Source: Candidatus Parcubacteria bacterium (GTDB lineage: Bacteria; Patescibacteriota; Minisyncoccia; UBA6257; JAGOQP01). From it: a stretch of 64,000 nucleotides of DNA. Both the position numbers and the translations under genes were made by a program. Below are positions 1-64,000 of this stretch, one piece after another. Where the stretch lies: positions 301,638-365,637 of the forward strand of contig AP024682.1 in NCBI GenBank assembly GCA_025999395.1, given 5' to 3'. Position 1 is the first letter of the stretch, and each line of letters begins with the position of its first letter. The notes beneath the pieces are model-generated. The model had not been told where the DNA came from. It saw only the letters and a list, made by a program, of their open reading frames with translations, and did not search any database.

Positions 1-13
1 CTGCTGATTTTGG

Positions 14-66
14 CCCCCGCTTAATTTCCAGAAAAGTAAAAATTCTTGAAAAAGCGGGGGTTTTTT
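14..66 (+). terminator. Possible rho-independent terminator of the upstream (off-window) gene
   Basis: cccccgc (14-20) pairs with gcggggg (54-60), followed by a T-run at 61-66. The loop is unusually long (about 33 nt). Confidence 0.3.
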
Positions 67-108
67 ATCTTTCTTGTGATTTTTTGACTTTTATATTAAA
101 ATCGAAGT

Positions 109-453
109 ATGAAGATAACCATCAAAAACACTCAAATTTCTCCTTCACCAGCTTTAGCTGACTACATTCAGAAGAAATTCTCTTCTTTGTCAAAAATTAT
201 TAAGAAAATTGAGGAAAAATTTGTCCCTCATTTGAATATAGAAATAGCTCGAAGTACTAAACATCATCAGAAAGGGAACGTTTACTATGTGGAAATTAAT
301 TTGAAACTTCCCAAAAAAACTTTAAGAATAGAGCAATATGATAATCAGGTGAGAGTAGCGGTTGATAAAGCTAAAAAGAGATTGAAGGTGGCTTTGGAAA
401 GGTATAAGGAGGAGTTAGAGGAAGCTAAGGCAACTTCTTTAAAAGAAGAATAA
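109..453 (+). CDS. hpf: Ribosome hibernation promoting factor / ribosome-associated inhibitor A family protein
   Basis: 114 aa. The N-terminus MKITIKNTQISPSPALADYIQKKF matches the HPF/RaiA sigma-54 modulation protein pattern (MxIxIxGKNIELTxALREYVEKKL). Confidence 0.7.
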   Translation: MKITIKNTQISPSPALADYIQKKFSSLSKIIKKIEEKFVPHLNIEIARSTKHHQKGNVYYVEINLKLPKKTLRIEQYDNQVRVAVDKAKKRLKVALERYKEELEEAKATSLKEE

Positions 454-501
454 TAAATTTAATCCTTTTGAAATTATTTTTTTAGATTTCTTTACTTTTC
501 T

Positions 502-3126
502 ATGTCTTTATTCGACAGAGTCTTTTCTCCTTTAAAAAAATATCGCTCTTGGGTAAAGAAGATAAATGATTTAGAAAAAGAGGTTAGTTTCCTTTCTGAT
601 GAAGAATTAAAGAAGAAAAGTCTTGATTTAAAAGAAAAAATTCAACTTAAAAAAGTTTCTTTAGAAGAAGCTCTTCCTCAAGCTTTTGCTTTGGTAAGAG
701 AAGCAGCTAAAAGAACTCTTGGTCAAAGGCATTATGATGTTCAATTAATGGGAGGGATTGCTTTGTTTGAGGGAAAAATTGCTGAAATGGCAACGGGTGA
801 GGGAAAAACTTTAGCGGCCACCGCTCCCGCTTATCTTTATGGACTAACAGGGAAAGGAGTTCATGTTGTAACGGTCAATGATTATTTGGCTCAAAGAGAC
901 GCGGTTTGGATGGGGCAAATTTATAATTTTTTAGGGCTAACGGTTGGCTGTTTGAGTCATGACGCGGCTTATCTTTACGATGCAGACTATAAAAATCAGC
1001 AACTAGACAAAGAAAGAGACACCAAAGGAAGTTTTGAAGTAGTTCATGAATTTTTGCGACCCGTTTCTCGAAAAGAAGCTTATTTAGCAGATGTTCTTTA
1101 CGGAACCAATCATGAATTTGGTTTTGACTATTTGAGAGATAATTTAGCTTATCACACCGCCGATCAAGTTCAGCGGCGCCTCAGCCAAGAAGAAAAGCCC
1201 TTCTTTTACGCCATTATTGATGAAGTAGATAGCATTCTTATCGATGAAGCGCGTACTCCCTTGATTATTTCTGCTCCTGATACCCAAGCGGCTGATTACT
1301 ACAAGGTTTTTGCCAAAGTAGTTAGTTTTTTGAAGAAAGATGAAGATTATTTGGTGGATGAGAAAAATCATTTTGTTCAAATCACTGAGGCCGGCATTTC
1401 GAAGGTGGAGAAAATGCTGAATCTAAAAGATCTTTACGGTCCTCAAAATATTAAACTAGTTCATTACTTAGAGGAATCTTTAAAGGCTAAAGCGCTTTTT
1501 TTTAGGGATAAACATTACATTGTCAAAAATGGGGAGGTGGTGATAGTTGATGAATTTACTGGTCGGCTAATGTATGGCCGACGCTATTCGGGTGGTCTTC
1601 ATCAAGCCCTAGAGGCAAAAGAAGGAGTAAAAATTCAGGAAGAGTCAAAAACCTTTGCTCAAATCACTATTCAAAACTACTTTAGGCTTTATCAAAAGAT
1701 TGCCGGAATGACTGGAACGGCTCTTACTTCTAAAGAGGAATTTGAGAAAGTTTATGGTTTAGAAGTAGTAGTAATTCCTCCTAATAAACCTTTAATAAGA
1801 AAAGATCATCCCGATTTTATTTTCAAAACTAAAGAGATAAAGTATCGCCAAATAGTAGAAGAAGTAAAAAAGAGAGTTAAAAAAGGGCAGCCAGTTCTTG
1901 TGGGGACTACTTCAATTGAGGAAAACGAAACTCTTTCTTTATATTTTTCTCGAGCAGGGATTAAGCATCAAGTTTTGAATGCTAAGAATCACGAAAAGGA
2001 AGCTGAAATTATTGCTCAAGCGGGAAGAAAGGGAGCGGTGACTTTGGCTACCAATATGGCGGGAAGGGGAGTGGATATTATTTTAGGCGGCAACCCCCCT
2101 GATCCTAAAGAAGCTGAAGAAGTAAGGAAAGCAGGAGGATTGTTTGTATTGGGAACTAACCGTCACGAAGCTCGAAGAATTGACAATCAACTTCGCGGAC
2201 GAGCCGGCAGACAAGGAGATCCGGGAGAAACTCAATTTTTTCTTTCTTTGGAGGATGATTTATTAAGAATTTTTGGGGGAGAAAGAATTCAGCGGCTGAT
2301 GAGCAATTTTAATTTTCCAGAGGATCAGCCGATTCAATCCTCTTTAATTTCTAAAGTTGTTGATGAAGCCCAGAAAAAAGTAGAAGGGATTAATTTTGAT
2401 ATTCGTAAACATCTTTTTGAATTCGATACGGTTTTAAACAAGCAAAGACAAACTATTTATCGCCGTCGGCAGAATCTTTTAGAAAGAATAGAAAAAGGAG
2501 AAACAATTCAGATTGTAAAGGAGTTTATTGGAGATGTGCTGTTTAAAATAATTTCCGAAGAAGACTTTTCTTTTGAAACTAAAGAGGAAGATTTTTCTAA
2601 GGAGCCTCAAGAATCTCGGCCGGACCTTTCTCAAAAAGTTCAAAACTTTCTCTTGTCTTTGGGATTAGTTGAAGAAAAGGCCGAGCCTTTTAAAGAAGAT
2701 GAGTTAGAAAAAATAATAAGCGAAAAAATTTTTCCTGATTCTTTAGAAAAATCAATAGAAGCAAAAGTTTTGGCGGATAATCAGGCAGGATTAAAGATTT
2801 TATCGGCTTTGGATTTTCTCTGGATTGATCACTTAGAAAATTTAGAAGCGCTTTTAGAGGGAGTAAAAATTAGAGCTTATGGACAAAAAGATCCATTAGT
2901 AGAGTATAAAAGAGAAGCTTTTGAAATGTTTAAGGATTTGATTTTTAATTCGGAAATGATTGCTTTAACAAATATTTTTAAAAATGATAAAAAAGTAGAA
3001 GCAAACTTAAATAAAAAAGATTTTTCATTAAACAAAGATATCAACAAAAATTTTAAAAAAGTAGGTAGAAATGAATTATGCCCTTGTGGCTCCGGTAAAA
3101 AATTTAAAAAGTGTCACGGAACATAG
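502..3126 (+). CDS. secA: Preprotein translocase ATPase SecA
   Basis: 874 aa. Has the Walker A motif MATGEGKTL, DEAD-like motor motifs, and a C-terminal zinc-binding tail CPCGSGKKFKKCHG typical of SecA. Confidence 0.95.
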   Translation: MSLFDRVFSPLKKYRSWVKKINDLEKEVSFLSDEELKKKSLDLKEKIQLKKVSLEEALPQAFALVREAAKRTLGQRHYDVQLMGGIALFEGKIAEMATGEGKTLAATAPAYLYGLTGKGVHVVTVNDYLAQRDAVWMGQIYNFLGLTVGCLSHDAAYLYDADYKNQQLDKERDTKGSFEVVHEFLRPVSRKEAYLADVLYGTNHEFGFDYLRDNLAYHTADQVQRRLSQEEKPFFYAIIDEVDSILIDEARTPLIISAPDTQAADYYKVFAKVVSFLKKDEDYLVDEKNHFVQITEAGISKVEKMLNLKDLYGPQNIKLVHYLEESLKAKALFFRDKHYIVKNGEVVIVDEFTGRLMYGRRYSGGLHQALEAKEGVKIQEESKTFAQITIQNYFRLYQKIAGMTGTALTSKEEFEKVYGLEVVVIPPNKPLIRKDHPDFIFKTKEIKYRQIVEEVKKRVKKGQPVLVGTTSIEENETLSLYFSRAGIKHQVLNAKNHEKEAEIIAQAGRKGAVTLATNMAGRGVDIILGGNPPDPKEAEEVRKAGGLFVLGTNRHEARRIDNQLRGRAGRQGDPGETQFFLSLEDDLLRIFGGERIQRLMSNFNFPEDQPIQSSLISKVVDEAQKKVEGINFDIRKHLFEFDTVLNKQRQTIYRRRQNLLERIEKGETIQIVKEFIGDVLFKIISEEDFSFETKEEDFSKEPQESRPDLSQKVQNFLLSLGLVEEKAEPFKEDELEKIISEKIFPDSLEKSIEAKVLADNQAGLKILSALDFLWIDHLENLEALLEGVKIRAYGQKDPLVEYKREAFEMFKDLIFNSEMIALTNIFKNDKKVEANLNKKDFSLNKDINKNFKKVGRNELCPCGSGKKFKKCHGT

Positions 3127-3227
3127 GGATAAAGCAATAATGAAAATTATAATAGTTGGATATTCAAAATTTAGAAAAAATTACCGTTTTTAAATTTAAA
3201 AGGTTTTGTTAATTTTAATTAATCTTT

Positions 3228-4031
3228 TTATGGCTTAATAACACATTCTCCTGTTCCAGAAGCAATCGAACCACAAAGACGATTAGTGGGTGAGATTATT
3301 AAGGAGGAATATAAAGTTCCTGTAGCATTTACACAGGTTCCAGTAGGTGTTCTATAACTTTGGTAAGAACGATTAGCCATTAAAGAAGAGCCAGAATCAT
3401 TATAAACACATGAAGGATAATTATTATAATCTCTTCCCCCTCTCCAGAAAGCTTTTTGATTATGATTTAAAGAAAGACAGTAATAGTAAGAAGGAACTCC
3501 AGCATTATTTCCTGTATAACCTTCTGTTGCGCTAAGTGTTGGCATAGTATAGAAGCCGTTATTTGGAAGATAAACAGTTCCAGAACAATTAGTTGAGGAA
3601 TAATACCATGTAGAAGAAGCTCTTCCTTGAAAGGTGCTGCAATCTCCGGTTATCATATGCTTTTTTTGAAAGTTATTGATATATATTGTGCTATCACAAA
3701 AATTATCTGTTCCGGAGTCATAAAGAAGAACATTATTGGTTGGCATATAATCATATGAATTTCTTTCTCCGAAAATAACAATGGCGATTGTATTTAAAGT
3801 TTGTCCTCCAGCATTAATTCTGCCCCAAAAATCATAAATTCCAAGTACTCCTCCTATTCCTCCAAACTTTCCTACTAGCGTTGTTCCATCTGATTGGTAT
3901 ACATTTAATCGTTTATCGTAAATTGTATAAGAGAAAACTAGATGAGAAAAGAAAATAAAGGTTAAAATAAGGAAAAATAAAAAAATATATCTGATTTTTT
4001 TATTATCTATAAACTTTTTTTTAAATAACAT
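3228..4031 (-). CDS. Secreted/membrane-anchored Cys-rich protein; paralog of the C-terminal domain of the adjacent pilin-like protein
   Basis: Has an N-terminal hydrophobic anchor. Residues about 40-267 align with the C-terminal ~250 aa of ORF 4040..5965, for example LNVYQSDG, KHMITGDCSTFQGRASSTWYYS, YCLSLNHNQKAFWRGG and the ending NRLCGSIASGTGECVIKP. Confidence 0.6.
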   Translation of the reverse strand: MLFKKKFIDNKKIRYIFLFFLILTFIFFSHLVFSYTIYDKRLNVYQSDGTTLVGKFGGIGGVLGIYDFWGRINAGGQTLNTIAIVIFGERNSYDYMPTNNVLLYDSGTDNFCDSTIYINNFQKKHMITGDCSTFQGRASSTWYYSSTNCSGTVYLPNNGFYTMPTLSATEGYTGNNAGVPSYYYCLSLNHNQKAFWRGGRDYNNYPSCVYNDSGSSLMANRSYQSYRTPTGTCVNATGTLYSSLIISPTNRLCGSIASGTGECVIKP

Positions 4032-4039
4032 AAAATATT

Positions 4040-5965
4040 TTAAGGCTTAATAACACACTCTCCTGTGCCAGAAGCAATTGAGCCACAAAGGCGATTAGTG
4101 GGCGAGATTATTATTCCATTATATAAAGTTCCGGTAGCATTAATACAGGTTCCAGTGGGGGTTCTATAACTTTGATAAGAACGATTAGCCATTAAAGAAC
4201 CTCCATAATCGTTATAGAAACATGAAGGTGTATCTTGATAACGATATTCTCCTGGTGGATTACAGTATTTAAGATATGTACTATAACCGCCTCTCCAGAA
4301 AGCTTTTTGATTATGATTTAAAGAAAGACAGTATAAATAGTAGTTGTTTGCGTTATTGTTTATATCTGTACAAACATCATCTCCCCACCCTTCCCAGCCA
4401 CTATTAACTGCCATTTGGAATAAACTATTAATATAAACTGAACCGGTACAATTTGTTCCTGAATAATACCATGTAGAAGAAGCTCTTCCTTGAAAAGTGC
4501 TACAATCTCCGGTTATCATATGCTTTATTTGATTAGTTGATGAGGAAAGGTAGACGGTAAAATCACAAAGATTATCTACTACTCCACTGTAAATAAGAGC
4601 TTGATTAGTTGGCATCCCATTAGAAGAATCCCTTGTTGAATAAACAGCTCGGGCTTGTTGAGAGTTTCCAGCAGCAGTAAAATCATAAAGAATTGGTCTT
4701 CCTAGATCAATTAACTGTCCCACCAAATTTAATCCATCTGACTGATAAACATTTAAAATTCCTTCACCTACTGAATTATCAACATATCCTTTTGTTGCTA
4801 CATCGCTACTGGCAGTTGGAGAGGCGACATTGGTGATTTTGTAAGTAGGAGTTGCTCCCGAAAGCTTGATGTTGCCTGCTACCTCTAGCTTTTCTCCCGG
4901 TGTTCCTGTTCCAATGCCGACATTACCCGAGGCATCAATTTTTATTCCTCTTGCTGAACTACTCCATTGGCCGATCATAAGACTACCAGTATTTGATCCT
5001 CCCGATCCATAATAAATAAGACCAATATCTCCTGCTGATGACATTGGATTATATCCACCACTACCCAATTCAGCAATTGAAAATATTCTTGCCCCCCCAT
5101 CATCTCTTAAAAGAAGACCAATTTCGTTGGCATTTGAAGTATAAATATCTAATTTTGTTCCTCCTGCTGGAGTTGCTACTCCAATCCCAACATTGCCACT
5201 AACAATTAATCCGTTGGAGGGGGCGGTGTTAACTCCAGCATAACTTCCAATGGCTACTCCGCCGGCAACATCAAGTTTGTTTAAAAGAGTAGTCACACCA
5301 ATACCAACATTTCCAGAGAAGGAAGCATTCTTCCAGCGGTTCGAGGTTCCCACAGAGTAGGTATTGTCAACTCCGGGAATTAAATCAGAATCAAAGGTGG
5401 CTGCAGAAACACGAGAAACAGCAGAGCGCAAAGAACGGCGAATAGTGCTTCCCTCCACTTTATTAGCGGCTGACATTGCTAAATCGATTTGAACAATATC
5501 TTTGCCGGGGTATTGGGTAAGTTTCTTAAATTCAAGAGAATCAATAACAACTTTATCGCTGGTAATGGATTGAGGAGTACCACTGGCTCCTTCTTTTACA
5601 TAAATTCTGCCATTTTCCAAATAAATAGTAGTGGGATCAACGGCGCTATCTTTCATTCTTAGAGTTAAAGAGGTGGTTGGTGTGCCGGGAGTTATATCTA
5701 CCAAACTTGAGTTTCTAATAAGCCTTTGAATAGTTTGCATAGCAAAATTAAGCTGTCCTGAAATTTCTACTTGAGCGCTTTGTTCGGTTTGCACTTTGGT
5801 GACGCTTAAGAAAATGCCGGTAGCAACTGAGGCAACAATTCCCAAAATTCCTACATAAATAAGCATCTCCATCAAGGAAAATCCCTGATTGTTTTTGAAA
5901 AAACAAGAAGCAGAGGTTTTTTTCATGTTTTTAAAACCTTCTTTTTTAATTACATTGGGAGACAC
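4040..5965 (-). CDS. Large type IV pilin-like protein with Gly-rich fibre-like repeats and a Cys-rich C-terminal (putative adhesin/lectin-like) domain
   Basis: Has a class III signal: MKKTSASCFFKNNQG then FSLMEMLIYVGILGIVA, with Glu at +5 (the prepilin peptidase motif). The likely true start is the Met at about 5926. Repeated GNVGIGV...KLDV units resemble tail-fibre/glycoprotein repeats. The C-terminal domain is duplicated in 3228..4031. Confidence 0.65.
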   Translation of the reverse strand: MSPNVIKKEGFKNMKKTSASCFFKNNQGFSLMEMLIYVGILGIVASVATGIFLSVTKVQTEQSAQVEISGQLNFAMQTIQRLIRNSSLVDITPGTPTTSLTLRMKDSAVDPTTIYLENGRIYVKEGASGTPQSITSDKVVIDSLEFKKLTQYPGKDIVQIDLAMSAANKVEGSTIRRSLRSAVSRVSAATFDSDLIPGVDNTYSVGTSNRWKNASFSGNVGIGVTTLLNKLDVAGGVAIGSYAGVNTAPSNGLIVSGNVGIGVATPAGGTKLDIYTSNANEIGLLLRDDGGARIFSIAELGSGGYNPMSSAGDIGLIYYGSGGSNTGSLMIGQWSSSARGIKIDASGNVGIGTGTPGEKLEVAGNIKLSGATPTYKITNVASPTASSDVATKGYVDNSVGEGILNVYQSDGLNLVGQLIDLGRPILYDFTAAGNSQQARAVYSTRDSSNGMPTNQALIYSGVVDNLCDFTVYLSSSTNQIKHMITGDCSTFQGRASSTWYYSGTNCTGSVYINSLFQMAVNSGWEGWGDDVCTDINNNANNYYLYCLSLNHNQKAFWRGGYSTYLKYCNPPGEYRYQDTPSCFYNDYGGSLMANRSYQSYRTPTGTCINATGTLYNGIIISPTNRLCGSIASGTGECVIKP

Positions 5966-6039
5966 AACTTTTCTTTATTAATTTTACCAGCTTTAAAAAT
6001 AAAAACAAAGCAAGGTGTGGATAAACAAGAGAGAAGGAA

Positions 6040-6723
6040 TCAGAAGGATTTTAAAAGAATTACCTTGCCAATTATTTCTTTTTTGTCTATTAATCCAAAG
6101 CGAGTGGAATCCAGAGAACCTTCAATTTTATTTCCTAAAATTAAGTAGGTATTTTCTGGAATCACTGGATAATCTCTCAGATAAAGCTTTAAGATGGCTG
6201 ATCTTTCTTTAGGAATAAAATAAGGGATTTGTTGAGCGTTAGTTAAAATTTGATCGTTAACAAGGATTTGATAACCATCCTCTTCTTCTTTTAGTTGCCA
6301 TTTATCGTTGGGAAGAGCTTTTACAATTTTAATTAACCTTTGACCGTTAGGGTGCTGGTAAATAATTATATCGTTTCTTTGGACTGGGTGACATTGGTAA
6401 TAATTTTCAAGAACTTTTATTTTTTCTCCGCTTTCTACAATTCCTGACATTGAATCTCCTATTACTTCTTCTAAAAGAGTTTTAATTTGGCAATCTTTTT
6501 CTAAGGGGGCCTGATTTTTCTCTTCTGAATTGAAATTTTCTTTGGCGACTGAGGCAGATTTATTTTCGACTAATTTATCGGAGTTATCTTGGAAAGAAAT
6601 TTTATTGTCAGAAAAGGCGTCATCTTTTTGGCTAACTTTTAGAGAGAGGAAAAATAAGCCAAATAAGGCAATTAAAATCAAGGTCAAACTTCCTACTAAA
6701 ATCAGAATTGTCTTCAATTTCAT
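6040..6723 (-). CDS. lepB: Signal peptidase I
   Basis: Has an N-terminal TM segment. Shows the S26 boxes: GDSM (Ser box), IKIVKALPNDK (Lys box) and GNKIEGSLDSTRFG (E box, GDNxxxSxDSR-like). Confidence 0.8.
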   Translation of the reverse strand: MKLKTILILVGSLTLILIALFGLFFLSLKVSQKDDAFSDNKISFQDNSDKLVENKSASVAKENFNSEEKNQAPLEKDCQIKTLLEEVIGDSMSGIVESGEKIKVLENYYQCHPVQRNDIIIYQHPNGQRLIKIVKALPNDKWQLKEEEDGYQILVNDQILTNAQQIPYFIPKERSAILKLYLRDYPVIPENTYLILGNKIEGSLDSTRFGLIDKKEIIGKVILLKSF

Positions 6724-6803
6724 ATTTATTTTATAAGCTTGCGATAAGCGATTATTGTCATTATACTCTGAAAAAGAAGAGAGAGGTAGTTTTTATTTAT
6801 CTT

Positions 6804-8681
6804 ATGGATATTCGAAATTTTTGTATTATTGCTCATATCGATCACGGTAAGTCCACTTTAGCTGATCGCTTGTTAGAAATCACAAACACAGTTGATAAAA
6901 GACAGATGAAGTCTCAGTATTTAGATCAGTTGGAGCTAGAAAGAGAAAGAGGGATTACTATAAAGATGGCTCCCGTAAGAATGAAATATTTTTTTCGGGG
7001 GCAGGAGTATTGTTTAAATTTGATAGATACCCCTGGTCATCCTGATTTTGGATATGAGGTTTCTCGGGCTTTAGCGGCAGTAGAAGGAGCAATCCTTTTG
7101 GTTGATGCTACTCAAGGAATTCAAGCACAGACTCTTTCTAACTTTTATGCAGCTCAAAAAGCAGGCTTAAAAATTATTGGAGCGGTAAATAAGATTGATT
7201 TGGGAAGTTTTGATGTAGAAAAAGCGGTCAAAGAAACCGCTTCTCTTTTAGGAGTAGATGAAAGCGAAATTTCAAGAATTTCAGCTAAAACAGGAGCGGG
7301 AGTAAAGGAATTATTGGAAAGATTAATCGAAGAAGTTCCTCCCCCCCAGATTCAAAATCATCAGCAAATTTCTCGAGCTTTAATTTTCGATTCCTTTTAT
7401 GATAATCATAAAGGGATTGTTGCTACGGTAAGAGTTTTTGAGGGAAGTTTTAAAGCTAATCAGGAAGTTTTTTTGATCGCCGCTAAGGAAAAATTTAAGA
7501 TCAAGGAGGTGGGTTATTTTACTCCTCATCTTTCAGCTACCGACTCTTTGTCGGAGGGAGAAATTGGTTATTTAGTAACTGGTATAAGAGATCCTCATCA
7601 AGTAAAAATTGGAGATACCGTTATTTCGCTGAAAGCGAAATTGCAGACAAATAAAATTGGTGTTAGTGCTAATCAACATTTTGATTCACATCAGGCTGCA
7701 CTCTGGGCCCTGCCAGGTTATCGAGAACCCAAGCCAGTAGTTTTTGTTTCTTTTTATCCTGATAATCCTGACGAATACGAAAACTTAAAGAAGTCTTTGG
7801 AACGCCTTAAACTAAATGATTCTTCTTTTACTTTTGAACCGGACGCTAACGAAGTTTTGGGAAGGGGATTTAAAGGAGGATTTTTGGGGAAGCTTCATTT
7901 TGAAATTGTTCTCCAACGTTTGGAAAGAGAATTTGGAGTGAAAACAGTTACTTCTTTTCCTTCAGTGGCTTATAAAGTTAAATTACCCCCAGCTTCTTTA
8001 AAAAAGGATAATCTATCTAGGTTAGAAAAAGATGAAGAAGGTTTTTTGATTATTCGCAATCCCAAAGACTTGCCCGATAACTTTTTAGAGATTTGGGAGC
8101 CGATGATTAGGGTAGAAATTATTGCTCCTCATCATTTATTAGGAAGTCTTCTTCAATTAAAAGAAGCTTTTCGTTGGCAAGAAGTAAATACTAAGTTGAT
8201 AGGAGAAAAGGTTATTATCGAAACAAAAATGCCTTTGGCAGAATTAATTTCTGACTTCGATGATAGGTTAAAGTCGGTTTCGGGTGGGTTTGCTTCTTTT
8301 AGTTATCAAGAAGAAGGTTACCAAAAATCAGATCTGGCGAAATTAGAGATTCTGGTGGCTGGTGAAGTGGTCCCCGGGCTTTCTCGAATTTTACCTAAAG
8401 AAACTCTGGAAAAAGAAGCGCGAAAAATGGTTTTGCGTCTTAAAGAAATACTTCCTCGTCAGCAATTTAGCCAAGCTCTTCAAGCAAAAGCACAAGGAAG
8501 AATTATTGCTCGAGAAACTATCCCCGCTTTAAAAAAAGATGTGACTGGTTATCTTTACGGAGGTGATCGAACTCGGAAGATGAAGCTTTGGAAAAAACAA
8601 AAGGAAGGGAAAAAGAAGCTTTTGTCTTTGGCGCGGGTAAGAATTTCTCCTCAAGACTTTAAAAAGATTTTGTCTAAATAG
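6804..8681 (+). CDS. lepA: Translation elongation factor 4 (LepA)
   Basis: Starts NFCIIAHIDHGKSTLADRLL (G1 motif) and continues with DTPGHPDF. About 625 aa. The annotated ORF starts at 6708, but the conserved start is the Met at 6804. Sits in the classic lepA/lepB neighbourhood. Confidence 0.9.
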   Translation: MDIRNFCIIAHIDHGKSTLADRLLEITNTVDKRQMKSQYLDQLELERERGITIKMAPVRMKYFFRGQEYCLNLIDTPGHPDFGYEVSRALAAVEGAILLVDATQGIQAQTLSNFYAAQKAGLKIIGAVNKIDLGSFDVEKAVKETASLLGVDESEISRISAKTGAGVKELLERLIEEVPPPQIQNHQQISRALIFDSFYDNHKGIVATVRVFEGSFKANQEVFLIAAKEKFKIKEVGYFTPHLSATDSLSEGEIGYLVTGIRDPHQVKIGDTVISLKAKLQTNKIGVSANQHFDSHQAALWALPGYREPKPVVFVSFYPDNPDEYENLKKSLERLKLNDSSFTFEPDANEVLGRGFKGGFLGKLHFEIVLQRLEREFGVKTVTSFPSVAYKVKLPPASLKKDNLSRLEKDEEGFLIIRNPKDLPDNFLEIWEPMIRVEIIAPHHLLGSLLQLKEAFRWQEVNTKLIGEKVIIETKMPLAELISDFDDRLKSVSGGFASFSYQEEGYQKSDLAKLEILVAGEVVPGLSRILPKETLEKEARKMVLRLKEILPRQQFSQALQAKAQGRIIARETIPALKKDVTGYLYGGDRTRKMKLWKKQKEGKKKLLSLARVRISPQDFKKILSK

Positions 8682-8734
8682 ATTAAGGGGTTATTTTCTT
8701 TTGGAGAAAAATTATTTGGAGTATAATAAAAACA

Positions 8735-9007
8735 ATGACTAGTTTTAAGAAATTGATTTTAGTGGTTTTTTTGGGGCTGATGGTAGCGGGATTAATGACG
8801 AGTGCTTTTTTATTAACCAAAAAAGTAAAAGAGTTCTCAAAAACTTACAAAGATCTTTCCGCTCAGATTAATAATTTAGCGGAAGAAAATTTGATTATTG
8901 AAAGGGATATAAAGTACTATCTTAACCCGCGCAATTTGGAAAAGAAGTTAAGAGAAAAGTTTAATTATAAGCATCCTTCAGAAAAAATGATTATTGTTGT
9001 GCCTTAA
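8735..9007 (+). CDS. ftsB: Septum formation initiator (FtsB/DivIC-like) protein
   Basis: 90 aa with a single N-terminal TM segment and then a coiled coil. The C-terminal NPRNLEKKLREKFNYKHPSEKMIIV resembles the FtsB DPxYIEExAR..PGE motif. Confidence 0.6.
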   Translation: MTSFKKLILVVFLGLMVAGLMTSAFLLTKKVKEFSKTYKDLSAQINNLAEENLIIERDIKYYLNPRNLEKKLREKFNYKHPSEKMIIVVP

Positions 9008-9088
9008 ATTTAAAAATCTAATGTTGAGTATTATTAGCAACAAAAACAACAAAATTTATTTTGATTTAAAATTAAATTACTTTTTAAA

Positions 9089-9673
9089 ATGAAGTTTGAA
9101 TTATCTGAATTTTTAAAAAACAAAAAAGTTATCGGGTTAGCGTTGGGATTAGGTGGAATTTTAATTGTTTTTTTAATAGTTTTTACTTTTGGTTTGTGGC
9201 CGGTAGCCTTTGTAAATGGAGCGCCAATTTTTGCTTTTCAGTATCAAAAAGCTACTGACTTAGCCTTTAATTATTTTGCAAACTATTCTTCCAATGACCA
9301 AAGTAAAGAGAAATTAAAGGAAGGTTCAAGGGCAATTGCTTTGGAAGGCTTAATCGACGAAATTCTAATCGATAAAAAATTAAAATCAGAAATGAAAAAG
9401 AGTGAATTGGAAGAAAAAATAGAAAATCACATAAAGCCATTTTTAGATGATCAAGAGGCTCGTCGCTTGCTTTCCAAGCTGATTCGGTTGCCTGAAAAAG
9501 ATATCATTCGCTACTTTCTAAGAATTCAGGCCAAGAATCAAATTTTGGATAGCCGACTAAGATTAGAAAAAAAAGATTTGATCTCTTGGTTGATTGAAGA
9601 AAGAAAAAAGGCAAAAGTAATTATTCTTGTCCCCGGAATCAAATGGACCGAAGAGGGAGTAAAATTAATTTAA
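9089..9673 (+). CDS. Hypothetical membrane-anchored protein, possibly a SurA N-terminal-like chaperone domain
   Basis: N-terminal TM segment followed by a Lys/Glu-rich helical domain. The assignment is weak. Confidence 0.3.
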   Translation: MKFELSEFLKNKKVIGLALGLGGILIVFLIVFTFGLWPVAFVNGAPIFAFQYQKATDLAFNYFANYSSNDQSKEKLKEGSRAIALEGLIDEILIDKKLKSEMKKSELEEKIENHIKPFLDDQEARRLLSKLIRLPEKDIIRYFLRIQAKNQILDSRLRLEKKDLISWLIEERKKAKVIILVPGIKWTEEGVKLI

Positions 9674-9723
9674 TTTATTTTTTAAATTTAGATTTTTTAA
9701 AAAAGTTTTAAAAGGATAGGAAG

Positions 9724-9794
9724 AGCGAGTGAGGGGAATCGAACCCCCGCCTGTTCCTTGGGAAGGAACTGTTCTACCACTAAACTACACTCGC
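9724..9794 (-). tRNA. tRNA-Gly (anticodon CCC)
   Basis: A manual cloverleaf works on the minus strand. Acceptor GCGAGTG/CACTCGC, D-stem GTTT/GAAC, anticodon stem GTTCC/GGAAC with loop TTCCCAA, and T-loop TTCGATT. No encoded CCA. Confidence 0.8.
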
Positions 9795-9821
9795 GCATTA
9801 GATCATAGGATAGTTTAGTTT

Positions 9822-10988
9822 ATGAAGTTTATAAGTCAAATTAAAAAAGAAACAATTAAGGGGAAAACAGCTCTTCTTCTCTTGGATTTAAATATCGAAA
9901 AAAGCGAATGGAAAAACTCTCTCCGGCTGGAAAGAGCAATTAGAGCTATTGATTTTCTTTTAAAAAAAGAAGCTCGAGTAGTGGTTTTGTCTTTTAAAGG
10001 AAGGCCGGATTTGAAGTTGGTTAAAAATAAAGATTATCGCGCTTCCTTTAGTCTTTTTTCAATTGCTCAAGAGATCTCGAAAAGATTAAGAACTTCTTTT
10101 GATTTTGTTGATGATTTTAATTTTAAAAATTGGAAGGAAAAAGTTAAAAAGTCATCTCGGTCATTAATTTTTTTGGAGAATTTAAGATTTTTTAAAGAAG
10201 AAAGAGAAAATTCCTTATCTTTTGGAAAACTTTTAGCGAGTTTGGGAGATTTTTATGTAAATGATGCTTTCTCAGTTTGTCATCGCCAACAAGCTTCGAT
10301 AACGAGAATTCCCAAATTTGTGCCTGCTTATGGAGGTATGGGAATGGAGATAGAACTAAATTCTTTAAAAAGAATTTTTCAAAATCCTCTAAGGCCCGTA
10401 ACTTTGATTGTTGGGGGAGCTAAAGTAGATGATAAGATGAGGGTTATAGAAAATCTTTATCCCAAAGTTGATTCTATTCTTTGTGGGGGAGGAGTGGCCA
10501 ATACTTTGCTGTTTTTTCAAAATCTTCCCGTGGGTTCTTCTTTGGTGGAAAAGGATTTATCTTTCAGAGATTTTTATTTTCGGTTTAAAGAGAAAATAGT
10601 TCTTCCGGTTGATTTTCTTTGGGAAAGGGGAGCAATTTTTGATATTGGTCCCAAAACGATAAAGAAATTTTCTTCTATTATTGATGACTCAAAAACAATT
10701 ATTTGGAGTGGACCGATGGGATTTTTTGAAAAGAAAAATTTTGCTGCTGGGACAAAGGCTTTGGTAAAAAAGATTTTGAAAAGCAAAGCTTTTTGTGTAA
10801 TTGGCGGAGAGCAAACCACCTCTGCTTTTTTAAAGTTTTCAAAAACTGCTTCTAAAAAGATTTCTCGAAATCCTTTTTATTTTAGAAAAAATATCTTTTT
10901 ATCCAGTGGGGGAGGAGCAATGCTTTACTATTTATCATCAGAAAAACTTCCGGGTTTAGTGGCTTTAGAAAATTCTTCTCGCCGTTAG
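9822..10988 (+). CDS. pgk: Phosphoglycerate kinase
   Basis: 388 aa. Has the GGAKVDDK hinge motif and SGPMGFFE near the C-terminus, in a PGK-like arrangement. Confidence 0.85.
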   Translation: MKFISQIKKETIKGKTALLLLDLNIEKSEWKNSLRLERAIRAIDFLLKKEARVVVLSFKGRPDLKLVKNKDYRASFSLFSIAQEISKRLRTSFDFVDDFNFKNWKEKVKKSSRSLIFLENLRFFKEERENSLSFGKLLASLGDFYVNDAFSVCHRQQASITRIPKFVPAYGGMGMEIELNSLKRIFQNPLRPVTLIVGGAKVDDKMRVIENLYPKVDSILCGGGVANTLLFFQNLPVGSSLVEKDLSFRDFYFRFKEKIVLPVDFLWERGAIFDIGPKTIKKFSSIIDDSKTIIWSGPMGFFEKKNFAAGTKALVKKILKSKAFCVIGGEQTTSAFLKFSKTASKKISRNPFYFRKNIFLSSGGGAMLYYLSSEKLPGLVALENSSRR

Positions 10989-11058
10989 AGTTTTTAGTTT
11001 TTATTTAAGTTCTTATTTAAGTTCTCAATTTTAAAATAAATTTCAAAAATTTAAATCA

Positions 11059-11499
11059 ATGAAAAATTTTTCTTCTGATAAAAAAATCGTAATTTATACC
11101 GATGGTGGCTCGCGGGGGAATCCGGGCCCTTCCGCTTTAGGGGTTTATTTTAAAGATTTCGAAAAGAAGTATTCTTTTTATTTGGGAGAAGGAACTAATA
11201 ATCAAGCAGAGTACAAGGCAATTATATTTGCTTTAAAAAAGGCTAAGCAATTAATAGGAAAAGAAAAAGCCAAAAAAACTTTGGTAGAAATCAGAGCTGA
11301 TAGTCAACTGGTGGTTAATCAACTCAATGGTGTTTTTAAGTTAAAGGAAAAGGAACTCTGGCCTCTTTTCATAGAAATTTGGAATTTAAAGCAAGATTTT
11401 TTGGGTGTTGAATTCAAATTTGTACCTCGTCAGGAAAATAAAGTGGCTGATTTTTTGGTTAATCAGGCTCTAAACATTGAAGCTCAGAAATTATTTTAA
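11059..11499 (+). CDS. rnhA: Ribonuclease HI
   Basis: 146 aa. Has IYTDGGSRGNPGPSALG (the DEDD catalytic Asp/Glu region) and a C-terminal DFLVNQA. Confidence 0.85.
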   Translation: MKNFSSDKKIVIYTDGGSRGNPGPSALGVYFKDFEKKYSFYLGEGTNNQAEYKAIIFALKKAKQLIGKEKAKKTLVEIRADSQLVVNQLNGVFKLKEKELWPLFIEIWNLKQDFLGVEFKFVPRQENKVADFLVNQALNIEAQKLF

Positions 11500-11514
11500 C
11501 AGTCGATTGATAGT

Positions 11515-11543
11515 TGACAAAAATTTTATTTAGTTTCAAAATA
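11515..11543 (+). promoter_or_regulatory. Putative sigma70-type promoter for rnpB
   Basis: TTGACA at 11515-11520, a 17-nt spacer, then a weak -10 caaaat about 10 nt upstream of the RNase P RNA 5' end. Confidence 0.3.
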
Positions 11544-11554
11544 TTTAAAAGGTA

Positions 11555-11915
11555 GAGATAAGCGGGTAGTTGCTCTAATCCTTTTGGATTAGAGAGGAAA
11601 GTCCGGACACCCTACCTTGATTTTTCAAGGTACAAACGCCTCCGCTAACAGCGGACCGCCGAAAGGCGAGAGGTGCGAACAGAGACGTCGAAAACAGCAA
11701 TGTTTTCGACATCCAAAGATTTTTCTTTGGATGAGTCCTGATGGTAACATCAGGGGTGAAACGGCTAAATCCTGGCGGGGTGCAAGACCGTGCCTTTTCT
11801 GCAGTTTTTGCAGAAAAGGAGAGTCGCTTGAGCCTGAGAGCAATCGATGGCCCAGATAAATAACTACCACTCTGATTTTTTCAGAGTACAGAATCCGGCT
11901 TACAGCTTATCTCTA
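11555..11915 (+). ncRNA. rnpB: RNase P RNA (bacterial type)
   Basis: Contains the universally conserved GAGGAAAGTCCGGAC (P4 5' strand) and ACAGAATCCGGCTTA (P4 3' strand). A P1 helix closes the molecule (agagataagc at the 5' end pairs with gcttatctct at the 3' end). Confidence 0.9.
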
Positions 11916-11978
11916 CTTTTTTTATTTTTAAAAGTTGTTTGTTGGTGATTTTTGCTTTATAGTGTATTTTAGAAAAAT

Positions 11979-12410
11979 ATGGGCAAGATTTTTTTAGAGA
12001 AAAAAGAGAAAGATTTTTTCTCTGATTCTTTTTGGAGATTTTTAACTAATTTTTGGACTCTTCTTTTTATGGGGTTTTTAATTTTTGATTTTATTTTTGA
12101 GGGTAAATTTTCTTATTTAGTAGCTGCTTTTTCGGTAATTTATGCCTCTATTTTAAGTGTTTTTGCTGGGACCAAAGAATTTCGTCGCTGGCAAAACGCC
12201 TATCAATCAAAAAATCATCCGGGAGAAATTTTTGTTTTTGTTTGGACGCTAGTTTTAGTATTTTTACTTTTAGCTCCTTGGATTTTTAAGAAGAACTATC
12301 AAATCTCTTCTGAAGTTGTTTCTGTTTATATTATGGTTTTAACGATTTTCGCTTTAACTCAAGGTTCTAAAAAAATTTATTCTCGACAAAAAAACACTCT
12401 TTCGGATTAA
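11979..12410 (+). CDS. Hypothetical integral membrane protein
   Basis: 143 aa with 3-4 hydrophobic helices. No recognisable motif. Confidence 0.4.
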   Translation: MGKIFLEKKEKDFFSDSFWRFLTNFWTLLFMGFLIFDFIFEGKFSYLVAAFSVIYASILSVFAGTKEFRRWQNAYQSKNHPGEIFVFVWTLVLVFLLLAPWIFKKNYQISSEVVSVYIMVLTIFALTQGSKKIYSRQKNTLSD

Positions 12411-12537
12411 GCTTCCAAGATTTTAAGAGTTCTTAATCTTAATTTTTGATTAGAAACCAGAAAGTTATTGGTTTTTGATTGCTTGTATGTTAAAATGAAA
12501 GTATAGCTTTCAATTTGTTTTGAAAAGATTAAAAAAG

Positions 12538-12570
12538 AAAATCCGCCTTCAAAGACGGATTTCCTTTTTT
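12538..12570. terminator. Bidirectional rho-independent terminator
   Basis: aaatccg/cggattt hairpin flanked by an A-run upstream and a T-run downstream. Lies between convergent genes and overlaps the stop of 12569..13195. Confidence 0.6.
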
Positions 12571-13195
12571 ATGAATTAGAGGGGCTAGAAGAAACACCTC
12601 TTTTCTTTCTTAAGAGAAAGAAATAAATTCCCCCAGCTATTAGAAGAACGGCTATTCCGCTACTGATAAACAAAGTGAGGCGATTATTTTTAAATGATTT
12701 TATTAACCCCAAGGCTGCTAATTTTTCGGCAAAGGCGGATGTTTTTGAATTTTCTTCTTGAGAAGACGGTGTTGCTGAGGTAACAGCGGAAAGTTCTTGA
12801 GAAAGTTCTTGGGGTGGGAGAATCGGAGCTTGAGCGGCTAATTCTTCCTGAGACTCAGAAGAAAGGCTAAGATTTTTTAAAGAATAATCAATAGAAACCA
12901 GAGTGGTTTCAATTTTTTCCAAGTGATTATTGAAAACACTCTTTTTCTCTAAAACTACTTTGTCTTGATTGTTTAGTTTGGTCTGCAGTTGCTGAAGAAT
13001 AACCTCTAATCTATCTAATCCTTCTTTTAATCTGGTAGCATCTTGCGGACCGAGAGCATCAGTCGATATCTGAGAGGGGTTAGCTTGAGGAGAATTTATT
13101 TCTTGAGCTTGGACAAAACTGCTTTCTTTTATTAATCCTATTCCTGTCAATAGGAAAATCACCCACAATATTTTTTTTGTCATATTTGACTCCAT
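12569..13195 (-). CDS. Hypothetical secreted coiled-coil protein with a C-terminal TM anchor
   Basis: N-terminal signal peptide, a Gln/Glu/Leu-rich middle section, and a C-terminal hydrophobic segment followed by LLRKKRG. Confidence 0.4.
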   Translation of the reverse strand: MESNMTKKILWVIFLLTGIGLIKESSFVQAQEINSPQANPSQISTDALGPQDATRLKEGLDRLEVILQQLQTKLNNQDKVVLEKKSVFNNHLEKIETTLVSIDYSLKNLSLSSESQEELAAQAPILPPQELSQELSAVTSATPSSQEENSKTSAFAEKLAALGLIKSFKNNRLTLFISSGIAVLLIAGGIYFFLLRKKRGVSSSPSNS

Positions 13196-13403
13196 TTTAC
13201 TGATAAAAATAAGAATCTTAGTTTAAAATGCTTTTAGTAAATGGAGTGCTTTTGTAGAGTGCTAATTTTATAAGAAGTTTTGTAAAAGGTGCTAAAAATA
13301 GCATACAACAAGATTTTTAAATGTAAATAAGGTTTGTTTTTTGCTTTTTTTGAGTTAAAATAAAAAAGATTTAGAAATTAACGCTTTAAAATTTAATTTA
13401 AAA

Positions 13404-14849
13404 ATGGCTAAAAAAAGGATTCAGGAAGGCCTCACCTTTGATGATGTTTTACTTAAGCCTCAATATTCTCAAGTTGATTCTCGTCGTCAAGTTAGTCTAA
13501 AAACAAAAATTTCCCCTCATATCACCCTCAATCTTCCTATCATTTCCGCTAATATGGACACGGTTACTGAATCGGCGATGGCGATTGCAATGGCAAGGGC
13601 GGGAGGATTAGGAATTATTCATCGGTTTTTACCGATTGAAAAGGAGGTGGAAGAAGTTCAAAAAGTTAAAAGAGCGGAAAATTTTGTTGTTGAGGAACCT
13701 TTTGTGGTAGAACCAAACTTTACCTTAAGAAAAGTGAAAGAATTATCGAAAAAGCACGATGTTCAAACTTTTGTAGTAGTTAATAAGGAAAGAAAAGTTT
13801 TGGGAATTTTAACTAAAAGAGATTATTTGTTTGAAAAAGACGAAACTAAATTAGTTAAGGAACTAATGACTCCTCGTTCTCGTTTGATTGTGGCTGATAG
13901 GGGAACTTCTTTAGAAAAAGCTCAGGAAATTTTTAAGAAAAATAAAGTTGAGAAATTGCCGCTGGTGGATAAAAATGATCGCTTACTGGGCTTAATTACC
14001 GCTAAAGATATTTTAAATCATCTTAATTCTTTAGCGGTGAGGGATAAAAAGGGAAGGCTAATGGTAGGAGCGGCAGTAGGGATTAAAGATGACTATTTAG
14101 AAAGAGCTCAAGAGTTAGTAAAAGCAGAAGTGGACTTATTGGTAGTAGATGTAGCTCATGGTCATTTAGATGCTTGCTTGAAGGCAGTTCAAACTCTTAA
14201 AAAAAGATTCCCTCACATTGATTTAATGGCAGGCAATGTGGCTACTAAAGAAGGAGCGCTTGATTTAAAAAGAGCCGGCGCTGATTCGATTAAAGTAGGA
14301 GTAGGCGGTGGCAGTGTTTGTTTGACAAGAATAAAAACTGGTGCTGGTGTTCCTCAATTGAGCGCTGTTTTTGAGACAAAAAAGGGAGCCGGAGAAACTC
14401 CTATTATTTCCGATGGCGGAATTAGAAATTCGGGAGATATTGTAAAAGCATTAGCAGCGGGAGCCAGCGCGGTGATGGTAGGAATGCTTTTGGCGGGTAC
14501 CGATGAATCTCCTGGAGAAGTAATCAACTGGAATGACAAGCGAGTTAAAATTTATCGGGGAATGGCTTCTTTTGGAGCTAAGATGGAAAGAGAAGCCAAG
14601 ATTAAAAGATCTTCTGGTGAGAATTTTTCAATGACTGATTTTGTTTCTGAGGGAGCAGATCAGGTTTTTATCCCTTATCGAGGAAGAGTAGAAGAAATTC
14701 TTTCTCAATTAGCCGGCGGAATTCGCTCGGGTTTTAGTTATTGCGGAGCAAAAGACTTAAAAGAACTTTGGCAGAAAGCGGAGTTTATTAAAATCACCGG
14801 TGCTGGTTTAAGAGAAAGTGGTCTTCACGATGTTTTTCTTGCTAATTAG
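13404..14849 (+). CDS. guaB: Inosine-5'-monophosphate dehydrogenase
   Basis: 481 aa. N-terminus [14 protein letters not shown], tandem CBS domains, catalytic Cys loop [11 protein letters not shown], and the GxGS phosphate-binding region. Confidence 0.95.
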
Positions 14850-14876
14850 TGAGCTTTAATTTTTTAAGGTTTATCA

Positions 14877-15599
14877 ATGAAGACAAGAAGATTTTTTCTT
14901 CCTTTTTCATTATCGGGAAAGAAAGAGTTGTTAGTAGCTGATTGGCCAACCTTTAATCGATTAAAGAATGTTTTAAGAATTGAACCGGGAGAGGAAATTA
15001 ATGTTTTTAATTCTCGGGAAGGAGAATACAGGGCAAGAGTAAATCTGTTATCAAAAGAAAAGATAGTTTTGGAAATCTTGGAAAAAAAAGAAAACAAGAG
15101 CGAGCCGGAAATAAAGGTTAATCTTTTTCAGTCAGTGATAAAGAAAGATAAGTTTGAATGGGTGGTAGAAAAATCAACTGAAGCCGGCGTTTCTTCGATT
15201 ACTCCAATTATTACTCAAAGAACTGTTAAAACTAACCTTAACTTTGAAAGATTAAAAAAAATTGCTCAAGAAGCCACCGAGCAATCGGGTAGAATTTTAG
15301 TTCCTCAAATAAATGAAATTTTAGATTTTGAGGATTTAATGAAGAAGAAAAGTTTATCTTTAAAAAACAATTCTTTTTCTTTTCTTTTGGATTTTTCTGG
15401 TAAGCCGATAAGAGAGGTAATTTCTAAGATTAAAAAATTTGAAGAAGTTAATTTTTTTGTTGGTCCAGAGGGAGGATTTAGCGAGGAAGAAATTGATTTG
15501 GCAAAAAACGAAGGAGTGGAGATCTTAAGTTTTGGTCCGAGAATTTTTAGAAGTGAAACAATAGGAGCAGTGGTAACTGCTTTTATTTTAAATGTTTAG
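14877..15599 (+). CDS. rsmE: 16S rRNA (uracil1498-N3)-methyltransferase RsmE family
   Basis: 240 aa. Has an N-terminal PUA-like region and a C-terminal SPOUT knot region (VGPEGGFSEEE). Confidence 0.75.
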   Translation: MKTRRFFLPFSLSGKKELLVADWPTFNRLKNVLRIEPGEEINVFNSREGEYRARVNLLSKEKIVLEILEKKENKSEPEIKVNLFQSVIKKDKFEWVVEKSTEAGVSSITPIITQRTVKTNLNFERLKKIAQEATEQSGRILVPQINEILDFEDLMKKKSLSLKNNSFSFLLDFSGKPIREVISKIKKFEEVNFFVGPEGGFSEEEIDLAKNEGVEILSFGPRIFRSETIGAVVTAFILNV

Positions 15600-15616
15600 T
15601 ATTTTTTAAAAATTCT

Positions 15617-17107
15617 TTAAGTACCTGATTTACTTTCCAAGTTTTTTTTATTTATTTTTTCTAACTTAGATATTAATAGTTCAATAGCGCTCTTTGGAAA
15701 AAAGTTTTTTATTTTCCCTTTTTCAAAAAAAAGATCTTTTTTTCTTATATTTTGCCAAAAGATGGGTATTGAATATGAAGCTATTTCTTTTGTTTCATAA
15801 CTAATAATTTTTTCTAGATTTTCATTACTTATAAGATGGTTTTTTTTGCTATTTTCTCGAAGTATTTTTTTTATTTTTCTTTTAAATTTATTTAACTGCA
15901 AATTAAATGGTTGGATAAGATTTTGTTCGATAAGGGTATAGAGTGAAGTTCTTCTTACTATTACTCTTGTAAGAGTATCTTGATAGGAATCTATAATCTT
16001 GTAAATTTTTTCCTTGTTTTTTTCTATCCAAAGATAAGAATCTTTAAATCCTTTTATCATCTCGTTTTTAAAACTTTCTGGTTTCCATAATTTTCTATTT
16101 TTTTTAAAGATTCTGTTTTCTAATTTTATTTTACTGTAAGTTCTGTATTTTATTCTCATGAGATCAGTATTTTTAAATAGGATTATTGGATTTGCCAGAC
16201 TTATTATTTTCTTGTTTCCACCAAAAATAGCACTTGTTAACTGTTTACTTTTTCTTTTTTCGATTATTCCGGTAGATTCTAAGCTGTTTTCTATTTTTTT
16301 GTTTTTGTAGAAAGAAAAATTTGTGAATAAACTTTCAAAATCTAAAATGATTGGCTTTTCTTTGGAAGCGATTAAATTTTCCATATGGAAATCAGATCCA
16401 TTAAGTGAGTAAATCAAAGCTAAAATCTGCCCCAGTTGATAATAAAATTTTTTTGCTTGAAGAAAAGAAATGTTTTTATTTTTTGTTTGAATAAATTCTG
16501 AATACCACCCATCTTTTGTTTCTAAACTTTTAGGTATTTTAATTTGGATCTCGTTTTCTTTGTTGAATCTATTTATTATTTCAATAAAACTTTTTGCTTT
16601 TGAAAATTGATGCGGATTATATTTGATTATTTTTTGATTATCGAGAATGAAAAAAATTACTCTTCTCCCTTTTGTGTGTCTATCTGATTGGGTGGGTATT
16701 TTTATATATTTTATTTTTTTGAATTTTACTTTGAAAAAGTCGGAAATTAAATTTTTGTTGTTTAAAAATTTTTCTAACGAATCAAATAAAAAAAGAACGT
16801 CTTCTTCAAGAATTTTTTTTATTAATTTATAAAGTGAGGGAAAATTTTTTAAAAAGGTTTCTTTTTTTGAGAAGATAAAATTCTTAAATCTCTCCCTTGT
16901 ATTTTTTCCTAATATCGAACCTTTCGATTTATCTAAATAAAGTTGCCAACAGAGAGTAGGTAAAATAATTTTTTCTACTTCGTTATTCAGATATTTTTTT
17001 ATTTCTTTGTTGAAAAGATCTTGATTTTCGATTATTCCTCTGAGTAAGACCGAAAAGTGTTTATTAATTATTTTCTGTATCAATTCTTGGTAAAGAATTT
17101 TTATCAT
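15617..17107 (-). CDS. Standalone LanM-type dehydratase-domain (DUF4135-like, lipid-kinase-like) protein
   Basis: 496 aa and very AT-rich. Contains DFHMEN with an Asp 12 residues further on (LDFESLF). This reproduces the D-x-H-x-x-N...D catalytic/activation-loop spacing reported for class II lanthipeptide synthetase dehydratase domains. No LanC cyclase domain is present. Confidence 0.5.
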   Translation of the reverse strand: MIKILYQELIQKIINKHFSVLLRGIIENQDLFNKEIKKYLNNEVEKIILPTLCWQLYLDKSKGSILGKNTRERFKNFIFSKKETFLKNFPSLYKLIKKILEEDVLFLFDSLEKFLNNKNLISDFFKVKFKKIKYIKIPTQSDRHTKGRRVIFFILDNQKIIKYNPHQFSKAKSFIEIINRFNKENEIQIKIPKSLETKDGWYSEFIQTKNKNISFLQAKKFYYQLGQILALIYSLNGSDFHMENLIASKEKPIILDFESLFTNFSFYKNKKIENSLESTGIIEKRKSKQLTSAIFGGNKKIISLANPIILFKNTDLMRIKYRTYSKIKLENRIFKKNRKLWKPESFKNEMIKGFKDSYLWIEKNKEKIYKIIDSYQDTLTRVIVRRTSLYTLIEQNLIQPFNLQLNKFKRKIKKILRENSKKNHLISNENLEKIISYETKEIASYSIPIFWQNIRKKDLFFEKGKIKNFFPKSAIELLISKLEKINKKNLESKSGT

Positions 17108-17131
17108 TTCTTAATCTTTTTGTTGGATTTT

Positions 17132-17296
17132 TTAACTGCAGGTTCCTGTACCACAACATTTGGTTGAGCTAAACGATCCTATTTCTTTCAGGATTTTTTT
17201 ACTGTTTATGTTTATTTGATCAAATCCGGTTGGATGATATCCTTGGAATTTTTTTCCTTTCTTCCAAACTTTAATTGCTTTTTTTATTTTTTTCAT
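17132..17296 (-). CDS. Unannotated 54-aa ORF with a Lys-rich leader and a Ser/Thr/Cys-rich C-terminus: candidate RiPP precursor
   Basis: Manual translation of the minus strand gives MKKIKKAIKVWKKGKKFQGYHPTGFDQININSKKILKEIGSFSSTKCCGTGTCS. The stop lies 24 nt upstream of the dehydratase-like gene on the same strand. The ORF is below the cutoff of the supplied ORF track. Confidence 0.4.
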   Translation of the reverse strand: MKKIKKAIKVWKKGKKFQGYHPTGFDQININSKKILKEIGSFSSTKCCGTGTCS

Positions 17297-17379
17297 TTTG
17301 TTAGAATTGTTAGTGATAAACTATAATTGCAAACTAAATACAAATCTCTGATGATTTTAGTAGTCTTACTGAATTTAGT

Positions 17380-17871
17380 ATGCCAAAAATTTCTAAAATT
17401 TCAAGTTGCTTGAGATTGGTGAAATTAAAAAAAACTATTGTTGATAACAAAAACGACTTAGAGAAATTGGTTAACTTTGTTTATTCTTATTTTACTAAAA
17501 TAGAGAAAAAGAAAATATCTTTAGAAAGGATAAAGGACGGAATTTTAAAAAATTTAAAGAATCATCGTCACGTTTATTTTTTTATTCTTTGGGATAATTA
17601 CCCAATAGGAATGCTTCATCTTTTTTTAGGCGAAAAGTTTACAGATTTGTGCTTAATTTATCTTGAAAAAGAATTTAGAAGAAAGGGTTTAGGATCTTTT
17701 GTTTTTAATCTTTTAAAGAATTTTCTTGAAGAAAATAGATTAACTAAGAAGCCTTTGTGCATTGAAATAAACAAAAATAACAAAGCTTCTCAAAGGTTTT
17801 TTTCTAAAATGGGGGCAAAATTAGAGAGCGTGATTTACTTTTATCAGCTTTCTTCTAAAAATAACATTTAG
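17380..17871 (+). CDS. GNAT family N-acetyltransferase
   Basis: 163 aa. Has an acetyl-CoA binding motif RRKGLGS and a C-terminal FFSKMGAK. Confidence 0.7.
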   Translation: MPKISKISSCLRLVKLKKTIVDNKNDLEKLVNFVYSYFTKIEKKKISLERIKDGILKNLKNHRHVYFFILWDNYPIGMLHLFLGEKFTDLCLIYLEKEFRRKGLGSFVFNLLKNFLEENRLTKKPLCIEINKNNKASQRFFSKMGAKLESVIYFYQLSSKNNI

Positions 17872-17972
17872 ATACCTTTTGGTTATTAGTTGCCATTAGC
17901 TGCTGGCTATCAATTGAATAACTTAAAAAATTACTCTTTGTGTTTGTGGAAGGTAGAAAATGTACTAATTAG

Positions 17973-18043
17973 CTGCGGGGCTAGGATTCGAACCTAGATA
18001 CCAGCGTCCAGAGCGCTGTGTCCTACCATTAGACGACCCCGCA
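17973..18043 (-). tRNA. tRNA-Gln (anticodon CUG)
   Basis: Acceptor UGCGGGG/CCCCGCA with a U1-A72 pair and G73 discriminator, as in bacterial tRNA-Gln. Anticodon stem CAGCG/CGCTG with loop CTCTGGA. T-arm CTAGG-TTCGAAT-CCTAG. Confidence 0.8.
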
Positions 18044-18122
18044 ATTTTTATTTGTTTATCTTATAATCATTTTTTTTGAATTGCAAATTTCTTGGTTTTC
18101 TAAATTTTTGTTATAATCTTAC

Positions 18123-19529
18123 TTGCTTATGAAAGATAGCTTTCCTGAATTAGAAAAGAGAGAACTACCTTCCCCTTTATCTTGGAAAAAAGCGTTAGGG
18201 GTAGGGGTGGTAGTAATGGGAATGGCGGTAGGCACAGGAGAAATAATTCTCTGGCCTCATTTGGTCACAAAACATGGCTTAAACATTCTTTGGATGGCTC
18301 TTTTGGGGATTACTTCTCAATATTTTATCAACAAAGAGGTGGCTCGTTACACTTTAGCAACGGGGGAAAGTTTTTTTACTGCCTCGGCAAGAGTTTTTAA
18401 ATGGCTTGTTCCTTTTTGGTTTTTTTCGGCGATTATTCTTTACATTTGGCCGGGTTGGGCGGCAGCGTTAGGAACAATCTTAAAAGAACTTTTTAATTTT
18501 GGAAGTTATTACTTTTGGTCGCTGATTGTTTTGGGTTTAGTGCTTTTGATTACTTTTTTGGGAAGAGTAGCTTACAATGTTTTGGAAAAAAGCTTAAAAA
18601 TTGTTGTTCCCACCTTTATTTTAATGCTTTTGGTGATTAGCTTTTTTAACTTAAACTGGTCTCTTTTAATGGAAGCCTTAAGAGGCCTTTTTAGTTTTGG
18701 AAGTTTTCCTAAAGAGATTGATATCAATGTTTTGCTGGGAGCTATTGTTTTTACCGGTGCGGGAGGAATGTTGAATCTCTGCGTTTCTTTGTGGTATCGA
18801 GACAAACAATTAGGAATGTGTGCTTACGGAGAAAAAATTACCAATCCGATTTCCGGGAAAACCACTTCTTCTTTGACGAAGGGTTATATTTTTGAAACTA
18901 ATCCTCAAAATTTAGAAAAATGGAGGGGGTGGATGAAGTATGTAAAAGTGGATCAGGGAATTATCTTTTGGCTAACAGGACTGATTGCGCTTTTTCTTTT
19001 GGTGGTCAATGCTTATGCAGTTTTAAAACCGCAAGGAATAGTACCAGAAGGTCTTCAATTGGCGGTGGTTCAAGCTCATATTTTTGGGCAGAAACTAGGA
19101 AAGTTTGGCTTCGATTTGTTTTTAATAATGACTTTTTTGATGCTTTTTTCGGTAATGTGGACAGTGATCGATGCTTTAACTCGGATTATTAGTGATATTC
19201 TTTATACTAATTCCCGAATCGGCCCTTTTTCTCGTTTTTTGAAATTTTTTAGCAATATTCCGCTAAATTTTTTCTACTATGGAATTATTGTTTTGATAGT
19301 AATTGCGGGAGCTCTCTTAATCCCTCTAAAACAACCTTTGGCTTTTTTGGTTCTTTCTGGAGCCTTGGGAGGACTTTCAATGGCGATTTATACACCTCTT
19401 TTGATTTATATTAACAATCGTCTTTTGCCTAAAGAAATTAGACCAGATTGGAAAACTAATTTGGTAATGACAATCATCTCTATTTTTTATATAATCTTTT
19501 CACTAAGAATTATCGAAAGCTATTTTTAG
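18123..19529 (+). CDS. Polytopic membrane transporter of unknown specificity (APC/Nramp-fold-like)
   Basis: 468 aa with about 11-12 hydrophobic helices. No diagnostic motif was seen. Confidence 0.4.
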   Translation: MLMKDSFPELEKRELPSPLSWKKALGVGVVVMGMAVGTGEIILWPHLVTKHGLNILWMALLGITSQYFINKEVARYTLATGESFFTASARVFKWLVPFWFFSAIILYIWPGWAAALGTILKELFNFGSYYFWSLIVLGLVLLITFLGRVAYNVLEKSLKIVVPTFILMLLVISFFNLNWSLLMEALRGLFSFGSFPKEIDINVLLGAIVFTGAGGMLNLCVSLWYRDKQLGMCAYGEKITNPISGKTTSSLTKGYIFETNPQNLEKWRGWMKYVKVDQGIIFWLTGLIALFLLVVNAYAVLKPQGIVPEGLQLAVVQAHIFGQKLGKFGFDLFLIMTFLMLFSVMWTVIDALTRIISDILYTNSRIGPFSRFLKFFSNIPLNFFYYGIIVLIVIAGALLIPLKQPLAFLVLSGALGGLSMAIYTPLLIYINNRLLPKEIRPDWKTNLVMTIISIFYIIFSLRIIESYF

Positions 19530-19588
19530 GTAAATCTTTAAAGGTCGTCCCTTGTCCTTTTATTAAAAAGTAAATTAATAAGAACAGT

Positions 19589-19984
19589 ATGAGTCTAATA
19601 GATTTCCTTTTTGTTTTGGGAAGGATTATTTACGGCGGCTTTTTTATCTATAACGGCATTGCTCACTTTGTTAATCGCAAAGAATTGGTTAATTACGCTT
19701 CCTTTAAGAAAGTAATAGCTCCTAACCTTGCTGTTTTGGTTACAGGTTTGCTTTTGATTTTGGGTGGAGTAGGCATAATCACTGGCGCTTATATTGTTTG
19801 GGCCGTTATTTTTCTTTCTCTTTTTCTTTTCTTTGTTTCTTTAAAGATGCATAACTTCTGGAAAGCTACTAGTCCTGAGGAAAAGATGAGAGAAAAAGTT
19901 AATTTCTTTAAAAACATGGCTCTTTGGGGAGCAGCATTGATGTTACTTTCAATTCCTACTCCTTGGCCGTATTCTTTGTTCTGA
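19589..19984 (+). CDS. DoxX family membrane protein
   Basis: 131 aa with four TM helices, DoxX-like topology and length. Confidence 0.5.
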   Translation: MSLIDFLFVLGRIIYGGFFIYNGIAHFVNRKELVNYASFKKVIAPNLAVLVTGLLLILGGVGIITGAYIVWAVIFLSLFLFFVSLKMHNFWKATSPEEKMREKVNFFKNMALWGAALMLLSIPTPWPYSLF

Positions 19985-20005
19985 TTATTAATTAGTTAAA
20001 AATTT

Positions 20006-20593
20006 ATGTATCAGGCACAAGATTTTAGTTCTCTTTTAGGGTTAAAAGGATTTAGTGATCAAGCTCTCAGTCTTCATTTTTCTCTTTATCAAGGTTATGT
20101 GAATAATGTCAATAAAATTTTGGAAAGACTTGCTTTTCTAAGAAAAGAAAACCAAGCCGATTCTTTGGAATTTGCCGAATTAGCTCGACGCTTGGGGTGG
20201 GAGTTTAATGGAATGAGATTACACGAGTACTATTTTAGTGGTCTTTCCAAGAATCCTTCTTCTCTTAATTCCGATTCGGCTTTAGCGAAAAAAATAGTTC
20301 AGGATTTTGGTAGTTTTCAAGAATGGGAGAAGGATTTTAAATCATTGTCACTAATGCGAGGGATTGGTTGGGTTATTCTTTACTACGATCAGAAAGAGGA
20401 AAGATTAATAAATTTTTGGATTAATGAGCACCAAAGCGGACATCCGGCTGGTTTAAAACCTCTTTTAAACATTGATCTTTTTGAACACGCCTACTTGATC
20501 GATTATGGTACCAAAAAGGCAGATTATCTTCAGGCTTTTTTGGAAGCGGTTGATTGGCAAGTAATTGAAAAAAGGTTTTCTGAAAATAGTTAG
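20006..20593 (+). CDS. sodA: Superoxide dismutase, Fe/Mn family
   Basis: The C-terminus DLFEHAYLIDYGTKKADYLQAFLEAVDW matches the Fe/Mn-SOD signature D-x-W-E-H-A-Y-Y. The N-terminus contains YQGYVNNVN (the HHxKHHxxYVNNLN region). Confidence 0.75.
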   Translation: MYQAQDFSSLLGLKGFSDQALSLHFSLYQGYVNNVNKILERLAFLRKENQADSLEFAELARRLGWEFNGMRLHEYYFSGLSKNPSSLNSDSALAKKIVQDFGSFQEWEKDFKSLSLMRGIGWVILYYDQKEERLINFWINEHQSGHPAGLKPLLNIDLFEHAYLIDYGTKKADYLQAFLEAVDWQVIEKRFSENS

Positions 20594-21489
20594 TTTAAGA
20601 CAAAATCTTCTTTGAGGGGGAGGGGAATAAAACACTTTCTTTCTTTTTTTCCGGCTGGAATAATTTTGGTGATAGCTACTTGATCATCATAAACAGTTGC
20701 TTCGAGAAGTTTGATTCTTTCTCCCCGAAGGAAGGTAAAAACGCCGGGATTAGGATTAAGAGCTCTGATTTTTCTTTCGATTAAAAGAGGATCGTCTTTT
20801 TCTAAATCCACAAAACCATCTTGAGTAGTAAACTTTTTAGTAAAGGTAGCTTTTGAATGATCTTGATTAATTAGCTTTATTTTCTTTTTTAAAAAAAGGG
20901 AAAGGTTTTCTCTTAAGAGTTCTCCTGCGAGTTGAGCTAATTCTTTTTCTAATTCTTCAAAAGACGGACGCCAAGCTTCTTCTTTTTTTAATGTTTCTGA
21001 AGCGATAATTGGTCCGTGGTCTAATTCTTCATCAAGGAGAAAAAGGGTAACTCCAATATTTTTCTCATCTTCTAAAATCATTGTTTGAATAGGCGAAGGT
21101 CCACGATATTTGGGCAAAAGCGAAGGATGAACTCCAATTACTCCCAAGGGAAAGGCTTTTAAAACTTTTGAAGAAATAATTTGAGAGAAGGCAGCCACAA
21201 TTCCCAATTGGATTTCTTTAAAAAGATTTTTTTCTGCAAGTTCTTCCAGTTCTTTTTTTGAAGCGGGTTGAATGATTTTTACTTTTTCTTGTATCTCTTT
21301 TTTTTGAGAGAGAATAAGTTTTTTGGTGGCTGGAGGAGTAATTATTTTTTTGCGCCCAAAGGGTTTGTCGGGGTTACAAATTAAAAGCGAGGGAATCCAC
21401 TTATTTTCGATAAGTTTTTCTAAGACAATTTTGGCAAAATTAGGCGAGCCAAAAAAAGCAAAATTGATTTTTTCTTCATCTTTTTCCAT
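20590..21489 (-). CDS. fmt: Methionyl-tRNA formyltransferase
   Basis: 299 aa. Has FFGSPNFA at the N-terminus, the SLLPKYRGPSPIQ motif, and a C-terminal Fmt domain. Confidence 0.85.
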   Translation of the reverse strand: MEKDEEKINFAFFGSPNFAKIVLEKLIENKWIPSLLICNPDKPFGRKKIITPPATKKLILSQKKEIQEKVKIIQPASKKELEELAEKNLFKEIQLGIVAAFSQIISSKVLKAFPLGVIGVHPSLLPKYRGPSPIQTMILEDEKNIGVTLFLLDEELDHGPIIASETLKKEEAWRPSFEELEKELAQLAGELLRENLSLFLKKKIKLINQDHSKATFTKKFTTQDGFVDLEKDDPLLIERKIRALNPNPGVFTFLRGERIKLLEATVYDDQVAITKIIPAGKKERKCFIPLPLKEDFVLN

Positions 21490-21553
21490 TTAGTGGTTGA
21501 AAGCAATTAATTTATTCTGAGGTTGTTTTCCTTTTAGTTTCATTATATCATCT

Positions 21554-21901
21554 TTGAAAATGAATAAGGAAGAATATCTTAAGCTGTTGAAAAAAAGAGC
21601 TTTTGTCAGTCGAATCTATCGCTCTTATCAATTAGTAGGACTGACTTTAGCTTCTCTGTTGTCTGATAGAAAACATAAAACTCTTTATATTAAGTTGGCC
21701 AAAGAAATAGATAATCAATTGCTTTTGGAGTTGGCGAAAGATATTGCTCAAAGAAATTTAAAAAAACCGGCAGCCTATTTTATGGCGGTTTTAGAAAAGA
21801 AGGGATTGATTCCAAAAGGAGTAAAAAAACCAAAACAAGGAAGAATAAAGCTAAAATATAAAAAATCTTCTCAAGGAAACAAAACAAACAAAAGTAAATA
21901 A
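21554..21901 (+). CDS. Hypothetical Lys-rich protein
   Basis: 115 aa. No recognisable domain. Confidence 0.3.
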   Translation: MKMNKEEYLKLLKKRAFVSRIYRSYQLVGLTLASLLSDRKHKTLYIKLAKEIDNQLLLELAKDIAQRNLKKPAAYFMAVLEKKGLIPKGVKKPKQGRIKLKYKKSSQGNKTNKSK

Positions 21902-21907
21902 AAAATT

Positions 21908-22444
21908 ATGATTAGTGAGGAAAATAAAAAAATTTGGACTCTTTTTAATAAAGATGAGGAAAAAATTTTAAGAAAGAAAGTGAGTGATTTTGATTTTTCC
22001 CGCTATTCGAAGAAAGAAATTGAAGAATTAATTAGATTTTTAAGGAGAATGATGGTGGCTCACAAAGGAATTGGTTTGGCAGCTAATCAGGTAGGCTTAG
22101 ATTTGAGAGTTTTTGTTGCTCAGTTGCCTTCAAGAAAAGGCCAAGGAGGCGGCTATCAAGGTAAGTTTTATGCTATTTTTAATCCTAAAATCGTTTCTTT
22201 GTCTGGAAAAAAGATTAAGGAAGAGGAAGGTTGTTTAAGTGTACCGGGGTTTTGGGGAGAAGTAGAAAGAGCAGAAAAAATAGAGATAGAAGGGTTTGAT
22301 AAAAATCAGCGCCCGATTAGGTTAAAGGCTACTGGGTTACTAGCAAGAATTTTTCAACACGAGATTGATCATTTGGAAGGAAAGCTTTATATCGATAAGG
22401 CAAAAAATCTTTTTTCAATAAATCAAGAGGAAGAAGAAAAATAA
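21908..22444 (+). CDS. def: Peptide deformylase
   Basis: Shows the three PDF motifs: GIGLAANQVG, EGCLSVPG and QHEIDHLEG. Confidence 0.9.
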   Translation: MISEENKKIWTLFNKDEEKILRKKVSDFDFSRYSKKEIEELIRFLRRMMVAHKGIGLAANQVGLDLRVFVAQLPSRKGQGGGYQGKFYAIFNPKIVSLSGKKIKEEEGCLSVPGFWGEVERAEKIEIEGFDKNQRPIRLKATGLLARIFQHEIDHLEGKLYIDKAKNLFSINQEEEEK

Positions 22445-22449
22445 TTTCT

Positions 22450-23046
22450 ATGCGTCTTTTTATTGCTATAGATTTACCCGCTGAAATTAAAGATTCTCTC
22501 TGGCAGCAATTAGCTTATTTAAGGGATTATCTTGAATTTGCTCGCTTTGTTGAAAAAGAAAATCTTCATCTCACCTTGGCTTTTTTAGGAAATCAGCCAG
22601 AAAAATCTTTGAACTTAATTAAAGAAGCAATAAAAGATACCGCTTTAAATTTTACTTCTCAAAAGTTGGTTATTGACAAAATATCTCTTGGGCCCTCTGA
22701 ACTTAAACCTAGAATGATTTGGTTGGGGTTTGATAAAGCTTCTCAAGGTTATTTGGAATCTTTGACTAATCATTTAAGAAAGAATTTAAAAAAAGCTGCT
22801 CTTGATTTTGATGAAAAGGATTTTTCTAGCCATATTACGCTTGCCCGTTTTGATAATCGCTGGCAATTGAAGTTTCAAAAAAAGCTTTCTTTGTCAGAAA
22901 AAAATCGCGAAATTAAAAGGATTAAGGAAGACTTTTCGCCTTTCAAGTTGGAATTTTGGGTTGAAAAAATTACTCTTTTTGAATCAAATTTAACCCCTAC
23001 CGGTCCTCTTTACAAAAAAATTTTTGAATTTGAATTAAAGAAGTGA
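22450..23046 (+). CDS. thpR: RNA 2',3'-cyclic phosphodiesterase (2H phosphoesterase, ThpR/LigT family)
   Basis: Two H-x-T-x motifs: HLTLAF and HITLARF. Confidence 0.8.
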   Translation: MRLFIAIDLPAEIKDSLWQQLAYLRDYLEFARFVEKENLHLTLAFLGNQPEKSLNLIKEAIKDTALNFTSQKLVIDKISLGPSELKPRMIWLGFDKASQGYLESLTNHLRKNLKKAALDFDEKDFSSHITLARFDNRWQLKFQKKLSLSEKNREIKRIKEDFSPFKLEFWVEKITLFESNLTPTGPLYKKIFEFELKK

Positions 23047-23077
23047 TAAAATGGCCAAGTAAAGTTTTTATTATTTA

Positions 23078-24373
23078 TTGAAAGAAATGAATCTGAATTT
23101 TCTTAAAAAATTTAAAATTTCTCGCGATTCTATTTCTTATTTTGTTATTGCTTTGGTAGTGGTTGTTTTGATCGGCGGCTCTTATTGGCTGGGGTTTTTA
23201 AAGGGGATTCGGGAAACAAAAAAAATTGTGGTTGAAGGAGTAACCAATCCTCAAAAAGAGGGGATTGATTTTTCTCTTTTTTGGGAAGCTTGGAATGTTC
23301 TAAAATCCAAGTATGTTTCTCAAGAAAAAGTTAGCGATGATCGTTCTCTTTTGTACGGTTCAATTGCGGGCTTGCTTTCTTCTTTAAAAGATCCCAATAC
23401 TTCATTTTTTTCTCCTGAAGATGCGGAAAAGTTTAGTCAAGATATTAGTGGAGAATTTGGAGGAATTGGAGCGGAAATTGGCTTAAATAAAGACGGTCAG
23501 TTAATTGTTATTACTCCTTTAAAAGGAACCCCTGCTGAAAAAGCGGGGCTAAAACCTCAAGATAAAATTCTTAAAATAAATAATGAGAACACTTTTGGCT
23601 TAAGTGTGGAGGAGGCAGTAAGAAAAATTAGAGGGCCGAAAGGAACGGTGGTAACTTTAACTATTTTTCGTGAAGGGTGGGAAAAGGAGAAAGATTTTTC
23701 TATTACTCGTGACATCATTCAAATTCCTACTCTTGATTTCAAAACTTTGAACTTTGAGGGGAAGGAAGACAAAAAGGGAAAGATTGCTTACATTAAACTT
23801 AATAACTTTTATGAAAAAGCCCCTTCTCTTTTTTATCAAGCAGCTTTAAAGGCAATCTTTTCTCAAGCTGAGGGAATTATTTTGGATTTAAGAAATAACC
23901 CCGGTGGTTATTTGGAAGCAGCGGTCAATATTGGGGGCTGGTTTATTGAAAAAGGAAAAACTATTGTAGTTGAAGAATTTCGAGACAAAAGTCAAAATGA
24001 AACCTTTGTTTCTCGAGGGCCTTCTATTTTTAAAGATGTCCCTACCGTTGTTCTTATTAATAAAGGATCAGCTTCTGCTTCTGAAATTTTGGCTGGGGCC
24101 TTAAAGGAAAATAATGGAGCAATTATTATGGGAGAAAAAAGTTTTGGTAAGGGAACAGTTCAGGAGCTGGTTAATTTAAGTGATCAATCAATGCTTAAAA
24201 TTACCGTTGCTTATTGGCTAACTCCTCAAGGTCATCGGATTGATCAGAATGGTATTGAGCCGGATATAGAATTAAAATCACCTCAGGAGAACGAAAAAGA
24301 AGAATTTGATACTGATTCGTGGATAAAAGAAGCTACTCAAGTTTTAGTTAAAAAGATAAAAGGAGAAAACTAA
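23078..24373 (+). CDS. ctpA: Carboxyl-terminal processing protease (S41 peptidase with PDZ domain)
   Basis: Has an N-terminal TM segment, a PDZ region (GIGAEIG...DKILKINN) and the S41 catalytic region [13 protein letters not shown]...GKGTVQ. Confidence 0.85.
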
Positions 24374-24383
24374 GCTTTCAAAA

Positions 24384-24860
24384 ATGAAGGTTCTCTTGCT
24401 GCAGGACATTAAGGGAGTAGGTAAAAAGGGAGAGATTAAAGATCTAGCTGATGGTTATGTGCGCAATTTTCTGCTACCTAAGAAATTAGCAGTGCTTGCG
24501 ACACCTCAAAAAGAAAAAGAGGAACAACAAAGAAAGGAAAGAGAAGAAAAAGAAAAGTTAAAGAAGCTTCATTTTTTGGAAACTTTCTTGCCCCAGCTGG
24601 CTGCTACTACCTTTTCTTTTAAGGTTAAAGTTGGAAAGAATAAAGAAATTTTTAGCTCGGTTACTAGTCAGCAAATCAAGAAAAAAGTTTTGGATTTTTT
24701 AAATAGCCAAGATAAAGAAGTTGTTTTTCAAGAGGATGAGATTTTTTTGGAAATTAAGCCTTTAAGAGAGATTGGAGAAAAGAAAATCTCCCTTAAAATT
24801 GGCAAGGGAGAAGTTTCTAAAGAAGCAACAGTTAACCTTAAGATAGAGGCTGAAGAGTAA
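24384..24860 (+). CDS. rplI: 50S ribosomal protein L9
   Basis: The N-terminus [36 protein letters not shown] is the canonical L9 N-domain. Confidence 0.9.
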
Positions 24861-24862
24861 AT

Positions 24863-25141
24863 CTATTGAGGAAGAACGCTTACTTGAGTAGCGTAGCGAT
24901 GGTTGCCGTCGAATCTAATTTTCTTCACTCTTTTAAATTGAACCACTCCACTTTTTAGAGCGTAAAGAGTATCATCGGCACCCACTTTAACATTTTTTCC
25001 TGCTAAATAACGAGCTCCTCTTTGACGGACGAGAATTTCTCCACTTTTTACTAATTGGCCGTGCTGCCTTTTAATGCCTAACCGTTTAGCCTCTGAATCG
25101 CGACCTAATTTAGTTGAACCTAATTGCTTAGTATGAGCCAT
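24863..25141 (-). CDS. rpmA: 50S ribosomal protein L27
   Basis: [16 protein letters not shown]...[21 protein letters not shown] is the L27 signature. Confidence 0.9.
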
Positions 25142-25249
25142 AAGAAGATGTTTTTAATAAGTTAGATTTTAAAAGATTTGAAGTGCGCTTTATTATATCT
25201 TATAATGATAACCTGTGTCAATAATTTTTAAGAATCAAGGCAAATTTTT

Positions 25250-25948
25250 ATGGAAAGTAAAAAATTGGTTTTTGATATTGAAACGGCCGGTAAGGAATTT
25301 GAGTCACTGGATGTGATTTCTCAAGACTTTATGCTAAAGTATGCGGAAAGCGATGAGGAAGAGGAAAGAGTAAAGGAGGGGACAAGCTTTTATCCTTTAA
25401 CCGGGGAGGTGGTAGCAATTGGAGTGCTTAATCCAGATTCTGGACAAGGAGCGGTTTTTGTTCAAAGTGAAGATAAAAATCTTCCCTCGATCTTAGAAGA
25501 GGGAATTTCTTTAGAAAAAGGAAGCGAAAAGGAAATTTTGGAAAAATTTTGGGAAGTAGCAAAGTTTTATAATGTTTTTATTTCTTTTAATGGAAGAAGA
25601 TTTGATATTCCTTTTTTAATGATTCGCTCAGCAATTTTAGGAGTTAAACCTTCAAAAAATCTTTTAGCTAATCGATATCTTTCCAGCCAGCCTCAAGAAG
25701 CTAAACATATTGATTTGTTTGATCAACTTTCCTTTTATGGGGCTAGCCGCAAAAATTTTCCTCTTCATATGTGGACTAAAGCTTTTGGGATTAAAAGTCC
25801 CAAAGAAGATGGAATTAGCGGGAATGATATCACCGCTCTTTATCGAGAAGGGAAAATTTTAGAGATTGCCAAATACAATTTAGAAGATTTAAAATCAACT
25901 GCTGAATTGTATCGTTTTTGGGAAAAATATTTGAATTTTAATAATTAA
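25250..25948 (+). CDS. Predicted RNase H-like fold 3'-5' exonuclease (PolB-exo/YprB-like)
   Basis: The N-terminal LVFDIETAG is an Exo I-type DxE motif. No other domain was recognised. Confidence 0.4.
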   Translation: MESKKLVFDIETAGKEFESLDVISQDFMLKYAESDEEEERVKEGTSFYPLTGEVVAIGVLNPDSGQGAVFVQSEDKNLPSILEEGISLEKGSEKEILEKFWEVAKFYNVFISFNGRRFDIPFLMIRSAILGVKPSKNLLANRYLSSQPQEAKHIDLFDQLSFYGASRKNFPLHMWTKAFGIKSPKEDGISGNDITALYREGKILEIAKYNLEDLKSTAELYRFWEKYLNFNN

Positions 25949-25958
25949 TTATAAATCT

Positions 25959-26714
25959 ATGAGTTTATTTTTTTACTCTGTAGGGAGTGTTTTTTTAGTA
26001 AGCCTTATTTCCTTGATAGGGATTTTTACTCTTTATACCAACGAAGAGAAGTTGAGAAAAATTATTACTTTTCTTGTAAGTCTAGCAGCGGGGGGATTAC
26101 TGGGGGATACTTTTATCCATCTTATTCCTCAATCTTTTGAAAGATTAGATGGCGAACTTACTGTTCCAGCTTTAGTGTTGGTGGGAATTCTTTTGTTTTT
26201 TATTTTAGAAAAATTTATTCGTTGGCGTCATTGTCATATTAAAACTTCAGAAAATCATCTTCATCCGGTAGCTTTTATGAATATTGTGGGAGATAGCGTC
26301 CACAATTTTGCTGATGGGGTAGCTATTGGTGCTAGTTTCCTAGTTAGTTTGCCGGTAGGAGTTGCTACTACTTTAGCGGTAATTTTACACGAAATTCCTC
26401 AGGAGATGGGAGATTTTGGGATTTTGATTAAGTGGGGACTTTCTGCTAAAAAAGCTCTCTTTTTTAATTTTCTTACTGCTTTAACCTCCTTGGTGGGAGT
26501 AGGGTTGGTTTTTATGATAGGAGATTTGTCTAAATATCTTTCCTTAATTCTTTTGCCGGTGATTGCTGGAGGCTTTCTTTATATTGCTGGCTCCGATTTA
26601 ATTCCGGAACTTCACAATAATAAATGCGAAACTCACCTTTTTGAGTCTTTGGTTCAGTTAGCCGGCATTGTTTTAGGCTTGGTTTTAATGGCGCTTCTTT
26701 CTTTAATGGAATAA
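25959..26714 (+). CDS. zupT: ZIP family metal (zinc) transporter
   Basis: The HEIPQEMGDFGIL motif matches the ZIP signature HEIPHELGDF. Multiple TM helices. Confidence 0.8.
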   Translation: MSLFFYSVGSVFLVSLISLIGIFTLYTNEEKLRKIITFLVSLAAGGLLGDTFIHLIPQSFERLDGELTVPALVLVGILLFFILEKFIRWRHCHIKTSENHLHPVAFMNIVGDSVHNFADGVAIGASFLVSLPVGVATTLAVILHEIPQEMGDFGILIKWGLSAKKALFFNFLTALTSLVGVGLVFMIGDLSKYLSLILLPVIAGGFLYIAGSDLIPELHNNKCETHLFESLVQLAGIVLGLVLMALLSLME

Positions 26715-26754
26715 GAAAGAAATTTTAAAGGTTTGTTTTTTTAGTTTCAAAAAT

Positions 26755-27360
26755 CTAAAGGAATTGCTTAATCACTTGAAAATCTTTTTTTAACTCTTCT
26801 TTAACATTATTGTTATAAACGGCAACGGCTGGGTGATAAAGAGGAATAATTTTTACCGCATGCCCTAATAAAGGATTAGCCGAAAAAACCTTTCCTTTAA
26901 TTTGGCTAATTGGCTTAATTTCATTTTTAAGGCCAAACTTTTCTAAGATGTAAGCAGTGGAAAATCTTCCTAAAGTAACGATTACTTGAGGTTGAATTAT
27001 TTCTATTTGTCTATCAAGAAAAGGAGCATAAACCTTTATTTCTTCCGGTAAAGGATCGCGGTTTTCTGGCGGGCGATCCTTCAGGATGTTAGTAATGTAA
27101 ACTTCGCTTCGAGGAAGGCCAATACTTGCTAAGAGTTCATCTAAAATTTTGCCGGCAGCTCCGCAGAAAGGAATACCGCTTTCAGCCTCATTTCTTCCAG
27201 GGGCTTCGCCAATAAACATTATTTTGGCATCGTGATTGCCTTGGCCGATAACGGGATAATAGTTATTGGCTACTCTGTAAGAATAAAGAGGGGAGCTTTT
27301 TAAATTAAGCACTTCATCTCTGATTTGCTTAAGAAGTTCCTCTTTTTTTTGCTTATCCAT
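26755..27360 (-). CDS. Uracil-DNA glycosylase, family 4
   Basis: The GEAPGRNEAESGIPFCGAAGKILD motif is typical of family 4 UDGs. Confidence 0.8.
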   Translation of the reverse strand: MDKQKKEELLKQIRDEVLNLKSSPLYSYRVANNYYPVIGQGNHDAKIMFIGEAPGRNEAESGIPFCGAAGKILDELLASIGLPRSEVYITNILKDRPPENRDPLPEEIKVYAPFLDRQIEIIQPQVIVTLGRFSTAYILEKFGLKNEIKPISQIKGKVFSANPLLGHAVKIIPLYHPAVAVYNNNVKEELKKDFQVIKQFL

Positions 27361-27541
27361 TTTTATTAAGAATACAAAAAAGATTTCTCTTTGACAATTT
27401 AGCTTTGGTATTGAGGATTTCTTTATTTGACTTTTTCGAAATAAGGTTTATAGTTAAAAGGTGCTCTTTGGGTTCTTTAAAAATTAAAAAGAAGGTCCTT
27501 CCTAAAGTAGCGTTCAATAGTAAAAAAATATTGTAGTTGTC

Positions 27542-27829
27542 ATGGCTAAGAAATTGTATGTAGGAAACTTATCCTACAAAACTACAGGCGATCAGTTATC
27601 AGAAATGTTTTCTGAGGCTGGAGAAGTTTCTTCGGCTAATGTCATTGTTGACAAAATGTCCGGCCGTTCTCGCGGATTTGGTTTTGTCGAAATGGCTAAT
27701 GATGAAGAAGCAGACAAAGCTATCGAGATGTTTAACGGAAAAGAAGTAGACGGAAGAAGATTGGTGGTTAACGAAGCCCGACCTCTCAAAGAAAGAGGAA
27801 GTGGCTTTTCAAGGAATCGAAGAAGATAG
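27542..27829 (+). CDS. RNA-binding protein (RRM domain)
   Basis: RNP2 LYVGNL and RNP1 RGFGFVEM. Has a Gly/Arg-rich tail. Confidence 0.85.
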   Translation: MAKKLYVGNLSYKTTGDQLSEMFSEAGEVSSANVIVDKMSGRSRGFGFVEMANDEEADKAIEMFNGKEVDGRRLVVNEARPLKERGSGFSRNRRR

Positions 27830-27850
27830 TTTTGATAATCAGCCTTAAAA

Positions 27851-27880
27851 GCGTCCCTCTTTAAAAAGGGGCGCTTTTTG
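27851..27880 (+). terminator. Rho-independent terminator after the RRM protein gene
   Basis: gcgtccc/ggggcgc hairpin with one G-U pair, followed by TTTTT. Confidence 0.6.
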
Positions 27881-27893
27881 TTTAAGGGCTTTT

Positions 27894-28691
27894 TTGTTTT
27901 TTCTTTGCTTGGTTGTTATTTCTTTTGTTTTTATTTATACTAAAGCTTGTTTTAAAATTATGTCTTTTTCTTCAAATAAAAAATTTATTTCTGGTGAGGA
28001 TTTTAAATTGAGTCGTTCGAAACTGGAACTTTTTCTTCAGTGTCGACGCTGTTTTTATTTGGATAGGCGACTGAATATTGCTCAGCCAGCCTCAGCCCCT
28101 TTTACCCTTAATTCTGCAGTTGATTTTCTTTTAAAGAAAGAATTTGATATTTATCGTCAAAAGAAAGAGCCTCACCCCTTAATGAAGAAGCATAAAATAA
28201 AAGCCATTCCTTTTTGGCATCCGGAGATTGATGAGTGGAGAAATAACTTTAAAGGGATTTCCTTTTATCATTCTCCTACAAAAATAATTCTTCAGGGGGC
28301 GATTGATGATGTTTGGCAAAACGAAAAAGGGGAGTTAATTATTGTTGATTATAAAGCAACTAGCATTAATGGCGAAGTGTCTTTAGATTCTTCTTGGAAA
28401 GAATCTTACAAAAGACAGATAGAAATCTATCAATGGCTTTTTAAAATGAATGGTTTCAATGTTTCTCGGATGGGTTATTTTGTTTATGCTAATGGTAAGA
28501 AAGATGTGGCGGGTTTTGGAGAAAAACTCGAGTTTGATGTTCGGATTCTACCTTACGAAGGCAATTCTTTTTGGGTAGAGGAAGCTCTTTTTGAAGCGAG
28601 AAAATGCTTGGAGGATGAAAAAATTCCTCCCTTTAACGAGAAATGTCCTTTTTGTCTTTATTCTCAAAAAATTAAGGAAATCGAAAATTAA
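27894..28691 (+). CDS. PD-(D/E)xK nuclease superfamily protein with a Cys cluster (Cas4/RecB-nuclease-like fold)
   Basis: CRRC near the N-terminus, DDV...IIVDYK (the D..D/ExK core), and a C-terminal CPFC. The true start may be the Met at about 27960. Confidence 0.5.
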   Translation: MFFLCLVVISFVFIYTKACFKIMSFSSNKKFISGEDFKLSRSKLELFLQCRRCFYLDRRLNIAQPASAPFTLNSAVDFLLKKEFDIYRQKKEPHPLMKKHKIKAIPFWHPEIDEWRNNFKGISFYHSPTKIILQGAIDDVWQNEKGELIIVDYKATSINGEVSLDSSWKESYKRQIEIYQWLFKMNGFNVSRMGYFVYANGKKDVAGFGEKLEFDVRILPYEGNSFWVEEALFEARKCLEDEKIPPFNEKCPFCLYSQKIKEIEN

Positions 28692-28716
28692 AATTTTTTA
28701 AAAATTTCGAAGGCTT

Positions 28717-29139
28717 ATGAGGTGGTTTCTTTATGCGATTTTTTCTTCATTATTTGCGGCATTAGTGGCTATTTTTGGGAAGTTGGGATTAAAGAATACT
28801 GACTCGGTGCTTGCGACTACGATCCGAGGAGTAATTATGGCGATTTTTCTTTTAGTGACGAGTTTTTTTCTGAAGAAATTTAGTTTAAATAATTTTAACT
28901 CACTTTCCTGGAAGGATTGGGTTTTAATTGTGGCTGCGGGTTTAGCAGGAGCGCTTTCTTGGATTTTTTACTTTTTAGCTTTAAAAGAAGGAATGGCTTC
29001 TAAAGTCGCAGCGATCGATCGAACTAGTATTATCTTTGTAATTATTCTTTCAGTATTAATCTTAGGGGAAAAAATTAGCTGGAAAGCCTTTCTGGGGGCA
29101 ATTTTAATGGCGGCAGGAGCAATTATGGTTATTCTTTGA
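28717..29139 (+). CDS. EamA-like (DMT superfamily) small membrane transporter
   Basis: 140 aa with four TM helices. The Gly-rich C-terminal helix is typical of the EamA half-domain. Confidence 0.5.
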   Translation: MRWFLYAIFSSLFAALVAIFGKLGLKNTDSVLATTIRGVIMAIFLLVTSFFLKKFSLNNFNSLSWKDWVLIVAAGLAGALSWIFYFLALKEGMASKVAAIDRTSIIFVIILSVLILGEKISWKAFLGAILMAAGAIMVIL

Positions 29140-29620
29140 TTTTTCTAAATTCTATTAAATCTCCCTTTTTGAGATTTAATTTTTTAATTGTGCCGGCTTT
29201 TACTTCTAAGACTTTATCGACTTTTTCTTTGGGGTAAACAATTTGAGGGGAAAGAAAACGACTGGGCGGAGGAATGTTTTCTGCTAAATCAACGATTTGA
29301 TTTTGATTTATCCAGATAAAGTCTAAAGCGAATTTCATATCTTTCATCCAAAAGAAGGGAATTTGAGGTCTTTCGAAAACAAATATCATTCCTTGATTTT
29401 CTGAAAGCTCCTCTCTTTGAGAAAGCCCCTTTTCTTTTTTAAGAGAAGAAACTGCTGCCTCGGCTTGAATAGTTTTATCTTTAAAGATAACTTCGATAAT
29501 TTCCCCATCTTTTAGAGGATAAAGGAAATTTAAGCTGGGGGTTGAATGAGAGCCTTTAAAAATAAAGATGATTGGCCAACTAACTAATAAAAAGAAGGCT
29601 AAAATTAATATCTTGGTCAT
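29129..29620 (-). CDS. DUF192 domain protein
   Basis: Signal anchor plus MKDMKFALDFIWIN, characteristic of DUF192/COG1430. Confidence 0.5.
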   Translation of the reverse strand: MTKILILAFFLLVSWPIIFIFKGSHSTPSLNFLYPLKDGEIIEVIFKDKTIQAEAAVSSLKKEKGLSQREELSENQGMIFVFERPQIPFFWMKDMKFALDFIWINQNQIVDLAENIPPPSRFLSPQIVYPKEKVDKVLEVKAGTIKKLNLKKGDLIEFRKIKE

Positions 29621-29709
29621 TTTATTTTTGGTTAATGAATTATCCGCAGTTAATTTTAACAGAGTTGTTTATTATGATAAAATAAGATTAGAAAAATTTC
29701 ACTTTAACT

Positions 29710-29859
29710 ATGAGAAATTATTCAAAAGTAGGTAATCGTGTAGGAAAACCAGCTTACCGTACTCCAGCTTATTTTCGTCTTCTTCAAAATTTTAAAGTAA
29801 GAAAGTTAAAGGTTAGATTTTTGGAAGGAAGGAATTTTAAAAAGAAAAAATCTTCCTAA
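29710..29859 (+). CDS. Possible small basic protein (49 aa), unannotated
   Basis: Manual translation gives MRNYSKVGNRVGKPAYRTPAYFRLLQNFKVRKLKVRFLEGRNFKKKKSS. It sits in a 280-nt intergenic gap. Whether it is coding is uncertain. Confidence 0.2.
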   Translation: MRNYSKVGNRVGKPAYRTPAYFRLLQNFKVRKLKVRFLEGRNFKKKKSS

Positions 29860-29901
29860 ATTTTTATTTGAAAATTTAAATTAACTTTAGAAATCAAGAC
29901 T

Positions 29902-30345
29902 ATGAAATTTTTTATTTTCTTTGTTGGTTTGGTGGTGATTTTAGGGTTAATTTTTTGGAAACTAGTTAATCAACCCAATAATATTAGCGAGCAAAACCTC
30001 AATTTAGGAATAAAAGGACTTTCGGTGGTAGAGCTTAAGGCAGGAGAGGGAGAGGTGGCTCAAAAAGGAGATCGAGTTAGCGTTCACTATGTAGGTAAGT
30101 TAGCTAGTGACGGAAAGGAGTTTGATAACTCTTATAAAAGAGGAACTCCTTTCTCTTTTGTTTTAGGCTCTGGAGAGGTAATAAAGGGCTGGGAAGAAGG
30201 GATTGTCGGAATGAAGGTGGGAGGGAAAAGAAAATTAACTATTGCTCCGGATTTAGCTTATGGTGAAAGAGGATTTCCTCAAGCTGGTATTCCTCCTCAA
30301 GCAACTTTAATTTTCGAAGTAGAGTTGTTAAGGGTGGAAAAGTAA
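29902..30345 (+). CDS. FKBP-type peptidyl-prolyl cis-trans isomerase
   Basis: VHYVGKLASDGKEFDNSYKRGTPFSFVLGSGEVIKGWEEGIVGMKVGGKRKLTIAPDLAYG is the FKBP fold signature. Has an N-terminal signal anchor. Confidence 0.9.
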   Translation: MKFFIFFVGLVVILGLIFWKLVNQPNNISEQNLNLGIKGLSVVELKAGEGEVAQKGDRVSVHYVGKLASDGKEFDNSYKRGTPFSFVLGSGEVIKGWEEGIVGMKVGGKRKLTIAPDLAYGERGFPQAGIPPQATLIFEVELLRVEK

Positions 30346-30350
30346 TTTTT

Positions 30351-31217
30351 ATGGCTAAAAGAGCTTTAAAGAATAATGTAAAAATCGGAGCTCATGTCTC
30401 TGTAAGTGGAGGATTTTTAATGGCTTTGGAAAGAGCTAAAGAAATGGGAGCTAACTGTATTCAGATTTTTGGAGCTTCTCCAGTGCGCTGGCAAGCTCTC
30501 TTGCCTTCCCTAAAAGAAGCAAAGGAATTTAAATCTTTAGCTCAAAAGTTGGAAATTCGTCCCATTTTTCTTCACGCTCCTTACTTAATTAATTTAGCAA
30601 GTGCTAATGAGAGATTAGCCAAAATTTCTACTCAGCTGTTAAAAAGGCATTTGGAAATCGCTAACTTTTTAGGAACTCAAGGAGTAATTTTTCATATTGG
30701 TTCCAAAGGTCAAAGGCCTCAAGCAGAAGCGGAGGAATTAGTGGCAAAAAACATTAAAGAGATTTTTTCTTTGGTAAAGGAAGGGTTTTTGTTGATAGAA
30801 AATAGCGCGGGAGCGGGAAATTTAGTGGGAGATACTTTAGAAGAAATAGGAAGAGTTATAGAAAAAGTAGCTAATCCTCGTTTGGGTTTTTGTTATGATA
30901 CTGCTCATGGATTTGAGGCGGGAGTTCTGGTTGATTTTTCCAATGATTCTTTAGATTCTTTTGTTGAAAAAGTAGAAAAATTAATTGGCTTAGAAAGATG
31001 GCTGGCGATTCATGCCAACGACAGCGCTACTGCTGCTTTTTCTAATAAAGATCGGCACGAAAATATCGGTCAAGGTTATTTAGGAAAAGAAGCTTTTTAT
31101 AAGATGCTTCATCATCCCGAATTTAGAAAAAGGCCTTTTATTTTGGAGGTGCCGGGCTTTGATGATCAAGGACCAGACAAGGAAAACATCGATATTTTAA
31201 AGAGTTTAGCTTATTAA
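30351..31217 (+). CDS. nfo: Endonuclease IV (apurinic/apyrimidinic endonuclease)
   Basis: AHVSVSGG, HAPYLINLAS, and His/Asp/Glu metal ligands spaced as in the Nfo TIM barrel. Confidence 0.85.
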   Translation: MAKRALKNNVKIGAHVSVSGGFLMALERAKEMGANCIQIFGASPVRWQALLPSLKEAKEFKSLAQKLEIRPIFLHAPYLINLASANERLAKISTQLLKRHLEIANFLGTQGVIFHIGSKGQRPQAEAEELVAKNIKEIFSLVKEGFLLIENSAGAGNLVGDTLEEIGRVIEKVANPRLGFCYDTAHGFEAGVLVDFSNDSLDSFVEKVEKLIGLERWLAIHANDSATAAFSNKDRHENIGQGYLGKEAFYKMLHHPEFRKRPFILEVPGFDDQGPDKENIDILKSLAY

Positions 31218-31252
31218 TTTGCTTGAGTTTATTTTTAATTTAAAAGCGGGGT

Positions 31253-31660
31253 ATGTATAAAATCCTTCCTCATACGGCTGATGTAAGGATTTTAGTCTCC
31301 TCTTCAAAAGTTGAGGGACTTTTTAAAGAAGCTTTGAAGGGGTTAGCAGAAATTCTTTCTCCTTTTTGGAAAGAAAGAAAAAGAAAAAAAATTCTTGGAA
31401 AAATTAAGATTTCTTCTTTAAATGAAACGACTCTTTTGATTGATTTTCTTTCAGAGGTTCTTTTAAATTCCTACGCTAAGAAAGCAGTTTTTAAAAAAGT
31501 TGATTTTAAGGAATTTAGAAATAATTTTTTGGAAGCAGAAATTGAAGGTTGGCTGGTGGATGGTTTTAGAAAAGATATTAAAGCCATCACTTATCATGAA
31601 GCCAAAATTAGCCGAGATAAAAAAGGGAGATTTGAAACGGTTATCGTTTGTGATATATAG
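31253..31660 (+). CDS. Archease
   Basis: 135 aa. N-terminal ILPHTADV and C-terminal KAITYHEAKI. Sits immediately upstream of rtcB, the conserved pairing. Confidence 0.8.
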   Translation: MYKILPHTADVRILVSSSKVEGLFKEALKGLAEILSPFWKERKRKKILGKIKISSLNETTLLIDFLSEVLLNSYAKKAVFKKVDFKEFRNNFLEAEIEGWLVDGFRKDIKAITYHEAKISRDKKGRFETVIVCDI

Positions 31661-31689
31661 AAAATATAATTAAAGTTTTTGAATGATTT

Positions 31690-33135
31690 ATGGACTTGAA
31701 GTTTTTAGAAAAAATTTCTGATTATATTTGGGAAATTCCTCAAAGCTTTTCTCCTCGAATGCTGGTGCCGGCAAGGGTTTTTGCTAATCGGCCAATGTTG
31801 GAAAAAATTTCCTCGGATCGTTCTTTAGATCAATTGGTAAATGTAGCAACTTTGCCGGGAATAAAAAAGTATGCTTTAGCAATGCCGGATGCTCATGAAG
31901 GTTATGGGTTTCCGGTAGGAGGGGTGGCGGCTATTTCTTATTCTGAGGGAGTAATTTCTCCAGGAGGAATCGGTTATGATATTAATTGCGGAGTGCGTTT
32001 ACTTTTAACACCGCTGGATTTTTCGCAGGTAAAAAATAGTTTAGAGCGTCTCGCAAAAGAGCTTTACAAAAATATTCCTTCAGGAGTAGGAAGAGGAGGA
32101 AAGATAAAATTATCCAAAAAAGAATTCGATGAAGTTTTAAATGAGGGAGTTCCCAAAGTGATTAAATGGGGCTACGGTTTAGAAAGTGATCTTGATTTTA
32201 TTGAGTCTCGAGGTTTTCTTAAGGAGGCCGAGGCTTTCTGCGTCTCTGAAGTGGCGAAAAGAAGAGGTTTTGATCAATTAGGAACCATGGGAGCAGGAAA
32301 TCATTTTGTAGAGGTGGGCAGAGTAGAAAAAATTTTTGATAAAGAAAAAGCTCGAATTTTTGGTTTAAAAGAAGATCAGGTGACTATTTTAATTCATACG
32401 GGTTCGCGAGGATTAGGTCATCAAGTGGCCACTGATTATATTCGGGAAATGATTAGAGTTTTGGAAAAATATAAAATTAATCTCAACGATTTGGAATTAG
32501 CTTGTGCTCCCTTTAATTCTCCAGAGGGAAAAAACTACTTTAAGGCAATGTCAGCAGCGGCTAACTTTGCTTGGTCTAACCGGCAAGTAATCACTCATTT
32601 AGTAAGAAATGTATTGGTTGAAATGTTTGATTTAGATTACGAAGAAGTAAAAATTCTTTATGATGTTGCTCACAATATTGCTAAAATTGAGGAGTACTCA
32701 TTAGAAAACGAAAAAAAGGAAAAGTTTATTATTCACCGCAAAGGAGCTACTCGAGCTTTTGGTCCGGGCAATAAAGAGATTCCTTCTTTTTACCAAGAAA
32801 CTGGTCAGCCAGTAATTATTCCGGGAAGCATGGGAACCGCCTCCTATGTTTTAGCGGGAACAAAAAAGTCAGAAGAAGTTTCTTTTGGCTCAACTTGCCA
32901 TGGAGCTGGCCGAATGATGTCTCGGCACGCTGCTAAAAAAACAGTTTCCGGAAAAAAAATTAAAGACGAGCTAAGGAAAGAGGGGATTTTTTTAGAAGCC
33001 GGATCTTTATCGGGAATCGCCGAAGAAGCTCCCTTAGCTTATAAAGATGTTGATCAAGTAGTGGAGGTAGTAGAAAAGGTGGGCATTGCTTTAAGGGTAG
33101 CAAGGTTAAAACCAATAGCGGTAGTCAAAGGTTAA
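31690..33135 (+). CDS. rtcB: RNA-splicing ligase RtcB
   Basis: 481 aa. Has GYDINCGVR, GAGNHFVEV, HNIAKIEEY and CHGAGR motifs. Confidence 0.9.
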   Translation: MDLKFLEKISDYIWEIPQSFSPRMLVPARVFANRPMLEKISSDRSLDQLVNVATLPGIKKYALAMPDAHEGYGFPVGGVAAISYSEGVISPGGIGYDINCGVRLLLTPLDFSQVKNSLERLAKELYKNIPSGVGRGGKIKLSKKEFDEVLNEGVPKVIKWGYGLESDLDFIESRGFLKEAEAFCVSEVAKRRGFDQLGTMGAGNHFVEVGRVEKIFDKEKARIFGLKEDQVTILIHTGSRGLGHQVATDYIREMIRVLEKYKINLNDLELACAPFNSPEGKNYFKAMSAAANFAWSNRQVITHLVRNVLVEMFDLDYEEVKILYDVAHNIAKIEEYSLENEKKEKFIIHRKGATRAFGPGNKEIPSFYQETGQPVIIPGSMGTASYVLAGTKKSEEVSFGSTCHGAGRMMSRHAAKKTVSGKKIKDELRKEGIFLEAGSLSGIAEEAPLAYKDVDQVVEVVEKVGIALRVARLKPIAVVKG

Positions 33136-33326
33136 GAGAGAGTTGAAAAAAAGGTAAAATTTTGCTTGGATTTAAAGGGAGTTTCTCTAATTTTCTTCTT
33201 TTTGAGAAATCAATTTTATGATGGTCTATGAACAAAAAGAAGAAGATTGTAAGAAAAAAACACGCTAAAAAGGCTGGCAAGACAATTAGGTCTTTGCGCT
33301 ATCGATGATTAATATTTGTTTTTTAA

Positions 33327-34022
33327 ATGAAAATTAAAGCCACTTCAAAAACAAAACCGTTGGCTATCTTTGACATTGATGGAACTATTTTTAGAAGTTC
33401 TCTAACAGTAGAATTAACTTGGGCGTTAGTAGATTACGGAATTTTTCCTCCTATTGTAAAAAAAGAAATAGAACACTACTATTTGCGTTGGGTTAATCGA
33501 AAAGGAAGTTATGAAGATTATATTAATCAAGTAGTTAAAACCTTTAATAAAAGAATCGAAGGCTGTTTGGTGAAGGATGTTTGTAAGGTTAGCGAGATTG
33601 TTATTAAAGAGCAAAAAGATAAAGTCTATCGATTTAGTCGAGATTTAATTCAGCGTCTAAAGAAGACTCACATTTTAGTAGCTCTCTCAGGTTCTCCTTT
33701 GGAGATTGTGAAAATTTTTGCCAAAAAATGGGGTTTTCAGATATATTTCGGTACTTATTATTTCTCTTCGCAGGGAAAATACAGCGGAGAGATCAAGCCT
33801 ATTCTTAATGATAAGGGAAAGATTATTCTTGATTTAAAAGAAAAAATGGGCTGGAGTTTAAAAAAATCAATTGGGGTGGGAGATACTGAAACTGATGCTA
33901 AATTTTTAGAATTAGTTGAGAAACCGATTTGTTTTAATCCTAACCAAAAGCTTTACAATTTAGCTAAAAAGTTTGGCTGGCAAGTGGTGGTAGAAAGAAA
34001 AGATGTCATTTATTATTTGTAG
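33327..34022 (+). CDS. HAD-superfamily hydrolase (subfamily IB-like)
   Basis: Motif I IFDIDGTIF and a C-terminal GDTETD (motif IV). Confidence 0.7.
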   Translation: MKIKATSKTKPLAIFDIDGTIFRSSLTVELTWALVDYGIFPPIVKKEIEHYYLRWVNRKGSYEDYINQVVKTFNKRIEGCLVKDVCKVSEIVIKEQKDKVYRFSRDLIQRLKKTHILVALSGSPLEIVKIFAKKWGFQIYFGTYYFSSQGKYSGEIKPILNDKGKIILDLKEKMGWSLKKSIGVGDTETDAKFLELVEKPICFNPNQKLYNLAKKFGWQVVVERKDVIYYL

Positions 34023-34038
34023 TTAGACTATCTTTATT

Positions 34039-35883
34039 TTGAGTATGTGTGGGATTGTTGGTTATGTTGGTAAAAGAGAAGCTCTGCCCATTCTTCTTGA
34101 TGGAATTAAAAATCTTGAATATCGAGGTTATGATTCGGCTGGCATTTTAGTTGTTGATTCTAAAGGAAAACTTTCTTTAGCTAAAAGCGTCGGGAAAATT
34201 TCTAATCTTGAGAAAAAAATAACCAACCAAAATTTTTCTGGTTCTTGGGGGATAGTTCACTCGCGCTGGGCAACTCATGGAGGAGTAACAGAGGCTAATG
34301 CTCACCCTCATTGTGATTGTTCTAAAAATATTTGGTTGGTTCACAATGGTATTATAGAAAACTTCCAAGAGTTGAAGGAAGCTTTATTAAAAAGGGGTCA
34401 TCACTTTCGCTCTCAAACGGATACCGAGGTAATTGCTCACTTAATTGAAGAAATAAAAAAAGAAAAAGGCCTTTCTCTAAAAGAAGCGGTGCCTTTGGCT
34501 TTGAAAAAGATTCAAGGAACTTACGGTTTAGTAATTTTGGATAGAAGAGAGCCTCATCTTTTGGTGGCGGCTCGTAATTTTAGCCCCTTGCTTATTGGTG
34601 TTGGAAATCAGGAAAATATTGTTGCCTCAGATGTAGCAGCCATTCTTTCTCATACTCGAAAAGTAGTTTACTTGAATGATAGAGAATACGCTCTTATTAC
34701 TCCTCAGGATTTTGAAATTTTTAATTTAGATAGTCAGCCTATTTCTTGGAGAGTTCAGGAAATTGATTGGGATTTAAAGGCGGCTAAAAAGGAAGGCTTT
34801 CCTCATTTTATGCTAAAGGAGATTTTTTCTCAGCCTCAATCTTTAGAAGATTCTTTAAGGGGAAGGCTTTTAATTGAAGAAGGAAATGCTAAGTTGGGAG
34901 GATTAGAAAGAATCAAAGAAACCTTAAGAAAGATAAATCGTCTTTATTTAGTTGGTTGTGGAACTGCTTACTTTGCTGCTAAGGTAGGGGAATATATGCT
35001 AGAAGAATATGCTCAAATTCCTACCAAAGCAGAAATTGGTTCTGAGTTTAGATACAAAAAACCCGTTTTTTTAAAAGGTGATGCTTTGGTAGCAATTTCT
35101 CAATCAGGGGAAACCGCTGATACTTTAGCAGCGGTAAGAGAGGCTAAAGAAAAAGGCGTGCTTACCTTAGGAATTGTTAATGTGGTAGGATCCTCAATTG
35201 CTCGTCAAACAGACGCAGGAGTTTATCAACACATTGGCCCAGAGATTAGTGTAGCTTCTACTAAAGCTTTTACTTCTCAGATAGCTATTTTGGCACTGCT
35301 AACTCTTTTTTTAGGAAGACAAAGAAATCTTTCTTTGGTAATGGGTAAAAGAATTGCTCAAGAATTATCGAAAATTCCTTCTTTAGTGAAAAAAGTTTTA
35401 AGCCAAGCTGATTTAATAAAAAATTTAGCTAATAAATATGCTGGCTATAAGAACTTTCTTTTTTTAGGGAGAAAATACAATTTTCCTGTGGCTTGTGAGG
35501 GAGCTTTAAAATTAAAAGAAATTTCTTATGTTCATGCTGAAGGTATCGGATCAGGAGAGATGAAACACGGAACCATTGCTATGATTGATAAAAATTTCCC
35601 TTCAATTGTTCTTGCTTTTCAAGATTCAGTTTATGAAAAAAATCTTTCTAATATTCAGGAAATTAAAGCTCGTCAAGGAAAGGTAATAGCCTTAGCTACT
35701 CAAGGCGACAAAAAAATAAAGAAAATAGCTGACGATGTTATTTATTTACCTAAAACTTTAGAGATGTTAATGCCTATTTTAGCCGTTATTCCTCTTCAGT
35801 TGTTTGCTTATTATTTTGCTGTTTTAAAAGGTCTGGACGTTGATCATCCAAGAAATTTAGCTAAATCAGTTACTGTAGAATAA
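34039..35883 (+). CDS. glmS: Glutamine--fructose-6-phosphate aminotransferase
   Basis: N-terminal nucleophile MCGIVGY, two SIS domains, and a C-terminal end VTVE. Confidence 0.95.
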   Translation: MSMCGIVGYVGKREALPILLDGIKNLEYRGYDSAGILVVDSKGKLSLAKSVGKISNLEKKITNQNFSGSWGIVHSRWATHGGVTEANAHPHCDCSKNIWLVHNGIIENFQELKEALLKRGHHFRSQTDTEVIAHLIEEIKKEKGLSLKEAVPLALKKIQGTYGLVILDRREPHLLVAARNFSPLLIGVGNQENIVASDVAAILSHTRKVVYLNDREYALITPQDFEIFNLDSQPISWRVQEIDWDLKAAKKEGFPHFMLKEIFSQPQSLEDSLRGRLLIEEGNAKLGGLERIKETLRKINRLYLVGCGTAYFAAKVGEYMLEEYAQIPTKAEIGSEFRYKKPVFLKGDALVAISQSGETADTLAAVREAKEKGVLTLGIVNVVGSSIARQTDAGVYQHIGPEISVASTKAFTSQIAILALLTLFLGRQRNLSLVMGKRIAQELSKIPSLVKKVLSQADLIKNLANKYAGYKNFLFLGRKYNFPVACEGALKLKEISYVHAEGIGSGEMKHGTIAMIDKNFPSIVLAFQDSVYEKNLSNIQEIKARQGKVIALATQGDKKIKKIADDVIYLPKTLEMLMPILAVIPLQLFAYYFAVLKGLDVDHPRNLAKSVTVE

Positions 35884-35896
35884 TTAATTTTTTCTT

Positions 35897-36568
35897 ATGC
35901 TTTATATTGTTTCTACTCCCATTGGTAATTTAAAAGATATTTCTCAGCGCGCTTTGGAAGTTTTGGAAAAAGTAAAGGTTATTATTGCCGAAAGCCCTTC
36001 GGATTCCTTGGTTTTATTAAGAGCTTATAATCTTTTGGGTAAGAAAATTATCAAATATAACGACAAAAACAAACATCGAATAACGGAAAGAATTTTAGAA
36101 ATTTTATCGAAAGAAGATGCAGCTTATATTACTTCGGCTGGTACTCCTACGATTAGTGATCCGGGAGCAGATTTAGTAAGAGCGGCTCGAGAAAAAAAGA
36201 TAGAAATCAGAATAATTCCCGGTCCCTCAGCCTTAATAAGTGCCTTGGCGGCTTCAGGAATTAGAGCTAGAGAATTTACTTTTGTGAGCTTTTGCCCTCG
36301 AAAAAAAGGGCAATTGAAAAATTTCTTTACTCGTTTTCAAGAACAAGAAAGTGTTTTGGTTTTTTTTGAATCTCCTTTTCGGATTCTTAAAACTCTGGAG
36401 GTTTTAAAAGAAGTAGCTCCTTCTTGTTATTTATGTGTTGCCAAAGAAATGACAAAAATTTTTGAAAATTATTTTTGTGGCTCTCCCGAAGAAGTTTTAG
36501 CTCAAATTAATCAATCTCCTAAAAATTTAAAGGGGGAATTTAGTGTAGTAGTTGATTTTAGAAAATAA
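35897..36568 (+). CDS. rsmI: 16S rRNA (cytidine1402-2'-O)-methyltransferase
   Basis: LYIVSTPIGNLKDISQRALEVL and the tetrapyrrole-methylase-like fold pattern. Confidence 0.85.
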   Translation: MLYIVSTPIGNLKDISQRALEVLEKVKVIIAESPSDSLVLLRAYNLLGKKIIKYNDKNKHRITERILEILSKEDAAYITSAGTPTISDPGADLVRAAREKKIEIRIIPGPSALISALAASGIRAREFTFVSFCPRKKGQLKNFFTRFQEQESVLVFFESPFRILKTLEVLKEVAPSCYLCVAKEMTKIFENYFCGSPEEVLAQINQSPKNLKGEFSVVVDFRK

Positions 36569-37621
36569 GCATTCCATCTCCAAACGAAAAGAAGCGAAAT
36601 CTTTCTTTGATGGCAATTTGATAAAGTTTAAGTAAATTTTTCCTTCCTACTAAAGCCGCTACTAACATTAGAAGGCTAGAACGAGGAAGATGAAAATTAG
36701 TGATTAAACCATCAATAAATTTAAAACGATAGCCTTCTTTAATAAAAAGTCGACTGTAACCGTGAGTTTTTATAATTTTTTCCCCAGTAGCGGCACTTTC
36801 TAAAGCTCGAACAACTGTAGTTCCCACAGCGATAATGGGCTTTTGTTCTTTTTTAGCTTGATTAAGAAATTGAGCGGTTTTTTTATCAATTTCATACCAT
36901 TCTGGGTGAAGTTGGTTTTTCTTGAGATTTTCTTCGCTTAAGGGAGCAAAGGTCCCCAGTCCAACATGTAAAGTAAGATAAGCTATTTTGTGGCCTGATT
37001 TTTTTAATTTTTTTAAAAGTCTTTTTGTGAAATGAAGAGAAGCGGTGGGAGCAGCTACAGATCCGATTTTTTGAGCAAAGACTGTTTGATATTTTTCTCT
37101 AAGTTCTTTTTCGGAAAGGGGAGGGTTTTTTTATTATAAGGAGGTAGAGGAGTATGGCCGTATTTTTCTAAGATTTTTAAAATATCCAAGGAGGAACGAG
37201 AATTAATTCTCAGAGAGTAGATCTTTTCTTTTTGACTAATAACAGTAAAAGAAATTTTGGAGTTTAAAAAAAGTTTGGTGCCTATTTTTAGCTTTTTGTT
37301 GGCTAAGGCTTCTATTTTTTTTACCCGGTTTTATCTTTTTTGAGGTAAAGAAGAGCTACTCTCCCTCCCGTTTCTTTTTTTAAGAAAAAGTCGGGCAGGA
37401 ATAACTTTAGTTTTATTGAAAAACCAACACTGAATTGAGGAGGGAGATATTTATTTAAATTTTTTAAAAGTGGTCTAAAAAAACATTTCTACCTTCTTGA
37501 GGAGATTTTTTTATCTTTTTTTGTAAACAAGAAGCCGTGCTTGATCGCGAGGGCGGCTGGGCTCTTGAGCAATCAATTCTTTGGGAAGAAAATAGTCATA
37601 CTTCTTTAAAATTTTTTTCAA
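36558..37621 (-). pseudogene. queA: S-adenosylmethionine:tRNA ribosyltransferase-isomerase QueA, disrupted by multiple frameshifts
   Basis: The C-terminal 89-aa ORF carries VGTTVVRALES, LITNFHLPRSSLLMLVAA and YRFFSFGDGMLIF. Upstream QueA-like segments (N-terminal [13 protein letters not shown], middle LTLHVGLGTFAPL) occur in other frames, separated by stops at A/T homopolymer runs. Confidence 0.7.
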
Positions 37622-37840
37622 TTTCCATAATTTTTATAAATTTCCTTTCTTTATTTCCTTTCTAATTTTTTCAAGATATTTATTAAAAAAATAAAGATTA
37701 TGAAAAGTAAGAAGAGAAAGGGCGGTTATTTCTTTAGCTTTTAGCAGATGGCAAATATAGCTGCGGCTGTAGTTCTGGCAAAACAAAGCAGTTACAATAT
37801 TTGTCTAAGGGTTTGTTTTCTTTTAAATATTTTCTTTTGT

Positions 37841-38839
37841 TTAAAATCTATTTTTATTTTTTCTCATGGAAAGACCAGCTCCTTTTAAGTTTTCAGGAAT
37901 TTTTCCTACAAAAGCATAGCCATGGCGAGCATAATGAGTGGGGACGATACAATCAAAAGTATCCACTCCTTCTTTAACGGCTAAAAGGATATCTTCTAAA
38001 TGACCAATTCCTAAGAGATGGCGAGGTTTGTTTGAGGGAAGTTCGTTGATGGTAACTTTAAGAATTGCCCTCATTGATTTTTTATCAATCCCAAATTCTC
38101 CGCCGATTCCAAAGCCATCAAAATCTAGCGAACCAATAAAGTTAGCGCTTGTTTTTCTCAAGTCTTTATATTTTCCTCCCTGAACAATACCAAAAAGAGC
38201 TTGGTTGGTTTTTTTGGTTTTTAAAGCAAATTTTTGCCCAAGTGTGAGTTCTCTCTAAGGCTTTTTGATTGTAATAATAATCCGCCAAGGGAGAAGGACA
38301 TTCATCAAAAGCAAAAATAATATCGGCGCCTAGTTTTTCTTGAATTCTTATTGATTCTTGAGGGCCAATGAAAATTTCTTTTCCATCTAAGGGTGATTGA
38401 AAATAAACTCCTTGATTTGTAATTTTAATTTTTTTGAGGTTTGTGAAAAACAGTGATTTTTTGGAGAGAAGATTTATGAGAGGGAATTTTGATTTTTTAA
38501 GCACCTTTCCCGTTTCATAATCTCTTCCAAAACCAAAACTAAAAACTTGAAAGCCAGCAGAATCAGTCATTAAAGGTTTGGGCCAGTTCATAAATTTGTG
38601 CAGCCCGCCGTTTTTTTTTGATAATTTCTTCTCCCGGCTTTAGATGAAGATGAAAAGTGTTAGCAATAAGAATTTGAGTACCTGTTTCTCGGACTCTTAA
38701 GCTGTCTAAGGTTTTTACTGTGGCTTGAGTGGCTACGGGAACAAAAGCTGGAGTTTCTACTTCTCCGTGAGGAGTTTTAATAACTCCTAATCGAGCAGAA
38801 GAATTTTTTGACTTTTTTTAGTACTCGAAAGCTAATCAT
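37841..38839 (-). pseudogene. tgt: Queuine tRNA-ribosyltransferase Tgt, split by at least two frameshifts/stops
   Basis: N-terminal segment (about 38839-38610) RLGVIKTPHGEVETPAFVPVATQATVK. Middle ORF MTDSAGFQVFS...FAFDECP. C-terminal ORF HLLGIGHLEDILLAVKEGVDTFDCIVPT. The three pieces lie in different frames, with a poly-A run at the first break. Confidence 0.7.
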
Positions 38840-38917
38840 AAAGATGTTTTTTTATTAAAAATCAATTATAATGAGGATTATCTTAAATGCCAAGTTTTAG
38901 AATTAAAAAATTTTAAC

Positions 38918-39473
38918 ATGACGCGCCAAGAAGCCTTAAAAATTTTAGACGAGTGGGTAAAAAATCCCAATCTTAAAAAAACATATGCTGGCAGTTGCCA
39001 ATGCTATGGCTTATTATGCAAAAAAGTTTAACGAGGATGTAGAAAAATGGTACGTTACAGGATTGCTTCATGATTTGGATTATGAAAAATATCCCCATCC
39101 TCAAGAAGGCGGTCATCCTTACAAGGCGATTGAGTTTTTGAAAGACAAATTAGATGAAGAGTCTTTGAAAGCTATTTTAGCTCACGCTTCTTACACTGGA
39201 GCACCGCGGGAGAGTTTGATGGCAAAAACGCTTTTTGCGGTTGATGAGTTGGTTGGATTTATTGTGGCAGTAGCTTTAATCAAACCTGATAAATCTTTAA
39301 ACTCGGTTGATGTCGAGTCGGTTAAAAAAAGATTTAAGGAAAAAAGATTTGCGGCTGGAGTAAATCGCGAAGAAATTTTTCAGGGAGCGGCGGAATTAGG
39401 AATAGGATTGGAAGAACACATTCAAAATGTAATCAATTCAATGAAAGAAATTTCTAATCAGTTAGGGATTTAG
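38918..39473 (+). CDS. HD-domain phosphohydrolase (YqeK/HDIG-like) with an N-terminal frameshift at an A7 run
   Basis: The intact ORF 38985..39473 carries the HDLDY motif. The expected N-terminus MTRQEALKILDEWVKNPNLKK is in a different frame, starting at 38918 and joined across cttaaaaaaacat. Confidence 0.6.
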
Positions 39474-41425
39474 CGCTTGGATTTTTTTAATTTTTCGATT
39501 AATTCTTTGATTTCAACTACTTTTTCAAATTGAAGATTTCTTTGAGCTAGTTCTAATCTTTGCTTAAGCTCTCGCAGGTAATCTTTTTTGAATTCCTCTT
39601 GAATAGTGAGTTTAGAAACGGCTTCTTTTTTCTTTAAGGGGAGAGTGCTAATAATTTCTTTGATAATTGGCTGAGGATTTTTGTGATGTTTTTGATTATA
39701 TTTTTCTTGAATAGCTCTTCTTCTTTCCATTTCTTTTATAGCTTCTTTCATAGATTTAGTTATTTTATCAGCGTACATAATTACCTTACCATGCAAACTT
39801 CGAGCCGCTCGGCCCGCTACTTGAATAAATGATGTTTTATCCCTTAAAAATCCCTCTTTATCAGCATCTAAAATTGCTACCAAAGACACTTCTGGCAAAT
39901 CTAAACCTTCTCTAAGTAAATTTACTCCTACCAAAACATCATATTTTCCTTGTCTTAGATCAAAAAGAATTTGCGGTCTTTCTAAGGTATCGATTTCTGA
40001 ATGAAGAAAAGCCGCTTTTATCTTTTTGTCTTTAAGATATTGAGCCAAAGTTTCAGAAAGTTTTTTGGTAAGAACGGTTACTAATACTCTTTCTTTGTTT
40101 TTAATTCTTTGAAGGATTTCTTTAACGAGATCGGGTATTTGGTTTTTAGTTTTTCTTACTTCTACCTCTGGATCTAAGATAAAAGTGGGTCTAACAATTT
40201 GCTCTACCACTAAATCTGATTTCTTTATTTCGTACTCGGCTGGAGTAGCTGAAGAAAAAAGACATTGAGCTTGGGAAGTTTTTTCAAGAAATTCCTGAAA
40301 AGTAAGGGGTCGATTATCTAAAGCGGAAGGAAGTCGAAAGCCGTGTTCAATCAGAGCTTTTTTTCTCGATTTATCTCCTTCAACCATTCCTCTTAATTGA
40401 GGAATGGTAATGTGGGATTCGTCGATTACTAAAAGAAAGTCTGAAGGAAAATAATCGATTAAAGTAAAGGGAGGACTATTTGGTTGTCGGCCATCAAAAT
40501 AACGAGAATAGTTTTCTATTCCTTTACACCAGCCCACCTCAGCAATTAGAGCTAAGTCATAAAGAGTTCTTCTTTTTAATCGCTCAGCCTCTAAAAATTT
40601 CTTTTGTTTTTGAAGATTTTGGATTTGTTCTTCCAGCTCTAACTTTATATTGGAAATAGCGATTTCTCTAACACTTTCTTCGGAAAGCCAAAATTTAGCC
40701 GGGAAAAGATCAATTTCTTTAACTTCTTTGCTTTTTCCCCAAGGAGCTTCCATTTCAATGATTTTTTTAACTTGATCATTGGTAATTTGAACTCGGTAAA
40801 TTAAATCTTTTCCTGAGGGCCAGACATCGATAAACTCTGCTCGCTGACGAAATTTTCCTCGCCAAAAATCGTACTCATTTCTTTCAAATTGAAGTGCTAA
40901 TAATTTTTTTAAGAATTCTCTTTTGGAGATTTTTTGATTAAGTTTAATTTTTAAGGAGAGATTTTGGTAAGTTTGAGGGGAGCCTAAATTGTAAATACAG
41001 GAAACCGAAGCCACAATAATAGTGTTTCGATTTTTTAAAACAGATTGGACAGCAGCGTGCCTAAGCTTTTCGATTTCTTCATTGATTTGAGCTTCTTTTT
41101 CAATATAAGTATCTGAAGCGGGCAAATAAGCTTCTGGTTGATAGTAATCGTAATAGGAAACGAAGTAGTGAACATAATCTTGAGGAAACAATTCTTTAAA
41201 CTCTTCGTAAAGTTGAGCGGCTAAGGTTTTATTATGAGAAATCACCAAAGTTGGCTTGTTTAAAGCTTGAATTACATTAGCAATGGTAAAAGTTTTACCA
41301 CTGCCGGTTACTCCTAGCAGCGTTTGAAATTTATTTCCCTTTTTGAATCCTTTTACAAGTTTTTGGATAGCCTGAGGCTGATCTCCGCTAGGTTTTAATC
41401 TTTTTGAAAGATGGAAGACTGACAT
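39470..41425 (-). CDS. uvrB: Excinuclease ABC subunit B
   Basis: 651 aa. Has GVTGSGKTF (Walker A), helicase motifs, and a C-terminal UVR domain. Confidence 0.95.
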   Translation of the reverse strand: MSVFHLSKRLKPSGDQPQAIQKLVKGFKKGNKFQTLLGVTGSGKTFTIANVIQALNKPTLVISHNKTLAAQLYEEFKELFPQDYVHYFVSYYDYYQPEAYLPASDTYIEKEAQINEEIEKLRHAAVQSVLKNRNTIIVASVSCIYNLGSPQTYQNLSLKIKLNQKISKREFLKKLLALQFERNEYDFWRGKFRQRAEFIDVWPSGKDLIYRVQITNDQVKKIIEMEAPWGKSKEVKEIDLFPAKFWLSEESVREIAISNIKLELEEQIQNLQKQKKFLEAERLKRRTLYDLALIAEVGWCKGIENYSRYFDGRQPNSPPFTLIDYFPSDFLLVIDESHITIPQLRGMVEGDKSRKKALIEHGFRLPSALDNRPLTFQEFLEKTSQAQCLFSSATPAEYEIKKSDLVVEQIVRPTFILDPEVEVRKTKNQIPDLVKEILQRIKNKERVLVTVLTKKLSETLAQYLKDKKIKAAFLHSEIDTLERPQILFDLRQGKYDVLVGVNLLREGLDLPEVSLVAILDADKEGFLRDKTSFIQVAGRAARSLHGKVIMYADKITKSMKEAIKEMERRRAIQEKYNQKHHKNPQPIIKEIISTLPLKKKEAVSKLTIQEEFKKDYLRELKQRLELAQRNLQFEKVVEIKELIEKLKKSKR

Positions 41426-41426
41426 T

Positions 41427-42521
41427 TTATTCTTCTAAAATTTCTTTTTTTCTTTTAAGACGATGATAACTTATAGCAAAACGATGAGCTTCGTCTCTTA
41501 TTTGAAGAAGGACGCTTTTAATATTAAAAGGAATTTCTTTTAAATCCAAGCGATTTCGAGAATAAGGGGAATAAAGAAAGCCTTCGCTTTTTATCCTTTG
41601 GAAAGATCCTTCTTTTTTTGAAAGGTTTAATTTAGCTAAAGCAATGACGGGTATTTCTAGGTTCTTTAGCAAAGCCAATTGTGACTTTCCTCCGTCAATT
41701 ATAATTAAATCAGGGTAAGGCCATTCTTTGTGTTTGAGGCGTCTTTCAATAATTTCTTTGAGAGAAGCGGGATCATTTATTCCCTTCACCCTTTTTATTT
41801 GGAAGCGGCGATAGTATTTTTTAAAGGGTTTTTTGCCAATAAAAGTAACCATTGAACCAACCGTTAATTTTCCTTGAGTATGAGAAACATCAAAACATTC
41901 AAGATGAGGAGAAGGCGAGATCGGCTCATTATAAAGTCTTAAAAAAACCTTTATTCCTTTAATAACTTGAGGATAGGTTTTAGTTTTTTTAAGATGAGCA
42001 TTACAAAACCCTAAGTGGTACTCGAGACACGGAGTTGAGGGTTTATTTTTACAAGTGCGGTAAGGGAAAATTTTTCTTAGGAGTTTTAAAAATTGTTTAA
42101 TTGCTTTGACTTGAGGAAAGGGGCCTTCTAAATCAGCCATTACTTTTTTTGTTTGATGAATTAAAGAAAGACGGGGTAGCTCTTCTTGGCTAAAAGCTAC
42201 ATACAAAAAATCTTTATCGTCTTTTAATTCGATATTGTATTTGGGTTGATATTTTTTTACTAATTTTCTTTCTAAAATTAAAGCTTCTGCCTCAGAATTA
42301 GTTTCTATGAATTCCAAGTCAGCTATTTTTTTGTAATTTATTAAAGTTCCTTGAAGAAAGTTGCTTTTTTGGAAATTTGATTGTCGAAAATGAGAAAGAA
42401 CTCTTTTTTTTAAGTTAGCCGACTTGCCAATATAAATAATTTCCCCTTTTTTATCTTGAAAAAGATAAACTCCGGGATTTTGAGGAAGCTTGTTGATTTT
42501 TTCTTTTAATTCTTTTTTCAT
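41427..42521 (-). CDS. uvrC: Excinuclease ABC subunit C, compact form (GIY-YIG plus RNase H-like endonuclease domain)
   Basis: N-terminal GIY-YIG (GVYLF...IYIGKS), then DVSHTQG and RDEAHRFAISYHR. At 364 aa it appears to lack the (HhH)2 domain and the central UvrB-binding region of canonical UvrC proteins (about 600 aa). Confidence 0.75.
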   Translation of the reverse strand: MKKELKEKINKLPQNPGVYLFQDKKGEIIYIGKSANLKKRVLSHFRQSNFQKSNFLQGTLINYKKIADLEFIETNSEAEALILERKLVKKYQPKYNIELKDDKDFLYVAFSQEELPRLSLIHQTKKVMADLEGPFPQVKAIKQFLKLLRKIFPYRTCKNKPSTPCLEYHLGFCNAHLKKTKTYPQVIKGIKVFLRLYNEPISPSPHLECFDVSHTQGKLTVGSMVTFIGKKPFKKYYRRFQIKRVKGINDPASLKEIIERRLKHKEWPYPDLIIIDGGKSQLALLKNLEIPVIALAKLNLSKKEGSFQRIKSEGFLYSPYSRNRLDLKEIPFNIKSVLLQIRDEAHRFAISYHRLKRKKEILEE

Positions 42522-42574
42522 ATATACTAACTAAATTATAGAATATTTTAATTGGTTGCTTAATTAAGATTTTT

Positions 42575-45493
42575 ATGAACAAATCATTGGAATCAAAAGA
42601 TTTTATCGAAATCAGAGGGGCGCGGGTTCATAACTTAAAAAATGTTAACCTTCTTTTGCCCAAAAATAAACTTATTGTTATTTGCGGAGTTTCTGGTTCG
42701 GGGAAGTCTTCGTTAGCTTTTGATACTCTTTATGAGGAGGGGCAAAGAAGGTATTTAGAAAGCTTATCTTCTTATGTGCGTCAGTTTTTAGGGGGTTTCA
42801 AAAAGCCGGAGGTGGATAAAATTGTTGGTCTTTCTCCTACTATTGCCATTAATCAGAAAAGCGTCTCTTCTAATCCGCGCTCGACGGTAGGAACAATTAC
42901 CGAAATTTACGATCATTTACGCCTTCTTTTTGCCAGAGTCGGGGTTCCTTATTGTCCTTTTGATAACTTGCCAATCGTTGCTCAAACTCCTCAAGAAATT
43001 GCCCAAAAGATTATCGATTTAGCGAATTTAGGAGAAGTAATTTTGTTGGCACCGGTGATTGTTGGTAAAAAGGGTCAACATCAGGCAGTCTTTGAGGAAA
43101 TAAGAAGAGGGGGCTATCTTCAGGTAAGGGTAGATGGATACTTTTACTCTGTAGACGAAGCCAAAGAGCTTTCTTTAGAAAAAAATAAAAAGCATACTAT
43201 TGAAGTGGTAGTGGGCAGGTTTTTTACCGGTGTTAAAGTAAATATCGAGAAAAATCTCTCGCGTTTAGAAAAAAAGGCCTTAAAAAATAAGAAAAGAAAG
43301 ATTGAAAGTTTAATCAAAGAAGAAAAACTGGAGATTTTAGAAGCAGTTCGTAAAGGTTTAATGATAGGTTCGGGGAATATTGTTGCTTTATTTAAAAATA
43401 AAGAAATTTCTTTTTCAGAAAATTATGCTTGTCAGAAATGCGGTTTTTCTCTTCCCAAAATTGAGCCCCGAACCTTTTCTTTTAATAGTCCTTTTGGGGC
43501 TTGTTCGGCTTGCCAAGGATTAGGGACAAAATTGGAGATTGATTTAAACTTAATTATTAATCCGGAAATTTCACTAGAAGCGGGAGCCATAAAACCTTGG
43601 TTTTTCTTAAGTCGGGTTGCGAAAAGAGCTTTAGGGGTCAATTGGCAGCGTTTTGTTACTTTAAATATTTTAGAAGATTTAGGAATTTCTCCGCGAACAC
43701 CTTTTGGAAAACTTCCTTTAGAAGTTCAGCAGAAGATTCTTTATGGTGATAAAAATAACTACATCTACTTAAAAGATGGTGATTGGGAGGGAAAAACTTT
43801 GTTTGAAGGAATTATTCCTCGTTTGGAGCGGCTGTATTATGAAACCGATTCCGATTTTATTCGCAGCGAGCTTTCCAAATATATGACCGAAAAAGTATGC
43901 ACTGTTTGTGAGGGTTCGCGTTTAAGAAAAGAGGCTTTAGCGGTAAAAATAGCCTCTCAGAATATTTTTCAAATTTCTTTGATGCCAATCTCTGACTTAA
44001 TTAAGTTTTTTGAAAATAAAGTTTATCAAGGAATGTCGGAAAGCCAAAAAGAAGTTGCTGAACCAATTGTGAAGGAAATTTTAAGTAAGGCTAATTTTTT
44101 AAAAGATGTTGGACTTGAATATATTAATTTAGCTCGTTCAGCCAGCAGTTTATCAGTAGGAGAAAATCAAAGGATTCGTTTGGCTACTCAATTGGGTTCC
44201 GGACTTTCGGGAGTAATTTATGTCTTGGATGAACCTACGATTGGACTTCATGCTCGAGACACAGAAAGATTAATAAAAACTCTTAAGGAATTAAGAGATC
44301 TCCAAAATACCGTGATTGTGGTTGAACATGATCAAAAAGTAATTGAAAACGCGGATTGGGTAGTGGAAATTGGTCCGGAAGCTGGAGAAAACGGAGGAAG
44401 AATTGTTTTTCAGGGAACTCCTCTTCAGTTAAAAAAATCAAAAACTTTAACCGGAGTTTACTTTTCAGGTAAGAAAAAAGTTAGTTCTAACCTTACTAAA
44501 GTCTCTCATGCCTCGGGGGTAATAAAACTTTGGGGAGCTTCTCAATTTAATTTAAAAAATGTGAATCTGAAAGTTCCTTTGGGAAAGTTTGTTTGTGTTG
44601 CCGGAGTTTCGGGTTCGGGAAAAAGTACTTTAGTTTTAGAAGTTTTAGCCAAAGCTTTAGAAAAAGAAGTTTTAAAGGCAAATATTTCTGTTTCTAATTA
44701 TCGAAAATTGGAGATTGAAGGAAAATTAGATAAAGTTATTGTAGTTGATCAAAGTCCAATCGGAAGAACCCCGCGCTCGAATCCGGCTACTTACACCGGT
44801 ATCTTTACTCCGATTCGTCAATTTTTTGCTCGCTTACAGGAATCTCAAATTAGAGGTTACAGCCCCTCTTACTTTAGTTTTAATGTGAAGCCGGGAAGAT
44901 GCGAAGCTTGTAAAGGAGAAGGCTTTAAAAAAGTAGAAATGTATTTTTTGCCGGATATGTATGTGGAATGCGAAGTTTGTAAAGGGACTAGATTTTCTCC
45001 CGAGGTCTTGGAGGTTAAGTTTAAAGATAAAAATATTGCTGAAGTTTTAAATTTGAGTATTAAAGAAGCCTTAGATTTTTTTGCTCATTTTCCCCCAATC
45101 GCTGATAAATTAAGAGTTCTGGATGAAATTGGTTTAGGTTATATGAAATTAGGTCAGCCGGCTACTACTTTATCGGGGGGAGAGGCTCAAAGAGTTAAGC
45201 TTTCTCAAGAATTAGCCAGAAGAGATACGGGAAAAACTCTTTACATTCTTGATGAGCCAACGGTTGGCCTTCATTTTGAAGATGTAAGAAAACTTCTCTA
45301 TCTTTTGCGTTCTTTGGTTTTAAAAGGCAACACCGTTTTAGTTATCGAACATAATCTTGATGTTTTAAAAGAAGCTGACTGGATCATAGAACTAGGGCCA
45401 GAGGGAGGGGAAAGAGGGGGAAAAATTATTTTTGAAGGGACACCCGAGGAAATGAAAAAGAAAAAAACCGTGACCGGACGATTTTTGCAATAA
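42575..45493 (+). CDS. uvrA: Excinuclease ABC subunit A
   Basis: 972 aa. Two ABC ATPase modules (GVSGSGKSSL and GVSGSGKSTL), zinc-finger Cys pairs, and LSGGE signature motifs. Confidence 0.95.
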   Translation: MNKSLESKDFIEIRGARVHNLKNVNLLLPKNKLIVICGVSGSGKSSLAFDTLYEEGQRRYLESLSSYVRQFLGGFKKPEVDKIVGLSPTIAINQKSVSSNPRSTVGTITEIYDHLRLLFARVGVPYCPFDNLPIVAQTPQEIAQKIIDLANLGEVILLAPVIVGKKGQHQAVFEEIRRGGYLQVRVDGYFYSVDEAKELSLEKNKKHTIEVVVGRFFTGVKVNIEKNLSRLEKKALKNKKRKIESLIKEEKLEILEAVRKGLMIGSGNIVALFKNKEISFSENYACQKCGFSLPKIEPRTFSFNSPFGACSACQGLGTKLEIDLNLIINPEISLEAGAIKPWFFLSRVAKRALGVNWQRFVTLNILEDLGISPRTPFGKLPLEVQQKILYGDKNNYIYLKDGDWEGKTLFEGIIPRLERLYYETDSDFIRSELSKYMTEKVCTVCEGSRLRKEALAVKIASQNIFQISLMPISDLIKFFENKVYQGMSESQKEVAEPIVKEILSKANFLKDVGLEYINLARSASSLSVGENQRIRLATQLGSGLSGVIYVLDEPTIGLHARDTERLIKTLKELRDLQNTVIVVEHDQKVIENADWVVEIGPEAGENGGRIVFQGTPLQLKKSKTLTGVYFSGKKKVSSNLTKVSHASGVIKLWGASQFNLKNVNLKVPLGKFVCVAGVSGSGKSTLVLEVLAKALEKEVLKANISVSNYRKLEIEGKLDKVIVVDQSPIGRTPRSNPATYTGIFTPIRQFFARLQESQIRGYSPSYFSFNVKPGRCEACKGEGFKKVEMYFLPDMYVECEVCKGTRFSPEVLEVKFKDKNIAEVLNLSIKEALDFFAHFPPIADKLRVLDEIGLGYMKLGQPATTLSGGEAQRVKLSQELARRDTGKTLYILDEPTVGLHFEDVRKLLYLLRSLVLKGNTVLVIEHNLDVLKEADWIIELGPEGGERGGKIIFEGTPEEMKKKKTVTGRFLQ

Positions 45494-45497
45494 TTTT

Positions 45498-46202
45498 TTA
45501 GCGAGTGTGATGAAAGACATCGATAATTAGTCTTTCATCGGGTTTAATTTCTTCTTTGATGCTTTTAATAATAACCTCAGCCACCTCTTCGGCTGAATGA
45601 AAAGCCTTTCTTTCTCCAAAGAGCTTTCTAAACATTTGAGTATCGGTGGAGCCTGGGGTAATAGTAAAAACTTTGATTCCATAGTCAGAAAGTTCTTGAC
45701 TAAGAGATTGAGAGAAATTAATCAACGCAGCTTTAGTGAGAGAATAAAGAGAAAGTTCTCCAATACCCAAAACTCCTGCACCGGAAGCAATATTGATAAT
45801 CATTCCTCCCTTCGGATTAGCAGTCATTTCTTTTAGCACTTCTTTAGTAACTGTTAAAGTTCCTTTAATATTAACATCGATAAGAAAATCCCAATCTTTT
45901 TTAGTGGTTTGAATGAATTTTTTTCTTTGAGCAACGGCAGCGTTATTAATAAGAACATCTATTCTTTGAAATTTAGAGAGGGTAGCTGAAACCGCCTTGG
46001 CTACTTCTTGAGCTTTACAAATGTCACCTTTGATAATTAGGGCGTTTTCGTTGGCGGCAATCTTTTTTATTTCTTCATCTTTAGGAATTTCTAAGGAATA
46101 GATGGTAACTTTAGCTCCTTCTAAAAGAAGTTTTTTAGCAGTAGCAAGACCAATTCCCGAAGAGCCGCCAGTGAGAAAGACTACTTTGTTTTTTAAGTTC
46201 AT
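45498..46202 (-). CDS. Short-chain dehydrogenase/reductase (SDR) family oxidoreductase
   Basis: TGGSSGIG Rossmann motif, NNAA, and the catalytic S...YxxxK pattern. Confidence 0.8.
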   Translation of the reverse strand: MNLKNKVVFLTGGSSGIGLATAKKLLLEGAKVTIYSLEIPKDEEIKKIAANENALIIKGDICKAQEVAKAVSATLSKFQRIDVLINNAAVAQRKKFIQTTKKDWDFLIDVNIKGTLTVTKEVLKEMTANPKGGMIINIASGAGVLGIGELSLYSLTKAALINFSQSLSQELSDYGIKVFTITPGSTDTQMFRKLFGERKAFHSAEEVAEVIIKSIKEEIKPDERLIIDVFHHTR

Positions 46203-46283
46203 ATCATCAAAGGATCAGGTTTTTGTAGCCAAGGACACTTAAATATAGTATAATGAAAAAAATAAAAAATTAAAGTTCCTAAA

Positions 46284-47324
46284 ATGAATTCTTGGATTTT
46301 CTTTGTTTTTCTTATTTTACAAGCTATTTTTTTAGTGGCTTTTTATTTTCTTTTCAAAAAAAGTTTTAAAAAGGAGGAAAATAACGCGCCTCTTTTAATG
46401 CTTCAAAATCAAATCAACGAGCTTTCAAAGATTATTGATTTAAAATTAGGTGAATCCTATAAAGCAGTTCAACATCAGTTTTCTGAAAGCGCTAAAATTA
46501 TTCGAGATGTTACCGAACGCTTAACCCGATTGGATGAAACTAATAAGCAGGTAATTAGTATTACTGATCAGCTGAAAAGTTTACAGGATATTTTAAAAAA
46601 TCCTAAACAACGAGGAGTGTTGGGGGAGTATTATTTAGAAACAGTTCTAAAAAATGTCTTGCCTCCTCATGTTTATCAAATGCAGTATGAGTTTGCTAAT
46701 GGAGACACAGTGGATGCAGTGGTTTTTGTTAAAGACAAAATTATTCCCATCGATTCCAAGTTTAGTTTGGAAAATTATAACCGTGCTCTGGAGGCTCAAT
46801 CGGAAGAAGAGCGGAAGAGATATGAGAATGCTTTTTCTCAAGATTTAAAAAATCGAATTGATGAAACCGCCAAGTATGTTCGCCCTGAAGAAGGAACGAT
46901 GGATTTTGCTTTTATGTTTATTCCTTCAGAGGCAGTTTTCTATGACTTATTAATTAACAAAGTTGGGGTAATTCAATCCAATACTCGGGATTTAATTAGT
47001 TACGCCGCTGCTGAAAAGAAAGTTATTATTGTTTCTCCCACTACCTTTTTGGCTTATCTTCAAACGGTTTTACAAGGATTAAGAGCTTTACAAATAGAAG
47101 AATCAGCTAAAGAAATAAAAAAAAGAGTGATTGATTTAGGAAAACATCTTCTGAATTACGAAAATTATTTTCGTAAGATTGGTAATCACTTAGCAACAAC
47201 GGTAAATGCTTATAATTCAGCCTATAAAGAATTGGGAAAAATAGATAAGGATATTGTAAAAATTTCGGGTAAATCTCCTGAAATTGAAGTAGAAGAAATA
47301 GAAGGACCAAGGCTCGAGGATTAA
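46284..47324 (+). CDS. rmuC: DNA recombination protein RmuC
   Basis: N-terminal TM segment, a long coiled coil, and a C-terminal RmuC-like region (DAVVFVKDKIIPIDSKF). Confidence 0.7.
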   Translation: MNSWIFFVFLILQAIFLVAFYFLFKKSFKKEENNAPLLMLQNQINELSKIIDLKLGESYKAVQHQFSESAKIIRDVTERLTRLDETNKQVISITDQLKSLQDILKNPKQRGVLGEYYLETVLKNVLPPHVYQMQYEFANGDTVDAVVFVKDKIIPIDSKFSLENYNRALEAQSEEERKRYENAFSQDLKNRIDETAKYVRPEEGTMDFAFMFIPSEAVFYDLLINKVGVIQSNTRDLISYAAAEKKVIIVSPTTFLAYLQTVLQGLRALQIEESAKEIKKRVIDLGKHLLNYENYFRKIGNHLATTVNAYNSAYKELGKIDKDIVKISGKSPEIEVEEIEGPRLED

Positions 47325-47349
47325 GAAAAAAAAGATTAATTGAAGTTTT

Positions 47350-47439
47350 TTGTCAAGTATTTTTACGATCGTCAAATCCTTGACAAAGAAAAGCAAATTT
47401 AATATTTCTTCTTGACAGAAGCTTTTCTTTAAATAGAAT
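47350..47439 (+). promoter_or_regulatory. groESL upstream regulatory region: inverted repeat plus tandem TTGACA promoters, with no canonical CIRCE
   Basis: IR ttgtcaag (47350-57) / cttgacaa (47379-86). A second CTTGACA at 47411-17 is followed 16 nt later by TAGAAT (47434-39). The CIRCE consensus TTAGCACTC-N9-GAGTGCTAA is absent. Confidence 0.35.
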
Positions 47440-47533
47440 TCTTTTAAGAAAAAATAAGAGAAAAGGAAAATGGTCGATTTTCCATTTTTTTTGTGATTCT
47501 GAAAATTTAGAAGTAATCTTTTATCAAAGAACT

Positions 47534-47824
47534 ATGAATCTAAAACCACTTTCTAATCATATTGTCATTCAACCTTTAGAGGAAGAAAAAATTACTAAAG
47601 CCGGAATAGTTCTTCCGGAAAGCGCAGAAGAAAAACCTTTCAAAGGTAAAATTGTTGCTGTTGGTCCGGGAAAAAAGAACGAAAAAGGAGAATTAATTCC
47701 TCTCTCAGTTAAGGTAGGGGATCTGGTGCTTTTTAAGAAATATGGTCCTGATGAAATAGAGATCGATGGACAAAAGTATCTGATCGGAGACGAAGATGAT
47801 GTTTTAGCAATTATAGAGGAATAA
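47534..47824 (+). CDS. groES: Co-chaperonin GroES
   Basis: 96 aa. IKPLSNHIVIQPLEEEKITKAGIVLPESA is the Hsp10 mobile loop region. Confidence 0.95.
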   Translation: MNLKPLSNHIVIQPLEEEKITKAGIVLPESAEEKPFKGKIVAVGPGKKNEKGELIPLSVKVGDLVLFKKYGPDEIEIDGQKYLIGDEDDVLAIIEE

Positions 47825-49519
<1,695 letters not shown>

Positions 49520-49550
49520 GCCTTTAATTTATTAGTGGAAAAAATTGAGA

Positions 49551-49580
49551 CGACCTGCTATAATAAAGCAGGTCGTTTTT
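49551..49580 (+). terminator. Rho-independent terminator after groEL
   Basis: acgacctgc/gcaggtcgt hairpin followed by a T-run. Confidence 0.7.
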
Positions 49581-49616
49581 GTATGGTTTTTTTAAAATTA
49601 ATTAATTTTTAGGAAT

Positions 49617-50183
49617 ATGAATATTTTGGGTTTTCTGAGTTCAAATTTTATCTGGATTATTTTGGTTTTGGTGGTTGGCTGGCTGATTTTAACTTATAAC
49701 TCTTTGGTGAGAACCAGAAATCGGGTAAGAGAGGGGTGGTCGGATATTGAGGTTCAGCTTAAAAGAAGACATGATTTGATCCCTAATCTGGTAAATACAG
49801 TTAAGGGCTATATGGCTCATGAAAGAACTGTTTTTGAAAATGTAACTCAAGCTCGAGCCAGAGCGTTAGGAGCGCAAAATAAACAAGAGAGAGCAGAAGC
49901 AGAAGGAGAGCTTTCTAATACTTTGAAAACTCTTTTTGCAGTTGCTGAAAACTATCCCGAACTTAAAGCCAACGCCAATTTCTTAGATCTTCAAAGAGAA
50001 ATTGCTGATACCGAAAACAAGATTCAAGCCGCTCGTCGTTTTTACAACAGTATGGTTTTGGAGCTTAACACTAAAATTCAAGTTTTTCCCACTAACTTAA
50101 TTGCTCGGCTTTTAGGATTTAAGGAAGAAGAATTCTTTAAAGCGGAAGAAGAGGAAAAAGAAAATGTAAAAGTTGAGTTTTAA
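49617..50183 (+). CDS. lemA: LemA family protein
   Basis: N-terminal TM segment and the LemA signature [33 protein letters not shown]. Confidence 0.85.
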
Positions 50184-50204
50184 TTTTTTAATTATCCTTT
50201 TACT

Positions 50205-50498
50205 ATGAATACTAGCCTTAACAATTTCTTGACTTTGTTAGAGCAAAATACTTTGCTGTTCTATCTTTTTTTGGCTTGGAGTCTTTTTTGGAAAGGAATT
50301 GCGTTATGGAAAGCCGCCCGCAATAATCATCGCTACTGGTTTTTGGCTTTGCTGATTTTGAATTTTGGAGGGGTTTTGGAGATTCTTTATGTTTTTGTTT
50401 TCAGTAAAGGAAAAAAGGAGGATCAGCAAAAAGTTAGTCAAGAGGTAGAGCACTCGGAAGAAAAATCAGAAGAGAAAGACGATTCTTCGTCTCAGTAA
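50205..50498 (+). CDS. Small hypothetical membrane protein with an acidic tail
   Basis: Two TM helices and an acidic C-terminal tail (EEKSEEKDDSSSQ). Confidence 0.4.
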   Translation: MNTSLNNFLTLLEQNTLLFYLFLAWSLFWKGIALWKAARNNHRYWFLALLILNFGGVLEILYVFVFSKGKKEDQQKVSQEVEHSEEKSEEKDDSSSQ

Positions 50499-50549
50499 GG
50501 AGAAAATTAAAAGAAAAGTTAAAATTAACTCGCCTTCGAATTAGTTCTT

Positions 50550-51446
50550 ATGACTAACAATCTTTATAGTTTTCGAGACGCTAACATTAGAAAGACTTGG
50601 CTGATTTTTTCTTTGTTTTTGTTAGTCATTATTGGATTGGGATGGTTTTTTTCTTATTTCTACAACGATCCTCAAATCCTTTACTTTGCGGTAGCTTTTA
50701 GTCTTTTTTTCAATCTTTTAGCTTACTGGAAATCTGATAAGGTAGCCTTAGCGATTGCGAAAGCAAAAGAAGCGGATAAAAATAATTTTTTAGAAATTTA
50801 CAGAATTGTTGAAAATCTTTCTATCACCGCTGGAATTCCAACCCCTAAAATTTATATTATCGAAGATCCTTCACCGAATGCTTTTGCTACCGGTAGAAAT
50901 CCTCAAAATGCTGCTATTGCTTTAACTACCGGATTAATTGAAAGATTAAACCGGAGCGAAATTGAAGGAGTGGTGGCTCATGAGCTTTCTCATATTAGAA
51001 ACTACGATATTTTACTTTCAACGGTTGTGGTAGTGTTGGTGGGTATTATTTCTTTACTGGCAGACTTTTTTATTAGGCTTACTTGGTTTAGGAAAAACGA
51101 TGATAGGGAAAGAAATCCTCTTCTTATGATGATAGGATTAATTTTTGCTATATTAGCTCCTTTAATTGGCACCCTTATTCAGTTGGCTATTTCTCGGAAG
51201 CGAGAATTTTTAGCAGATGCCTCGGGCGCTCTTTTAACTCGTTACCCGGAAGGATTAGCTAGCGCCTTGGAAAAAATTGCTTCTGCTCCTCCTTTGCGAA
51301 GAGCTTATAACGCGACTGCTCATCTTTTTATTGCCAATCCTTTTAAAGCAGATGCAGAAAAGAAAGAAAAAATTCCTTTGCTGGTAAGATTGTTTTCTAC
51401 TCATCCTCCTATTCAGGAAAGGATAAGAATACTAAGAGAAATGTAA
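50550..51446 (+). CDS. htpX: Zinc metalloprotease HtpX (M48 family)
   Basis: HELSHIRN (the HExxH motif), four TM helices, and a downstream Glu ligand region (REFLADASGA). Confidence 0.85.
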   Translation: MTNNLYSFRDANIRKTWLIFSLFLLVIIGLGWFFSYFYNDPQILYFAVAFSLFFNLLAYWKSDKVALAIAKAKEADKNNFLEIYRIVENLSITAGIPTPKIYIIEDPSPNAFATGRNPQNAAIALTTGLIERLNRSEIEGVVAHELSHIRNYDILLSTVVVVLVGIISLLADFFIRLTWFRKNDDRERNPLLMMIGLIFAILAPLIGTLIQLAISRKREFLADASGALLTRYPEGLASALEKIASAPPLRRAYNATAHLFIANPFKADAEKKEKIPLLVRLFSTHPPIQERIRILREM

Positions 51447-51470
51447 AAAAAAATTAAAGGTTTTTAAAAT

Positions 51471-51506
51471 AAAAAACCCATCGAAAAAAGATGGGTTTTT
51501 GTTTTT
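51471..51506. terminator. Bidirectional rho-independent terminator
   Basis: cccatc/gatggg hairpin with a flanking A-run and T-run. Lies between convergent htpX and 51528..51923. Confidence 0.65.
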
Positions 51507-51527
51507 GTGGGGAAACTTTATTTTCTA

Positions 51528-51923
51528 TTATATTTTGAGATTGTTTTCTACAAATTTTCCAATAATGGGCAAGGGCTTTTCCTCTCCTTTAAGAGCGTGA
51601 ATAACACCGATAATCCAAATGACGAAAAGGATTAATTGAAGAGGAAAGAAAAGTAGCCAACCAATGATAGGAACAAAAGTCCCAAAAACGCTAACCAAAA
51701 TAGCGGCGATTAGAAATCCTAACCCCTGTCTTACATGATATCTGACAAAAGGATCATTTTTGTCTTCGGTAAGGAGGGGGACAAAAAAGAGTAGGTAGGC
51801 CACTACTGCCATTAGCTTATTTTTTTCTTCTTTTTTCTGAGATTCTGGGGGTTGATTTTCTTTTTCGGTTGCTTCTGCCTTTAACTCTTCTTGGTGTTGG
51901 TGATTATGTTCTTTGTGATTCAT
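51528..51923 (-). CDS. DUF4870-like small membrane protein with a His/Glu-rich N-terminus
   Basis: N-terminal MNHKEHNHQHQEE, then three TM helices with YHVRQGLGF, typical of the DUF4870 family. Confidence 0.5.
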   Translation of the reverse strand: MNHKEHNHQHQEELKAEATEKENQPPESQKKEEKNKLMAVVAYLLFFVPLLTEDKNDPFVRYHVRQGLGFLIAAILVSVFGTFVPIIGWLLFFPLQLILFVIWIIGVIHALKGEEKPLPIIGKFVENNLKI

Positions 51924-51957
51924 ATTTTTAATTTTATCTTTTAATTTCGACTTTTAT

Positions 51958-51986
51958 TTGAATATTTTGACTTTATTGAGTATAAT
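51958..51986 (+). promoter_or_regulatory. Strong sigma70-like promoter upstream of the GIY-YIG gene and tRNA-Ser
   Basis: TTGAAT (51958-63), a 17-nt spacer, then TATAAT (51981-86). Confidence 0.5.
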
Positions 51987-52087
51987 CTTTTTGATTTTTT
52001 TTTACAATAGAGAGCGGCTGTTTTGGAGAGTTCTCATGGTGGTCTAGCCCCGAAGGGGACCCTTCGGGTTGCGCGTTATTGTGAAGA

Positions 52088-52361
52088 ATGAGGTATTTTC
52101 GTTTATTTTCTTAAAAGTGAAAGTACTGGAAGATTTTACATAGGATGTACGCGGGATATTGATAAAAGATTGAGATATCATAATAGTGGTAAAAATAAAT
52201 CAACCAAACCATACAGGCCTTGGAAGTTAATCTACTTTGAGAGTTATGATAGTATAAAAGATGCTTATAGGAGAGAGTGGTATTTAAAACATTCTAAGGG
52301 GTATTTAGAAAAAAAGGTTTATAATAAAAAAATATGGAGGAGGGTTCGCATAGTGGTCTAG
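52088..52361 (+). CDS. GIY-YIG nuclease family protein (YhbQ-like), interrupted by a +1 frameshift in a T-run
   Basis: ATG at 52088 reads MRYF, then shifts at tattttcg. The continuation reads VYFLKSESTGRFYIGCTRDIDKRLRYHNSGK...RPWKLIYFESY, the classic GIY...YIG...R...N pattern. The 3' end runs into the tRNA-Ser 5' end. Confidence 0.55.
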
Positions 52362-52428
52362 TGCGCGGCTCTGGAGAAGCCGTAGGTCCGAAAGGGCCTC
52401 GTGGGTTCGAATCCCACCCCCTCCGCCA
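52336..52428 (+). tRNA. tRNA-Ser (anticodon GGA), class II with a long variable arm
   Basis: Anticodon stem CGGCT/AGCCG with loop CTGGAGA. Variable arm TAGGTCCGAAAGGGCCTCG. T-arm GTGGG-TTCGAAT-CCCAC. 3' GCCA is encoded. There is one A-C mismatch in the acceptor stem as drawn, so the exact 5' end is uncertain. Confidence 0.7.
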
Positions 52429-52441
52429 GTTGGAAAAAGAA

Positions 52442-52540
52442 GGTTGCTGGCTCGCCCTCTGCGAGGGCTCGCCAGCCGATTTTAGGCGCAAAATTGAATT
52501 TTTTGTCTTTCAAAATAAAGTTCGAGCCGACATTTTTTAG
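52442..52540 (+). repeat. Island-flanking direct repeat, copy 1 (att-like)
   Basis: About 75% identical to 63051-63160 in the same orientation (shared ttgctggct, ctctgcgaggg, and aattttttgtcttt...ttcga.c.gacattttt). An inverted partial copy lies at 53887-53957. Confidence 0.6.
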
Positions 52541-53834
52541 AAATTCCCGGATTTGATAATTGTCGCCCTGCGACAATAGAATTTTGGCTTGTTTCTGCCT
52601 CAAAAATCATTTCTTTCATCGGTTCGAGCCAATTATTTCCCGATTGTTCAAAATCTCTGATTTTCTGCTCAATATCCAGTTTTTCGTTGAGCAGTTTTTG
52701 TTTCTTGGCTTGGTATTCTCCAAGTGTCAAAGCTCCTGCCGGCGATATAGAGGTCTAACAGTTTTTCAATTTTCTGCTCAACTCTCTGCCTTTTGCTCGC
52801 TGGAGATTTTGAACAATAATTTCGCTTTCTCTTTTCAGCTTGCTCTTTTTCTTTGTCTAACTCCAAAATCATATTTTCCGCCCACTCATCAGGCAAAGAA
52901 ACCTTTTTGAATAAAATCTCTTCATCTGCTCAACAAGGTTTTCTTCCCTTAAATACCTTTCATCGCATTTTTGCTTTTTCTTGGTGCACCGGTAGTAGTT
53001 ATGCCCTTTTTGCTTTTCAGCGGTTATCATACAGCCGCAATTTCCGCAACGCATAAAGCCGGAAAAAGCAAATTCATGCTTTCTTTTTCTCTTTTTCTTG
53101 CCTCGGTTATTCATTACTTGCTGGACAGAATCAAAAAGTTTCTTGGAAATAATTGGCTCGTGAGCTTCCCTGATAAACTTCTCCGTTAAACTTAAAAACT
53201 CCGTAGTAGAAATGATTTTTGAGCATTCGCTGGACACAGGAAACAGAGAGCGGTTTGTTGCGGTAGCTTGTTATTCCGCTGTCCGCCAAAAACTGCTTTA
53301 TGGCTTTTAGGGTATAGTCGCCGGTGGCGTAAAGCTCAAACGCTTTTCTGATAAACGGTGCTTTGCCTTTGTCCAAATCTATTTCTTTTGTCATGGTGAT
53401 TATTAAGATAGCCAAGCGGAGCAAAGCCTGGCCAAATTCCTTTTCGCAGTTTTTAGCGGTGTCCTCGCTTGATGTTTTCTGAAAGGTTGTCAACATAATA
53501 CTTGCTTTGCCCAAAAGCGATGGAGAGCATAAATTTTCCCTGCGGCGTGTTTTCAAACCTGAAAGTCGGAAATTTCAAATCTAAAATTTTTCCTGTGTCC
53601 AGCAGATAAATGATTTTCCCGCCGTCAACAGAATTTCTTGCTAACCTGTCCGGGTGCCAAGCCAAAATTCCGCTGGCTTCGCCGAGCGCAAATCCGGTCT
53701 AACATTTCTCCGAAAACTTTTCGGCCAGGTTCCTTGGCGGCAAATTCTTTTAGCTCAGCAAGCTGAGCTTCAATAGACAAAACCTGCTTTTCTTCTGAAT
53801 CTGTTGATTTTCTGCAATAGATAAAGTATTTCAT
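52482..53834 (-). pseudogene. Large serine recombinase, decayed copy (multiple frameshifts)
   Basis: Five overlapping minus-strand ORF fragments align in order to the intact recombinase at 55945..57537. Matching segments include MKYFIYCRKSTDSEEKQ, AWHPDRLARNSVDGG...FGQSKYY..NLSENIKRGHR, HEPII.KKLFD.VQ and MRCGNCGC...GHNYYRCTK. Confidence 0.8.
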
Positions 53835-53858
53835 AATCCCTCTTTGGTTAAAAATTTA

Positions 53859-54152
53859 GAAAAGCCCGCTTCTGGCGTCCCGCTTTGCGGAACAAAGACA
53901 AAAAATTCAATTTTGCGCCTAAAATCGGCTGGCGAGCCCTCGCAGAGGGCGAGCCAGCAACCTCTTTTTCTGACTGGCGATGTGTATTGGAAAAAATCCG
54001 AACTGATTTTATTAACGGGCTCGGCTGGCGGAAGGCAAAGACCGACCCCACTTTCCGCCCGCCTCGCCCTGAACCGGAAGCGAAAAGGCAAACCGCCAAA
54101 GAACCTGAAAAAATGTCGGCTCGAACTTTATTTTAGTCAGAAGCGGGCTTTT
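53859..54152. mobile_element. MITE-like non-coding element (~294 bp) with 16-bp terminal inverted repeats
   Basis: TIRs gaaaagcccgcttctg (53859-74) and cagaagcgggcttttc (54137-52). The interior shares blocks with the repeats at 52442-52540 (inverted) and 55900-56040. Confidence 0.5.
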
Positions 54153-54231
54153 CTTTACTGAATTGAAATTTTTTGATATCATATATTTGAAATCACCCTT
54201 TATGGTTTAATGATATCAAAGTTTTGAAACT

Positions 54232-54429
54232 ATGGCAACAATAGGCGAAAATATCAAAAAATACCGCAACAAACTTGGCTTAACGCAGGACGATTTGGTG
54301 AGAAAGTCTGGTGTAAAACACACTACCCTTACCAAAATAGAGGGCGATTTTGTTAAAAAACCGAGCGTTCAAATTATGGCCAAAATTGCCAAAGCATTAG
54401 GCGTTTCGGTTGAGGATTTATTGAAATAA
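54232..54429 (+). CDS. XRE-family helix-turn-helix transcriptional regulator
   Basis: 65 aa. IKKYRNKLGLTQDDLVRKSGVKHTTLTKIE is a Cro/CI-type HTH. Confidence 0.8.
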   Translation: MATIGENIKKYRNKLGLTQDDLVRKSGVKHTTLTKIEGDFVKKPSVQIMAKIAKALGVSVEDLLK

Positions 54430-54430
54430 T

Positions 54431-54793
54431 ATGGAACTGATTTTTCATGAAATTTTTAGAGCACTTGGCTACCTGTTAATCGCAGGTGTTGTGTTGTTTG
54501 CTTGGAAGACAGCACGCGACAACTCAAAAGACGGAAAACTTAAAGAAGTTTTATGGAAAGGACTTTTGTGGTGTGCTGGGATTGCTTTATTCGCGAGCTT
54601 CACTTTAGGAAATCCCTCTTGTATAGAACAATCTGATCCAGTATATGGCGGTTGCGAACAATATGCTGATGATGGTTTTGAGCCAACCACCGAACAAAGA
54701 GTCGCAAATTTTGCTTACTTCATGACGCTGTTATATATTCCTGTCGTTTTTGGTGCTTTCAGTGGTAATAAATTAACAACGAACAAAGAATAA
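54431..54793 (+). CDS. Hypothetical membrane protein (island cargo)
   Basis: 120 aa, three predicted TM helices and Cys residues. The start is 2 nt after the HTH gene stop. Confidence 0.35.
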   Translation: MELIFHEIFRALGYLLIAGVVLFAWKTARDNSKDGKLKEVLWKGLLWCAGIALFASFTLGNPSCIEQSDPVYGGCEQYADDGFEPTTEQRVANFAYFMTLLYIPVVFGAFSGNKLTTNKE

Positions 54794-54794
54794 T

Positions 54795-55505
54795 ATGGAA
54801 ATATTTCGTTTTATATTTTCAATTATTTTCGCCCCAATCAGATGGTTGGCAAATTTATTTACTCAACGAAAGGACAACATTTTAGAGTGGCATTTTAATT
54901 ATGGCCCCTCGTTTATAAAAATTGAAACAAAATACAAAGAGCAATTTTTACCCGATGACTTATTGATCGCTGGTTATATCCTATTTTTAGCCCGATATTT
55001 TTTCATCTGCGATGATAGACAAATAGAGGTTGTTAGAAAGTTTCTTTTAAACGAAATCGAAAAATCAAAATCTAATGAGATTACACTAAAGTTGTATGAG
55101 GCCGTTTTTCAAACCTTAAATCAAATGGAAAAAGATGCAACGCTTGGCTTATTCAAAATCTATAATAGATTTTTACCAATGCCACCCCTAACTTTTTCAG
55201 AAGATGAAGAACCGCGTCATTCGTTGGCAAAATATAGTTTCTTAGTTTTTGAGCGTTCCGGCGGCAATGGCTTTGGTCATATCTTCTATATGTCTGCCGG
55301 ACCCGATATTATTTTGCTTCCGCTTACGGTCGGAATTCTATACGAATATGTAGTGAACAAATTGCGAAACAAGGATAAAAAAGAAAAACTAGATAATTCA
55401 ATCATTGATTTATTAAAAGGCCATTCAGCAGTAGATTGTCGCTCTATAGCAGGTCAAACAGAATTGCCAAATGAGGTTATTATTAAAAATAATTTAAACT
55501 ACTAA
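54795..55505 (+). CDS. Hypothetical protein (island cargo)
   Basis: 236 aa with no recognisable motif. Sits in a tightly packed operon. Confidence 0.35.
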   Translation: MEIFRFIFSIIFAPIRWLANLFTQRKDNILEWHFNYGPSFIKIETKYKEQFLPDDLLIAGYILFLARYFFICDDRQIEVVRKFLLNEIEKSKSNEITLKLYEAVFQTLNQMEKDATLGLFKIYNRFLPMPPLTFSEDEEPRHSLAKYSFLVFERSGGNGFGHIFYMSAGPDIILLPLTVGILYEYVVNKLRNKDKKEKLDNSIIDLLKGHSAVDCRSIAGQTELPNEVIIKNNLNY

Positions 55506-55506
55506 T

Positions 55507-55854
55507 ATGGGAATTGTAATTTTTATTATCGGTTTAGTTTTCGGGCTTTTCGCATTTAGCCAAATTATTTATCCGCTTTTCTCGGCTTGGCCTAGAGCGA
55601 AAAAATTAGAGCGCGAAGGAAAATTGAAAAGACCAATTCCGATTTCTACATTTCTAATTGCACCAATTATTTGGGGCGTCCTTATGTGGGCTTCTGTTTT
55701 GGTCATCGGAAAATTTTGGCCTGAAAACTTAAACACTTATTACATAAGTTTGGTGATAATTTTGTTTGTGGTAATTATTCAGATTCCAAAGCAAAACCGA
55801 GATTTAGAAGCGGATTTCAAAGATTCTTGGAAACAGTATTTGAAAGAAGAATAA
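55507..55854 (+). CDS. Hypothetical membrane protein (island cargo)
   Basis: 115 aa with three TM helices. The start is 2 nt after the upstream stop. Confidence 0.35.
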   Translation: MGIVIFIIGLVFGLFAFSQIIYPLFSAWPRAKKLEREGKLKRPIPISTFLIAPIIWGVLMWASVLVIGKFWPENLNTYYISLVIILFVVIIQIPKQNRDLEADFKDSWKQYLKEE

Positions 55855-55944
55855 AAGAATTTGTCGCCAAAGAACAAAATCTGTAAGATTTTGTTAGTGG
55901 GCTACGCCCGCGAAAAACTTGAAATCGTCCTTTTCGCTTCCGCT

Positions 55945-57537
55945 TCAGGGCGAGGCGGGCGGAAGGGGGGTTCGGGGGGAATTCCGCCCGCCGAGCCAAT
56001 CGGTCGCGAAATCGGTTCGGATTTTTTCAAATGCACACCGCCAATATTCAATTTCAGAGTTTTTGAAGGTTCTTGCCTCGCCCTCGCTTCGCTCGGGCTC
56101 GGCAAAAGCAACGATTTTATACGGATTTTTGAAATCAAAAAACAATTTCTGCCCGCTCAAAAGAAAGTTCGAACCAATCTTTTTTAGAAAATCCCGGCTT
56201 TGCTCAGGATTTTCTTGCAAAGTGACAATTTCGGCTTGTTTTACGGAGTTTATGAATTTGGCGGCGAGTTCGAACCGATTATTGCCTTTTTGCTCAAAAG
56301 CCTTCAGTTTGTCTTTCAAAAGTTGTTTTTGATTGACGAGTTTGTTTTTGGCCTCTCTGTATTCATCCAAAGACAAAGCGTTTTCAAGATAAGCGTTCAT
56401 CAGCTTGTCTAACTTTTCGTCAATTGCTTTTATTTCGTTTTCTATCTTTTGAGCAAAAAAGCACGATGATTGGGCTTTTTGTTCTTTTTCTTTTTCAAGT
56501 TCTTTTATCATCCAATCAGCCCAATCATCGGGCAAAGAAACTTTTTGAATCTCCTTTTTGATTTGCTCGGCGATTATTTCTTCGCGAACATATCTTTGAG
56601 AACAAGGGATTTTCCTTTTGGTGCAACGCAAATAATTGTGTCCTTTCTGTGTCTCGGTGGTGATAAAGCAACCGCATTTTCCGCAACGGAACATTCCTCT
56701 GTAAATGTATGGCTTTAATTCTCTTGTCTTTGGTTTGCTTTTTTGTCTCATCACTTCCTGAACTTGGTCAAAAAGTTTCTTTGCGATAATCGGTTCGTGC
56801 TTTCCTTCGTAATATTCGCCGTTGTATCTCATCACTCCGTAGTAAAAAGGATTTTGAAGAAGGTATTGATAATTTGAAACAGAAAGTAATTTACCTTTTC
56901 TTCCTCTCAATCCCAGATTGTTGACAATCTTTCGGATCTCTTTAAGAGCGTATTTGCCGGTGGCGTAAAGCTTAAAGGCTTTTTTGATAAGAGGAGCTTT
57001 TTCTTTGTCTATATAGATTTGTTTTGTCTTGGGGTCGTTGAAGTAGCCAAGAGGCGCCATTTGAGGCCATAGACCTTGTTTTAGTTTTTGGCGATGTCCC
57101 CGCTTTATATTTTCCGAAAGATTGTCAATATAGTATTTTGACTGCCCAAAAGCGATAGACAACATAAACTTTCCTTGAGGCGTGTTTTCAAACCAAAAAG
57201 TCGGGAATTTTAGCTCTTTGATTACTCCGGTATCAACAAGGTAAATTATTTGTCCGCCGTCAACAGAATTACGAGCGAGACGGTCAGGATGCCAAGCCAA
57301 AATCCCTTCTGCTTCGCCCGCTTCAATTCTCTTTAGCATTTCTGCAAAAACAGGTCTTCCCGGCTTCTTGGCAGTTTGTTTTTCAACGAGAACATCAACG
57401 ATTTCCAGATTTTCTTTTTTCGCTAATTCTTTGAGTTCCGCTATTTGGTCCTGAATACTCCTTACTTGCCGATCTTCTGAATCGGTTGATTTTCGGGCGT
57501 AGATGAAAAATTTTCTTGTTTTGTTGTCTTTTTTCAT
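55945..57537 (-). CDS. Large serine recombinase (resolvase domain, recombinase domain, zinc ribbon and coiled coil)
   Basis: The probable start is MKKDNKTRKFFIYARKSTDSEDRQ, with the catalytic Ser in the YARKST motif. Has WHPDRLARN and the zinc ribbon CGKCGC...GHNYLRCTKRKIPC. The ORF track extends the N-terminus to 57609 and the C-terminus into the flanking repeat. The true C-terminus probably lies before about 56190. Confidence 0.8.
   Translation of the reverse strand: MKKDNKTRKFFIYARKSTDSEDRQVRSIQDQIAELKELAKKENLEIVDVLVEKQTAKKPGRPVFAEMLKRIEAGEAEGILAWHPDRLARNSVDGGQIIYLVDTGVIKELKFPTFWFENTPQGKFMLSIAFGQSKYYIDNLSENIKRGHRQKLKQGLWPQMAPLGYFNDPKTKQIYIDKEKAPLIKKAFKLYATGKYALKEIRKIVNNLGLRGRKGKLLSVSNYQYLLQNPFYYGVMRYNGEYYEGKHEPIIAKKLFDQVQEVMRQKSKPKTRELKPYIYRGMFRCGKCGCFITTETQKGHNYLRCTKRKIPCSQRYVREEIIAEQIKKEIQKVSLPDDWADWMIKELEKEKEQKAQSSCFFAQKIENEIKAIDEKLDKLMNAYLENALSLDEYREAKNKLVNQKQLLKDKLKAFEQKGNNRFELAAKFINSVKQAEIVTLQENPEQSRDFLKKIGSNFLLSGQKLFFDFKNPYKIVAFAEPERSEGEARTFKNSEIEYWRCAFEKIRTDFATDWLGGRNSPRTPLPPASP
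56032..56190. repeat. Imperfect terminal inverted repeat, left, of the recombinase element
   Basis: Matches the reverse complement of 57596-57808 over about 125 bp (caccgccaatattcaatttcagagtttttgaaggttcttgcctcgccctcgcttcgctcgggctcggca...). Both inner ends read accaatcttttttag. Confidence 0.6.
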
Positions 57538-57595
57538 AATCGCTTTTGGACAGTTAGTCCCGCTTCGCGGGACAAATTGCCGCTTTGCGTTCCGC

Positions 57596-57808
57596 CAAAG
57601 GCGGAACAAAAAAGATTGGTTAACCCCGCCCTTTTAACAGGAAGGGCGGGGTGTTCGCCTTCGGCGAACCGAACCTCCAAATTCTGGAGCAAAAATTGTT
57701 TTTTGATTTCAAAAATCCCTATAAAATCGTGGTTTCTGCCGAGCCCGAGCGAAGCGAGGGCGAGGCAAGAACCTTCAAAAACTCTGAAATTGAATATTGG
57801 CGGTGTCT
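57596..57808. repeat. Imperfect terminal inverted repeat, right, of the recombinase element
   Basis: See the partner at 56032-56190. It carries an extra insertion of about 50 bp with two GC-rich hairpins. Confidence 0.6.
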
Positions 57809-58090
57809 TTTGGACAAAATTCGAACCTATTTTGAACAAAATCCTGATGCCGACTTCTGATTGTCGCCCTGCGGGCGACAATCCCGCCCCGCGTTTCCGC
57901 ACGGCGTCCGCTTCGTTTCCGCCGAACAAAACAGAAAAATTTTCTAAACATTTATTTAATCGCGCCCCCGACAAAATTTTTTCTATTAAGGAAAAGAAAA
58001 TTTTTCTGTTTTGACATTCTACTAACGCAGAATTGCGGAAACGCTTCCCACCCCCAGTCCCGCTTCGCGGGACAGCAGGCGGGCTATGGT
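57799..58090. repeat. Perfect 292-bp inverted repeat, left copy, flanking the RM/HEPN cassette
   Basis: The reverse complement is identical to 62758-63049 as read by eye over the full length. It contains the hairpins gattgtcgccctgcgggcgacaatc and gtcccgcttcgcgggac. Confidence 0.85.
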
Positions 58091-58161
58091 ATTTTTTATA
58101 TTCGCCCTTGCCCCACCCGTACCGTGCGCGGGCGGTAGAGTAAAACTCCCTAAAAATAATC

Positions 58162-58195
58162 ATAACCTATTTTGGGATATTCTACAATAGGTTAT
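58162..58195 (+). promoter_or_regulatory. C-box-like operator upstream of the controller gene
   Basis: 10-bp inverted repeat ataacctatt / aataggttat with a 14-nt spacer. It ends 18 nt before the C gene ATG. Confidence 0.4.
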
Positions 58196-58212
58196 ACCAT
58201 AAAAATAAAGAT

Positions 58213-58434
58213 ATGCCAAAGTCAATTTATACAAAAGAGTATAAGAAGATCCTCGCACGGCTTAAAAAAGCCAGGCAGGATGCTGGCTTAAAACAGACAG
58301 AGGTCGCCAAAAAGTTAAATAGGCCTCAGTCTTATATTTCAAAAATAGAAAGAGGAGAAAGAAGAATTGATGTAGCAGAACTAAAAGAGTTAGCAAAGAT
58401 TTATAAAAAAGACATAAATTATTTTATTGAATAA
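58213..58434 (+). CDS. Controller (C) protein-like XRE HTH regulator of the RM system
   Basis: 73 aa with HTH LKQTEVAKKLNRPQSYISKIERGERR. Lies 17 nt upstream of the putative endonuclease gene, the classic C-R arrangement. Confidence 0.7.
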   Translation: MPKSIYTKEYKKILARLKKARQDAGLKQTEVAKKLNRPQSYISKIERGERRIDVAELKELAKIYKKDINYFIE

Positions 58435-58451
58435 AAATTAAATCACACAAT

Positions 58452-59426
58452 ATGGGTAAGTATGAAAGAGAACAAATCGAAGAGGCTGAGAAAATAATTG
58501 TTAAGATTATTAATTCTCAGAAGGTGTCCGATTTAGATAAACAAAATCGGTGGTTTAAACATGCGATCGCTATTGCTGAAAGAATTAAAAAGGATTTTCC
58601 CAATATTAAAAAAGCACAACATTTAGGTAATCGTTATGATAATACGGGAGATATATTATTAATTACCTCTGATAAAAGAGAAATTTTTATTGAAGTTAAA
58701 ATGAGCGACACAAGATTAGGTGTGGGGACTAAAGCAAATGTCAGTCAAGATGCGCTTACAGAAAATTATCTTTTTGTGGGCAAAGTTAAAAGTTGGAGTA
58801 AATTTCGCAAGGAGAAAAAACATAATGAGTGGGTTGATAGTTATTTAGACCTTTTTACTAGATATCCAAAAAAGATTTTAAATATCTCAAATTCCATAAT
58901 TAGAAGAGAGGAGAAAGCAAGGTATTTAAGAGGTTTAAAACAAAAAGGAAGTAGAAAAGCCAAAGAAATTCTCGATAAAATTCACGAGAGAGATAAAAAA
59001 GAAAAAATAGAATATTTGGTTTATCTTAGCAAACAACCGCAAAGAGAAGAAATGATTAAAAGATTTTTTATTTTAATTACATTAGGTATCCATAAAAAAG
59101 AAGAATTACAGGCTCTAATAAAAAAAGATAATTTTTTTCAAGAAATTCAAGATCTTTTGGTGTATTATGGGAATTCTTACAATGATAAAATTATTGTAAG
59201 GCAAGAAAACGCAGGTGAGAAAATTAAAAAAGTTCTCGAAGAGTTTTCAGGTTTTAAAATTATCTTTCCTTCCGGAACTACCCACTGTAAATTAGTAGGA
59301 ATAAAGGGAAAGAAAAATATACCTTTATTACAAATAGTTTTACATTGGAAAAATATTGCTCAAGGAATTAAAACTCCGTGCCTTAATATTTTTGATCTAA
59401 CTCCAAAATTTATTAATCCTTATTAA
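58452..59426 (+). CDS. Putative type II restriction endonuclease (PD-(D/E)xK)
   Basis: GDILLITSDKREIFIEVK gives a D...E-x-K catalytic core. It is convergent with the MTase gene, overlapping it by 4 bp. Confidence 0.5.
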   Translation: MGKYEREQIEEAEKIIVKIINSQKVSDLDKQNRWFKHAIAIAERIKKDFPNIKKAQHLGNRYDNTGDILLITSDKREIFIEVKMSDTRLGVGTKANVSQDALTENYLFVGKVKSWSKFRKEKKHNEWVDSYLDLFTRYPKKILNISNSIIRREEKARYLRGLKQKGSRKAKEILDKIHERDKKEKIEYLVYLSKQPQREEMIKRFFILITLGIHKKEELQALIKKDNFFQEIQDLLVYYGNSYNDKIIVRQENAGEKIKKVLEEFSGFKIIFPSGTTHCKLVGIKGKKNIPLLQIVLHWKNIAQGIKTPCLNIFDLTPKFINPY

Positions 59427-61066
59427 TTTGGGTCAATTGGGAATAATTTCTCTAGCTCAGTTTTAGAGATCTGCGTATTTCCTGTAATACTTCTTACCAC
59501 TTTCAATTTCTCTTCCGAGGAAAGCTGTTTAGCAATATCCTTAAGAGTTAAGTTTGTTTTTGGTAAATTTTTTCCGAAATCCATCTTAAGTTGTTCCTGT
59601 TTAGAGGGAGGAAAAATAACATTGACATGGTTTTCAGCAATAAACTTCATTCCCGAAGGGATAACAGCTGCTTTTAGTGTCGCTGTTTTCACTGAACCTG
59701 TGATTCTATTTACAACAATAGCAGGGCCAATATCAAAATCTTTTCTTTTTACATATTGAGGTTTTGTTTTATCTATAATTGGAAATTTTAGTCCTGTTGG
59801 AGTTATATTATGGGCCCATATTAAAGGGATTCCTTCTTCCGGGTTGTTTGTCAATAAATGCTTATTTTGGTTCCAGACTAATCTGCCAGTTTTTACCTCA
59901 TATCCGAGATCATATAGTGTTAATTTATTTTCGAAGGCTTTTTCTAGAAATTTTGGATTTTCGCTAAATATTAAAATTCCATTTTTTTTGAATAAATAGT
60001 TTCCCTTGTTTCTACCTTTTTTAAGGATAATTAGCATTGTTGATTGTAGCGCCCCGTGGAATATTTTAGGGTCATCTAGAATATGTAAATATTCAATATT
60101 GGAATTCTCTACAATAAATTTTCTTAGTTTTAAAAAGTATGCTCCGTTATTCATAGAAGGGGGAACAACATAAGCTAAATATCCTCCTTCTTTTAACCAT
60201 TTTAATCCCTGACAAATGAACAGGCTAAATATGTTTAATCTACCGTTTATAATACTCCCGAATTTTTTTCTTATATTTTCTGGAGGAGTAAATTCAAAAT
60301 AAGGCGGATTACCAATTACAAAGTCATATTTACCATAATCTTCGTTTAAAAGAGCATCTAGCTGTTTGAGTTTTGCTTCAGGAACTACTTCTTTAGCGAT
60401 CTTTACTAGTTTTTTGTCTATATCCCATCCATAAAGTTGAGGGTTTTTGAAATATTTTTTTGCTGTGATTAAAAATTCTCCTGTTCCACAAGCAGGATCT
60501 AGTATTTTTGGGTTTTTAATGTTGGTTGGTAATTTACTAAGGAGTGCTTCTCTTATTGATCTTGGGGTAAAATATTGCCCTAAAGATTTTCTATATTCTA
60601 TATCTGTTTCTTCCATATACCTAATTGTAGCCTCGGTGAATTCCTCTTTTTCTTTTATTTTTTCTTTTAACTCGCCAAAACTTCTAATTACACTTATTAC
60701 TTTTCCTTGAATTATTAATTCTTTTGTAAAAATCGGTTTTATTTTTGGATTTGCTGGTTGAAGCCGGAAACCATTTTTTTCTCTATAAATCTTTTTGAGT
60801 GTAACTTCATTATCATTTATTAGAGCCACTACCGTTTCTCCATTTTCAGCAATTGGTTGTTTCCTAATTATTACGATATCTCCATCGTAAATTCCTTCGT
60901 CAATCATGCTATCTCCTTGAACCCTTAAAGCGTAATGTTCGCCTGATTTAGATAATTGTGATTTGGGAACCTCAATCATTTCAGGATCTTCTATTGCTTC
61001 AATTGGTTGACCAGCAGCAATAGTGCCAAGTAGTGGAATTTCTACTGTCTCTTTCTTTTCTCCCAC
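59423..61066 (-). CDS. Fusion protein: LexA-like S24 autopeptidase domain plus N6-adenine DNA methyltransferase (gamma-class, TaqI/Eco57I-like)
   Basis: The N-terminal 130 aa read IPLLGTIAAGQP (the Ala-Gly cleavage site), GDSM (Ser nucleophile) and VTLKK (Lys). The C-terminal MTase has QYFTPRSI, ILDPACGTGEFL (motif I) and GNPPYF (motif IV). Confidence 0.8.
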   Translation of the reverse strand: MGEKKETVEIPLLGTIAAGQPIEAIEDPEMIEVPKSQLSKSGEHYALRVQGDSMIDEGIYDGDIVIIRKQPIAENGETVVALINDNEVTLKKIYREKNGFRLQPANPKIKPIFTKELIIQGKVISVIRSFGELKEKIKEKEEFTEATIRYMEETDIEYRKSLGQYFTPRSIREALLSKLPTNIKNPKILDPACGTGEFLITAKKYFKNPQLYGWDIDKKLVKIAKEVVPEAKLKQLDALLNEDYGKYDFVIGNPPYFEFTPPENIRKKFGSIINGRLNIFSLFICQGLKWLKEGGYLAYVVPPSMNNGAYFLKLRKFIVENSNIEYLHILDDPKIFHGALQSTMLIILKKGRNKGNYLFKKNGILIFSENPKFLEKAFENKLTLYDLGYEVKTGRLVWNQNKHLLTNNPEEGIPLIWAHNITPTGLKFPIIDKTKPQYVKRKDFDIGPAIVVNRITGSVKTATLKAAVIPSGMKFIAENHVNVIFPPSKQEQLKMDFGKNLPKTNLTLKDIAKQLSSEEKLKVVRSITGNTQISKTELEKLFPIDPN

Positions 61067-61070
61067 TATT

Positions 61071-61265
61071 TCAATAGACCTGGGTTCGTTTTTTTTCTCT
61101 TTTGATATATCCTTCTTTTTCGAGTCTTAAGAGATGATGATGAATAGTGGATACTGAAGAAAGTCGAAAATGTTTTTTAATTTCTTCTATAGAGGGAGCG
61201 TAACCTCTTTTTTCTTTGAAGGACTTTATAAAATCTAAGACTTGTTTTTGCCGTTTTGTAATCAT
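61071..61265 (-). CDS. LexA-type winged-helix DNA-binding domain, upstream segment of the same LexA-MTase gene, separated by an A8-run frameshift
   Basis: ITKRQKQVLDFIKSFKEKRGYAPSIEEIKKHFRLSSVSTIHHHLLRLEKEGYIKR is the canonical LexA N-domain. Removing one A from the A8 run at about 61085-61092 fuses it in frame with IEIVGEKKETVEIPLLG. Confidence 0.75.
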   Translation of the reverse strand: MITKRQKQVLDFIKSFKEKRGYAPSIEEIKKHFRLSSVSTIHHHLLRLEKEGYIKREKKRTQVY

Positions 61266-61269
61266 AGTA

Positions 61270-61330
61270 TTGACTTTCTATTTATTTTCGATTATACTTT
61301 AAATATAAACAAGACATCTAAAAAAGTCAA
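61270..61330. promoter_or_regulatory. Divergent promoters with a near-palindromic candidate operator
   Basis: Plus strand: TTGACT, 17 nt, TATACT, leading toward the 61357 gene. Minus strand: TTGACT (61330-25), 17 nt, TATATT, leading toward the LexA-MTase gene. A 15-bp near-palindrome TATAcTTTAAAtATA overlaps both -10 elements. Confidence 0.4.
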
Positions 61331-61356
61331 TCAGTCTAATTAATTTATACCCAACC

Positions 61357-61656
61357 ATGGCTACATCAAAACACGATGAAATTGCAAAAAAACTTGCCAA
61401 AAAATTCGGCACAGAATATAAATCTAATGAGGGCATAGATATTGTACTGCCTGATCGCGTTATAGAAGTTGAGACTAAAAAAGACGGAATACGCCAAGGT
61501 ATAAATCAAGTGATAAGATCGTCTAAAGCCAGATATATAGCTGTTAACAAAAAGAATGTACAAAATGCTCTTGACGCCACACAAGGCACCGGAATTGGAG
61601 TAATGAGTGAAACGGGCCATATTATAAAACGCGCCAGCAGAAGCAGGAAGAAGTAA
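61357..61656 (+). CDS. Small PD-(D/E)xK-like (YraN/UPF0102-like) putative endonuclease
   Basis: 99 aa. GIDIVLPDRVIEVETKK fits D-x(n)-E-V-E-x-K. Confidence 0.35.
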   Translation: MATSKHDEIAKKLAKKFGTEYKSNEGIDIVLPDRVIEVETKKDGIRQGINQVIRSSKARYIAVNKKNVQNALDATQGTGIGVMSETGHIIKRASRSRKK

Positions 61657-61681
61657 AAATAAAAGATTTCTAGAAAGTTAT

Positions 61682-62356
61682 ATGGAGGAGATACTTACAA
61701 AAATTAAACAACTAATAGAAGGATTTAGGGATAAATATACAATCAGATTAGAAGAAATTGTTGTTAATGCTGATAAGTTAAAGAAAGCCTGCAGAAGAAT
61801 TGAGCGCTCTTGGAGCGGTTCGTTTGCTGGTTGGCATGGCCGTATGTACTTTCGTGATTTTCAGATTCCATCAATACATGAAAGATTTAGTGGAGAATGG
61901 GGAGGAATACATGGCATACCTGAAGGATGGGAAGAAAAACAGCCTGAAGAAGTACGAGAAAAAATTGAAGAATTAGTTGGTGATGAATTTTCAGCTGATG
62001 ATTTTGAAAAAGAATTAGGGAAGTTAAAAAAAGAGGCAATCCAGCTTAAAGACGAAATAGTAATAACTCTTTCGGTCTTTAATTTTGACACCCACGCTGA
62101 AAAAGAAAAAGAATTATTTTCTCAAATAGAAAATTTTGAATTTGGCAAAACAAAGGGTGAATTTATAAACGATGGGTTGCCAAAAACAATGATGTCAAGA
62201 GATACGGAAGCCTTGCGGCAAGGAATTTGTATCGCTTCGTGGTTGTATTATGAAGGAGTAGCACTTGAAGCTAAGAGTTTTTATGAGGCGATAAATAATT
62301 TTTTCGGATTGGTTAATAAATTAGTAAGGCTACTTGAACAAAAAATCAAAACTTAA
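61682..62356 (+). CDS. Hypothetical protein, likely partner of the downstream HEPN protein
   Basis: 224 aa with no recognisable motif. It overlaps the next ORF by 23 nt, which suggests translational coupling. Confidence 0.35.
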   Translation: MEEILTKIKQLIEGFRDKYTIRLEEIVVNADKLKKACRRIERSWSGSFAGWHGRMYFRDFQIPSIHERFSGEWGGIHGIPEGWEEKQPEEVREKIEELVGDEFSADDFEKELGKLKKEAIQLKDEIVITLSVFNFDTHAEKEKELFSQIENFEFGKTKGEFINDGLPKTMMSRDTEALRQGICIASWLYYEGVALEAKSFYEAINNFFGLVNKLVRLLEQKIKT

Positions 62357-62753
62357 TACTAAAACAATCCATACCATAGATAATCAGTTAAATAATTTGC
62401 ACCAAGAAATATATAATAAATGTTTTGACTTGTATCAAAAGGGGGCATACGCGGAGGCAGTTGAAAAGAGTTTTAAGGTTGTACGAGATAGATTAAGAAA
62501 ATTGACAGGGTATGAGACAGGTTCAGAGGCATTTGGTAAGGGAAAATTACATATTAAGGGTGCTGCTGCTCAAAATGTTGACCAAGATTTTAATGACGCG
62601 GTTAAGTTCTTAACCATGGCAATTGATCGATTCCGCAATGAAAAAAGCCATACCTCAGATGCTAAAATAGATGACCCTGTCCGTGCTTATGAATATTTAA
62701 GACTAAGTAGTCTTGCGATGAATTTACTTGAAGATAGTGAGATTTTGTCGTAG
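62334..62753 (+). CDS. HEPN-like domain protein (TIGR02391-like), putative RNase toxin/abortive-infection component
   Basis: 139 aa. Has RNEKSH (the R-x4-H HEPN motif) near the C-terminus within a predicted helical bundle. Confidence 0.5.
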   Translation: MNKKSKLNTKTIHTIDNQLNNLHQEIYNKCFDLYQKGAYAEAVEKSFKVVRDRLRKLTGYETGSEAFGKGKLHIKGAAAQNVDQDFNDAVKFLTMAIDRFRNEKSHTSDAKIDDPVRAYEYLRLSSLAMNLLEDSEILS

Positions 62754-62757
62754 GCTT

Positions 62758-63049
62758 TACCATAGCCCGCCTGCTGTCCCGCGAAGCGGGACTGGGGGTG
62801 GGAAGCGTTTCCGCAATTCTGCGTTAGTAGAATGTCAAAACAGAAAAATTTTCTTTTCCTTAATAGAAAAAATTTTGTCGGGGGCGCGATTAAATAAATG
62901 TTTAGAAAATTTTTCTGTTTTGTTCGGCGGAAACGAAGCGGACGCCGTGCGGAAACGCGGGGCGGGATTGTCGCCCGCAGGGCGACAATCAGAAGTCGGC
63001 ATCAGGATTTTGTTCAAAATAGGTTCGAATTTTGTCCAAAAGACACCGC
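62758..63049. repeat. Perfect 292-bp inverted repeat, right copy
   Basis: Reverse complement of 57799-58090. Confidence 0.85.
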
Positions 63050-63050
63050 T

Positions 63051-63160
63051 AGTTGCTGGCTTACTCTCTGCGAGGGCGCAAAGAGCGCTCCAGCCAACTT
63101 TGAAGCAGAAATTTAATTTTTTGTCTTTTAAAGTGAAATTCGAACTGACATTTTTAAAAG
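63051..63160 (+). repeat. Island-flanking direct repeat, copy 3 (att-like, diverged)
   Basis: About 75% identical to 52442-52540. It is preceded by aggttcgaat, which resembles a tRNA T-loop remnant. Confidence 0.5.
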
Positions 63161-63216
63161 AGCAGAAATTTTTTAAGAGTAGTGGAAAAGTCAAATCATT
63201 AATTTTAAACAAGCTA

Positions 63217-63999
63217 ATGAATCAAAAAGAATTCACAATCGTTATTTTGGTTGCCGGGGTTATTGTGTTTCTGGGTATAGTTGGTTATTTTGTTTTTACT
63301 AAGAATTTGGAAATGGTTTCGCCTACTAACCCAATAAGTGTTGAATATGTAAATAATCAGTATGGTTTTAAATTTACTTTACCGTCAAGCTGGAAAGGCT
63401 ACTCCATTGTAACATCTAAATGGGAAGGTTATGCTCCAGCTGGCCCAGAGGGCGAGATAATAACTGAAGAAGGCCCCACAATTTCTATTAGACATCCTCA
63501 ATGGACTTCTCAAAATCCTCGACAAGACATTCCAATTATGGTTTTTACCAGTAGCCAATGGAATTCCTTGGAACAAGGTAAATTTCATATCGGTGCAGCG
63601 CCTATCAATCCCACTGAGCTTAGACGGAATTCTAAATATGTATTCGCTCTTCCAGCTCGCTATAATTATGCTTTTCCGGAAGGTTGGGAAGAGGTTGAGC
63701 AGATTTTGCAAAGTTATCCATTGCAAACATTCGAACCAGTGGAAAAGACAAATCTTCCTTCTTTTGAACAAAAGCTTGCTGCCTGCCACGCAATTCCGAA
63801 TAACTCCACTCAGAAAGTTGTGGAAACTACACGGCTTTTTATTAATCTTCCAAAAGATATATATCCTGATAAAGAAGATAATCTTCATTTTAAAACAATC
63901 AGTGGCAATGCTTCGGCAGGTTGGATTTCCAATGGCGGACCTCTCGGAGAAGCATGGGAAGCAACTCCAGACTGTTGGTCCTATTACTATGAATTTGAT
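63217..63999 (+). CDS. Hypothetical secreted/membrane-anchored protein (partial, continues beyond the window)
   Basis: The ATG at 63217 opens a stop-free frame to the window end: MNQKEFTIVILVAGVIVFLGIVGYFVF... It has an N-terminal TM anchor. It is absent from the ORF track because there is no stop inside the window. Confidence 0.5.
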   Translation, partial: MNQKEFTIVILVAGVIVFLGIVGYFVFTKNLEMVSPTNPISVEYVNNQYGFKFTLPSSWKGYSIVTSKWEGYAPAGPEGEIITEEGPTISIRHPQWTSQNPRQDIPIMVFTSSQWNSLEQGKFHIGAAPINPTELRRNSKYVFALPARYNYAFPEGWEEVEQILQSYPLQTFEPVEKTNLPSFEQKLAACHAIPNNSTQKVVETTRLFINLPKDIYPDKEDNLHFKTISGNASAGWISNGGPLGEAWEATPDCWSYYYEFD

Positions 64000-64000
64000 G

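Follow-up and report, generated by a model that had tools for sequence, protein, structure and literature searches.

The elements closest to the locus described here are mobilised by large serine recombinases (Bxb1/phiC31-type, SCCmec Ccr, XisF fdxN). They combine an enzyme with Resolvase, Recombinase and Zn-ribbon domains with insertion at a fixed site and P-like direct repeats. Repeats in these elements are ~50 bp long, and there is one attL and one attR with no inner site. In classical large serine integrases, recombination is restricted to attP x attB. At least three alternating sites separating flippable segments are found in the R64 shufflon (Rci) and in the Hin/Gin/Cin/Pin systems, whose enzyme is either a tyrosine recombinase or a small serine invertase dependent on Fis. 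The sites lie within the 3' end of a coding sequence, and the invertible segment of Hin holds the recombinase gene itself. The yeast 2-micron plasmid (FLP/FRT) replicates autonomously and consists of two unique arcs and two long inverted repeats holding the target of FLP, a tyrosine recombinase. Finally, a 2010 report (PMC2853133) describes units that either resemble transposons and have short target duplications or are integrated at tRNAs with direct repeats.

We analysed a 64,000 nt stretch (hereafter the window) of a Candidatus Parcubacteria metagenome-assembled genome from a hot spring (KatS3mg098), to which a contig in Logan run DRR290133 is 99.9% identical. Adjoining tRNA-Ser(GGA) at its 3' end, we found an array of ~10.7 kb (52424-63155). 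In it, cargo segments alternate with segments that carry a large serine recombinase gene (dead in one, intact in the other), and each segment is delimited by long inverted repeats. The order is tRNA.o.[P1-R1(dead)-P1'].o.[Q1-XRE,p120,p236,p115-Q1'].o.[P2-R2-P2'].o.[Q2-RM-like cargo-Q2'].o.[P3 remnant], where o is a 5-bp core (CGCCA) found at the segment-segment junctions and identical in its letters to the tRNA 3' end. A block of four genes, which a first-pass annotation had picked out as a tightly coupled operon carried on an island, is one of the cargo segments. The features of the array are as follows.

52339-52428, + strand: tRNA-Ser(GGA) (ARAGORN, Rfam tRNA); its last five bases, CGCCA at 52424-52428, are the core common to all recombination-type sites
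52424-52510, + strand: arm P1, left inverted repeat of recombinase segment 1, 97% complementary to 53894-53979
52429-53834, - strand: R1, degraded large serine recombinase pseudogene, located by tblastn with the intact R2 protein
53858-53874: 17-bp repeat whose reverse complement is 54138-54154; the pair flanks site 2
53894-54088, + strand: site 2, with arm P1' (53894-53979), core TGGCG (53975-53979) and arm Q1 (53975-54088)
55929-56152, + strand: site 3, with arm Q1' (55929-56043), core CGCCA (56039-56043) and arm P2 (56044-56152)
55945-57537, - strand: R2, intact large serine recombinase of 530 aa, counted from ATG 57537; the open reading frame reaches TTG 57609
57689-58091, + strand: site 4, with arm P2' (57689-57797), core TGGCG (57798-57802) and arm Q2 (57800-58091)
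58213-62753: cargo segment 2, with an XRE HTH gene, a 324-aa unknown, a minus-strand S24-peptidase/N6-adenine methyltransferase fusion, 99-aa and 224-aa unknowns and Hypoth_Ymh
62758-63155, + strand: site 5, with arm Q2' (62758-63049), core-like CGCTA (63047-63051) and a P-like remnant (63052-63155); right end of the array

The five sites alternate in orientation (+ - + - +) with cores at 52424, 53975, 56039, 57798 and 63047, and P-like direct repeats are located at 52443-52537, 56065-56202 and 63052-63155. Q2' is 100% complementary to Q2 over 292 bp, Q1' is 79% complementary to Q1, and the P-like remnant at site 5 matches P1 directly at 74%. The arms have coding content. Reading P'.o.Q in sense gives the recombinase's C-terminal coding tail, to which arm P1 is antisense. 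Site 2 yields an unattached copy of it on the + strand (..WRCVLEKIRTDF..), the minus strand of site 3 codes for the tail that R2 now uses, and site 4 holds a spare copy with the reading ..WRCLLDKIRTYFEQNPDADF followed by a stop. Comparing the tail frames, the integrated recombinase reads on into the antisense tRNA, and the spare inverted copy ends with ..WRCFLDEVRTFFEQNPNSEF and a stop. A scan of 50000-64000 against Rfam matched the tRNA alone, hence the GC-rich repeats correspond to no known RNA. The repeat hairpins were also considered as terminators; this was rejected, as their T-tracts are inconsistent and a terminator scan did not call them.

The block had been described as lying between two recombinase elements. 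This holds true, with the broken R1 upstream and the intact R2 downstream, both on the minus strand. R1 shares 67% nucleotide identity with R2 and is split into five pieces in frames -2, -3, -1, -2 and -3 by tblastn with the R2 protein (at least five frame segments). R2 shows the Pfam domains Resolvase (75.9 bits), Recombinase (63.7 bits) and Zn_ribbon_recom (33.4 bits); its best NCBIfam matches are CcrB/XisF-like and stay under the cut-off. Because its recombinase is dead and Q1/Q1' have decayed to 79%, the unit carrying the four-gene block has probably lost autonomous mobility. With high confidence, we regard the block as cargo of a modular mobile array that adjoins tRNA-Ser(GGA) at its 3' end, within the decayed unit nearest to the tRNA.

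The array shares its three-domain enzyme, fixed-site insertion and P-like direct repeats with the large serine recombinase elements. In contrast to these, it holds an extra, inverted and complete site between recombinase and cargo, its repeats measure 87-292 bp, its site overlaps with the 3' coding end of the recombinase itself, and its recombinase segment differs in orientation between loci. With the shufflon and Hin-type systems it has in common the alternating sites, their position within a coding 3' end and, as for Hin, the recombinase gene inside the segment. However, its enzyme is a large serine recombinase of 530 aa, the gene with the swapped end is the recombinase itself, and the array sits at a tRNA 3' end with segments that look excisable and no evident phase-variable target gene. 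An excised unit would resemble the 2-micron plasmid in its two unique arcs and two long inverted repeats with the recombinase target, whereas the array has no recognisable replication function. The units of PMC2853133 come close to cargo segment 2, which has a methyltransferase and a putative nuclease, is flanked by a 292-bp perfect inverted repeat and sits in a tRNA-linked recombinase island, but alternating recombinase and cargo segments are not described there. A literature search returned no account of such an alternating architecture in CPR bacteria. As a circumstantial hint to function, cargo segment 2 resembles a restriction-modification cassette, having an N6-adenine methyltransferase behind an XRE gene.

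We infer that the large serine recombinase cuts at core o. Recombination between sites of the same orientation would then excise or insert a unit. A segment would be flipped if the recombining sites are inverted, or through insertion in one or the other direction. The action of the enzyme on the hybrid-looking sites of the array is putative. Support for excision and integration is comparative, coming from different tRNA targets and from loci without a recombinase; no excised form or circle, empty site or inversion within a population was seen. The layout tRNA.o.P-R-P'.o.Q-cargo-Q', with arms 97-100% identical, is also present in L028 (tRNA-Ser GGA) and L048 (tRNA-Leu), and the complete inverted site between recombinase and cargo occurs in both units of the window as well as in these two loci. 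Recombinase segments with terminal repeats overlapping a tRNA 3' end are seen in L068 (tRNA-Ala) and L034 (tRNA-Leu). Unrelated metagenomes show this layout again, at tRNA-Ser, -Leu and -Ala.

The recombinase segment is observed in either orientation when loci are compared (window versus L033, and a relic in L002), not within one sample. In L033, the same cargo (82% nucleotide identity) precedes an R2-type segment to which the window segment is collinear once inverted (75% over 1828 bp). At its junction next to the tRNA, L002 shows collinearity only to a flipped R1 segment, followed by a deletion between the 17-bp repeats; these are direct repeats only with segment 1 flipped, and deletion between them in that state reproduces L002. 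Two palindromic contigs (L038, L064) were rejected as evidence for inversion, being probable assembler fold-backs at inverted repeats.

The genes of the block and their upstream region are listed below.

54154-54231, + strand: promoter-like site (TTTACT-17-TATCAT with TG) and dyad operator
54232-54429, + strand: XRE gene, 65 aa
54431-54793, + strand: p120 gene, 120 aa
54795-55505, + strand: p236 gene, 236 aa
55507-55854, + strand: p115 gene, 115 aa

The four reading frames and their tight spacing are as first annotated, with a single base between each stop and the following start. All three stop-start junctions consist of the same octamer, TAATATGG, at 54427, 54791 and 55503, which occurs nowhere else in 53800-55900. 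The dyad arms GATATCAT (54175-54182) and ATGATATC (54210-54217) overlap the -10-like hexamer, and the dyad is kept in 16 distinct upstream regions, with changes in one arm matched by changes in the other. It represents a putative autoregulatory operator in the XRE gene's own promoter. Judging from sequence and spacing, the operon would be transcribed from a promoter of its own, located just within Q1, and repressed by the XRE protein via the dyad over the -10 box, and the three downstream genes would be translated by re-initiation at the TAATATGG junctions. The block had further been described as more GC-rich than the host genes. This is only weakly true. Third codon positions are richer in GC (GC3 0.31-0.41 versus 0.265 +/- 0.029 in the host), but bulk GC is not raised (0.354 compared to 0.347 +/- 0.030 in 29 host ORFs), and a foreign composition of the whole block was rejected for bulk GC. 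The truly GC-rich DNA is that of the flanking repeats (0.42-0.49). The dN/dS ratios (XRE 0.19, p120 0.06, p236 0.055; all four genes within 0.05-0.27) indicate purifying selection on all four genes.

The first gene codes for an XRE/Cro-C1 HTH protein as annotated (Pfam HTH_3, PF01381, residues 8-63, 52.6 bits versus a cut-off of 23, 4.5e-14). PADLOC returned only generic HTH, control-protein and capH matches for it. The statement that the three downstream proteins lack a recognised motif was upheld, since p120, p236 and p115 have zero matches in Pfam, PADLOC, PHROGs and NCBIfam. That they are mostly membrane proteins is correct for p120 and p115, which have strong hydrophobic segments, but p236 has no Kyte-Doolittle window ≥1.6. 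p120 shows three predicted transmembrane segments by hydropathy and, in the family alignment (130 clusters across CPR), a loop with invariant Cys48 and Cys75 and a nearly invariant Cys64. p115 (111 clusters; AF2 model with pLDDT 86) is a membrane protein of three helices, as judged from family alignment and model; it has a basic loop that is conserved, and its C-terminal helix is acidic/basic. p236 is an alpha/beta protein with a weakly hydrophobic N-terminal helix and a confident AF2 model (pLDDT 90.3). Its family comprises 94 clusters, and an exhaustive profile search with the family alignment recovered only 121 representatives. We picture p236 as globular and probably located at the cytoplasmic face of the membrane, and p120 and p115 as small three-helix membrane proteins.

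Remote homology searches and structure prediction, suggested with the first annotation, gave good models for p236 and p115 and no relative in the PDB. Sequence profile searches of the PDB with all three families returned nothing below E = 0.09. Foldseek with the p236 model against PDB and BFVD, and with the p115 model against PDB, gave no meaningful match (best E 0.019, TM 0.21). Two proteins were considered as distant p236 relatives, one of 226 aa that follows p120 in L012 and one of 200 aa that follows p115 in L097, and both were rejected (hhalign probability <1%). Homologues of p236 are fused to TPR, to FtsK-gamma or to a region with a weak Zn-ribbon match, none of which points to a function; the DNA-binding FtsK-gamma fusions (p236 homologue P0380, p120 homologue P0187) are a circumstantial hint at most. 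One p236 homologue has a GYF-like N-terminus, seen by eye on the sequence alone. Among p115 homologues, the XRE-p115-p201 genes of L097 adjoin TIR_2 and AAA_13 genes, and the homologue in L092 lies between TfoX_N and DprA; both are likewise circumstantial.

The module recurs in other islands, but not as a fixed set of four. p115 adjoins p236 in 26 of 32 close relatives and the XRE gene is adjacent in 23 of 30, while p120 occurs in four p236 loci only (2 of 39 close p236 loci, the window and L002). The recurring core of the cassette is XRE-p236-p115, with p120 as an optional insert. The operon as such is upheld, being tightly spaced on one strand and equipped with a promoter-like site and dyad. 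It is no obligate four-part machine, as p120 in the window and, in L028, a membrane protein of 201 aa are additions to the core. Homologues of p120, p236 and p115 each also occur alone. Below 70% identity, most p236 homologues stand singly on the chromosome, with neither XRE gene nor p115 nor recombinase, and those of p120 and p115 are also found solitary among housekeeping genes, which argues against a dedicated multi-protein system.

Superinfection-exclusion membrane proteins are known from prophages and plasmids, e.g. T4 Imm and lactococcal Sie2009. p120 and p115 resemble them by description, being small membrane proteins on a mobile element behind a repressor-type regulator, but no sequence or structural similarity was found, and the three families are absent from the viral collections searched (IMG/VR for all three, INPHARED phages for p236 and p120). 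The first-pass annotation had named the block a candidate for phage exclusion, defence or toxin immunity. This was not substantiated: the system models of PADLOC-DB v2.0.0 contain no family matching p120, p236 or p115, and we found neither a homologue of known function nor a structural relative. For this family clade, homology searches assigned no housekeeping function, and the operon did not turn out to be a core feature outside mobile contexts. Our favoured guess, a tentative one, is that the module acts at the envelope against incoming DNA, as superinfection or transformation exclusion benefiting both element and carrier.

A loose set of accessory envelope genes (surface, stress, episymbiont host-interaction), having only the regulator and the ride in common and no role against foreign DNA, appears rather unlikely but deserves serious consideration. 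Each gene has its own family and distribution, as seen in the rarity of p120 and the solitary homologues of p115 and p120. Moreover, p115 of L002 is divergent (dS 0.91 versus 0.07-0.18) and holds an internal stop, pointing to a mosaic assembly. Against a loose set, the p236-p115 pair and the XRE-first layout are retained at the above frequencies despite very different recombinases, and the neighbours in the sister segment and in L097 are defence-like.

Small polytopic membrane proteins are common toxins, and the XRE protein has sub-threshold NCBIfam matches to HipB, MqsA and PezA-type antitoxins. Together with the mobile-element setting this would fit a toxin-antitoxin or abortive-infection addiction module, with XRE as antitoxin or repressor and a small membrane protein as toxin, which stabilises the element. 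We consider it improbable. No recognised toxin family was found in p120, p236 or p115 (Pfam, PADLOC, NCBIfam), and each of the three has homologues that lack an XRE neighbour, a situation not expected to be tolerated by a toxin; the XRE gene of L055 is truncated, with p236 and p115 intact.

Still less probable is a cassette for lysis and DNA release, with holin-like p115 and p120 and with p236 as a secreted wall-degrading enzyme (N-terminus of the signal-anchor-release type) freeing element DNA from some cells. The size of p115 (115 aa), its three membrane helices and charged C-terminal helix, the weakly hydrophobic N-terminal helix of p236 and an element without transfer genes of its own would agree with it. 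However, p236 is unlike any muralytic fold (Pfam, PDB sequence, Foldseek) and has no conserved Cys-His pair, its homologues are fused to domains taken to be cytoplasmic (FtsK-gamma, TPR, Zn ribbon), and the absence of the families from the viral collections speaks against it as well.

That the block lies on mobile DNA, as first annotated, is supported by the comparison of loci. The cargo proteins are 87-88% identical, the flanking LemA and HtpX merely 53-54%. L028 and L055 share the LemA-HtpX-tRNA-Ser(GGA) synteny at 53-58% protein identity, with p236 at 87% and 72%. The four genes are thus far better conserved than the flanking core genes and have therefore spread horizontally. The cassette is located at tRNA-Ser(CGA) in L002, and it accompanies recombinases only ~27% identical to R2. 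An ordinary, vertically inherited chromosomal operon with incidental recombinase genes and repeats nearby could account for the p236 cassette at the LemA-HtpX-tRNA-Ser(GGA) locus of three diverged genomes and for distant p236 homologues as chromosomal singletons, but it is extremely improbable given this difference in identity, the cassette at tRNA-Ser(CGA) and beside tRNA-Leu, and its own inverted repeats bounding it in several independent loci. Equally hard to credit is that p236 or the XRE protein is a recombinase accessory factor instead of cargo, for although the directionality factors that serve large serine integrases are not related to one another and vary widely in size (some ~240-255 aa) and the close-clade genes always lie beside a recombinase segment, unit 2 has an intact recombinase with a cargo lacking p236, the same p236 accompanies recombinases only 27% identical, and many p236 homologues have no recombinase nearby.

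Taken as one, array anatomy, recombinase mobility, an XRE-repressed operon and envelope exclusion form what we see as the best explanation, held at slightly less than even confidence. A wider reading is possible but doubtful in its entirety: the operon would be the payload of a modular CPR mobile element, in which flippable ~1.6-kb repeat-bounded recombinase segments sit at exact tRNA 3' ends, with terminal repeats encoding the recombinase's own C-terminal tail. Repeat-bounded cargo (XRE-p236-p115, RM-like and others) would be chained to them via a common 5-6-bp core, cassettes would be flipped, excised or swapped, and the p236/p115 pair would keep out foreign DNA as a new kind of barrier at the envelope.

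The genomes of CPR bacteria are tiny, and descriptions of mobile elements or defence systems in them are very few. The locus yields three unannotated protein families that are clearly under purifying selection and spread horizontally, among them p236 with a confidently predicted fold without relatives in PDB and BFVD. It also displays a recurrent, compact way of packaging cargo beside tRNA genes, in which long inverted repeats are combined with a large serine recombinase. Should flipping and excision of the segments prove real, the locus would represent a simple, naturally occurring system for cassette exchange, and its tRNA-end-specific serine recombinases would be new enzymes with defined sites, useful for genome engineering. 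With the cassette itself, there is a concrete candidate for what would be the first exclusion system of CPR bacteria at the envelope level.

The block comprises four open reading frames, all on the plus strand. Reading of the frames confirmed them at the coordinates of the first-pass annotation:

54232-54429, + strand: XRE HTH gene, 65 aa
54431-54793, + strand: p120, 120 aa
54795-55505, + strand: p236, 236 aa
55507-55854, + strand: p115, 115 aa

The claimed tight spacing holds, as one base separates each stop codon from the following ATG at the three junctions. The octamer TAATATGG forms the junction in all three cases and has no other copy within 53800-55900. The operon is real. Its first product is an XRE/Cro-C1 HTH protein (Pfam HTH_3, 4.5e-14). 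No motif had been recognised in the three downstream proteins, and the family libraries (Pfam, PADLOC, PHROGs, NCBIfam) are likewise empty for them. Their description as mostly membrane proteins fits p120 and p115, which have strong hydropathy segments, but not p236, which has none at the usual threshold and is hydrophobic, weakly so, in its N-terminal helix alone (hydropathy, model). A composition more GC-rich than the host is seen in GC3 (0.31-0.41 vs 0.265 +/- 0.029), whereas bulk GC is equal (0.354 vs 0.347 +/- 0.030 in 29 host ORFs). The clearly GC-rich DNA (0.42-0.49) consists of the non-coding repeats flanking the block on both sides.

The block is part of an array of four segments and a remnant, which extends from the last five bases of a tRNA-Ser(GGA) gene to about 63155:

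52428: 3' end of tRNA-Ser(GGA)
52429-53974: segment 1, large serine recombinase gene in five frame pieces (R1); inverted repeat 52424-52510 / 53894-53979 (97%)
53975-54088 / 55929-56043: inverted repeat (79%) of segment 2, the four-gene block
56044-57797: segment 3, intact recombinase (R2) with Resolvase, Recombinase and zinc-ribbon domains; inverted repeat 56009-56152 / 57689-57832 (92%)
57803-63046: segment 4, second cargo (XRE, 324-aa unknown, S24-peptidase/N6-adenine-methyltransferase fusion, two unknowns, Hypoth_Ymh); inverted repeat 57800-58091 / 62758-63049 (100% over 292 bp)

The block indeed lies between two recombinase elements, with a broken gene in segment 1 and an intact one in segment 3. 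The recombinase copy in its own unit is dead, and the repeat that flanks the block itself has decayed. In domain content the window enzyme is an ordinary large serine recombinase. An Rfam scan returned tRNA only and no other known RNA.

The junction of neighbouring repeats is a 5-bp core with the sequence CGCCA at 52424 and 56039, CGCTA at 63047, and the complementary TGGCG at 53975 and 57798, so that orientation switches from each of the five sites to the next. The core is adjoined on one side by the tRNA 3' end or a mimic of the tRNA T-arm and acceptor end (arms Q, bounding cargo), on the other by a recombinase-specific arm (arms P). The inverted P copy, core and Q in sense (P'.o.Q) code for the recombinase's C-terminal tail (..KLFFDFKNPYKIV..EYW/RCxxEKIRTxF..). 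Recombination at the common core would move and flip segments. A simple attL-element-attR pattern fails because an inverted site lies inside the element. The array is like shufflons and Hin/Gin segments in its alternating sites but unlike them in enzyme class and setting; with the 2-micron plasmid an excised array unit would share two arcs and two inverted repeats. The literature covered by our search holds no description of this architecture in CPR. The cargo-side arms of different elements (window 55950-55995; 8700-8760 and 8500-8560 in the relative loci L028 and L048) have in common a long GC hairpin whose loop is G-rich (GGGCGGGCAAAAA..GGGGGTTGGGGGG..TTTTTGCCCGCCC, or the complementary sequence); it is kept while the remainder of these arms varies. 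A short GIY-YIG-like ORF lies directly 5' of tRNA-Ser (52170-52361). GIY-YIG fragments also occur in the p236 loci L031, L048, L052 and L053, and in the tRNA-scanned L048 and L053 the fragment is near the tRNA gene.

In all, 75 loci were retrieved from genomes and metagenomes. The p236 family has 94 relatives (90% clustering), nearly all Parcubacteria/CPR, and the layout recurs in other islands, e.g. in L028:

4279-4366: tRNA-Ser(GGA)
4361-4493 and 5979-6111: repeats (97%) around a recombinase on the minus strand
6103-6274 and 8666-8837: repeats (99%) around XRE-p120-p236-p115-p201, the last a 201-aa membrane protein

L048 shows the same order after tRNA-Leu(TAA), with repeats 100% and 99% identical. 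Terminal repeats of recombinase segments overlap the tRNA 3' end by a few bases in L068 (tRNA-Ala) and L034 (tRNA-Leu), and repeats flanking cargo are 97-100% identical in L030, L036 and L079. In L028 and L048 the integrated recombinase runs from arm P into antisense tRNA (..DSW/RREQDSNLRY), and the spare copy, inverted and placed between the recombinase and the cargo, carries the family's own tail up to the stop (..DSW/RCFLDEVRTFFEQNPNSEF and ..LIVV/RLFDEIRTFFERN). The block is the cargo of a recurrent serine-recombinase array that targets tRNA ends.

The recombinase segment is found in both orientations, the differences being between loci. L033 carries the window's cargo (82% nt), followed by an R2-type segment that is collinear with window 56044-57797 once this is inverted (75%, 1828 bp); against the uninverted window it runs anti-collinear. 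In L002, a Minisyncoccia MAG, the cassette stands straight after another tRNA, tRNA-Ser(CGA); identity over the block is 90%. The L002 junction next to the tRNA gives a single 139-bp alignment only to the window with segment 1 flipped; moreover it shows a deletion between two 17-bp repeats (53858-53874 / 54138-54154), and only after such a flip do these point the same way. Two metagenomic contigs, considered as further evidence of inversion, are near-perfect palindromes centred on the cargo (L038, 1-2105 / 4176-6280; L064, 1-1875 / 4321-6195). They are probably better explained as assembler fold-backs at long inverted repeats and are a caution for automated annotation of such loci. The 550 bp that follow the tRNA in L053 (3458-4010) contain the tRNA-Ser 3' end motif CCTCTCCGCCA three times in direct orientation, and a truncated cassette comes after them; the copies look like stacked leftovers of repeated insertions.

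The LemA-HtpX-tRNA-Ser(GGA) neighbourhood is common to the window, L028 and L055, with core proteins only 53-58% identical. Between L028 and the window p120 is 88% and p236 87% identical. The block is cargo that has spread horizontally; that it represents vertically inherited core genes is possible but carries low weight. Against L028, dN/dS is 0.19 for XRE, 0.06 for p120, 0.055 for p236 and 0.13 for p115, and against L002 0.14-0.27: the block is under purifying selection. Elsewhere the cassette is partnered with recombinases that share only about 27% identity with R2, and we likewise give little weight to the possible reading as a recombination accessory factor. The p115 gene of L002 contains an internal stop, and its dS is 0.91 (0.07-0.18 for neighbouring genes), indicating that cassettes are mosaic. 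Among p236 relatives of >=70% identity, p115 is the next gene in 26/32 assessable loci, XRE is upstream in 23/30 and p120 occurs in 2/39, the window and L002 not counted; 17/39 loci show a recombinase or the tail of one, many contigs being short. At 50-70% identity the counts drop to 4/22, 2/20, 1/26 and 2/26, respectively, and below 50% p115 is absent altogether. The four-gene unit is hence to be narrowed to a mosaic cassette with the recurring core XRE-p236-p115, p120 being optional.

Just inside the left repeat lies a sigma-70-like site (TTTACT-17-TATCAT with upstream TG, 54154-54182). Its -10 hexamer is overlapped by the dyad GATATCAT (54175-54182) / ATGATATC (54210-54217). Other loci contributed 16 distinct upstream regions, which have GGTAGTAT/ATACTACC or related pairs at the positions of the two arms, i.e. 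the arms covary. Judged by sequence, this looks like an autoregulated XRE promoter, and the XRE protein may repress the operon. The region 3' of p115 forms several stable hairpins (z = -3.8) which do not qualify as a canonical terminator.

The structure of p236 was modelled with AlphaFold2 from a 46-sequence alignment (pLDDT 90.3, pTM 0.85). The model begins with an N-terminal helix and a beta-hairpin; four helices then lead to a second hairpin, after which come three more helices. Foldseek searches of PDB and BFVD yielded nothing related (best E 0.019, TM 0.21), nor did a sequence profile run against PDB give any match. Conserved motifs are LFLARYFYICDDRQ, MSAGPDIILLPLTVGILYEY and DCRS. Among 1.84 billion representatives an exhaustive profile scan picked out 121 proteins only. 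A few of them are fused to other domains: TPR repeats at the C-terminus, an FtsK-gamma DNA-binding domain that is also C-terminal and is preceded by several membrane helices, or an N-terminal zinc ribbon (weak match, under the Pfam cut-off). One more N-terminus appears GYF-like to us, judged by its sequence. The TPR, FtsK-gamma and zinc-ribbon partners are in our view cytoplasmic and so point to a cytoplasmic, membrane-proximal location of p236. The homologues at the ends of a Deltaproteobacteria-labelled scaffold (L021, 62% identity) and a Gammaproteobacteria-labelled contig (L024, 42%), both long, reflect transfer between phyla or, alternatively, a chimera of assembly or binning.

p120 is a separate family (130 clusters, several CPR phyla). 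Its settings are a prophage-like region with terminase (L012/L013), another recombinase and primase element (L014-L016) and, as a lone gene, a stretch of housekeeping genes (L010). In L012/L013 (6352-9028) it belongs to a same-strand four-gene set (274, 270, 116 and 226 aa) without Pfam match above cut-off; the set adjoins the terminase large subunit and two N6_N4 methyltransferases, a prophage-like setting unlike the window. Members of the unrelated p236 and p120 families have each gained a C-terminal FtsK-gamma winged-helix DNA-binding domain (proteins P0380 and P0187). For p120 this agrees with an N-out/C-in topology, in which the conserved acidic loop with its cysteines would face outwards.

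p115 (111 clusters) is almost always exactly 115 aa long. Its model shows three long helices and, at the C-terminus, a further helix that is charged and conserved (pLDDT 86); searches of PDB gave no relative. It also occurs in contigs binned outside CPR. In a Chloroflexi MAG (L092, 3487-3864) it is flanked by TfoX_N/GIY-YIG and DprA-TopA-XerC, another homologue adjoins an AAA_14/DUF4143 ATPase, and L097 (6001-6885) has an XRE-p115-p201 trio beside TIR_2 and AAA_13 genes, its p201 sharing 62% identity with the gene that comes behind p115 in the Parcubacteria locus L028. None of the three families is present in IMG/VR, and INPHARED phages gave no match for p236 or p120.

The genes of segment 4 (58213-62753) are enclosed by its perfect inverted repeat: XRE HTH, the 324-aa gene, the opposite-strand methyltransferase, unknowns of 99 and 224 aa, and Hypoth_Ymh. 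The 324-aa protein, without match in Pfam, PADLOC, NCBIfam and PDB sequences, is possibly a nuclease. The segment looks like a mobile restriction-modification cassette. In its 547-aa ORF (59423-61066, minus strand) the N-terminal residues 11-124 form an S24 peptidase domain of the LexA type, to which an adenine methyltransferase of the Eco57I/N6_Mtase type is fused, an unusual combination among modification enzymes.

With regard to function, we infer that the block products act at the membrane. That the module hinders entry of foreign DNA is a guess, and a rather doubtful one. It is based on the restriction-modification-like sister cargo behind an XRE gene, the DNA-binding fusions, and the TIR/AAA_13 and TfoX/DprA neighbourhoods of p115 homologues. 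Moreover, small elements habitually carry exclusion functions. Against it, the PADLOC defence models gave nothing for p120, p236 and p115, and many homologues are solitary and chromosomal. Unrelated accessory envelope genes, a toxin-antitoxin module or a lysis cassette are possible readings of low weight. Small serine recombinases have served as markers of defence loci (PMC13552941). The observation in the first-pass annotation is confirmed and its interpretation partly supported. We rate the block as recombinase-borne cargo which carries three unannotated protein families.

Follow-up and report, generated by a model that had tools for sequence, protein, structure and literature searches.

The near-identical inverted repeats that enclose a large serine recombinase (LSR) gene in a Candidatus Parcubacteria genome are probably the att-site junctions of small integrative elements, in which one attP lies within the recombinase gene, the 3′ end of a tRNA gene serves as attB, and a spare attP is carried in inverted orientation. 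This reading is drawn from sequence comparison, both in the window (the whole 64,000-nt stretch of contig AP024682.1 that was analysed) and in 160 related loci from tiny-genome (CPR/Patescibacteria) bacteria. As an earlier note on this DNA had reported, near-identical inverted sequence lies on both sides of the gene: blastn self-comparison of the window gives arms at 56009-56152 and 57689-57832 (144 nt, 92% complementary, E = 1e-54). The ‘identical inner ends’ described in that note are a separate 14-nt exact inverted match (56172-56185 / 57608-57621), and the repeat is indeed translated, by the LSR ORF (55945-57537, minus strand) and by an ORF on the plus strand (57651-57860), into near-identical peptides.

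The 144-nt repeat is a composite. As far as a 7-nt core, GCGGTGT (57800-57806 / 56035-56041), it has 5 mismatches in 118 nt; the outer 26 nt past the core have 7, and are two different tails, alike only through a common att motif. The right side also has, past the 14-nt piece and ahead of its main arm, a stretch of ~67 nt with G+C-rich hairpins (57622-57688) that is absent from the left arm; ~45 nt of it is net insertion. Two further repeats had been overlooked: an exact 292-nt inverted repeat (57800-58091 / 62758-63049), which begins at the same core and encloses the cargo, and the decayed copy's own inverted arms (52435-52510 / 53894-53969; 76 nt, 97%), accompanied by a second arm pair (52512-52538 / 54108-54134; 27 nt, 100%).

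The repeats travel with the gene. Rather than being confined to this site and the decayed copy, with no relation to gene boundaries, an inverted arm was present in 80/94 testable relatives (40/49 of those in the first set; median identity 99%), in independent assemblies and at the same place and orientation, including a complete genome (CP174360.1, locus L036) and a 634-kb contig (locus L010). In 92/127 loci the LSR 3′ end borders directly on an antisense tRNA, and in none on a sense tRNA. Three junctions recur: J1, where the LSR 3′ end meets the antisense tRNA; J2, the complete spare attP, inverted just upstream of the LSR start and holding the native C-terminal codons; and T, where, on the far side of a small cargo, host flank meets tail (located in 34 of the 61 loci in which the upstream sequence extends for at least 3 kb). 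These junctions share only a 4–8 nt core, mostly TGGCGG. In 21 aligned loci the partner sequence switches exactly at the arm boundary of J1, J2 and T, and the hybrid junctions J1 (arm A to tRNA) and T (host to tail) fit the product of a conservative attP × attB exchange at this 4–8 nt core. The crossover core falls at W-R-C codons (W-R-C / K-I-R-T), 17–45 codons ahead of the native stop, and the displaced tail of an integrated copy sits at T and J2. Within one element the halves of J2 match J1 and T at ~99%, while between elements they differ. Elements measure 2.5–9 kb (median 4.2 kb), and the small HTH gene adjoining J2, which recurs in relatives, is by its position a candidate recombination directionality factor.

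In the window, two elements stand in tandem beside tRNA-Ser(GGA), the type II element, which is newer and decayed, coming before the intact type I one; the remnant of a third follows. The features are as follows.

52339..52428, plus strand: tRNA-Ser(GGA), found by ARAGORN; its 3′ end (…CCGCCA) and T-arm form the putative attB-type half-site (B′) used by the elements
52435..53831, minus strand: decayed type II LSR pseudogene, recognised from tblastn pieces in several frames, repeats and sequence
53894..54134, plus strand: J2_II, putative type II spare inverted attP, with arm A at 53894-53969 and core TGGCGA at 53975-53980
54232..55854, plus strand: type II cargo, one HTH gene of the XRE type (54232-54429) plus three small ORFs without Pfam match
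55945..56034, minus strand: type II tail (Y) at the far junction T_II, with 89–91% inverted matches to the J2_II tail
55945..57537, minus strand: intact type I large serine recombinase, 530 aa, BCX16104.1 (Pfam Resolvase, Recombinase, Zn_ribbon_recom)
56035..56190, minus strand: left arm, lying within the LSR ORF and putatively the P half of the type I att site, with core ACACCGC at 56035-56041 and arm A to 56152
57608..57860, plus strand: right arm, J2_I, putative complete type I spare attP, its tail of the same type as relatives' native tails
57800..58091, plus strand: Y arm of J2_I, one of the two copies of the exact 292-nt cargo-enclosing inverted repeat
58213..62753, both strands: type I cargo, in the seven parts given in the next six lines
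58213-58434, plus strand: HTH_3
58452-59426, plus strand: 324-aa protein of unknown function
59423-61066, minus strand: LexA-S24 / type II N6-adenine methyltransferase
61071-61265, minus strand: LexA N-terminal domain ORF
within the type I cargo: two ORFs of unknown function
62334-62753, plus strand: Hypoth_Ymh protein
62758..63049, minus strand: T_I, type I far junction, the second Y-arm copy (100% identical), ending at core ACACCGC (63043-63049)
63050..63155, minus strand: remnant (arm A and B box) of an older type II-like element, with 85–88% matches to 52443-52537

The type I element shows the three-way pattern of J1, J2 and T with the core GCGGTGT. In its left arm the P half that belongs to the type I recombinase appears to be joined to the type II tail; the arm also carries a B box (GGTTCGAAC, codons IGSN) near 56160-56185; the B box sequence is GGCTCGAAC. 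The right arm appears to be the type I spare attP, made up of the left part of the B box (57608-57621), the hairpin-rich stretch (57622-57688), arm A (57689-57799), the core (57800-57806) and a native tail, LLDKIRTYFEQNPDADF, that ends in a stop codon and has CGAAC at 57822-57826. The remnant of the third element forms the ‘host’ side of T_I, and a host gene follows from 63218. The type II element, the newest, adjoins tRNA-Ser(GGA) at the junction J1_II, where the 3′ end of the pseudogene (arm A 52435-52510, B box 52512-52538) lies against the tRNA. In J2_II the tail has CGAAC at 53999-54003 and a B′ box at 54108-54134, and an ORF across it (53885-54136) encodes …DWRCVLEKIRTDF…. At T_II the type II tail now provides the C-terminal 30 codons (AFEKIRTDF…ASP, then stop) of the intact LSR, a tail-at-junction arrangement also seen in locus L015. 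The A arms in the window are 96% identical and the Y arms 100% identical over 292 nt, a gap that simple neutral divergence does not account for and that is one weak point of our model.

Attachment-site geometry provides a second line of evidence. On the tail side the motif CGAAY is found at +19, against +14 on the tRNA side, and this offset is exactly +5 bp in 35/36 loci (the lone exception is a regex artefact); both window elements fit with CGAAC, which stands 14 nt from the core on the tRNA-Ser(GGA) side. A 5-bp offset of the zinc-ribbon-domain (ZD) motif between attP and attB has been described for the LI integrase (PMC3783163), and the +5 CGAAC offset is most readily taken as this attP/attB signature of serine integrases. 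The T-loop CGAAC would then be the attB-type ZD motif, 14 nt from the core, and the tail CGAAC, at 19 nt, would have attP-type spacing, a recognisable ZD motif being found on the P′/B′ side only. The Arg codon of the tail motif is CGA in 42/43 cases against a background of 18%, a bias that points to constraint at the DNA level and that we count as support. The premise of the earlier note, that LSRs act on attP and attB, holds here: the arms are themselves predicted att sites, with canonical attP-type and attB-type half-site geometry.

With attP inside the recombinase's own 3′ coding end and attB at the 3′ end of a tRNA gene, as proposed, integration would replace the last 17–45 codons with antisense tRNA sequence. 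Each element would also carry a second complete attP region (arm A, core and native tail), inverted and directly upstream of the recombinase start. It is the anatomy of the junctions that suggests integration and excision of these elements; the free form would be a circle with two inverted attP regions, of which the in-gene copy would normally serve for integration. No contig with direct terminal overlap, as expected of a free circle, was recovered, and one locus (L090) is at most compatible with a ~4.3-kb circle broken inside the repeat. An empty attB, sought by way of a neighbouring host protein, was not recovered either, both matching contigs ending before the tRNA. Among the 14/94 testable relatives without an arm were six that have 1.5 kb or more of sequence upstream and in which the LSR reads into a tRNA; a motif search of these six for single-attP variants found J1 only. 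Since arm-less loci next to tRNAs exist, the spare copy is not needed for residence at a tRNA.

One role for the spare copy would be to let the recombinase segment flip. This is our best guess, and one about which we have more doubt than confidence. The flip would most plausibly proceed by homologous recombination across the 75–190 nt of near-identical arm, restoring the native tail and putting the gene directly downstream of the tRNA. The flipped arrangement is seen in two relatives, L016 and L164, where the LSR directly follows a tRNA-Asn in sense orientation. Set against these, across different genomes, are 106 unflipped loci, compared with ~10 with the native tail, only two of which have the tRNA upstream; moreover, the predicted flipped proteins of the window element (two 518-aa versions) had no exact record among 15 billion proteins. 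Published LSR rules exclude pairing of attP with attL, which counts against a flipping role for the spare copy. The suggestion in the earlier note of an invertible gene segment gains from the two flipped relatives and loses from the rest, and is possible but unproven. We offer, just as tentatively, a self-gating serine integrase, in which integration would clip the gene's own 3′ end and inversion, made possible by an obligatory inverted spare attP, would rebuild the native gene immediately behind a tRNA promoter, gating movement, with the T-loop as attB. If so, excision or further movement would be gated by rare inversion, and a universal tRNA T-loop as attB motif would account for the spread of these elements over at least nine tRNA species.

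Rather unlikely, in our judgement, is that the spare attP is a regulatory region, either an operator for self-repression or the source of a transcript that silences the mRNA by pairing with its complementary 3′ coding end. The spare attP does sit between an HTH gene and a recombinase gene that diverge from each other, in relatives as well as in the window, and at many loci the arm ends 17–40 nt from the start codon or overlaps the start (L036, L080), so close that recombinase transcription must begin in J2 or cross it. However, an operator needs ~50 bp, not 200–420 nt at 98–100% identity with a complete tail ORF and stop codon. A scan for promoters and terminators around J2 in the window did no better than on shuffled sequence.

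We consider it improbable that the locus is a dedicated inversion switch of the Hin/Gin kind, the gene flipping between its arms to toggle the C-terminal tail or promoter context, with the tRNA incidental. Such a switch would be in keeping with near-identical inverted arms around the gene across the family, with arms that run on into two alternative in-frame tails, and with the existence of both orientations relative to the tRNA. The strong skew in orientation, with just two clear flipped loci, speaks against it, as does the 90% cluster of the window LSR, in which every member reaching the C-terminus is unflipped, and at different tRNAs. The third junction, T, in direct orientation to J1 and bounding the cargo, is integration anatomy; the sites are asymmetric attP and attB types and not identical inverted ones; and LSRs do not pair attP with attL.

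It is very hard to credit the arms as terminal inverted repeats of a serine transposase with the recombinase gene alone as the mobile unit, the form that the IS-like alternative in the earlier note would take. The arms do lie close on both flanks of the gene, and some short contigs (L001, L017, L043) consist of exactly the gene with inverted k-mer ends, but this is what assemblers generally put out when an inverted repeat exceeds k in length. The arms, at which many short contigs stop exactly, are a likely cause of contig breaks in such metagenome-assembled genomes (MAGs). The ends of the mobile unit are instead T and J1, in direct orientation, with a common core of 4–8 nt and no target duplication. 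The outer boundaries of the arms are recombination cores, leading to tRNA on one side and tail on the other; that tail recurs at a distant third site, J2 is internal to the element and not a terminus, and insertion is site-specific, at tRNA 3′ ends in 92/127 loci.

An assembly artefact, or a functionless leftover of nested or tandem insertion peculiar to this MAG, is equally hard to sustain. It is true that the window comes from a MAG, that one relative (L089) is plainly a palindromic mis-assembly, and that tandem stacking of elements is seen here and in L015, but the same architecture occurs in 125 loci from many independent projects and assemblers, the window arms are 96% identical, not identical as a collapsed or duplicated assembly path would have them, and the J2 halves are ~99% identical to J1 and T within an element yet different between elements. 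Two other ideas were rejected. A single-stranded hairpin attP, as in CTX phage, conflicts with the need of serine recombinases for concerted double-strand cleavage, and its product order would be the same as that of a double-stranded circle; an origin of the left arm in an attP × attP-like event is less simple than successive stacking next to the tRNA, which fits all junctions. Taken as a whole, the earlier interpretation was partly right.

The window protein is a large serine recombinase of an uncharacterised family common in Patescibacteria. It matches PF00239 (4e-21, residues 11-156), PF07508 (1.9e-17, 179-265) and PF13408 (5.8e-08, 279-331) and, weakly, structure chains of the SPbeta and A118 integrases, and falls under every NCBIfam cutoff for the curated LSR subfamilies CcrB, XisF, CcrA and CcrC (116.6 bits against a cutoff of 900 for the CcrB model, 94.8 against 375 for XisF). 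Members of its ≥90% cluster end in different antisense-tRNA read-throughs (…WRRGWDSNPR…). A look-up for contigs encoding the window LSR found none on record. At least 1,000 matches to the family were found in two collections, and the viral contigs searched gave only four weak or partial matches, so the family is not phage-associated.

To our knowledge, few mobile elements have been defined in CPR/Patescibacteria genomes, and the elements described here would be a common one. The combination of in-gene attP and inverted spare attP was not found described in our literature search; the constant inverted spare copy, in particular, has no counterpart in the searchable serine integrase literature. 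Att sites can now be predicted for hundreds of natural LSRs, with the textbook 5-bp offset and a near-universal T-loop motif, which bears on the search for integrases whose targets are predictable or broad.

The large serine integrases of phages and ICEs (A118/LI, phiC31, Bxb1, SPbeta SprA, TnpX, CcrAB) have the same set of Resolvase, Recombinase and zinc-ribbon domains, a short crossover core and, for the LI integrase, the same 5-bp shift of the motif between attP-type and attB-type sites. In contrast to these, the attP here lies within the integrase ORF, the target, instead of a protein-coding gene, is a tRNA 3′ end with its T-loop, the constant parts of the element include a second, inverted attP, and the elements are tiny (the median size being that given above) and essentially absent from viral contigs.

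In the Hin system a serine recombinase gene lies between inverted sites, and in Gin and Cin alternative C-terminal coding ends lie at the borders; all three are small serine recombinases acting on identical 26–34 bp sites with an enhancer and Fis, and both orientations are common. The recombinase here, by contrast, is large (530 aa, with LSR domains), one orientation prevails by ~10 to 1, and the outer halves of the two sites are unlike, one being tRNA or another element's tail and the other the native tail. The yeast 2-micron plasmid is a small circle divided by the inverted repeats on which FLP acts at FRT, FLP being a tyrosine recombinase that uses identical sites. The likeness, a small circle split by two inverted site-bearing repeats, would hold only if the proposed free circle exists, and in the elements, unlike the plasmid, neither a function in replication nor a role in copy number is evident.

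Insertion at tRNA 3′ ends is shared with phages of the phiRSM type and with tRNA islands (tycheposons, Islander). The phiRSM filamentous phages reportedly insert at tRNA-Ser; their enzyme is the small resolvase-like recombinase of an inovirus, unlike the LSR here. LSRs are in the minority among tycheposons, and tRNA islands, according to the Islander work, overwhelmingly have tyrosine integrases and long direct repeats of the tRNA 3′ end. Within the searchable literature on these phages and islands, neither an attP inside the recombinase ORF nor an inverted spare attP is described.

A close parallel in the placement of the site is with the ‘suicidal’ integrases of the SSV type in archaeal viruses and plasmids (SSV1, pTN3, pT26-2), in which att lies within the integrase's own gene and integration into a tRNA gene splits it (PMC8371274). 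A recombination site inside the gene, and fragmentation of that gene on integration into a tRNA gene, are features of both. SSV-type integrases were called exclusive to archaea in that review; the in-gene att site, reported there as exclusive to archaeal tyrosine recombinases, would now extend to serine recombinases of bacteria, in Patescibacteria MAGs. The two also differ in what is lost and kept: the SSV-type gene is split into two substantial parts, whereas here displacement is confined to the last 17–45 codons, and the gene keeps a spare copy of that end beside it.

The earlier note's inverted repeat around the intact large serine recombinase (LSR) gene is real: arms at 56009-56152, at the LSR 3′ end, and 57689-57832, upstream of its start, match over 144 nt with 92% complementarity (blastn self-match, E = 1e-54), and a second inverted pair, 14 nt and exact, lies at 56172-56185 / 57608-57621. 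The 144-nt repeat is composite: the 118 nt that lead up to the core contain 5 mismatches, and the remaining 26 nt contain 7. As had also been claimed, translation of the plus-strand ORF 57651-57860 runs across the right arm and gives a peptide near-identical to the LSR C-terminus. The LSR itself (530 aa from ATG; Resolvase, Recombinase and Zn_ribbon_recom domains) scored below every curated NCBIfam cutoff. Its sequence is that of BCX16104.1, a protein of the Candidatus Parcubacteria MAG KatS3mg098. Unnoticed previously, an exact 292-nt inverted repeat (57800-58091 / 62758-63049) starts within the right arm and surrounds 4.7 kb of cargo.

Related loci were taken from a genome scan with one genome per species (80 loci from at least 499 relatives, almost all of them in Patescibacteria MAGs) and a metagenome scan (80 further loci from at least 555), and each was compared with itself, LSR 3′ coding region against the sequence directly upstream of the LSR start. 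An inverted repeat joined the two in 40/49 testable loci of the genome scan and 80/94 of both scans together, with a median arm identity of 99% and a median length of 99 nt (range 40–189 nt). Arm-bearing loci include the complete genome CP174360.1 and a 634-kb contig. Several short contigs (L001, L017 and L043) comprised exactly the between-arm segment with inverted ends of k-mer length, indicating that the repeat breaks assemblies.

Many relatives lay at contig ends or on contigs halting exactly at the arms, and the elements thus appear to be a systematic source of fragmentation in CPR MAGs. One contig, L089 (Ga0209508_1004595), has 2,056-nt exact inverted ends (1-2056 / 5256-7311) with one LSR copy in each, most likely from the assembler retracing the element's long inverted repeat, a caution for automated annotation of these elements. 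The same element type was found in bins labelled Gammaproteobacteria, Omnitrophota, Marinimicrobia or Actinomycetota (L012, L014, L028, L055, L059, L076 and others), which could be mis-binned CPR contigs or a truly wider host range.

As presently oriented, the LSR ORF almost always extends into peptides such as …WRRGRDSNPR…, which are antisense tRNA T-arm. ARAGORN placed a tRNA gene against the LSR 3′ end in 92/127 loci (Ser 34, Asn 25, Gln 22, Leu 6, five others), all antisense, and a sense tRNA there in 0 of 127; members of the ≥90% identity cluster of the window LSR terminate in differing antisense-tRNA read-throughs. Beyond the arm, the upstream inverted fragment carries a conserved tail, W-x5-(K/Q)-I-R-T-x-F…stop, of which a far inverted copy (92–100% identical) lies 0.7–5 kb further out in 34/61 loci with 3 kb or more available upstream, the partner switching exactly at the arm boundary. 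Alignment of 21 loci at the switch point gave three junctions sharing a core of only 4–8 nt: J1, arm A (the arm in the LSR 3′ coding end) with antisense tRNA; J2, arm A with tail; and T, host flank with tail. T and J1 are directly oriented and bound an element of 2.5–9.3 kb (median 4.2 kb), and their element halves, when joined, give A/tail, the 3′ end of the native LSR gene. This places the attP within the ORF of the recombinase and makes J2 a full, inverted second copy of the attP region, a spare attP. Of the two readings offered by the earlier note, the IS-like unit is rejected, since the arms are att junctions of an element bounded by T and J1 in direct orientation; the invertible segment is possible, though unproven.

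The window carries two such elements, type I (intact) and type II (decayed).

Features of the window
52339-52428: tRNA-Ser(GGA) (ARAGORN), abutting the decayed LSR copy
52435-52545: J1 of type II, followed by the LSR pseudogene
about 53831-52435, minus strand: decayed LSR copy, in several frames
53894-54134: J2 of type II
type II cargo: HTH gene and three small ORFs
55945-56034: tail of type II
55945-57537, minus strand: intact LSR of type I
57608-57860: J2 of type I, its Y (tail-side) arm running on to 58091
58213-62753: cargo of type I
62758-63049: T junction of type I
56160-56185 (minus strand), 52512-52538, 54108-54134 and 63109-63155: IGSN-type motif (see below)

The decayed LSR copy has inverted arms of its own (52435-52510 / 53894-53969; 76 nt, 97%), which had been missed along with the tRNA contact, and an additional non-colinear 27-nt inverted pair; 63050-63155 is similar to its 3′ end. 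All of these pieces change partner at a single point, TGGCG(G/A), the reverse complement of the tRNA 3′ end …CCGCCA. The simplest history is that elements inserted one after another beside the tRNA, newcomers displacing older ones outward: an old type II-like element would have arrived first, leaving 63050-63155 as its sole remnant, then type I (intact LSR, J2, cargo and T), and last type II, since decayed. The left arm of the repeat is the type I LSR's own attP-type (P) half fused at the core, 56035-56041, to the type II tail, so that the tail now ending the ‘intact’ LSR (…AFEKIRTDF…) is that of the other subtype. The right arm represents the type I spare attP and has its own subtype's tail (…LLDKIRTYFEQNPDADF, then stop), a match to the native tails found in close relatives. 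Another locus, L015, is like the window in that an older LSR runs into the tail of a newer element. The best support is for two stacked copies of a serine-integrase element that targets tRNA genes and has both an in-gene attP and an inverted spare one, an identity that we consider probable.

In the type I cargo, a LexA-S24 / type II N6-adenine methyltransferase is encoded together with an HTH protein, small ORFs and a 324-aa protein of unknown function. At 59423-61265 (minus strand) a LexA-type S24 peptidase domain is fused to the methyltransferase, the LexA N-terminal DNA-binding domain being on a separate 64-aa ORF immediately upstream; a continuous 621-aa version exists in a related locus (L034), and the window's fusion has possibly been split into two ORFs. 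The Y arms flanking the cargo are 100% identical over 292 nt (57800-58091), against 5 mismatches in 118 nt for the A arms of the same element (56035-56152 / 57689-57806), a gap that equal neutral divergence does not explain and that suggests the cargo arms have recently undergone gene conversion or recombined with each other. G+C-rich perfect hairpins occur within this A+T-rich genome at 57556-57574, 58056-58074, 62775-62793, 57622-57688 and 57862-57880, one example, AGTCCCGCTTCGCGGGACA, having three copies; the hairpin-rich stretch 57622-57688, which includes about 45 nt of net insertion, splits the B-box copy of the type I spare site. Just upstream of tRNA-Ser come a tRNA-like fragment (~52015-52075, uncalled by ARAGORN) and then a short ORF-like stretch, and contigs of two other samples terminate in this region (52015-52330).

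The motif CGAAY lies 14 nt from the core (range 12–16) on the tRNA side, as the T-loop, and 19 nt (range 17–21) on the tail side, as the I-R-T codons. In 35/36 loci the two distances differ by exactly +5 bp, the lone exception being a regex artefact. This shift matches the 5-bp rule for serine-integrase attP and attB motifs (PMC3783163), making the tail an attP-type and the tRNA an attB-type half-site. The Arg codon of the tail motif is CGA in 42/43 cases, compared with 18% in LSR bodies, which shows that the constraint is at the DNA level. The host-side attB half showed no conserved motif, and at several T junctions (L015, L050, L074 and the window) an older element's arm is on the host side; the tRNA half therefore seems to dominate recognition.

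A second T-loop-like motif, GGC-TCG-AAC, is found inside the LSR ORF as a conserved ‘IGSN’ box, 81–126 nt upstream of the crossover in all LSR loci. Its Ser codon is TCG in 68/68 genes (background 16%) and its Asn codon AAC in 67/68. Many type II-like elements have a 27–33 nt copy of the box (B′) past the tail in J2, with identity boundaries 14 nt from CGAAC, the attB-type spacing. The box may act as an accessory or secondary site for the recombinase.

The spare attP is missing from 14/94 testable loci, six of which read into tRNA with 1.5 kb or more available upstream. J2 halves are ~99% identical to their partners over 200–420 nt in total, well beyond the needs of a 50-bp binding site. Our preferred, though tentative, reading of its role is that such near-identical arms might permit occasional inversion of the recombinase cassette, most plausibly by homologous recombination; a flip would restore the native LSR gene beside the tRNA. 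Pairing of attP with attL is not known for LSRs (PMC3783163). The LSR reading into tRNA is the dominant orientation (106 loci), a native tail occurs in about ten loci, several of them possibly stacked elements like the window's, and a clear flipped arrangement (sense tRNA-Asn, then arm, then LSR) is seen only in L016 and L164; a protein look-up found no record of the window element's predicted flipped protein. The main alternative is an operator or RNA-pairing region: J2 separates HTH and LSR genes that diverge from each other, and its inner end often overlaps the LSR start codon or stops 17–40 nt short of it. The spare attP might also be needed by a putative free circle, by analogy with the 2-micron plasmid.

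On the features tested, enzyme and sites belong to the serine integrase superfamily, and no curated LSR subfamily fits the window LSR at NCBIfam cutoffs. Full-text searches of a library that leaves out most subscription journals turned up no LSR described as having both an attP within its own ORF and a constant inverted spare attP. Precedents for tRNA-targeting serine recombinases are a minority of tycheposons and the phiRSM phages, whose small serine recombinase reportedly targets tRNA-Ser. In archaea, to which a 2021 review considered them exclusive (PMC8371274), the SSV-type ‘suicidal’ tyrosine integrases offer a parallel, also targeting tRNA and having the att site within their own gene.

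What the first reader, a model, noticed from the sequence alone, without database searches (positions are those of the whole stretch)
57799..63049. A 4.7-kb RM plus HEPN defence cassette bounded by perfect 292-bp inverted repeats next to a large serine recombinase
By eye, 57799-58090 and 62758-63049 are exact reverse complements over about 292 bp. Such perfection implies recent duplication or ongoing homogenisation by recombination between the copies. The enclosed 4.7 kb carries a C-protein/REase pair, the LexA-MTase fusion, a small PD-(D/E)xK protein and a HEPN-like pair. An intact large serine recombinase gene sits immediately outside the left repeat. The arrangement is compatible with an invertible defence module (phase variation), or with a composite transposable unit whose long TIRs are mobilised in trans. 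The repeats also harbour GC-rich hairpins that could serve as recombinase sites.
Basis: seen in the sequence. Interest (0 to 1): 0.8.

Follow-up and report, generated by a model that had tools for sequence, protein, structure and literature searches.

The report
Recombinase island with internal inverted attP
The perfect 292-bp inverted repeat is real, but it does not mark a flipping defence switch or a transposon: it is the duplicated end-region of a serine-recombinase gene that marks a widespread, apparently undescribed type of tRNA-inserted mobile island that carries restriction and other defence genes between ultra-small (CPR) bacteria.

Summary
Observation confirmed: 57800-58091 and 62758-63049 are exact reverse complements (292 nt), one base off the stated left arm. 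It is one link in a chain of alternating inverted repeats that follows tRNA-Ser(GGA) at 52339-52428.

In about 80 related loci, a very large family of large serine recombinases (LSRs; more than 7,900 close homologues, mostly Patescibacteria) shows the same layout. The order is tRNA 3' end (attL), rec gene, an internal inverted attP-like site (J), an HTH gene followed by variable cargo, then attR.

The 292-bp arms are the two copies of the attP "P arm", one in J and one in attR. This arm encodes the conserved native C-terminal tail, stop codon and hairpin of the LSR, so attP lies inside the rec ORF. Insertion at a tRNA replaces the tail with tRNA-antisense codons. P-type half-sites carry the T-loop-like motif 5 nt further out than the tRNA, as in canonical LSR attP versus attB.

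The RM/HEPN cassette is cargo. Its orientation is invariant in 14/14 loci, whereas the rec module occurs in both orientations. Phase variation of the cassette and a composite transposon are not supported. The role of J is inferred, not shown. I found no published description.

The parts
52339..52428 (+). tRNA-Ser(GGA). Its last bases CCGCCA (52423-52428) are the integration core and form the B-type half-site of attL for the whole island.
   Evidence: ARAGORN, Rfam RF00005. In about 50 of 80 related loci the rec 3' end abuts a convergent tRNA in the same way.
52429..52555 (+). P' arm of element E1. It is the 3' coding end of the decayed recombinase and one arm of an 87-nt, 97% inverted repeat with 53894-53979.
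52480..53834 (-). LSR pseudogene of element E1, broken into four ORF fragments; 67% nucleotide identity to the intact gene.
   Evidence: ORF list, blastn 52840-53738 vs 56479-57372
53894..54134 (-). J1, the internal inverted attP-like site of E1. It comprises the P' arm copy (53894-53974), the core TGGCGA (53975-53980) and the P arm (to about 54088-54134).
54232..55854 (+). Cargo of E1: an HTH_3 regulator (54232-54429) next to J1, followed by three small predicted membrane or unknown proteins.
55929..56152 (+). Junction S3. It joins the P arm of E1 (55929-56037), the core CCGCCA (56038-56043) and the P' arm of E2 (56044-56152). It serves as attR of E1 and attL of E2, and it is also the 3' end of the intact rec ORF.
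55945..57537 (-). Intact large serine recombinase of element E2 (530 aa from the ATG at 57537). The ORF crosses the core at W499-R500 and currently ends in a tail encoded by E1's P arm.
   Evidence: Pfam Resolvase/Recombinase/Zn_ribbon_recom; more than 7,900 homologues; tails
57540..57685 (-). Leader between J and the rec start, carrying four GC-rich hairpins. Function unknown.
   Evidence: strand folding gives -69.4 kcal/mol, z = -5.75
57689..58091 (-). J2, the internal inverted attP-like site of E2. It comprises the P' arm copy (57689-57797), the core (rc of CCGCCA, 57798-57803) and the P arm. Positions 57800-58091 are the LEFT ARM of the reported repeat. The + strand carries a spare copy of the rec 3' end (...EYWRCLLDKIRTYFEQNPDADF*, stop at 57858-57860), followed by a hairpin at 57859-57883.
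58213..62753 (+). Cargo of E2. HTH regulator (58213-58434), putative REase (58452-59426), S24-peptidase/N6-adenine MTase (59423-61066, -), LexA DNA-binding ORF (61071-61265, -), 99-aa ORF (61357-61656), 224-aa ORF (61682-62356) and a HEPN-type Hypoth_Ymh protein (62334-62753).
62758..63051 (+). attR of E2: the P arm (the RIGHT ARM of the reported repeat, 62758-63049), ending in the core CCGCTA (63046-63051).
63052..63160 (+). Remnant of an older element: a P' arm plus about 100 nt of a recombinase 3' end. It is a direct repeat of 52443-52537 at 74% identity.
   Evidence: D8; the ORF 62835-63212(-) carries the ...KNVSSNFTLKDKKLNF... motif

Best explanation
The 292-bp arms are two copies of the 'P arm' of a large-serine-recombinase attachment site. 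The window holds a 10.7-kb island (52429-63160) inserted at the last bases of tRNA-Ser(GGA). It consists of two tandem elements plus a remnant of a third. Element E2 (56044-63045) reads: attL, rec gene (minus strand, 3' end toward the tRNA side), J, HTH and RM/HEPN cargo, then attR. J is a complete attP-like site (P arm, core, P' arm) that is inverted relative to attL and attR. The repeat flanking the cargo is therefore J's P arm paired with attR's P arm. The 144-nt repeat flanking rec is attL's P' arm paired with J's P' arm. attP lies inside the rec ORF. The P' arm encodes the last conserved residues before the crossover, and the P arm encodes a conserved 13-20-aa tail, the stop codon and a hairpin. 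Insertion at a tRNA therefore replaces the native tail with codons read from the antisense of the tRNA, while J keeps a silent inverted spare copy of the complete rec 3' end. Shown: the site architecture, its recurrence across loci, the tail logic, the fixed cargo orientation, and the existence of both rec orientations. Inferred: (a) the free form is a circle with two inverted attP regions separating a rec segment and a cargo segment; (b) inversion of the rec segment between attL and J restores a full-length recombinase without excision, acting as a switch on the element's own enzyme; (c) the arms stay identical through gene conversion between the repeats or because the element arrived recently. 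The RM/HEPN cassette is passive cargo, not a phase-variable unit.
For: (1) The architecture recurs. In the 80 GTDB loci, 60 have the repeat flanking rec (IR-A, 55-159 nt, mostly 98-100%). Of these, 25 also have the abutting cargo repeat (IR-B, 88-349 nt, mostly 98-100%) enclosing 0.7-6.2 kb. Many other contigs break inside the P arm.
(2) Site alignment in 25 loci gives J = P arm-core-P' arm, A2 = tRNA 3' end-core-P' arm, and B1 = P arm-core-chromosomal flank. The core is the last 4-15 nt of the tRNA. In L009 the flank is the next tRNA gene. tRNA adjacency holds in about 50 of 80 loci.
(3) The GTTCNRA motif lies 23 nt from the arm start in J and 18 nt in the tRNA. The difference is exactly +5 in 19 of 24 loci. 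This matches the 5-bp shift of the zinc-ribbon-domain motif between attP and attB reported in PMC3783163.
(4) Reading rec through J's P arm gives a conserved tail (W-R-x-L-L-D-K-I-R-T-F-F-x-E-N-P-D-x-x-F-stop) in 27 loci. Actual tails in the tRNA-joined state are ...RRxxDSNPR... of variable length. The third codon position is the most variable. Of the 120 closest homologues, about 24 carry the native tail and about 76 a tRNA-coded tail (counted by eye, because the automatic tail classifier failed).
(5) Cargo orientation is fixed. The HTH gene lies 58-189 nt from J and points away from it in 12/12 loci, and also in E1 and L088.
(6) Both rec orientations exist. L089 reads tRNA-Ser(GGA)-core-P' arm-leader-rec, with the native tail. 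Its arms are only 90% identical, so this is not a repeat mis-join. L088 and L019 are also flipped.
(7) L093 shows rec 3' end-attP-distal cargo end, with the HTH side running into a P arm at the contig end. This is the junction expected in the free circle.
(8) Cargo in relatives is variable and often RM or other defence genes.
Against: No reads were available, so neither excision, a circle, nor inversion in this population is shown. The L093 junction could also come from a tandem array or a doubly flipped integrated form. Canonical LSRs recombine only attP with attB (PMC3783163), so LSR-catalysed attL x J inversion would be non-canonical; homologous recombination could produce the flipped forms instead. 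The conserved 'IRT' of the tail coincides with the presumed DNA-binding motif (ATCCGAAC), so part of the tail conservation may be DNA-level. The P' half-site shows no obvious dyad symmetry with the P half-site. E1, the element nearest the tRNA and by the insertion logic the newest, is the most decayed. This does not fit a simple newest-is-nearest order. No recombination directionality factor was identified.
Confidence: 0.72

Rival explanations
1. Invertible, phase-variable defence module. The LSR, or homologous recombination, flips the 4.7-kb RM/HEPN segment between the 292-bp arms and switches its expression.
For: Perfect long inverted repeats with a recombinase next door. Complete att-like sites sit in inverted orientation at both arm tips. 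The sister segment carrying rec does occur in both orientations in relatives. A k=31 assembly graph cannot fix the orientation.
Against: Cargo orientation relative to J is identical in 12/12 related loci, plus E1 and L088; a freely flipping segment or arbitrary assembly would give about 50:50. The cargo has its own regulator and promoter region just inside the arm, and both junction sequences are unchanged by inversion, so no obvious on/off consequence follows. J x attR is not a permitted LSR pairing (PMC3783163).
Confidence: 0.08
2. Composite or TIR-bounded transposable unit. The cassette with its 292-bp terminal inverted repeats is a non-autonomous element mobilised in trans by the LSR or another transposase.
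For: Long identical terminal repeats. Cargo differs between loci while the arms are homologous. Modules alternate rec / cargo / rec / cargo in the window.
Against: There is no target-site duplication: the flanks are ...AATATTG | and | TAGTTGC.... There is no DDE transposase. The two ends carry complete sites in inverted orientation, so conservative recombination between them inverts the segment rather than excising it. The left arm shares its 33-nt tip with the repeat that flanks rec. No solo cargo unit lacking an adjacent rec was seen.
Confidence: 0.05
3. J is simply a second functional attP of a circular element with two inverted attP regions. Either one can be used for insertion, and the inverted repeats have no further role. 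The isomers then reflect the choice of attP rather than inversion.
For: The integrated structure equals a two-attP circle opened at one site. Both rec orientations occur at tRNA-Ser(GGA).
Against: Insertion through J would flip both rec and cargo relative to the tRNA. In L088 only rec is flipped, and no locus has the HTH at the attR side. The strong bias toward the rec-truncating isomer is not explained.
Confidence: 0.12
4. Assembly artefact: an inverted duplication created by the assembler.
For: One related contig (L090) has a 2056-nt perfect inverted repeat at both contig ends that looks like a graph artefact.
Against: The repeat boundary is reproduced in an independent Logan graph. The same architecture appears in dozens of MAGs from different assemblers, including a long-read MAG (L011), a 634-kb contig (L013) and a complete genome (L039, IR-A only). 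The arms contain a conserved coding tail.
Confidence: 0.01

Closest known systems
Serine-integrase (LSR) integrative elements and prophages (phiC31, Bxb1, A118/LI, SPbeta type)
   Same: Resolvase + Recombinase + zinc-ribbon/coiled-coil enzyme. attL and attR are hybrid sites sharing a short core. P-type and B-type half-sites differ by a 5-bp shift of the outer motif.
   Different: The target is the extreme 3' end of many different tRNA genes. attP lies inside the integrase ORF. A complete inverted attP-like copy with long arms is kept inside the integrated element. Elements can be as small as rec plus one gene. No RDF is recognised.
SCC elements (CcrAB/CcrC) and tandem SCC arrays
   Same: The best NCBIfam hits are CcrB, XisF and CcrA, all far below cut-off. 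These are cargo-carrying islands without phage or conjugation genes, and they accrete in tandem at one chromosomal site.
   Different: The target is a tRNA 3' end, not rlmH. There is a single recombinase gene. The internal inverted att copy and the long perfect repeats are absent from SCC (from general knowledge).
Tycheposons of Prochlorococcus (bioRxiv 10.1101/2020.12.28.424599)
   Same: Small cargo-carrying integrative elements at tRNA genes that form islands with remnants. A minority use an LSR.
   Different: Tycheposons are defined by a lineage-specific tyrosine recombinase in most cases and by shared replication hallmark genes, and are marked by partial tRNA genes and tRNA snippets at their sites. 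Here there are no replication genes. The family is a different LSR lineage, and the architecture has inverted internal sites.
SSV1-type archaeal integrases whose gene is partitioned by integration (from general knowledge)
   Same: attP lies inside the integrase ORF, so insertion into a tRNA gene disrupts the gene.
   Different: SSV1 uses a tyrosine recombinase and splits the ORF in the middle. Here only the last 13-20 codons are exchanged, and a spare inverted copy of the 3' end is retained.
Invertible segments carrying their own serine invertase (Hin) or bounded by long repeats with crossover sites at the outer ends (P1 Cin C-segment), and the yeast 2-micron plasmid (two unique segments separated by 599-bp inverted repeats containing FRT) (from general knowledge)
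   Same: The recombinase gene lies between inverted sites. Crossover cores sit at the outer tips of long inverted repeats. The predicted free form has two unique segments separated by inverted repeats that contain the recombination site.
   Different: The enzyme is an LSR, not a small invertase or Flp. The sites are of att type, with distinct P and B halves. There is no enhancer/Fis system, no replication function, and no evidence that the cargo segment flips.

Membership tests
Large serine recombinase (serine integrase) | N-terminal resolvase catalytic domain, followed by a recombinase domain and a zinc-ribbon domain with a coiled-coil insert | tested here: met
   PF00239 at 4.5e-21, PF07508 at 2.1e-17, PF13408 at 5.8e-08. 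NCBIfam CcrB and XisF hits fall below cut-off, which indicates a distinct lineage.
LSR integrative element (attP x attB logic) | The element is bounded by hybrid sites that share a short core with the target | tested here: met
   The core is CCGCCA in the tRNA, S3 and J, and CCGCTA in attR. The same pattern holds in 25 related loci.
LSR integrative element (attP x attB logic) | P-type half-sites carry the outer (ZD) motif 5 bp further from the centre than B-type half-sites | tested here: met
   23 nt versus 18 nt; the difference is +5 in 19 of 24 loci. The rule is taken from PMC3783163.
LSR integrative element (attP x attB logic) | An empty target site and an excised circle are observed | tested here: inconclusive
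   In L009 the attR flank is the neighbouring tRNA-Arg, 8 nt after the core. L093 shows a circle-type junction, but the contig breaks inside the repeat. No empty site was found for this genome.
Phase-variable invertible segment (inverton / shufflon type) | Inverted repeats flank the segment, with a site-specific recombinase nearby | tested here: met
Phase-variable invertible segment (inverton / shufflon type) | Both orientations of the segment occur | tested here: not met
   The cargo has one orientation in 12/12 loci, plus E1 and L088. Only the rec segment is seen in both orientations. Population reads were not available.
Composite transposon / TIR element | Target-site duplication, and a transposase acting on the terminal repeats | tested here: not met
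   The flanks differ and show no direct repeat. There is no DDE gene in 52-64 kb. The arm tip is shared with the neighbouring repeat.
Type II restriction-modification system with controller protein | A methyltransferase with an N6-adenine catalytic domain | tested here: met
   PF02384 at 9.6e-19, PF07669 at 1.8e-18, PADLOC MTase_II at 5.5e-52
Type II restriction-modification system with controller protein | A recognisable restriction endonuclease | tested here: inconclusive
   The 324-aa ORF has no hit in Pfam, NCBIfam, PADLOC or PDB. The assignment rests on position only.
Type II restriction-modification system with controller protein | An HTH controller specific to the RM unit | tested here: inconclusive
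   There are HTH_3 and Control_protein hits. However, an HTH gene occupies the same position next to J in elements with non-RM cargo, for example L054 and L072. It may therefore be the element's own regulator.
HEPN-domain protein | Family profile match and an Rx4H motif | tested here: met
   PF09509 at 2.1e-14, TIGR02391 at 6.4e-21; RNEKSH is present in the sequence. The upstream 224-aa 'partner' has no hit, so a HEPN pair is not shown.
Tycheposon | A lineage-specific integrase plus shared replication hallmark genes | tested here: not met
   No primase, helicase or polymerase is present in either element.

The most novel reading that the evidence does not exclude
This is a widespread class of tRNA-targeting serine-recombinase elements in CPR and other bacteria. 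The recombinase gene spans its own attP and sits in a segment bounded by attL and an internal inverted attP. Insertion disables the enzyme by swapping its C-terminal tail. Inversion of the rec segment, possibly catalysed by the LSR itself on a non-canonical attL x attP pair, re-arms it. The element would thus carry a DNA-inversion switch on its own integrase, and rec and cargo modules could reassort at shared sites.
Probability: 0.3. Interest if true: 0.8.

Novelty: new variant of a known kind. Interest (0 to 1): 0.62.

Why it matters
CPR/Patescibacteria largely lack known plasmids and conjugative elements, and how they exchange defence genes is poorly understood. This LSR family is very abundant: more than 7,900 close homologues, often on about 2-kb contigs that break assemblies. 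It carries RM, Mrr, GmrSD, TIR and other cargo into tRNA genes, so it is a plausible major vehicle of their accessory genome.

Mechanistically, the family has three notable features: an attP inside the integrase ORF, an inverted spare copy, and a rec module found in both orientations. Together these would be a new way of controlling serine-integrase directionality or activity without a recognised RDF. They would also supply a set of natural LSRs whose attB is a tRNA 3' end, which is of interest for genome engineering.

Practically, the long perfect repeats explain recurrent contig breaks and possible orientation errors in CPR MAGs.

Tried and rejected
- Rfam scan of 51.9-64 kb found only the tRNA, so no known RNA lies in the arms.
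- Promoter and terminator consensus scans were uninformative, at or below the shuffle expectation.
- Exact-protein look-ups for the LSR and for flanking genes found only Logan contigs of run DRR290133, which break at the repeats. No alternative-orientation contig and no empty site for this genome could be obtained.
- The IMG/VR scan gave only four weak or partial hits. The elements are not catalogued as viruses, and no circular contig was found there.
- Literature searches found no description of this architecture.
- L090, with rec at both contig ends inside a 2056-nt perfect repeat, was set aside as a probable graph artefact.
- An IS-like model, with a single TIR unit that circularises, was rejected. 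The two ends of each unit carry complete sites in inverted orientation, so only pairs of units can be excised by conservative recombination.
- A palindromic central dinucleotide as an explanation for the inverted sites was rejected. The cores of the Gln-, Leu- and Asn-targeting members leave only non-palindromic candidates.
- An automatic regex classification of tails failed, so the counts were made by eye.
- The metagenome-contig scan was not used.

Full report
**1. Observation**

The repeat is real. Positions 57800-58091 and 62758-63049 are exact reverse complements over 292 nt and enclose 4666 nt. Nothing comparable exists elsewhere in the 64-kb window.

An independent Logan assembly of run DRR290133 contains the enclosed segment as a 4726-bp contig. 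That length is the unique part plus 30 nt at each end, so the k=31 graph branches exactly at the arm boundaries. The repeat therefore exists in reads. Such a graph cannot, however, tell the orientation of the enclosed segment.

The gene content is close to what was described:
- an HTH_3 regulator;
- a 324-aa ORF with no homologue anywhere (a REase by position only);
- a Peptidase_S24 + N6-adenine methyltransferase ORF, preceded by a separate LexA DNA-binding ORF in another frame;
- two ORFs without hits;
- a Hypoth_Ymh/TIGR02391 (HEPN-type, RNEKSH) protein.

The neighbouring gene at 55945-57537(-) is an intact large serine recombinase (LSR).

**2. The repeat is one link in a chain**

Directly downstream of tRNA-Ser(GGA) (52339-52428) there are five intergenic junctions:
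- S1, about 52424-52555
- S2, 53894-54134
- S3, 55929-56152
- S4, 57689-58091
- S5, 62758-63160

Neighbouring junctions are inverted relative to each other, and S1, S3 and S5 are direct repeats. The segments between them are, in order:
- a decayed LSR pseudogene;
- an HTH gene plus three small genes;
- the intact LSR;
- the RM/HEPN cassette.

All junctions share a core that ends in CCGCCA (CCGCTA in S5). This is the 3' end of the tRNA. To its left lies a degenerate T-arm-like stretch (GGTTCGAAT...). The reported 292-bp repeat (S4/S5) overlaps by 33 nt with the 144-nt repeat (S3/S4) that flanks the recombinase gene.

**3. The same architecture recurs in a very large LSR family**

The recombinase has more than 7,900 homologues at E <= 1e-20. 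The best 120 are 44-89% identical, mostly above 65%. They are mostly from Patescibacteria, and many sit on contigs of about 1.8-2.3 kb.

In 80 loci from GTDB species representatives, self-comparison shows two repeats:
- IR-A, 55-159 nt and mostly 98-100% identical. It pairs a stretch upstream of rec with the 3' end of the rec ORF. It was found in 60 loci.
- IR-B, 88-349 nt and mostly 98-100% identical. It abuts IR-A with a 1-15-nt overlap and encloses 0.7-6.2 kb of cargo. It was found in 25 loci.

Many further contigs end inside the P arm, as expected if the second copy broke the assembly. In about 50 of 80 loci the rec 3' end abuts or overlaps the 3' end of a convergent tRNA gene: Ser, Asn, Gln, Leu, Glu, His, Gly, Ala or Arg.

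**4. Nature of the three sites**

Aligning the three sites locus by locus gives a uniform picture.
- The site at the rec 3' end reads tRNA 3' end, core, P' arm. This is attL.
- The site at the far end of the cargo reads P arm, core, chromosomal flank. This is attR. In L009 the flank is the next tRNA gene, 8 nt after the core.
- The site between rec and cargo (J) reads P arm, core, P' arm. It is a complete attP-like site, inverted relative to attL and attR.

IR-A is therefore the pair of P' arms, and IR-B is the pair of P arms. The core is the last 4-15 nt of the tRNA.

The P arm carries a T-loop-like motif (GTTCGRAT) 23 nt from the arm boundary, whereas the tRNA has it at 18 nt. The difference is exactly 5 nt in 19 of 24 measurable loci. 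This is the relation described for serine-integrase sites, where the zinc-ribbon-domain motif in attB is shifted 5 bp toward the centre relative to attP (PMC3783163).

In the window, J is S4, attL of element E2 is S3, and attR is S5. The 292-bp arms are the P arms of J and attR.

**5. attP lies inside the recombinase ORF**

Homology among family members stops at residue about 499-500 (W-R, TGGCGG, the reverse complement of CCGCCA). Beyond that point the integrated genes run into the antisense of the tRNA and end in tails such as RRGRDSNPR... of variable length.

Reading the same ORF through the P arm of J gives a conserved tail and stop in 27 loci. Examples:
- WRYLLDKIRTFFDENPDFDF* (L005)
- WLRILDEIRTFFKENPDSEF* (L031)
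- ...RCLLDKIRTYFEQNPDADF* (window J, + strand, stop at 57858-57860)

The third codon position is the most variable (entropy 1.07 / 0.89 / 1.40 for positions 1, 2 and 3). The invariant I-R-T coincides with the presumed DNA motif, so part of the conservation may be at the DNA level.

In the window, a strong hairpin follows the stop codon directly (-18.9 kcal/mol, z = -5.7). The P arm is conserved over about 250 nt between elements with different cargo (WIN, L005, L007, L031).

The P arm is therefore the native 3' end of the rec gene (tail, stop and downstream structured region) as it exists when P' is joined to P. J is an inverted spare copy of that whole 3' end.

Of the 120 closest homologues, about 24 carry the native tail and about 76 a tRNA-coded tail; the rest are truncated (counted by eye).

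**6. Which part is found inverted**

The cargo is not found inverted. In 12 of 12 loci with a detectable HTH homologue, that gene lies 58-189 nt from the J side and points away from J. The same holds for the window's element E1 and for L088. Cargo genes run away from J in all 13 loci inspected.

The rec module is found in both orientations.
- L089 is a 37-kb contig whose LSR is 81% identical. It reads tRNA-Ser(GGA), CCGCCA, P' arm, leader, rec, with the native tail. Its two arms are only 90% identical, so a repeat-induced mis-join is unlikely.
- L088 (32 kb) has rec flipped and co-directional with the HTH and cargo, which keep their usual orientation.
- L019 is a third, low-coverage example.
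- L093 shows the junction rec 3' end, attP with a 385-nt P arm, distal end of the cargo. The HTH side runs into a P arm at the contig end. This is what an excised circle would contain, but a tandem array is not excluded.

**7. Model**

Shown:
- an island inserted at the last bases of tRNA-Ser(GGA), made of element E1 (decayed rec, HTH and membrane-protein cargo), element E2 (intact rec, RM/HEPN cargo) and a 110-nt remnant of an older rec 3' end (63052-63160);
- the site types and their recurrence across loci;
- the tail exchange on insertion;
- the fixed cargo orientation and the variable rec orientation.

Inferred:
- The free form is a circle in which a rec segment and a cargo segment are separated by two inverted attP regions.
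- Insertion through the attP in the rec 3' end gives the common isomer, with a tail-less enzyme.
- Inversion of the rec segment between attL and J restores a full-length gene.
- The arms stay identical through gene conversion or recent arrival.

Whether the inversion is catalysed by the LSR is open. The attL x attP pairing would be non-canonical (PMC3783163), and RecA-dependent recombination is the alternative. The absence of flipped cargo, despite its longer repeats, argues weakly for a site-specific or selected process.

E2's rec currently ends in a native-type tail supplied by E1's P arm. E1's rec, joined to the tRNA, is a pseudogene. This fits the idea that the tail matters, but it is a single case.

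**8. What the finding is not**

It is not a phase-variable defence cassette on present evidence.

It is not a composite or TIR transposon. There is no target duplication and no transposase. The end sites are inverted complete att sites, so recombination between them can only invert the segment.

The GC hairpins are not the recombination sites. The core is at the outer tips of the arms.

It is not an assembly artefact. The architecture is seen in many assemblers, including a long-read MAG (L011), a 634-kb contig (L013) and a complete genome (L039, IR-A only).

**9. Cargo**

In relatives, the cargo next to the HTH is varied and often defence-related:
- D12 and N4/N6 methyltransferases;
- Mrr;
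- GmrSD;
- an NgoFVII-like REase;
- HinfI and TaqI REases;
- ThsB-TIR;
- DUF6119.

Non-defence cargo also occurs: an aminotransferase/radical-SAM cluster, a class I Trp/Tyr tRNA synthetase homologue, and membrane proteins.

The HTH occupies the same position whatever the cargo. The 'C protein' of the window's cassette may therefore be the element's own regulator.

**10. Comparison and novelty**

The enzyme and site logic are those of serine integrases. The lifestyle resembles SCC elements and tycheposons: small cargo islands, tandem accretion, tRNA targets. Partition of the integrase gene by insertion recalls SSV1-type elements. A recombinase gene between inverted sites recalls Hin, and two unique segments separated by repeats that hold the site recall the 2-micron plasmid. 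These last three comparisons are from general knowledge.

I found no description of an LSR element with attP inside the ORF plus an internal inverted attP copy. I rate it a new variant of a known kind, with interest 0.62. The architecture it exposed is abundant, regular and mechanistically unexplained.

Noticed in passing
window 61064-61110 (minus strand): The LexA-type repressor is split. The DNA-binding ORF (61071-61265) ends in TGA, and the S24-peptidase/MTase ORF starts at a GTG at 61066 in another frame, just downstream of an A8 run (…agagaaaaaaaacgaa…). This could be a frameshift mutation, a slippage-prone tract or a sequencing error. The Logan contig has the same two gene calls.
   Followed up: partly
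window 59423-61265; L062 4537-6081; L093 4084-5616: Fusions of a full LexA (DNA-binding + S24 autopeptidase) to DNA methyltransferases of different classes recur in the cargo of these elements. The classes are N6-adenine Eco57I-like here, a GFPCQ-motif (apparently C5-type, by eye) enzyme in L062 and N6_N4 in L093. This suggests damage- or RecA-responsive control of RM systems in CPR bacteria.
   Followed up: partly
window 57540-57685 (minus strand): The 146-nt leader between J and the rec start codon folds into four strong GC-rich hairpins (-69.4 kcal/mol, z = -5.75) in an AT-rich genome, and no sigma-70-like promoter was found there. The hairpin GTCCCGC-GAAG-GCGGGAC also occurs at 58057-58073 / 62776-62792, with a variant at 53879-53895.
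   Followed up: partly
L053, L055, L056, L061, L070, L072, L076, L077, L080, L083 (coordinates): In a more distant subfamily (about 50-55% identity) three further short perfect inverted repeats recur. One, about 30 nt just inside the attR P arm, equals the reverse complement of rec codons about 34-43. One, about 28 nt left of J's P arm, equals the reverse complement of the rec sequence just upstream of the IR-A arm. One, about 25-35 nt, brackets the whole J region, with its right arm ending at the rec start codon. All are unexplained.
   Followed up: no
window 52100-52345 (+): By eye, an ORF with a GIY-YIG-like sequence (…GRFYIGCTRDIDKRLRYHNSGKNKSTKPYRPWKLIYFESY…) runs into the 5' end of tRNA-Ser and lacks an obvious canonical start codon. 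The Logan chromosome contig breaks at about 52099, just upstream, which suggests this stretch is repeated or variable.
   Followed up: no
window 3199-3669 vs 4011-4532: Several direct-repeat families (83-98% identity, spacing 812-863 nt) indicate a tandem duplication of a unit of about 0.8 kb (families D3-D5, D7, D9).
   Followed up: no
L090 1-2056 / 5256-7311: This is a 7.3-kb JGI contig with the same 524-aa LSR gene at both ends inside a 2056-nt perfect inverted repeat, around an HTH-MTase-ThsB_TIR cargo. It is probably a graph artefact of taking the same branch out of both P arms. It is also a warning that these elements can produce chimeric MAG contigs.
   Followed up: partly
protein P0044 (865 aa): This is a fused ORF consisting of a complete, more distant LSR followed by the C-terminal about 390 residues of a second LSR of this family. 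It suggests one element inserted into, or recombined with, another recombinase gene.
   Followed up: no
L084, L085 (IMG/VR contigs): Two viral contigs end in only the N-terminal 116 residues (70% identity) of a related LSR, and the alignment stops although the contig continues for 10 kb. This may be a truncated rec next to phage DNA.
   Followed up: no
window 52000-58000: The island's rec and att regions are richer in G+C (0.40-0.43) than the surrounding chromosome (about 0.30-0.38). This is consistent with foreign origin or with constraint on the GC-rich hairpins.
   Followed up: no
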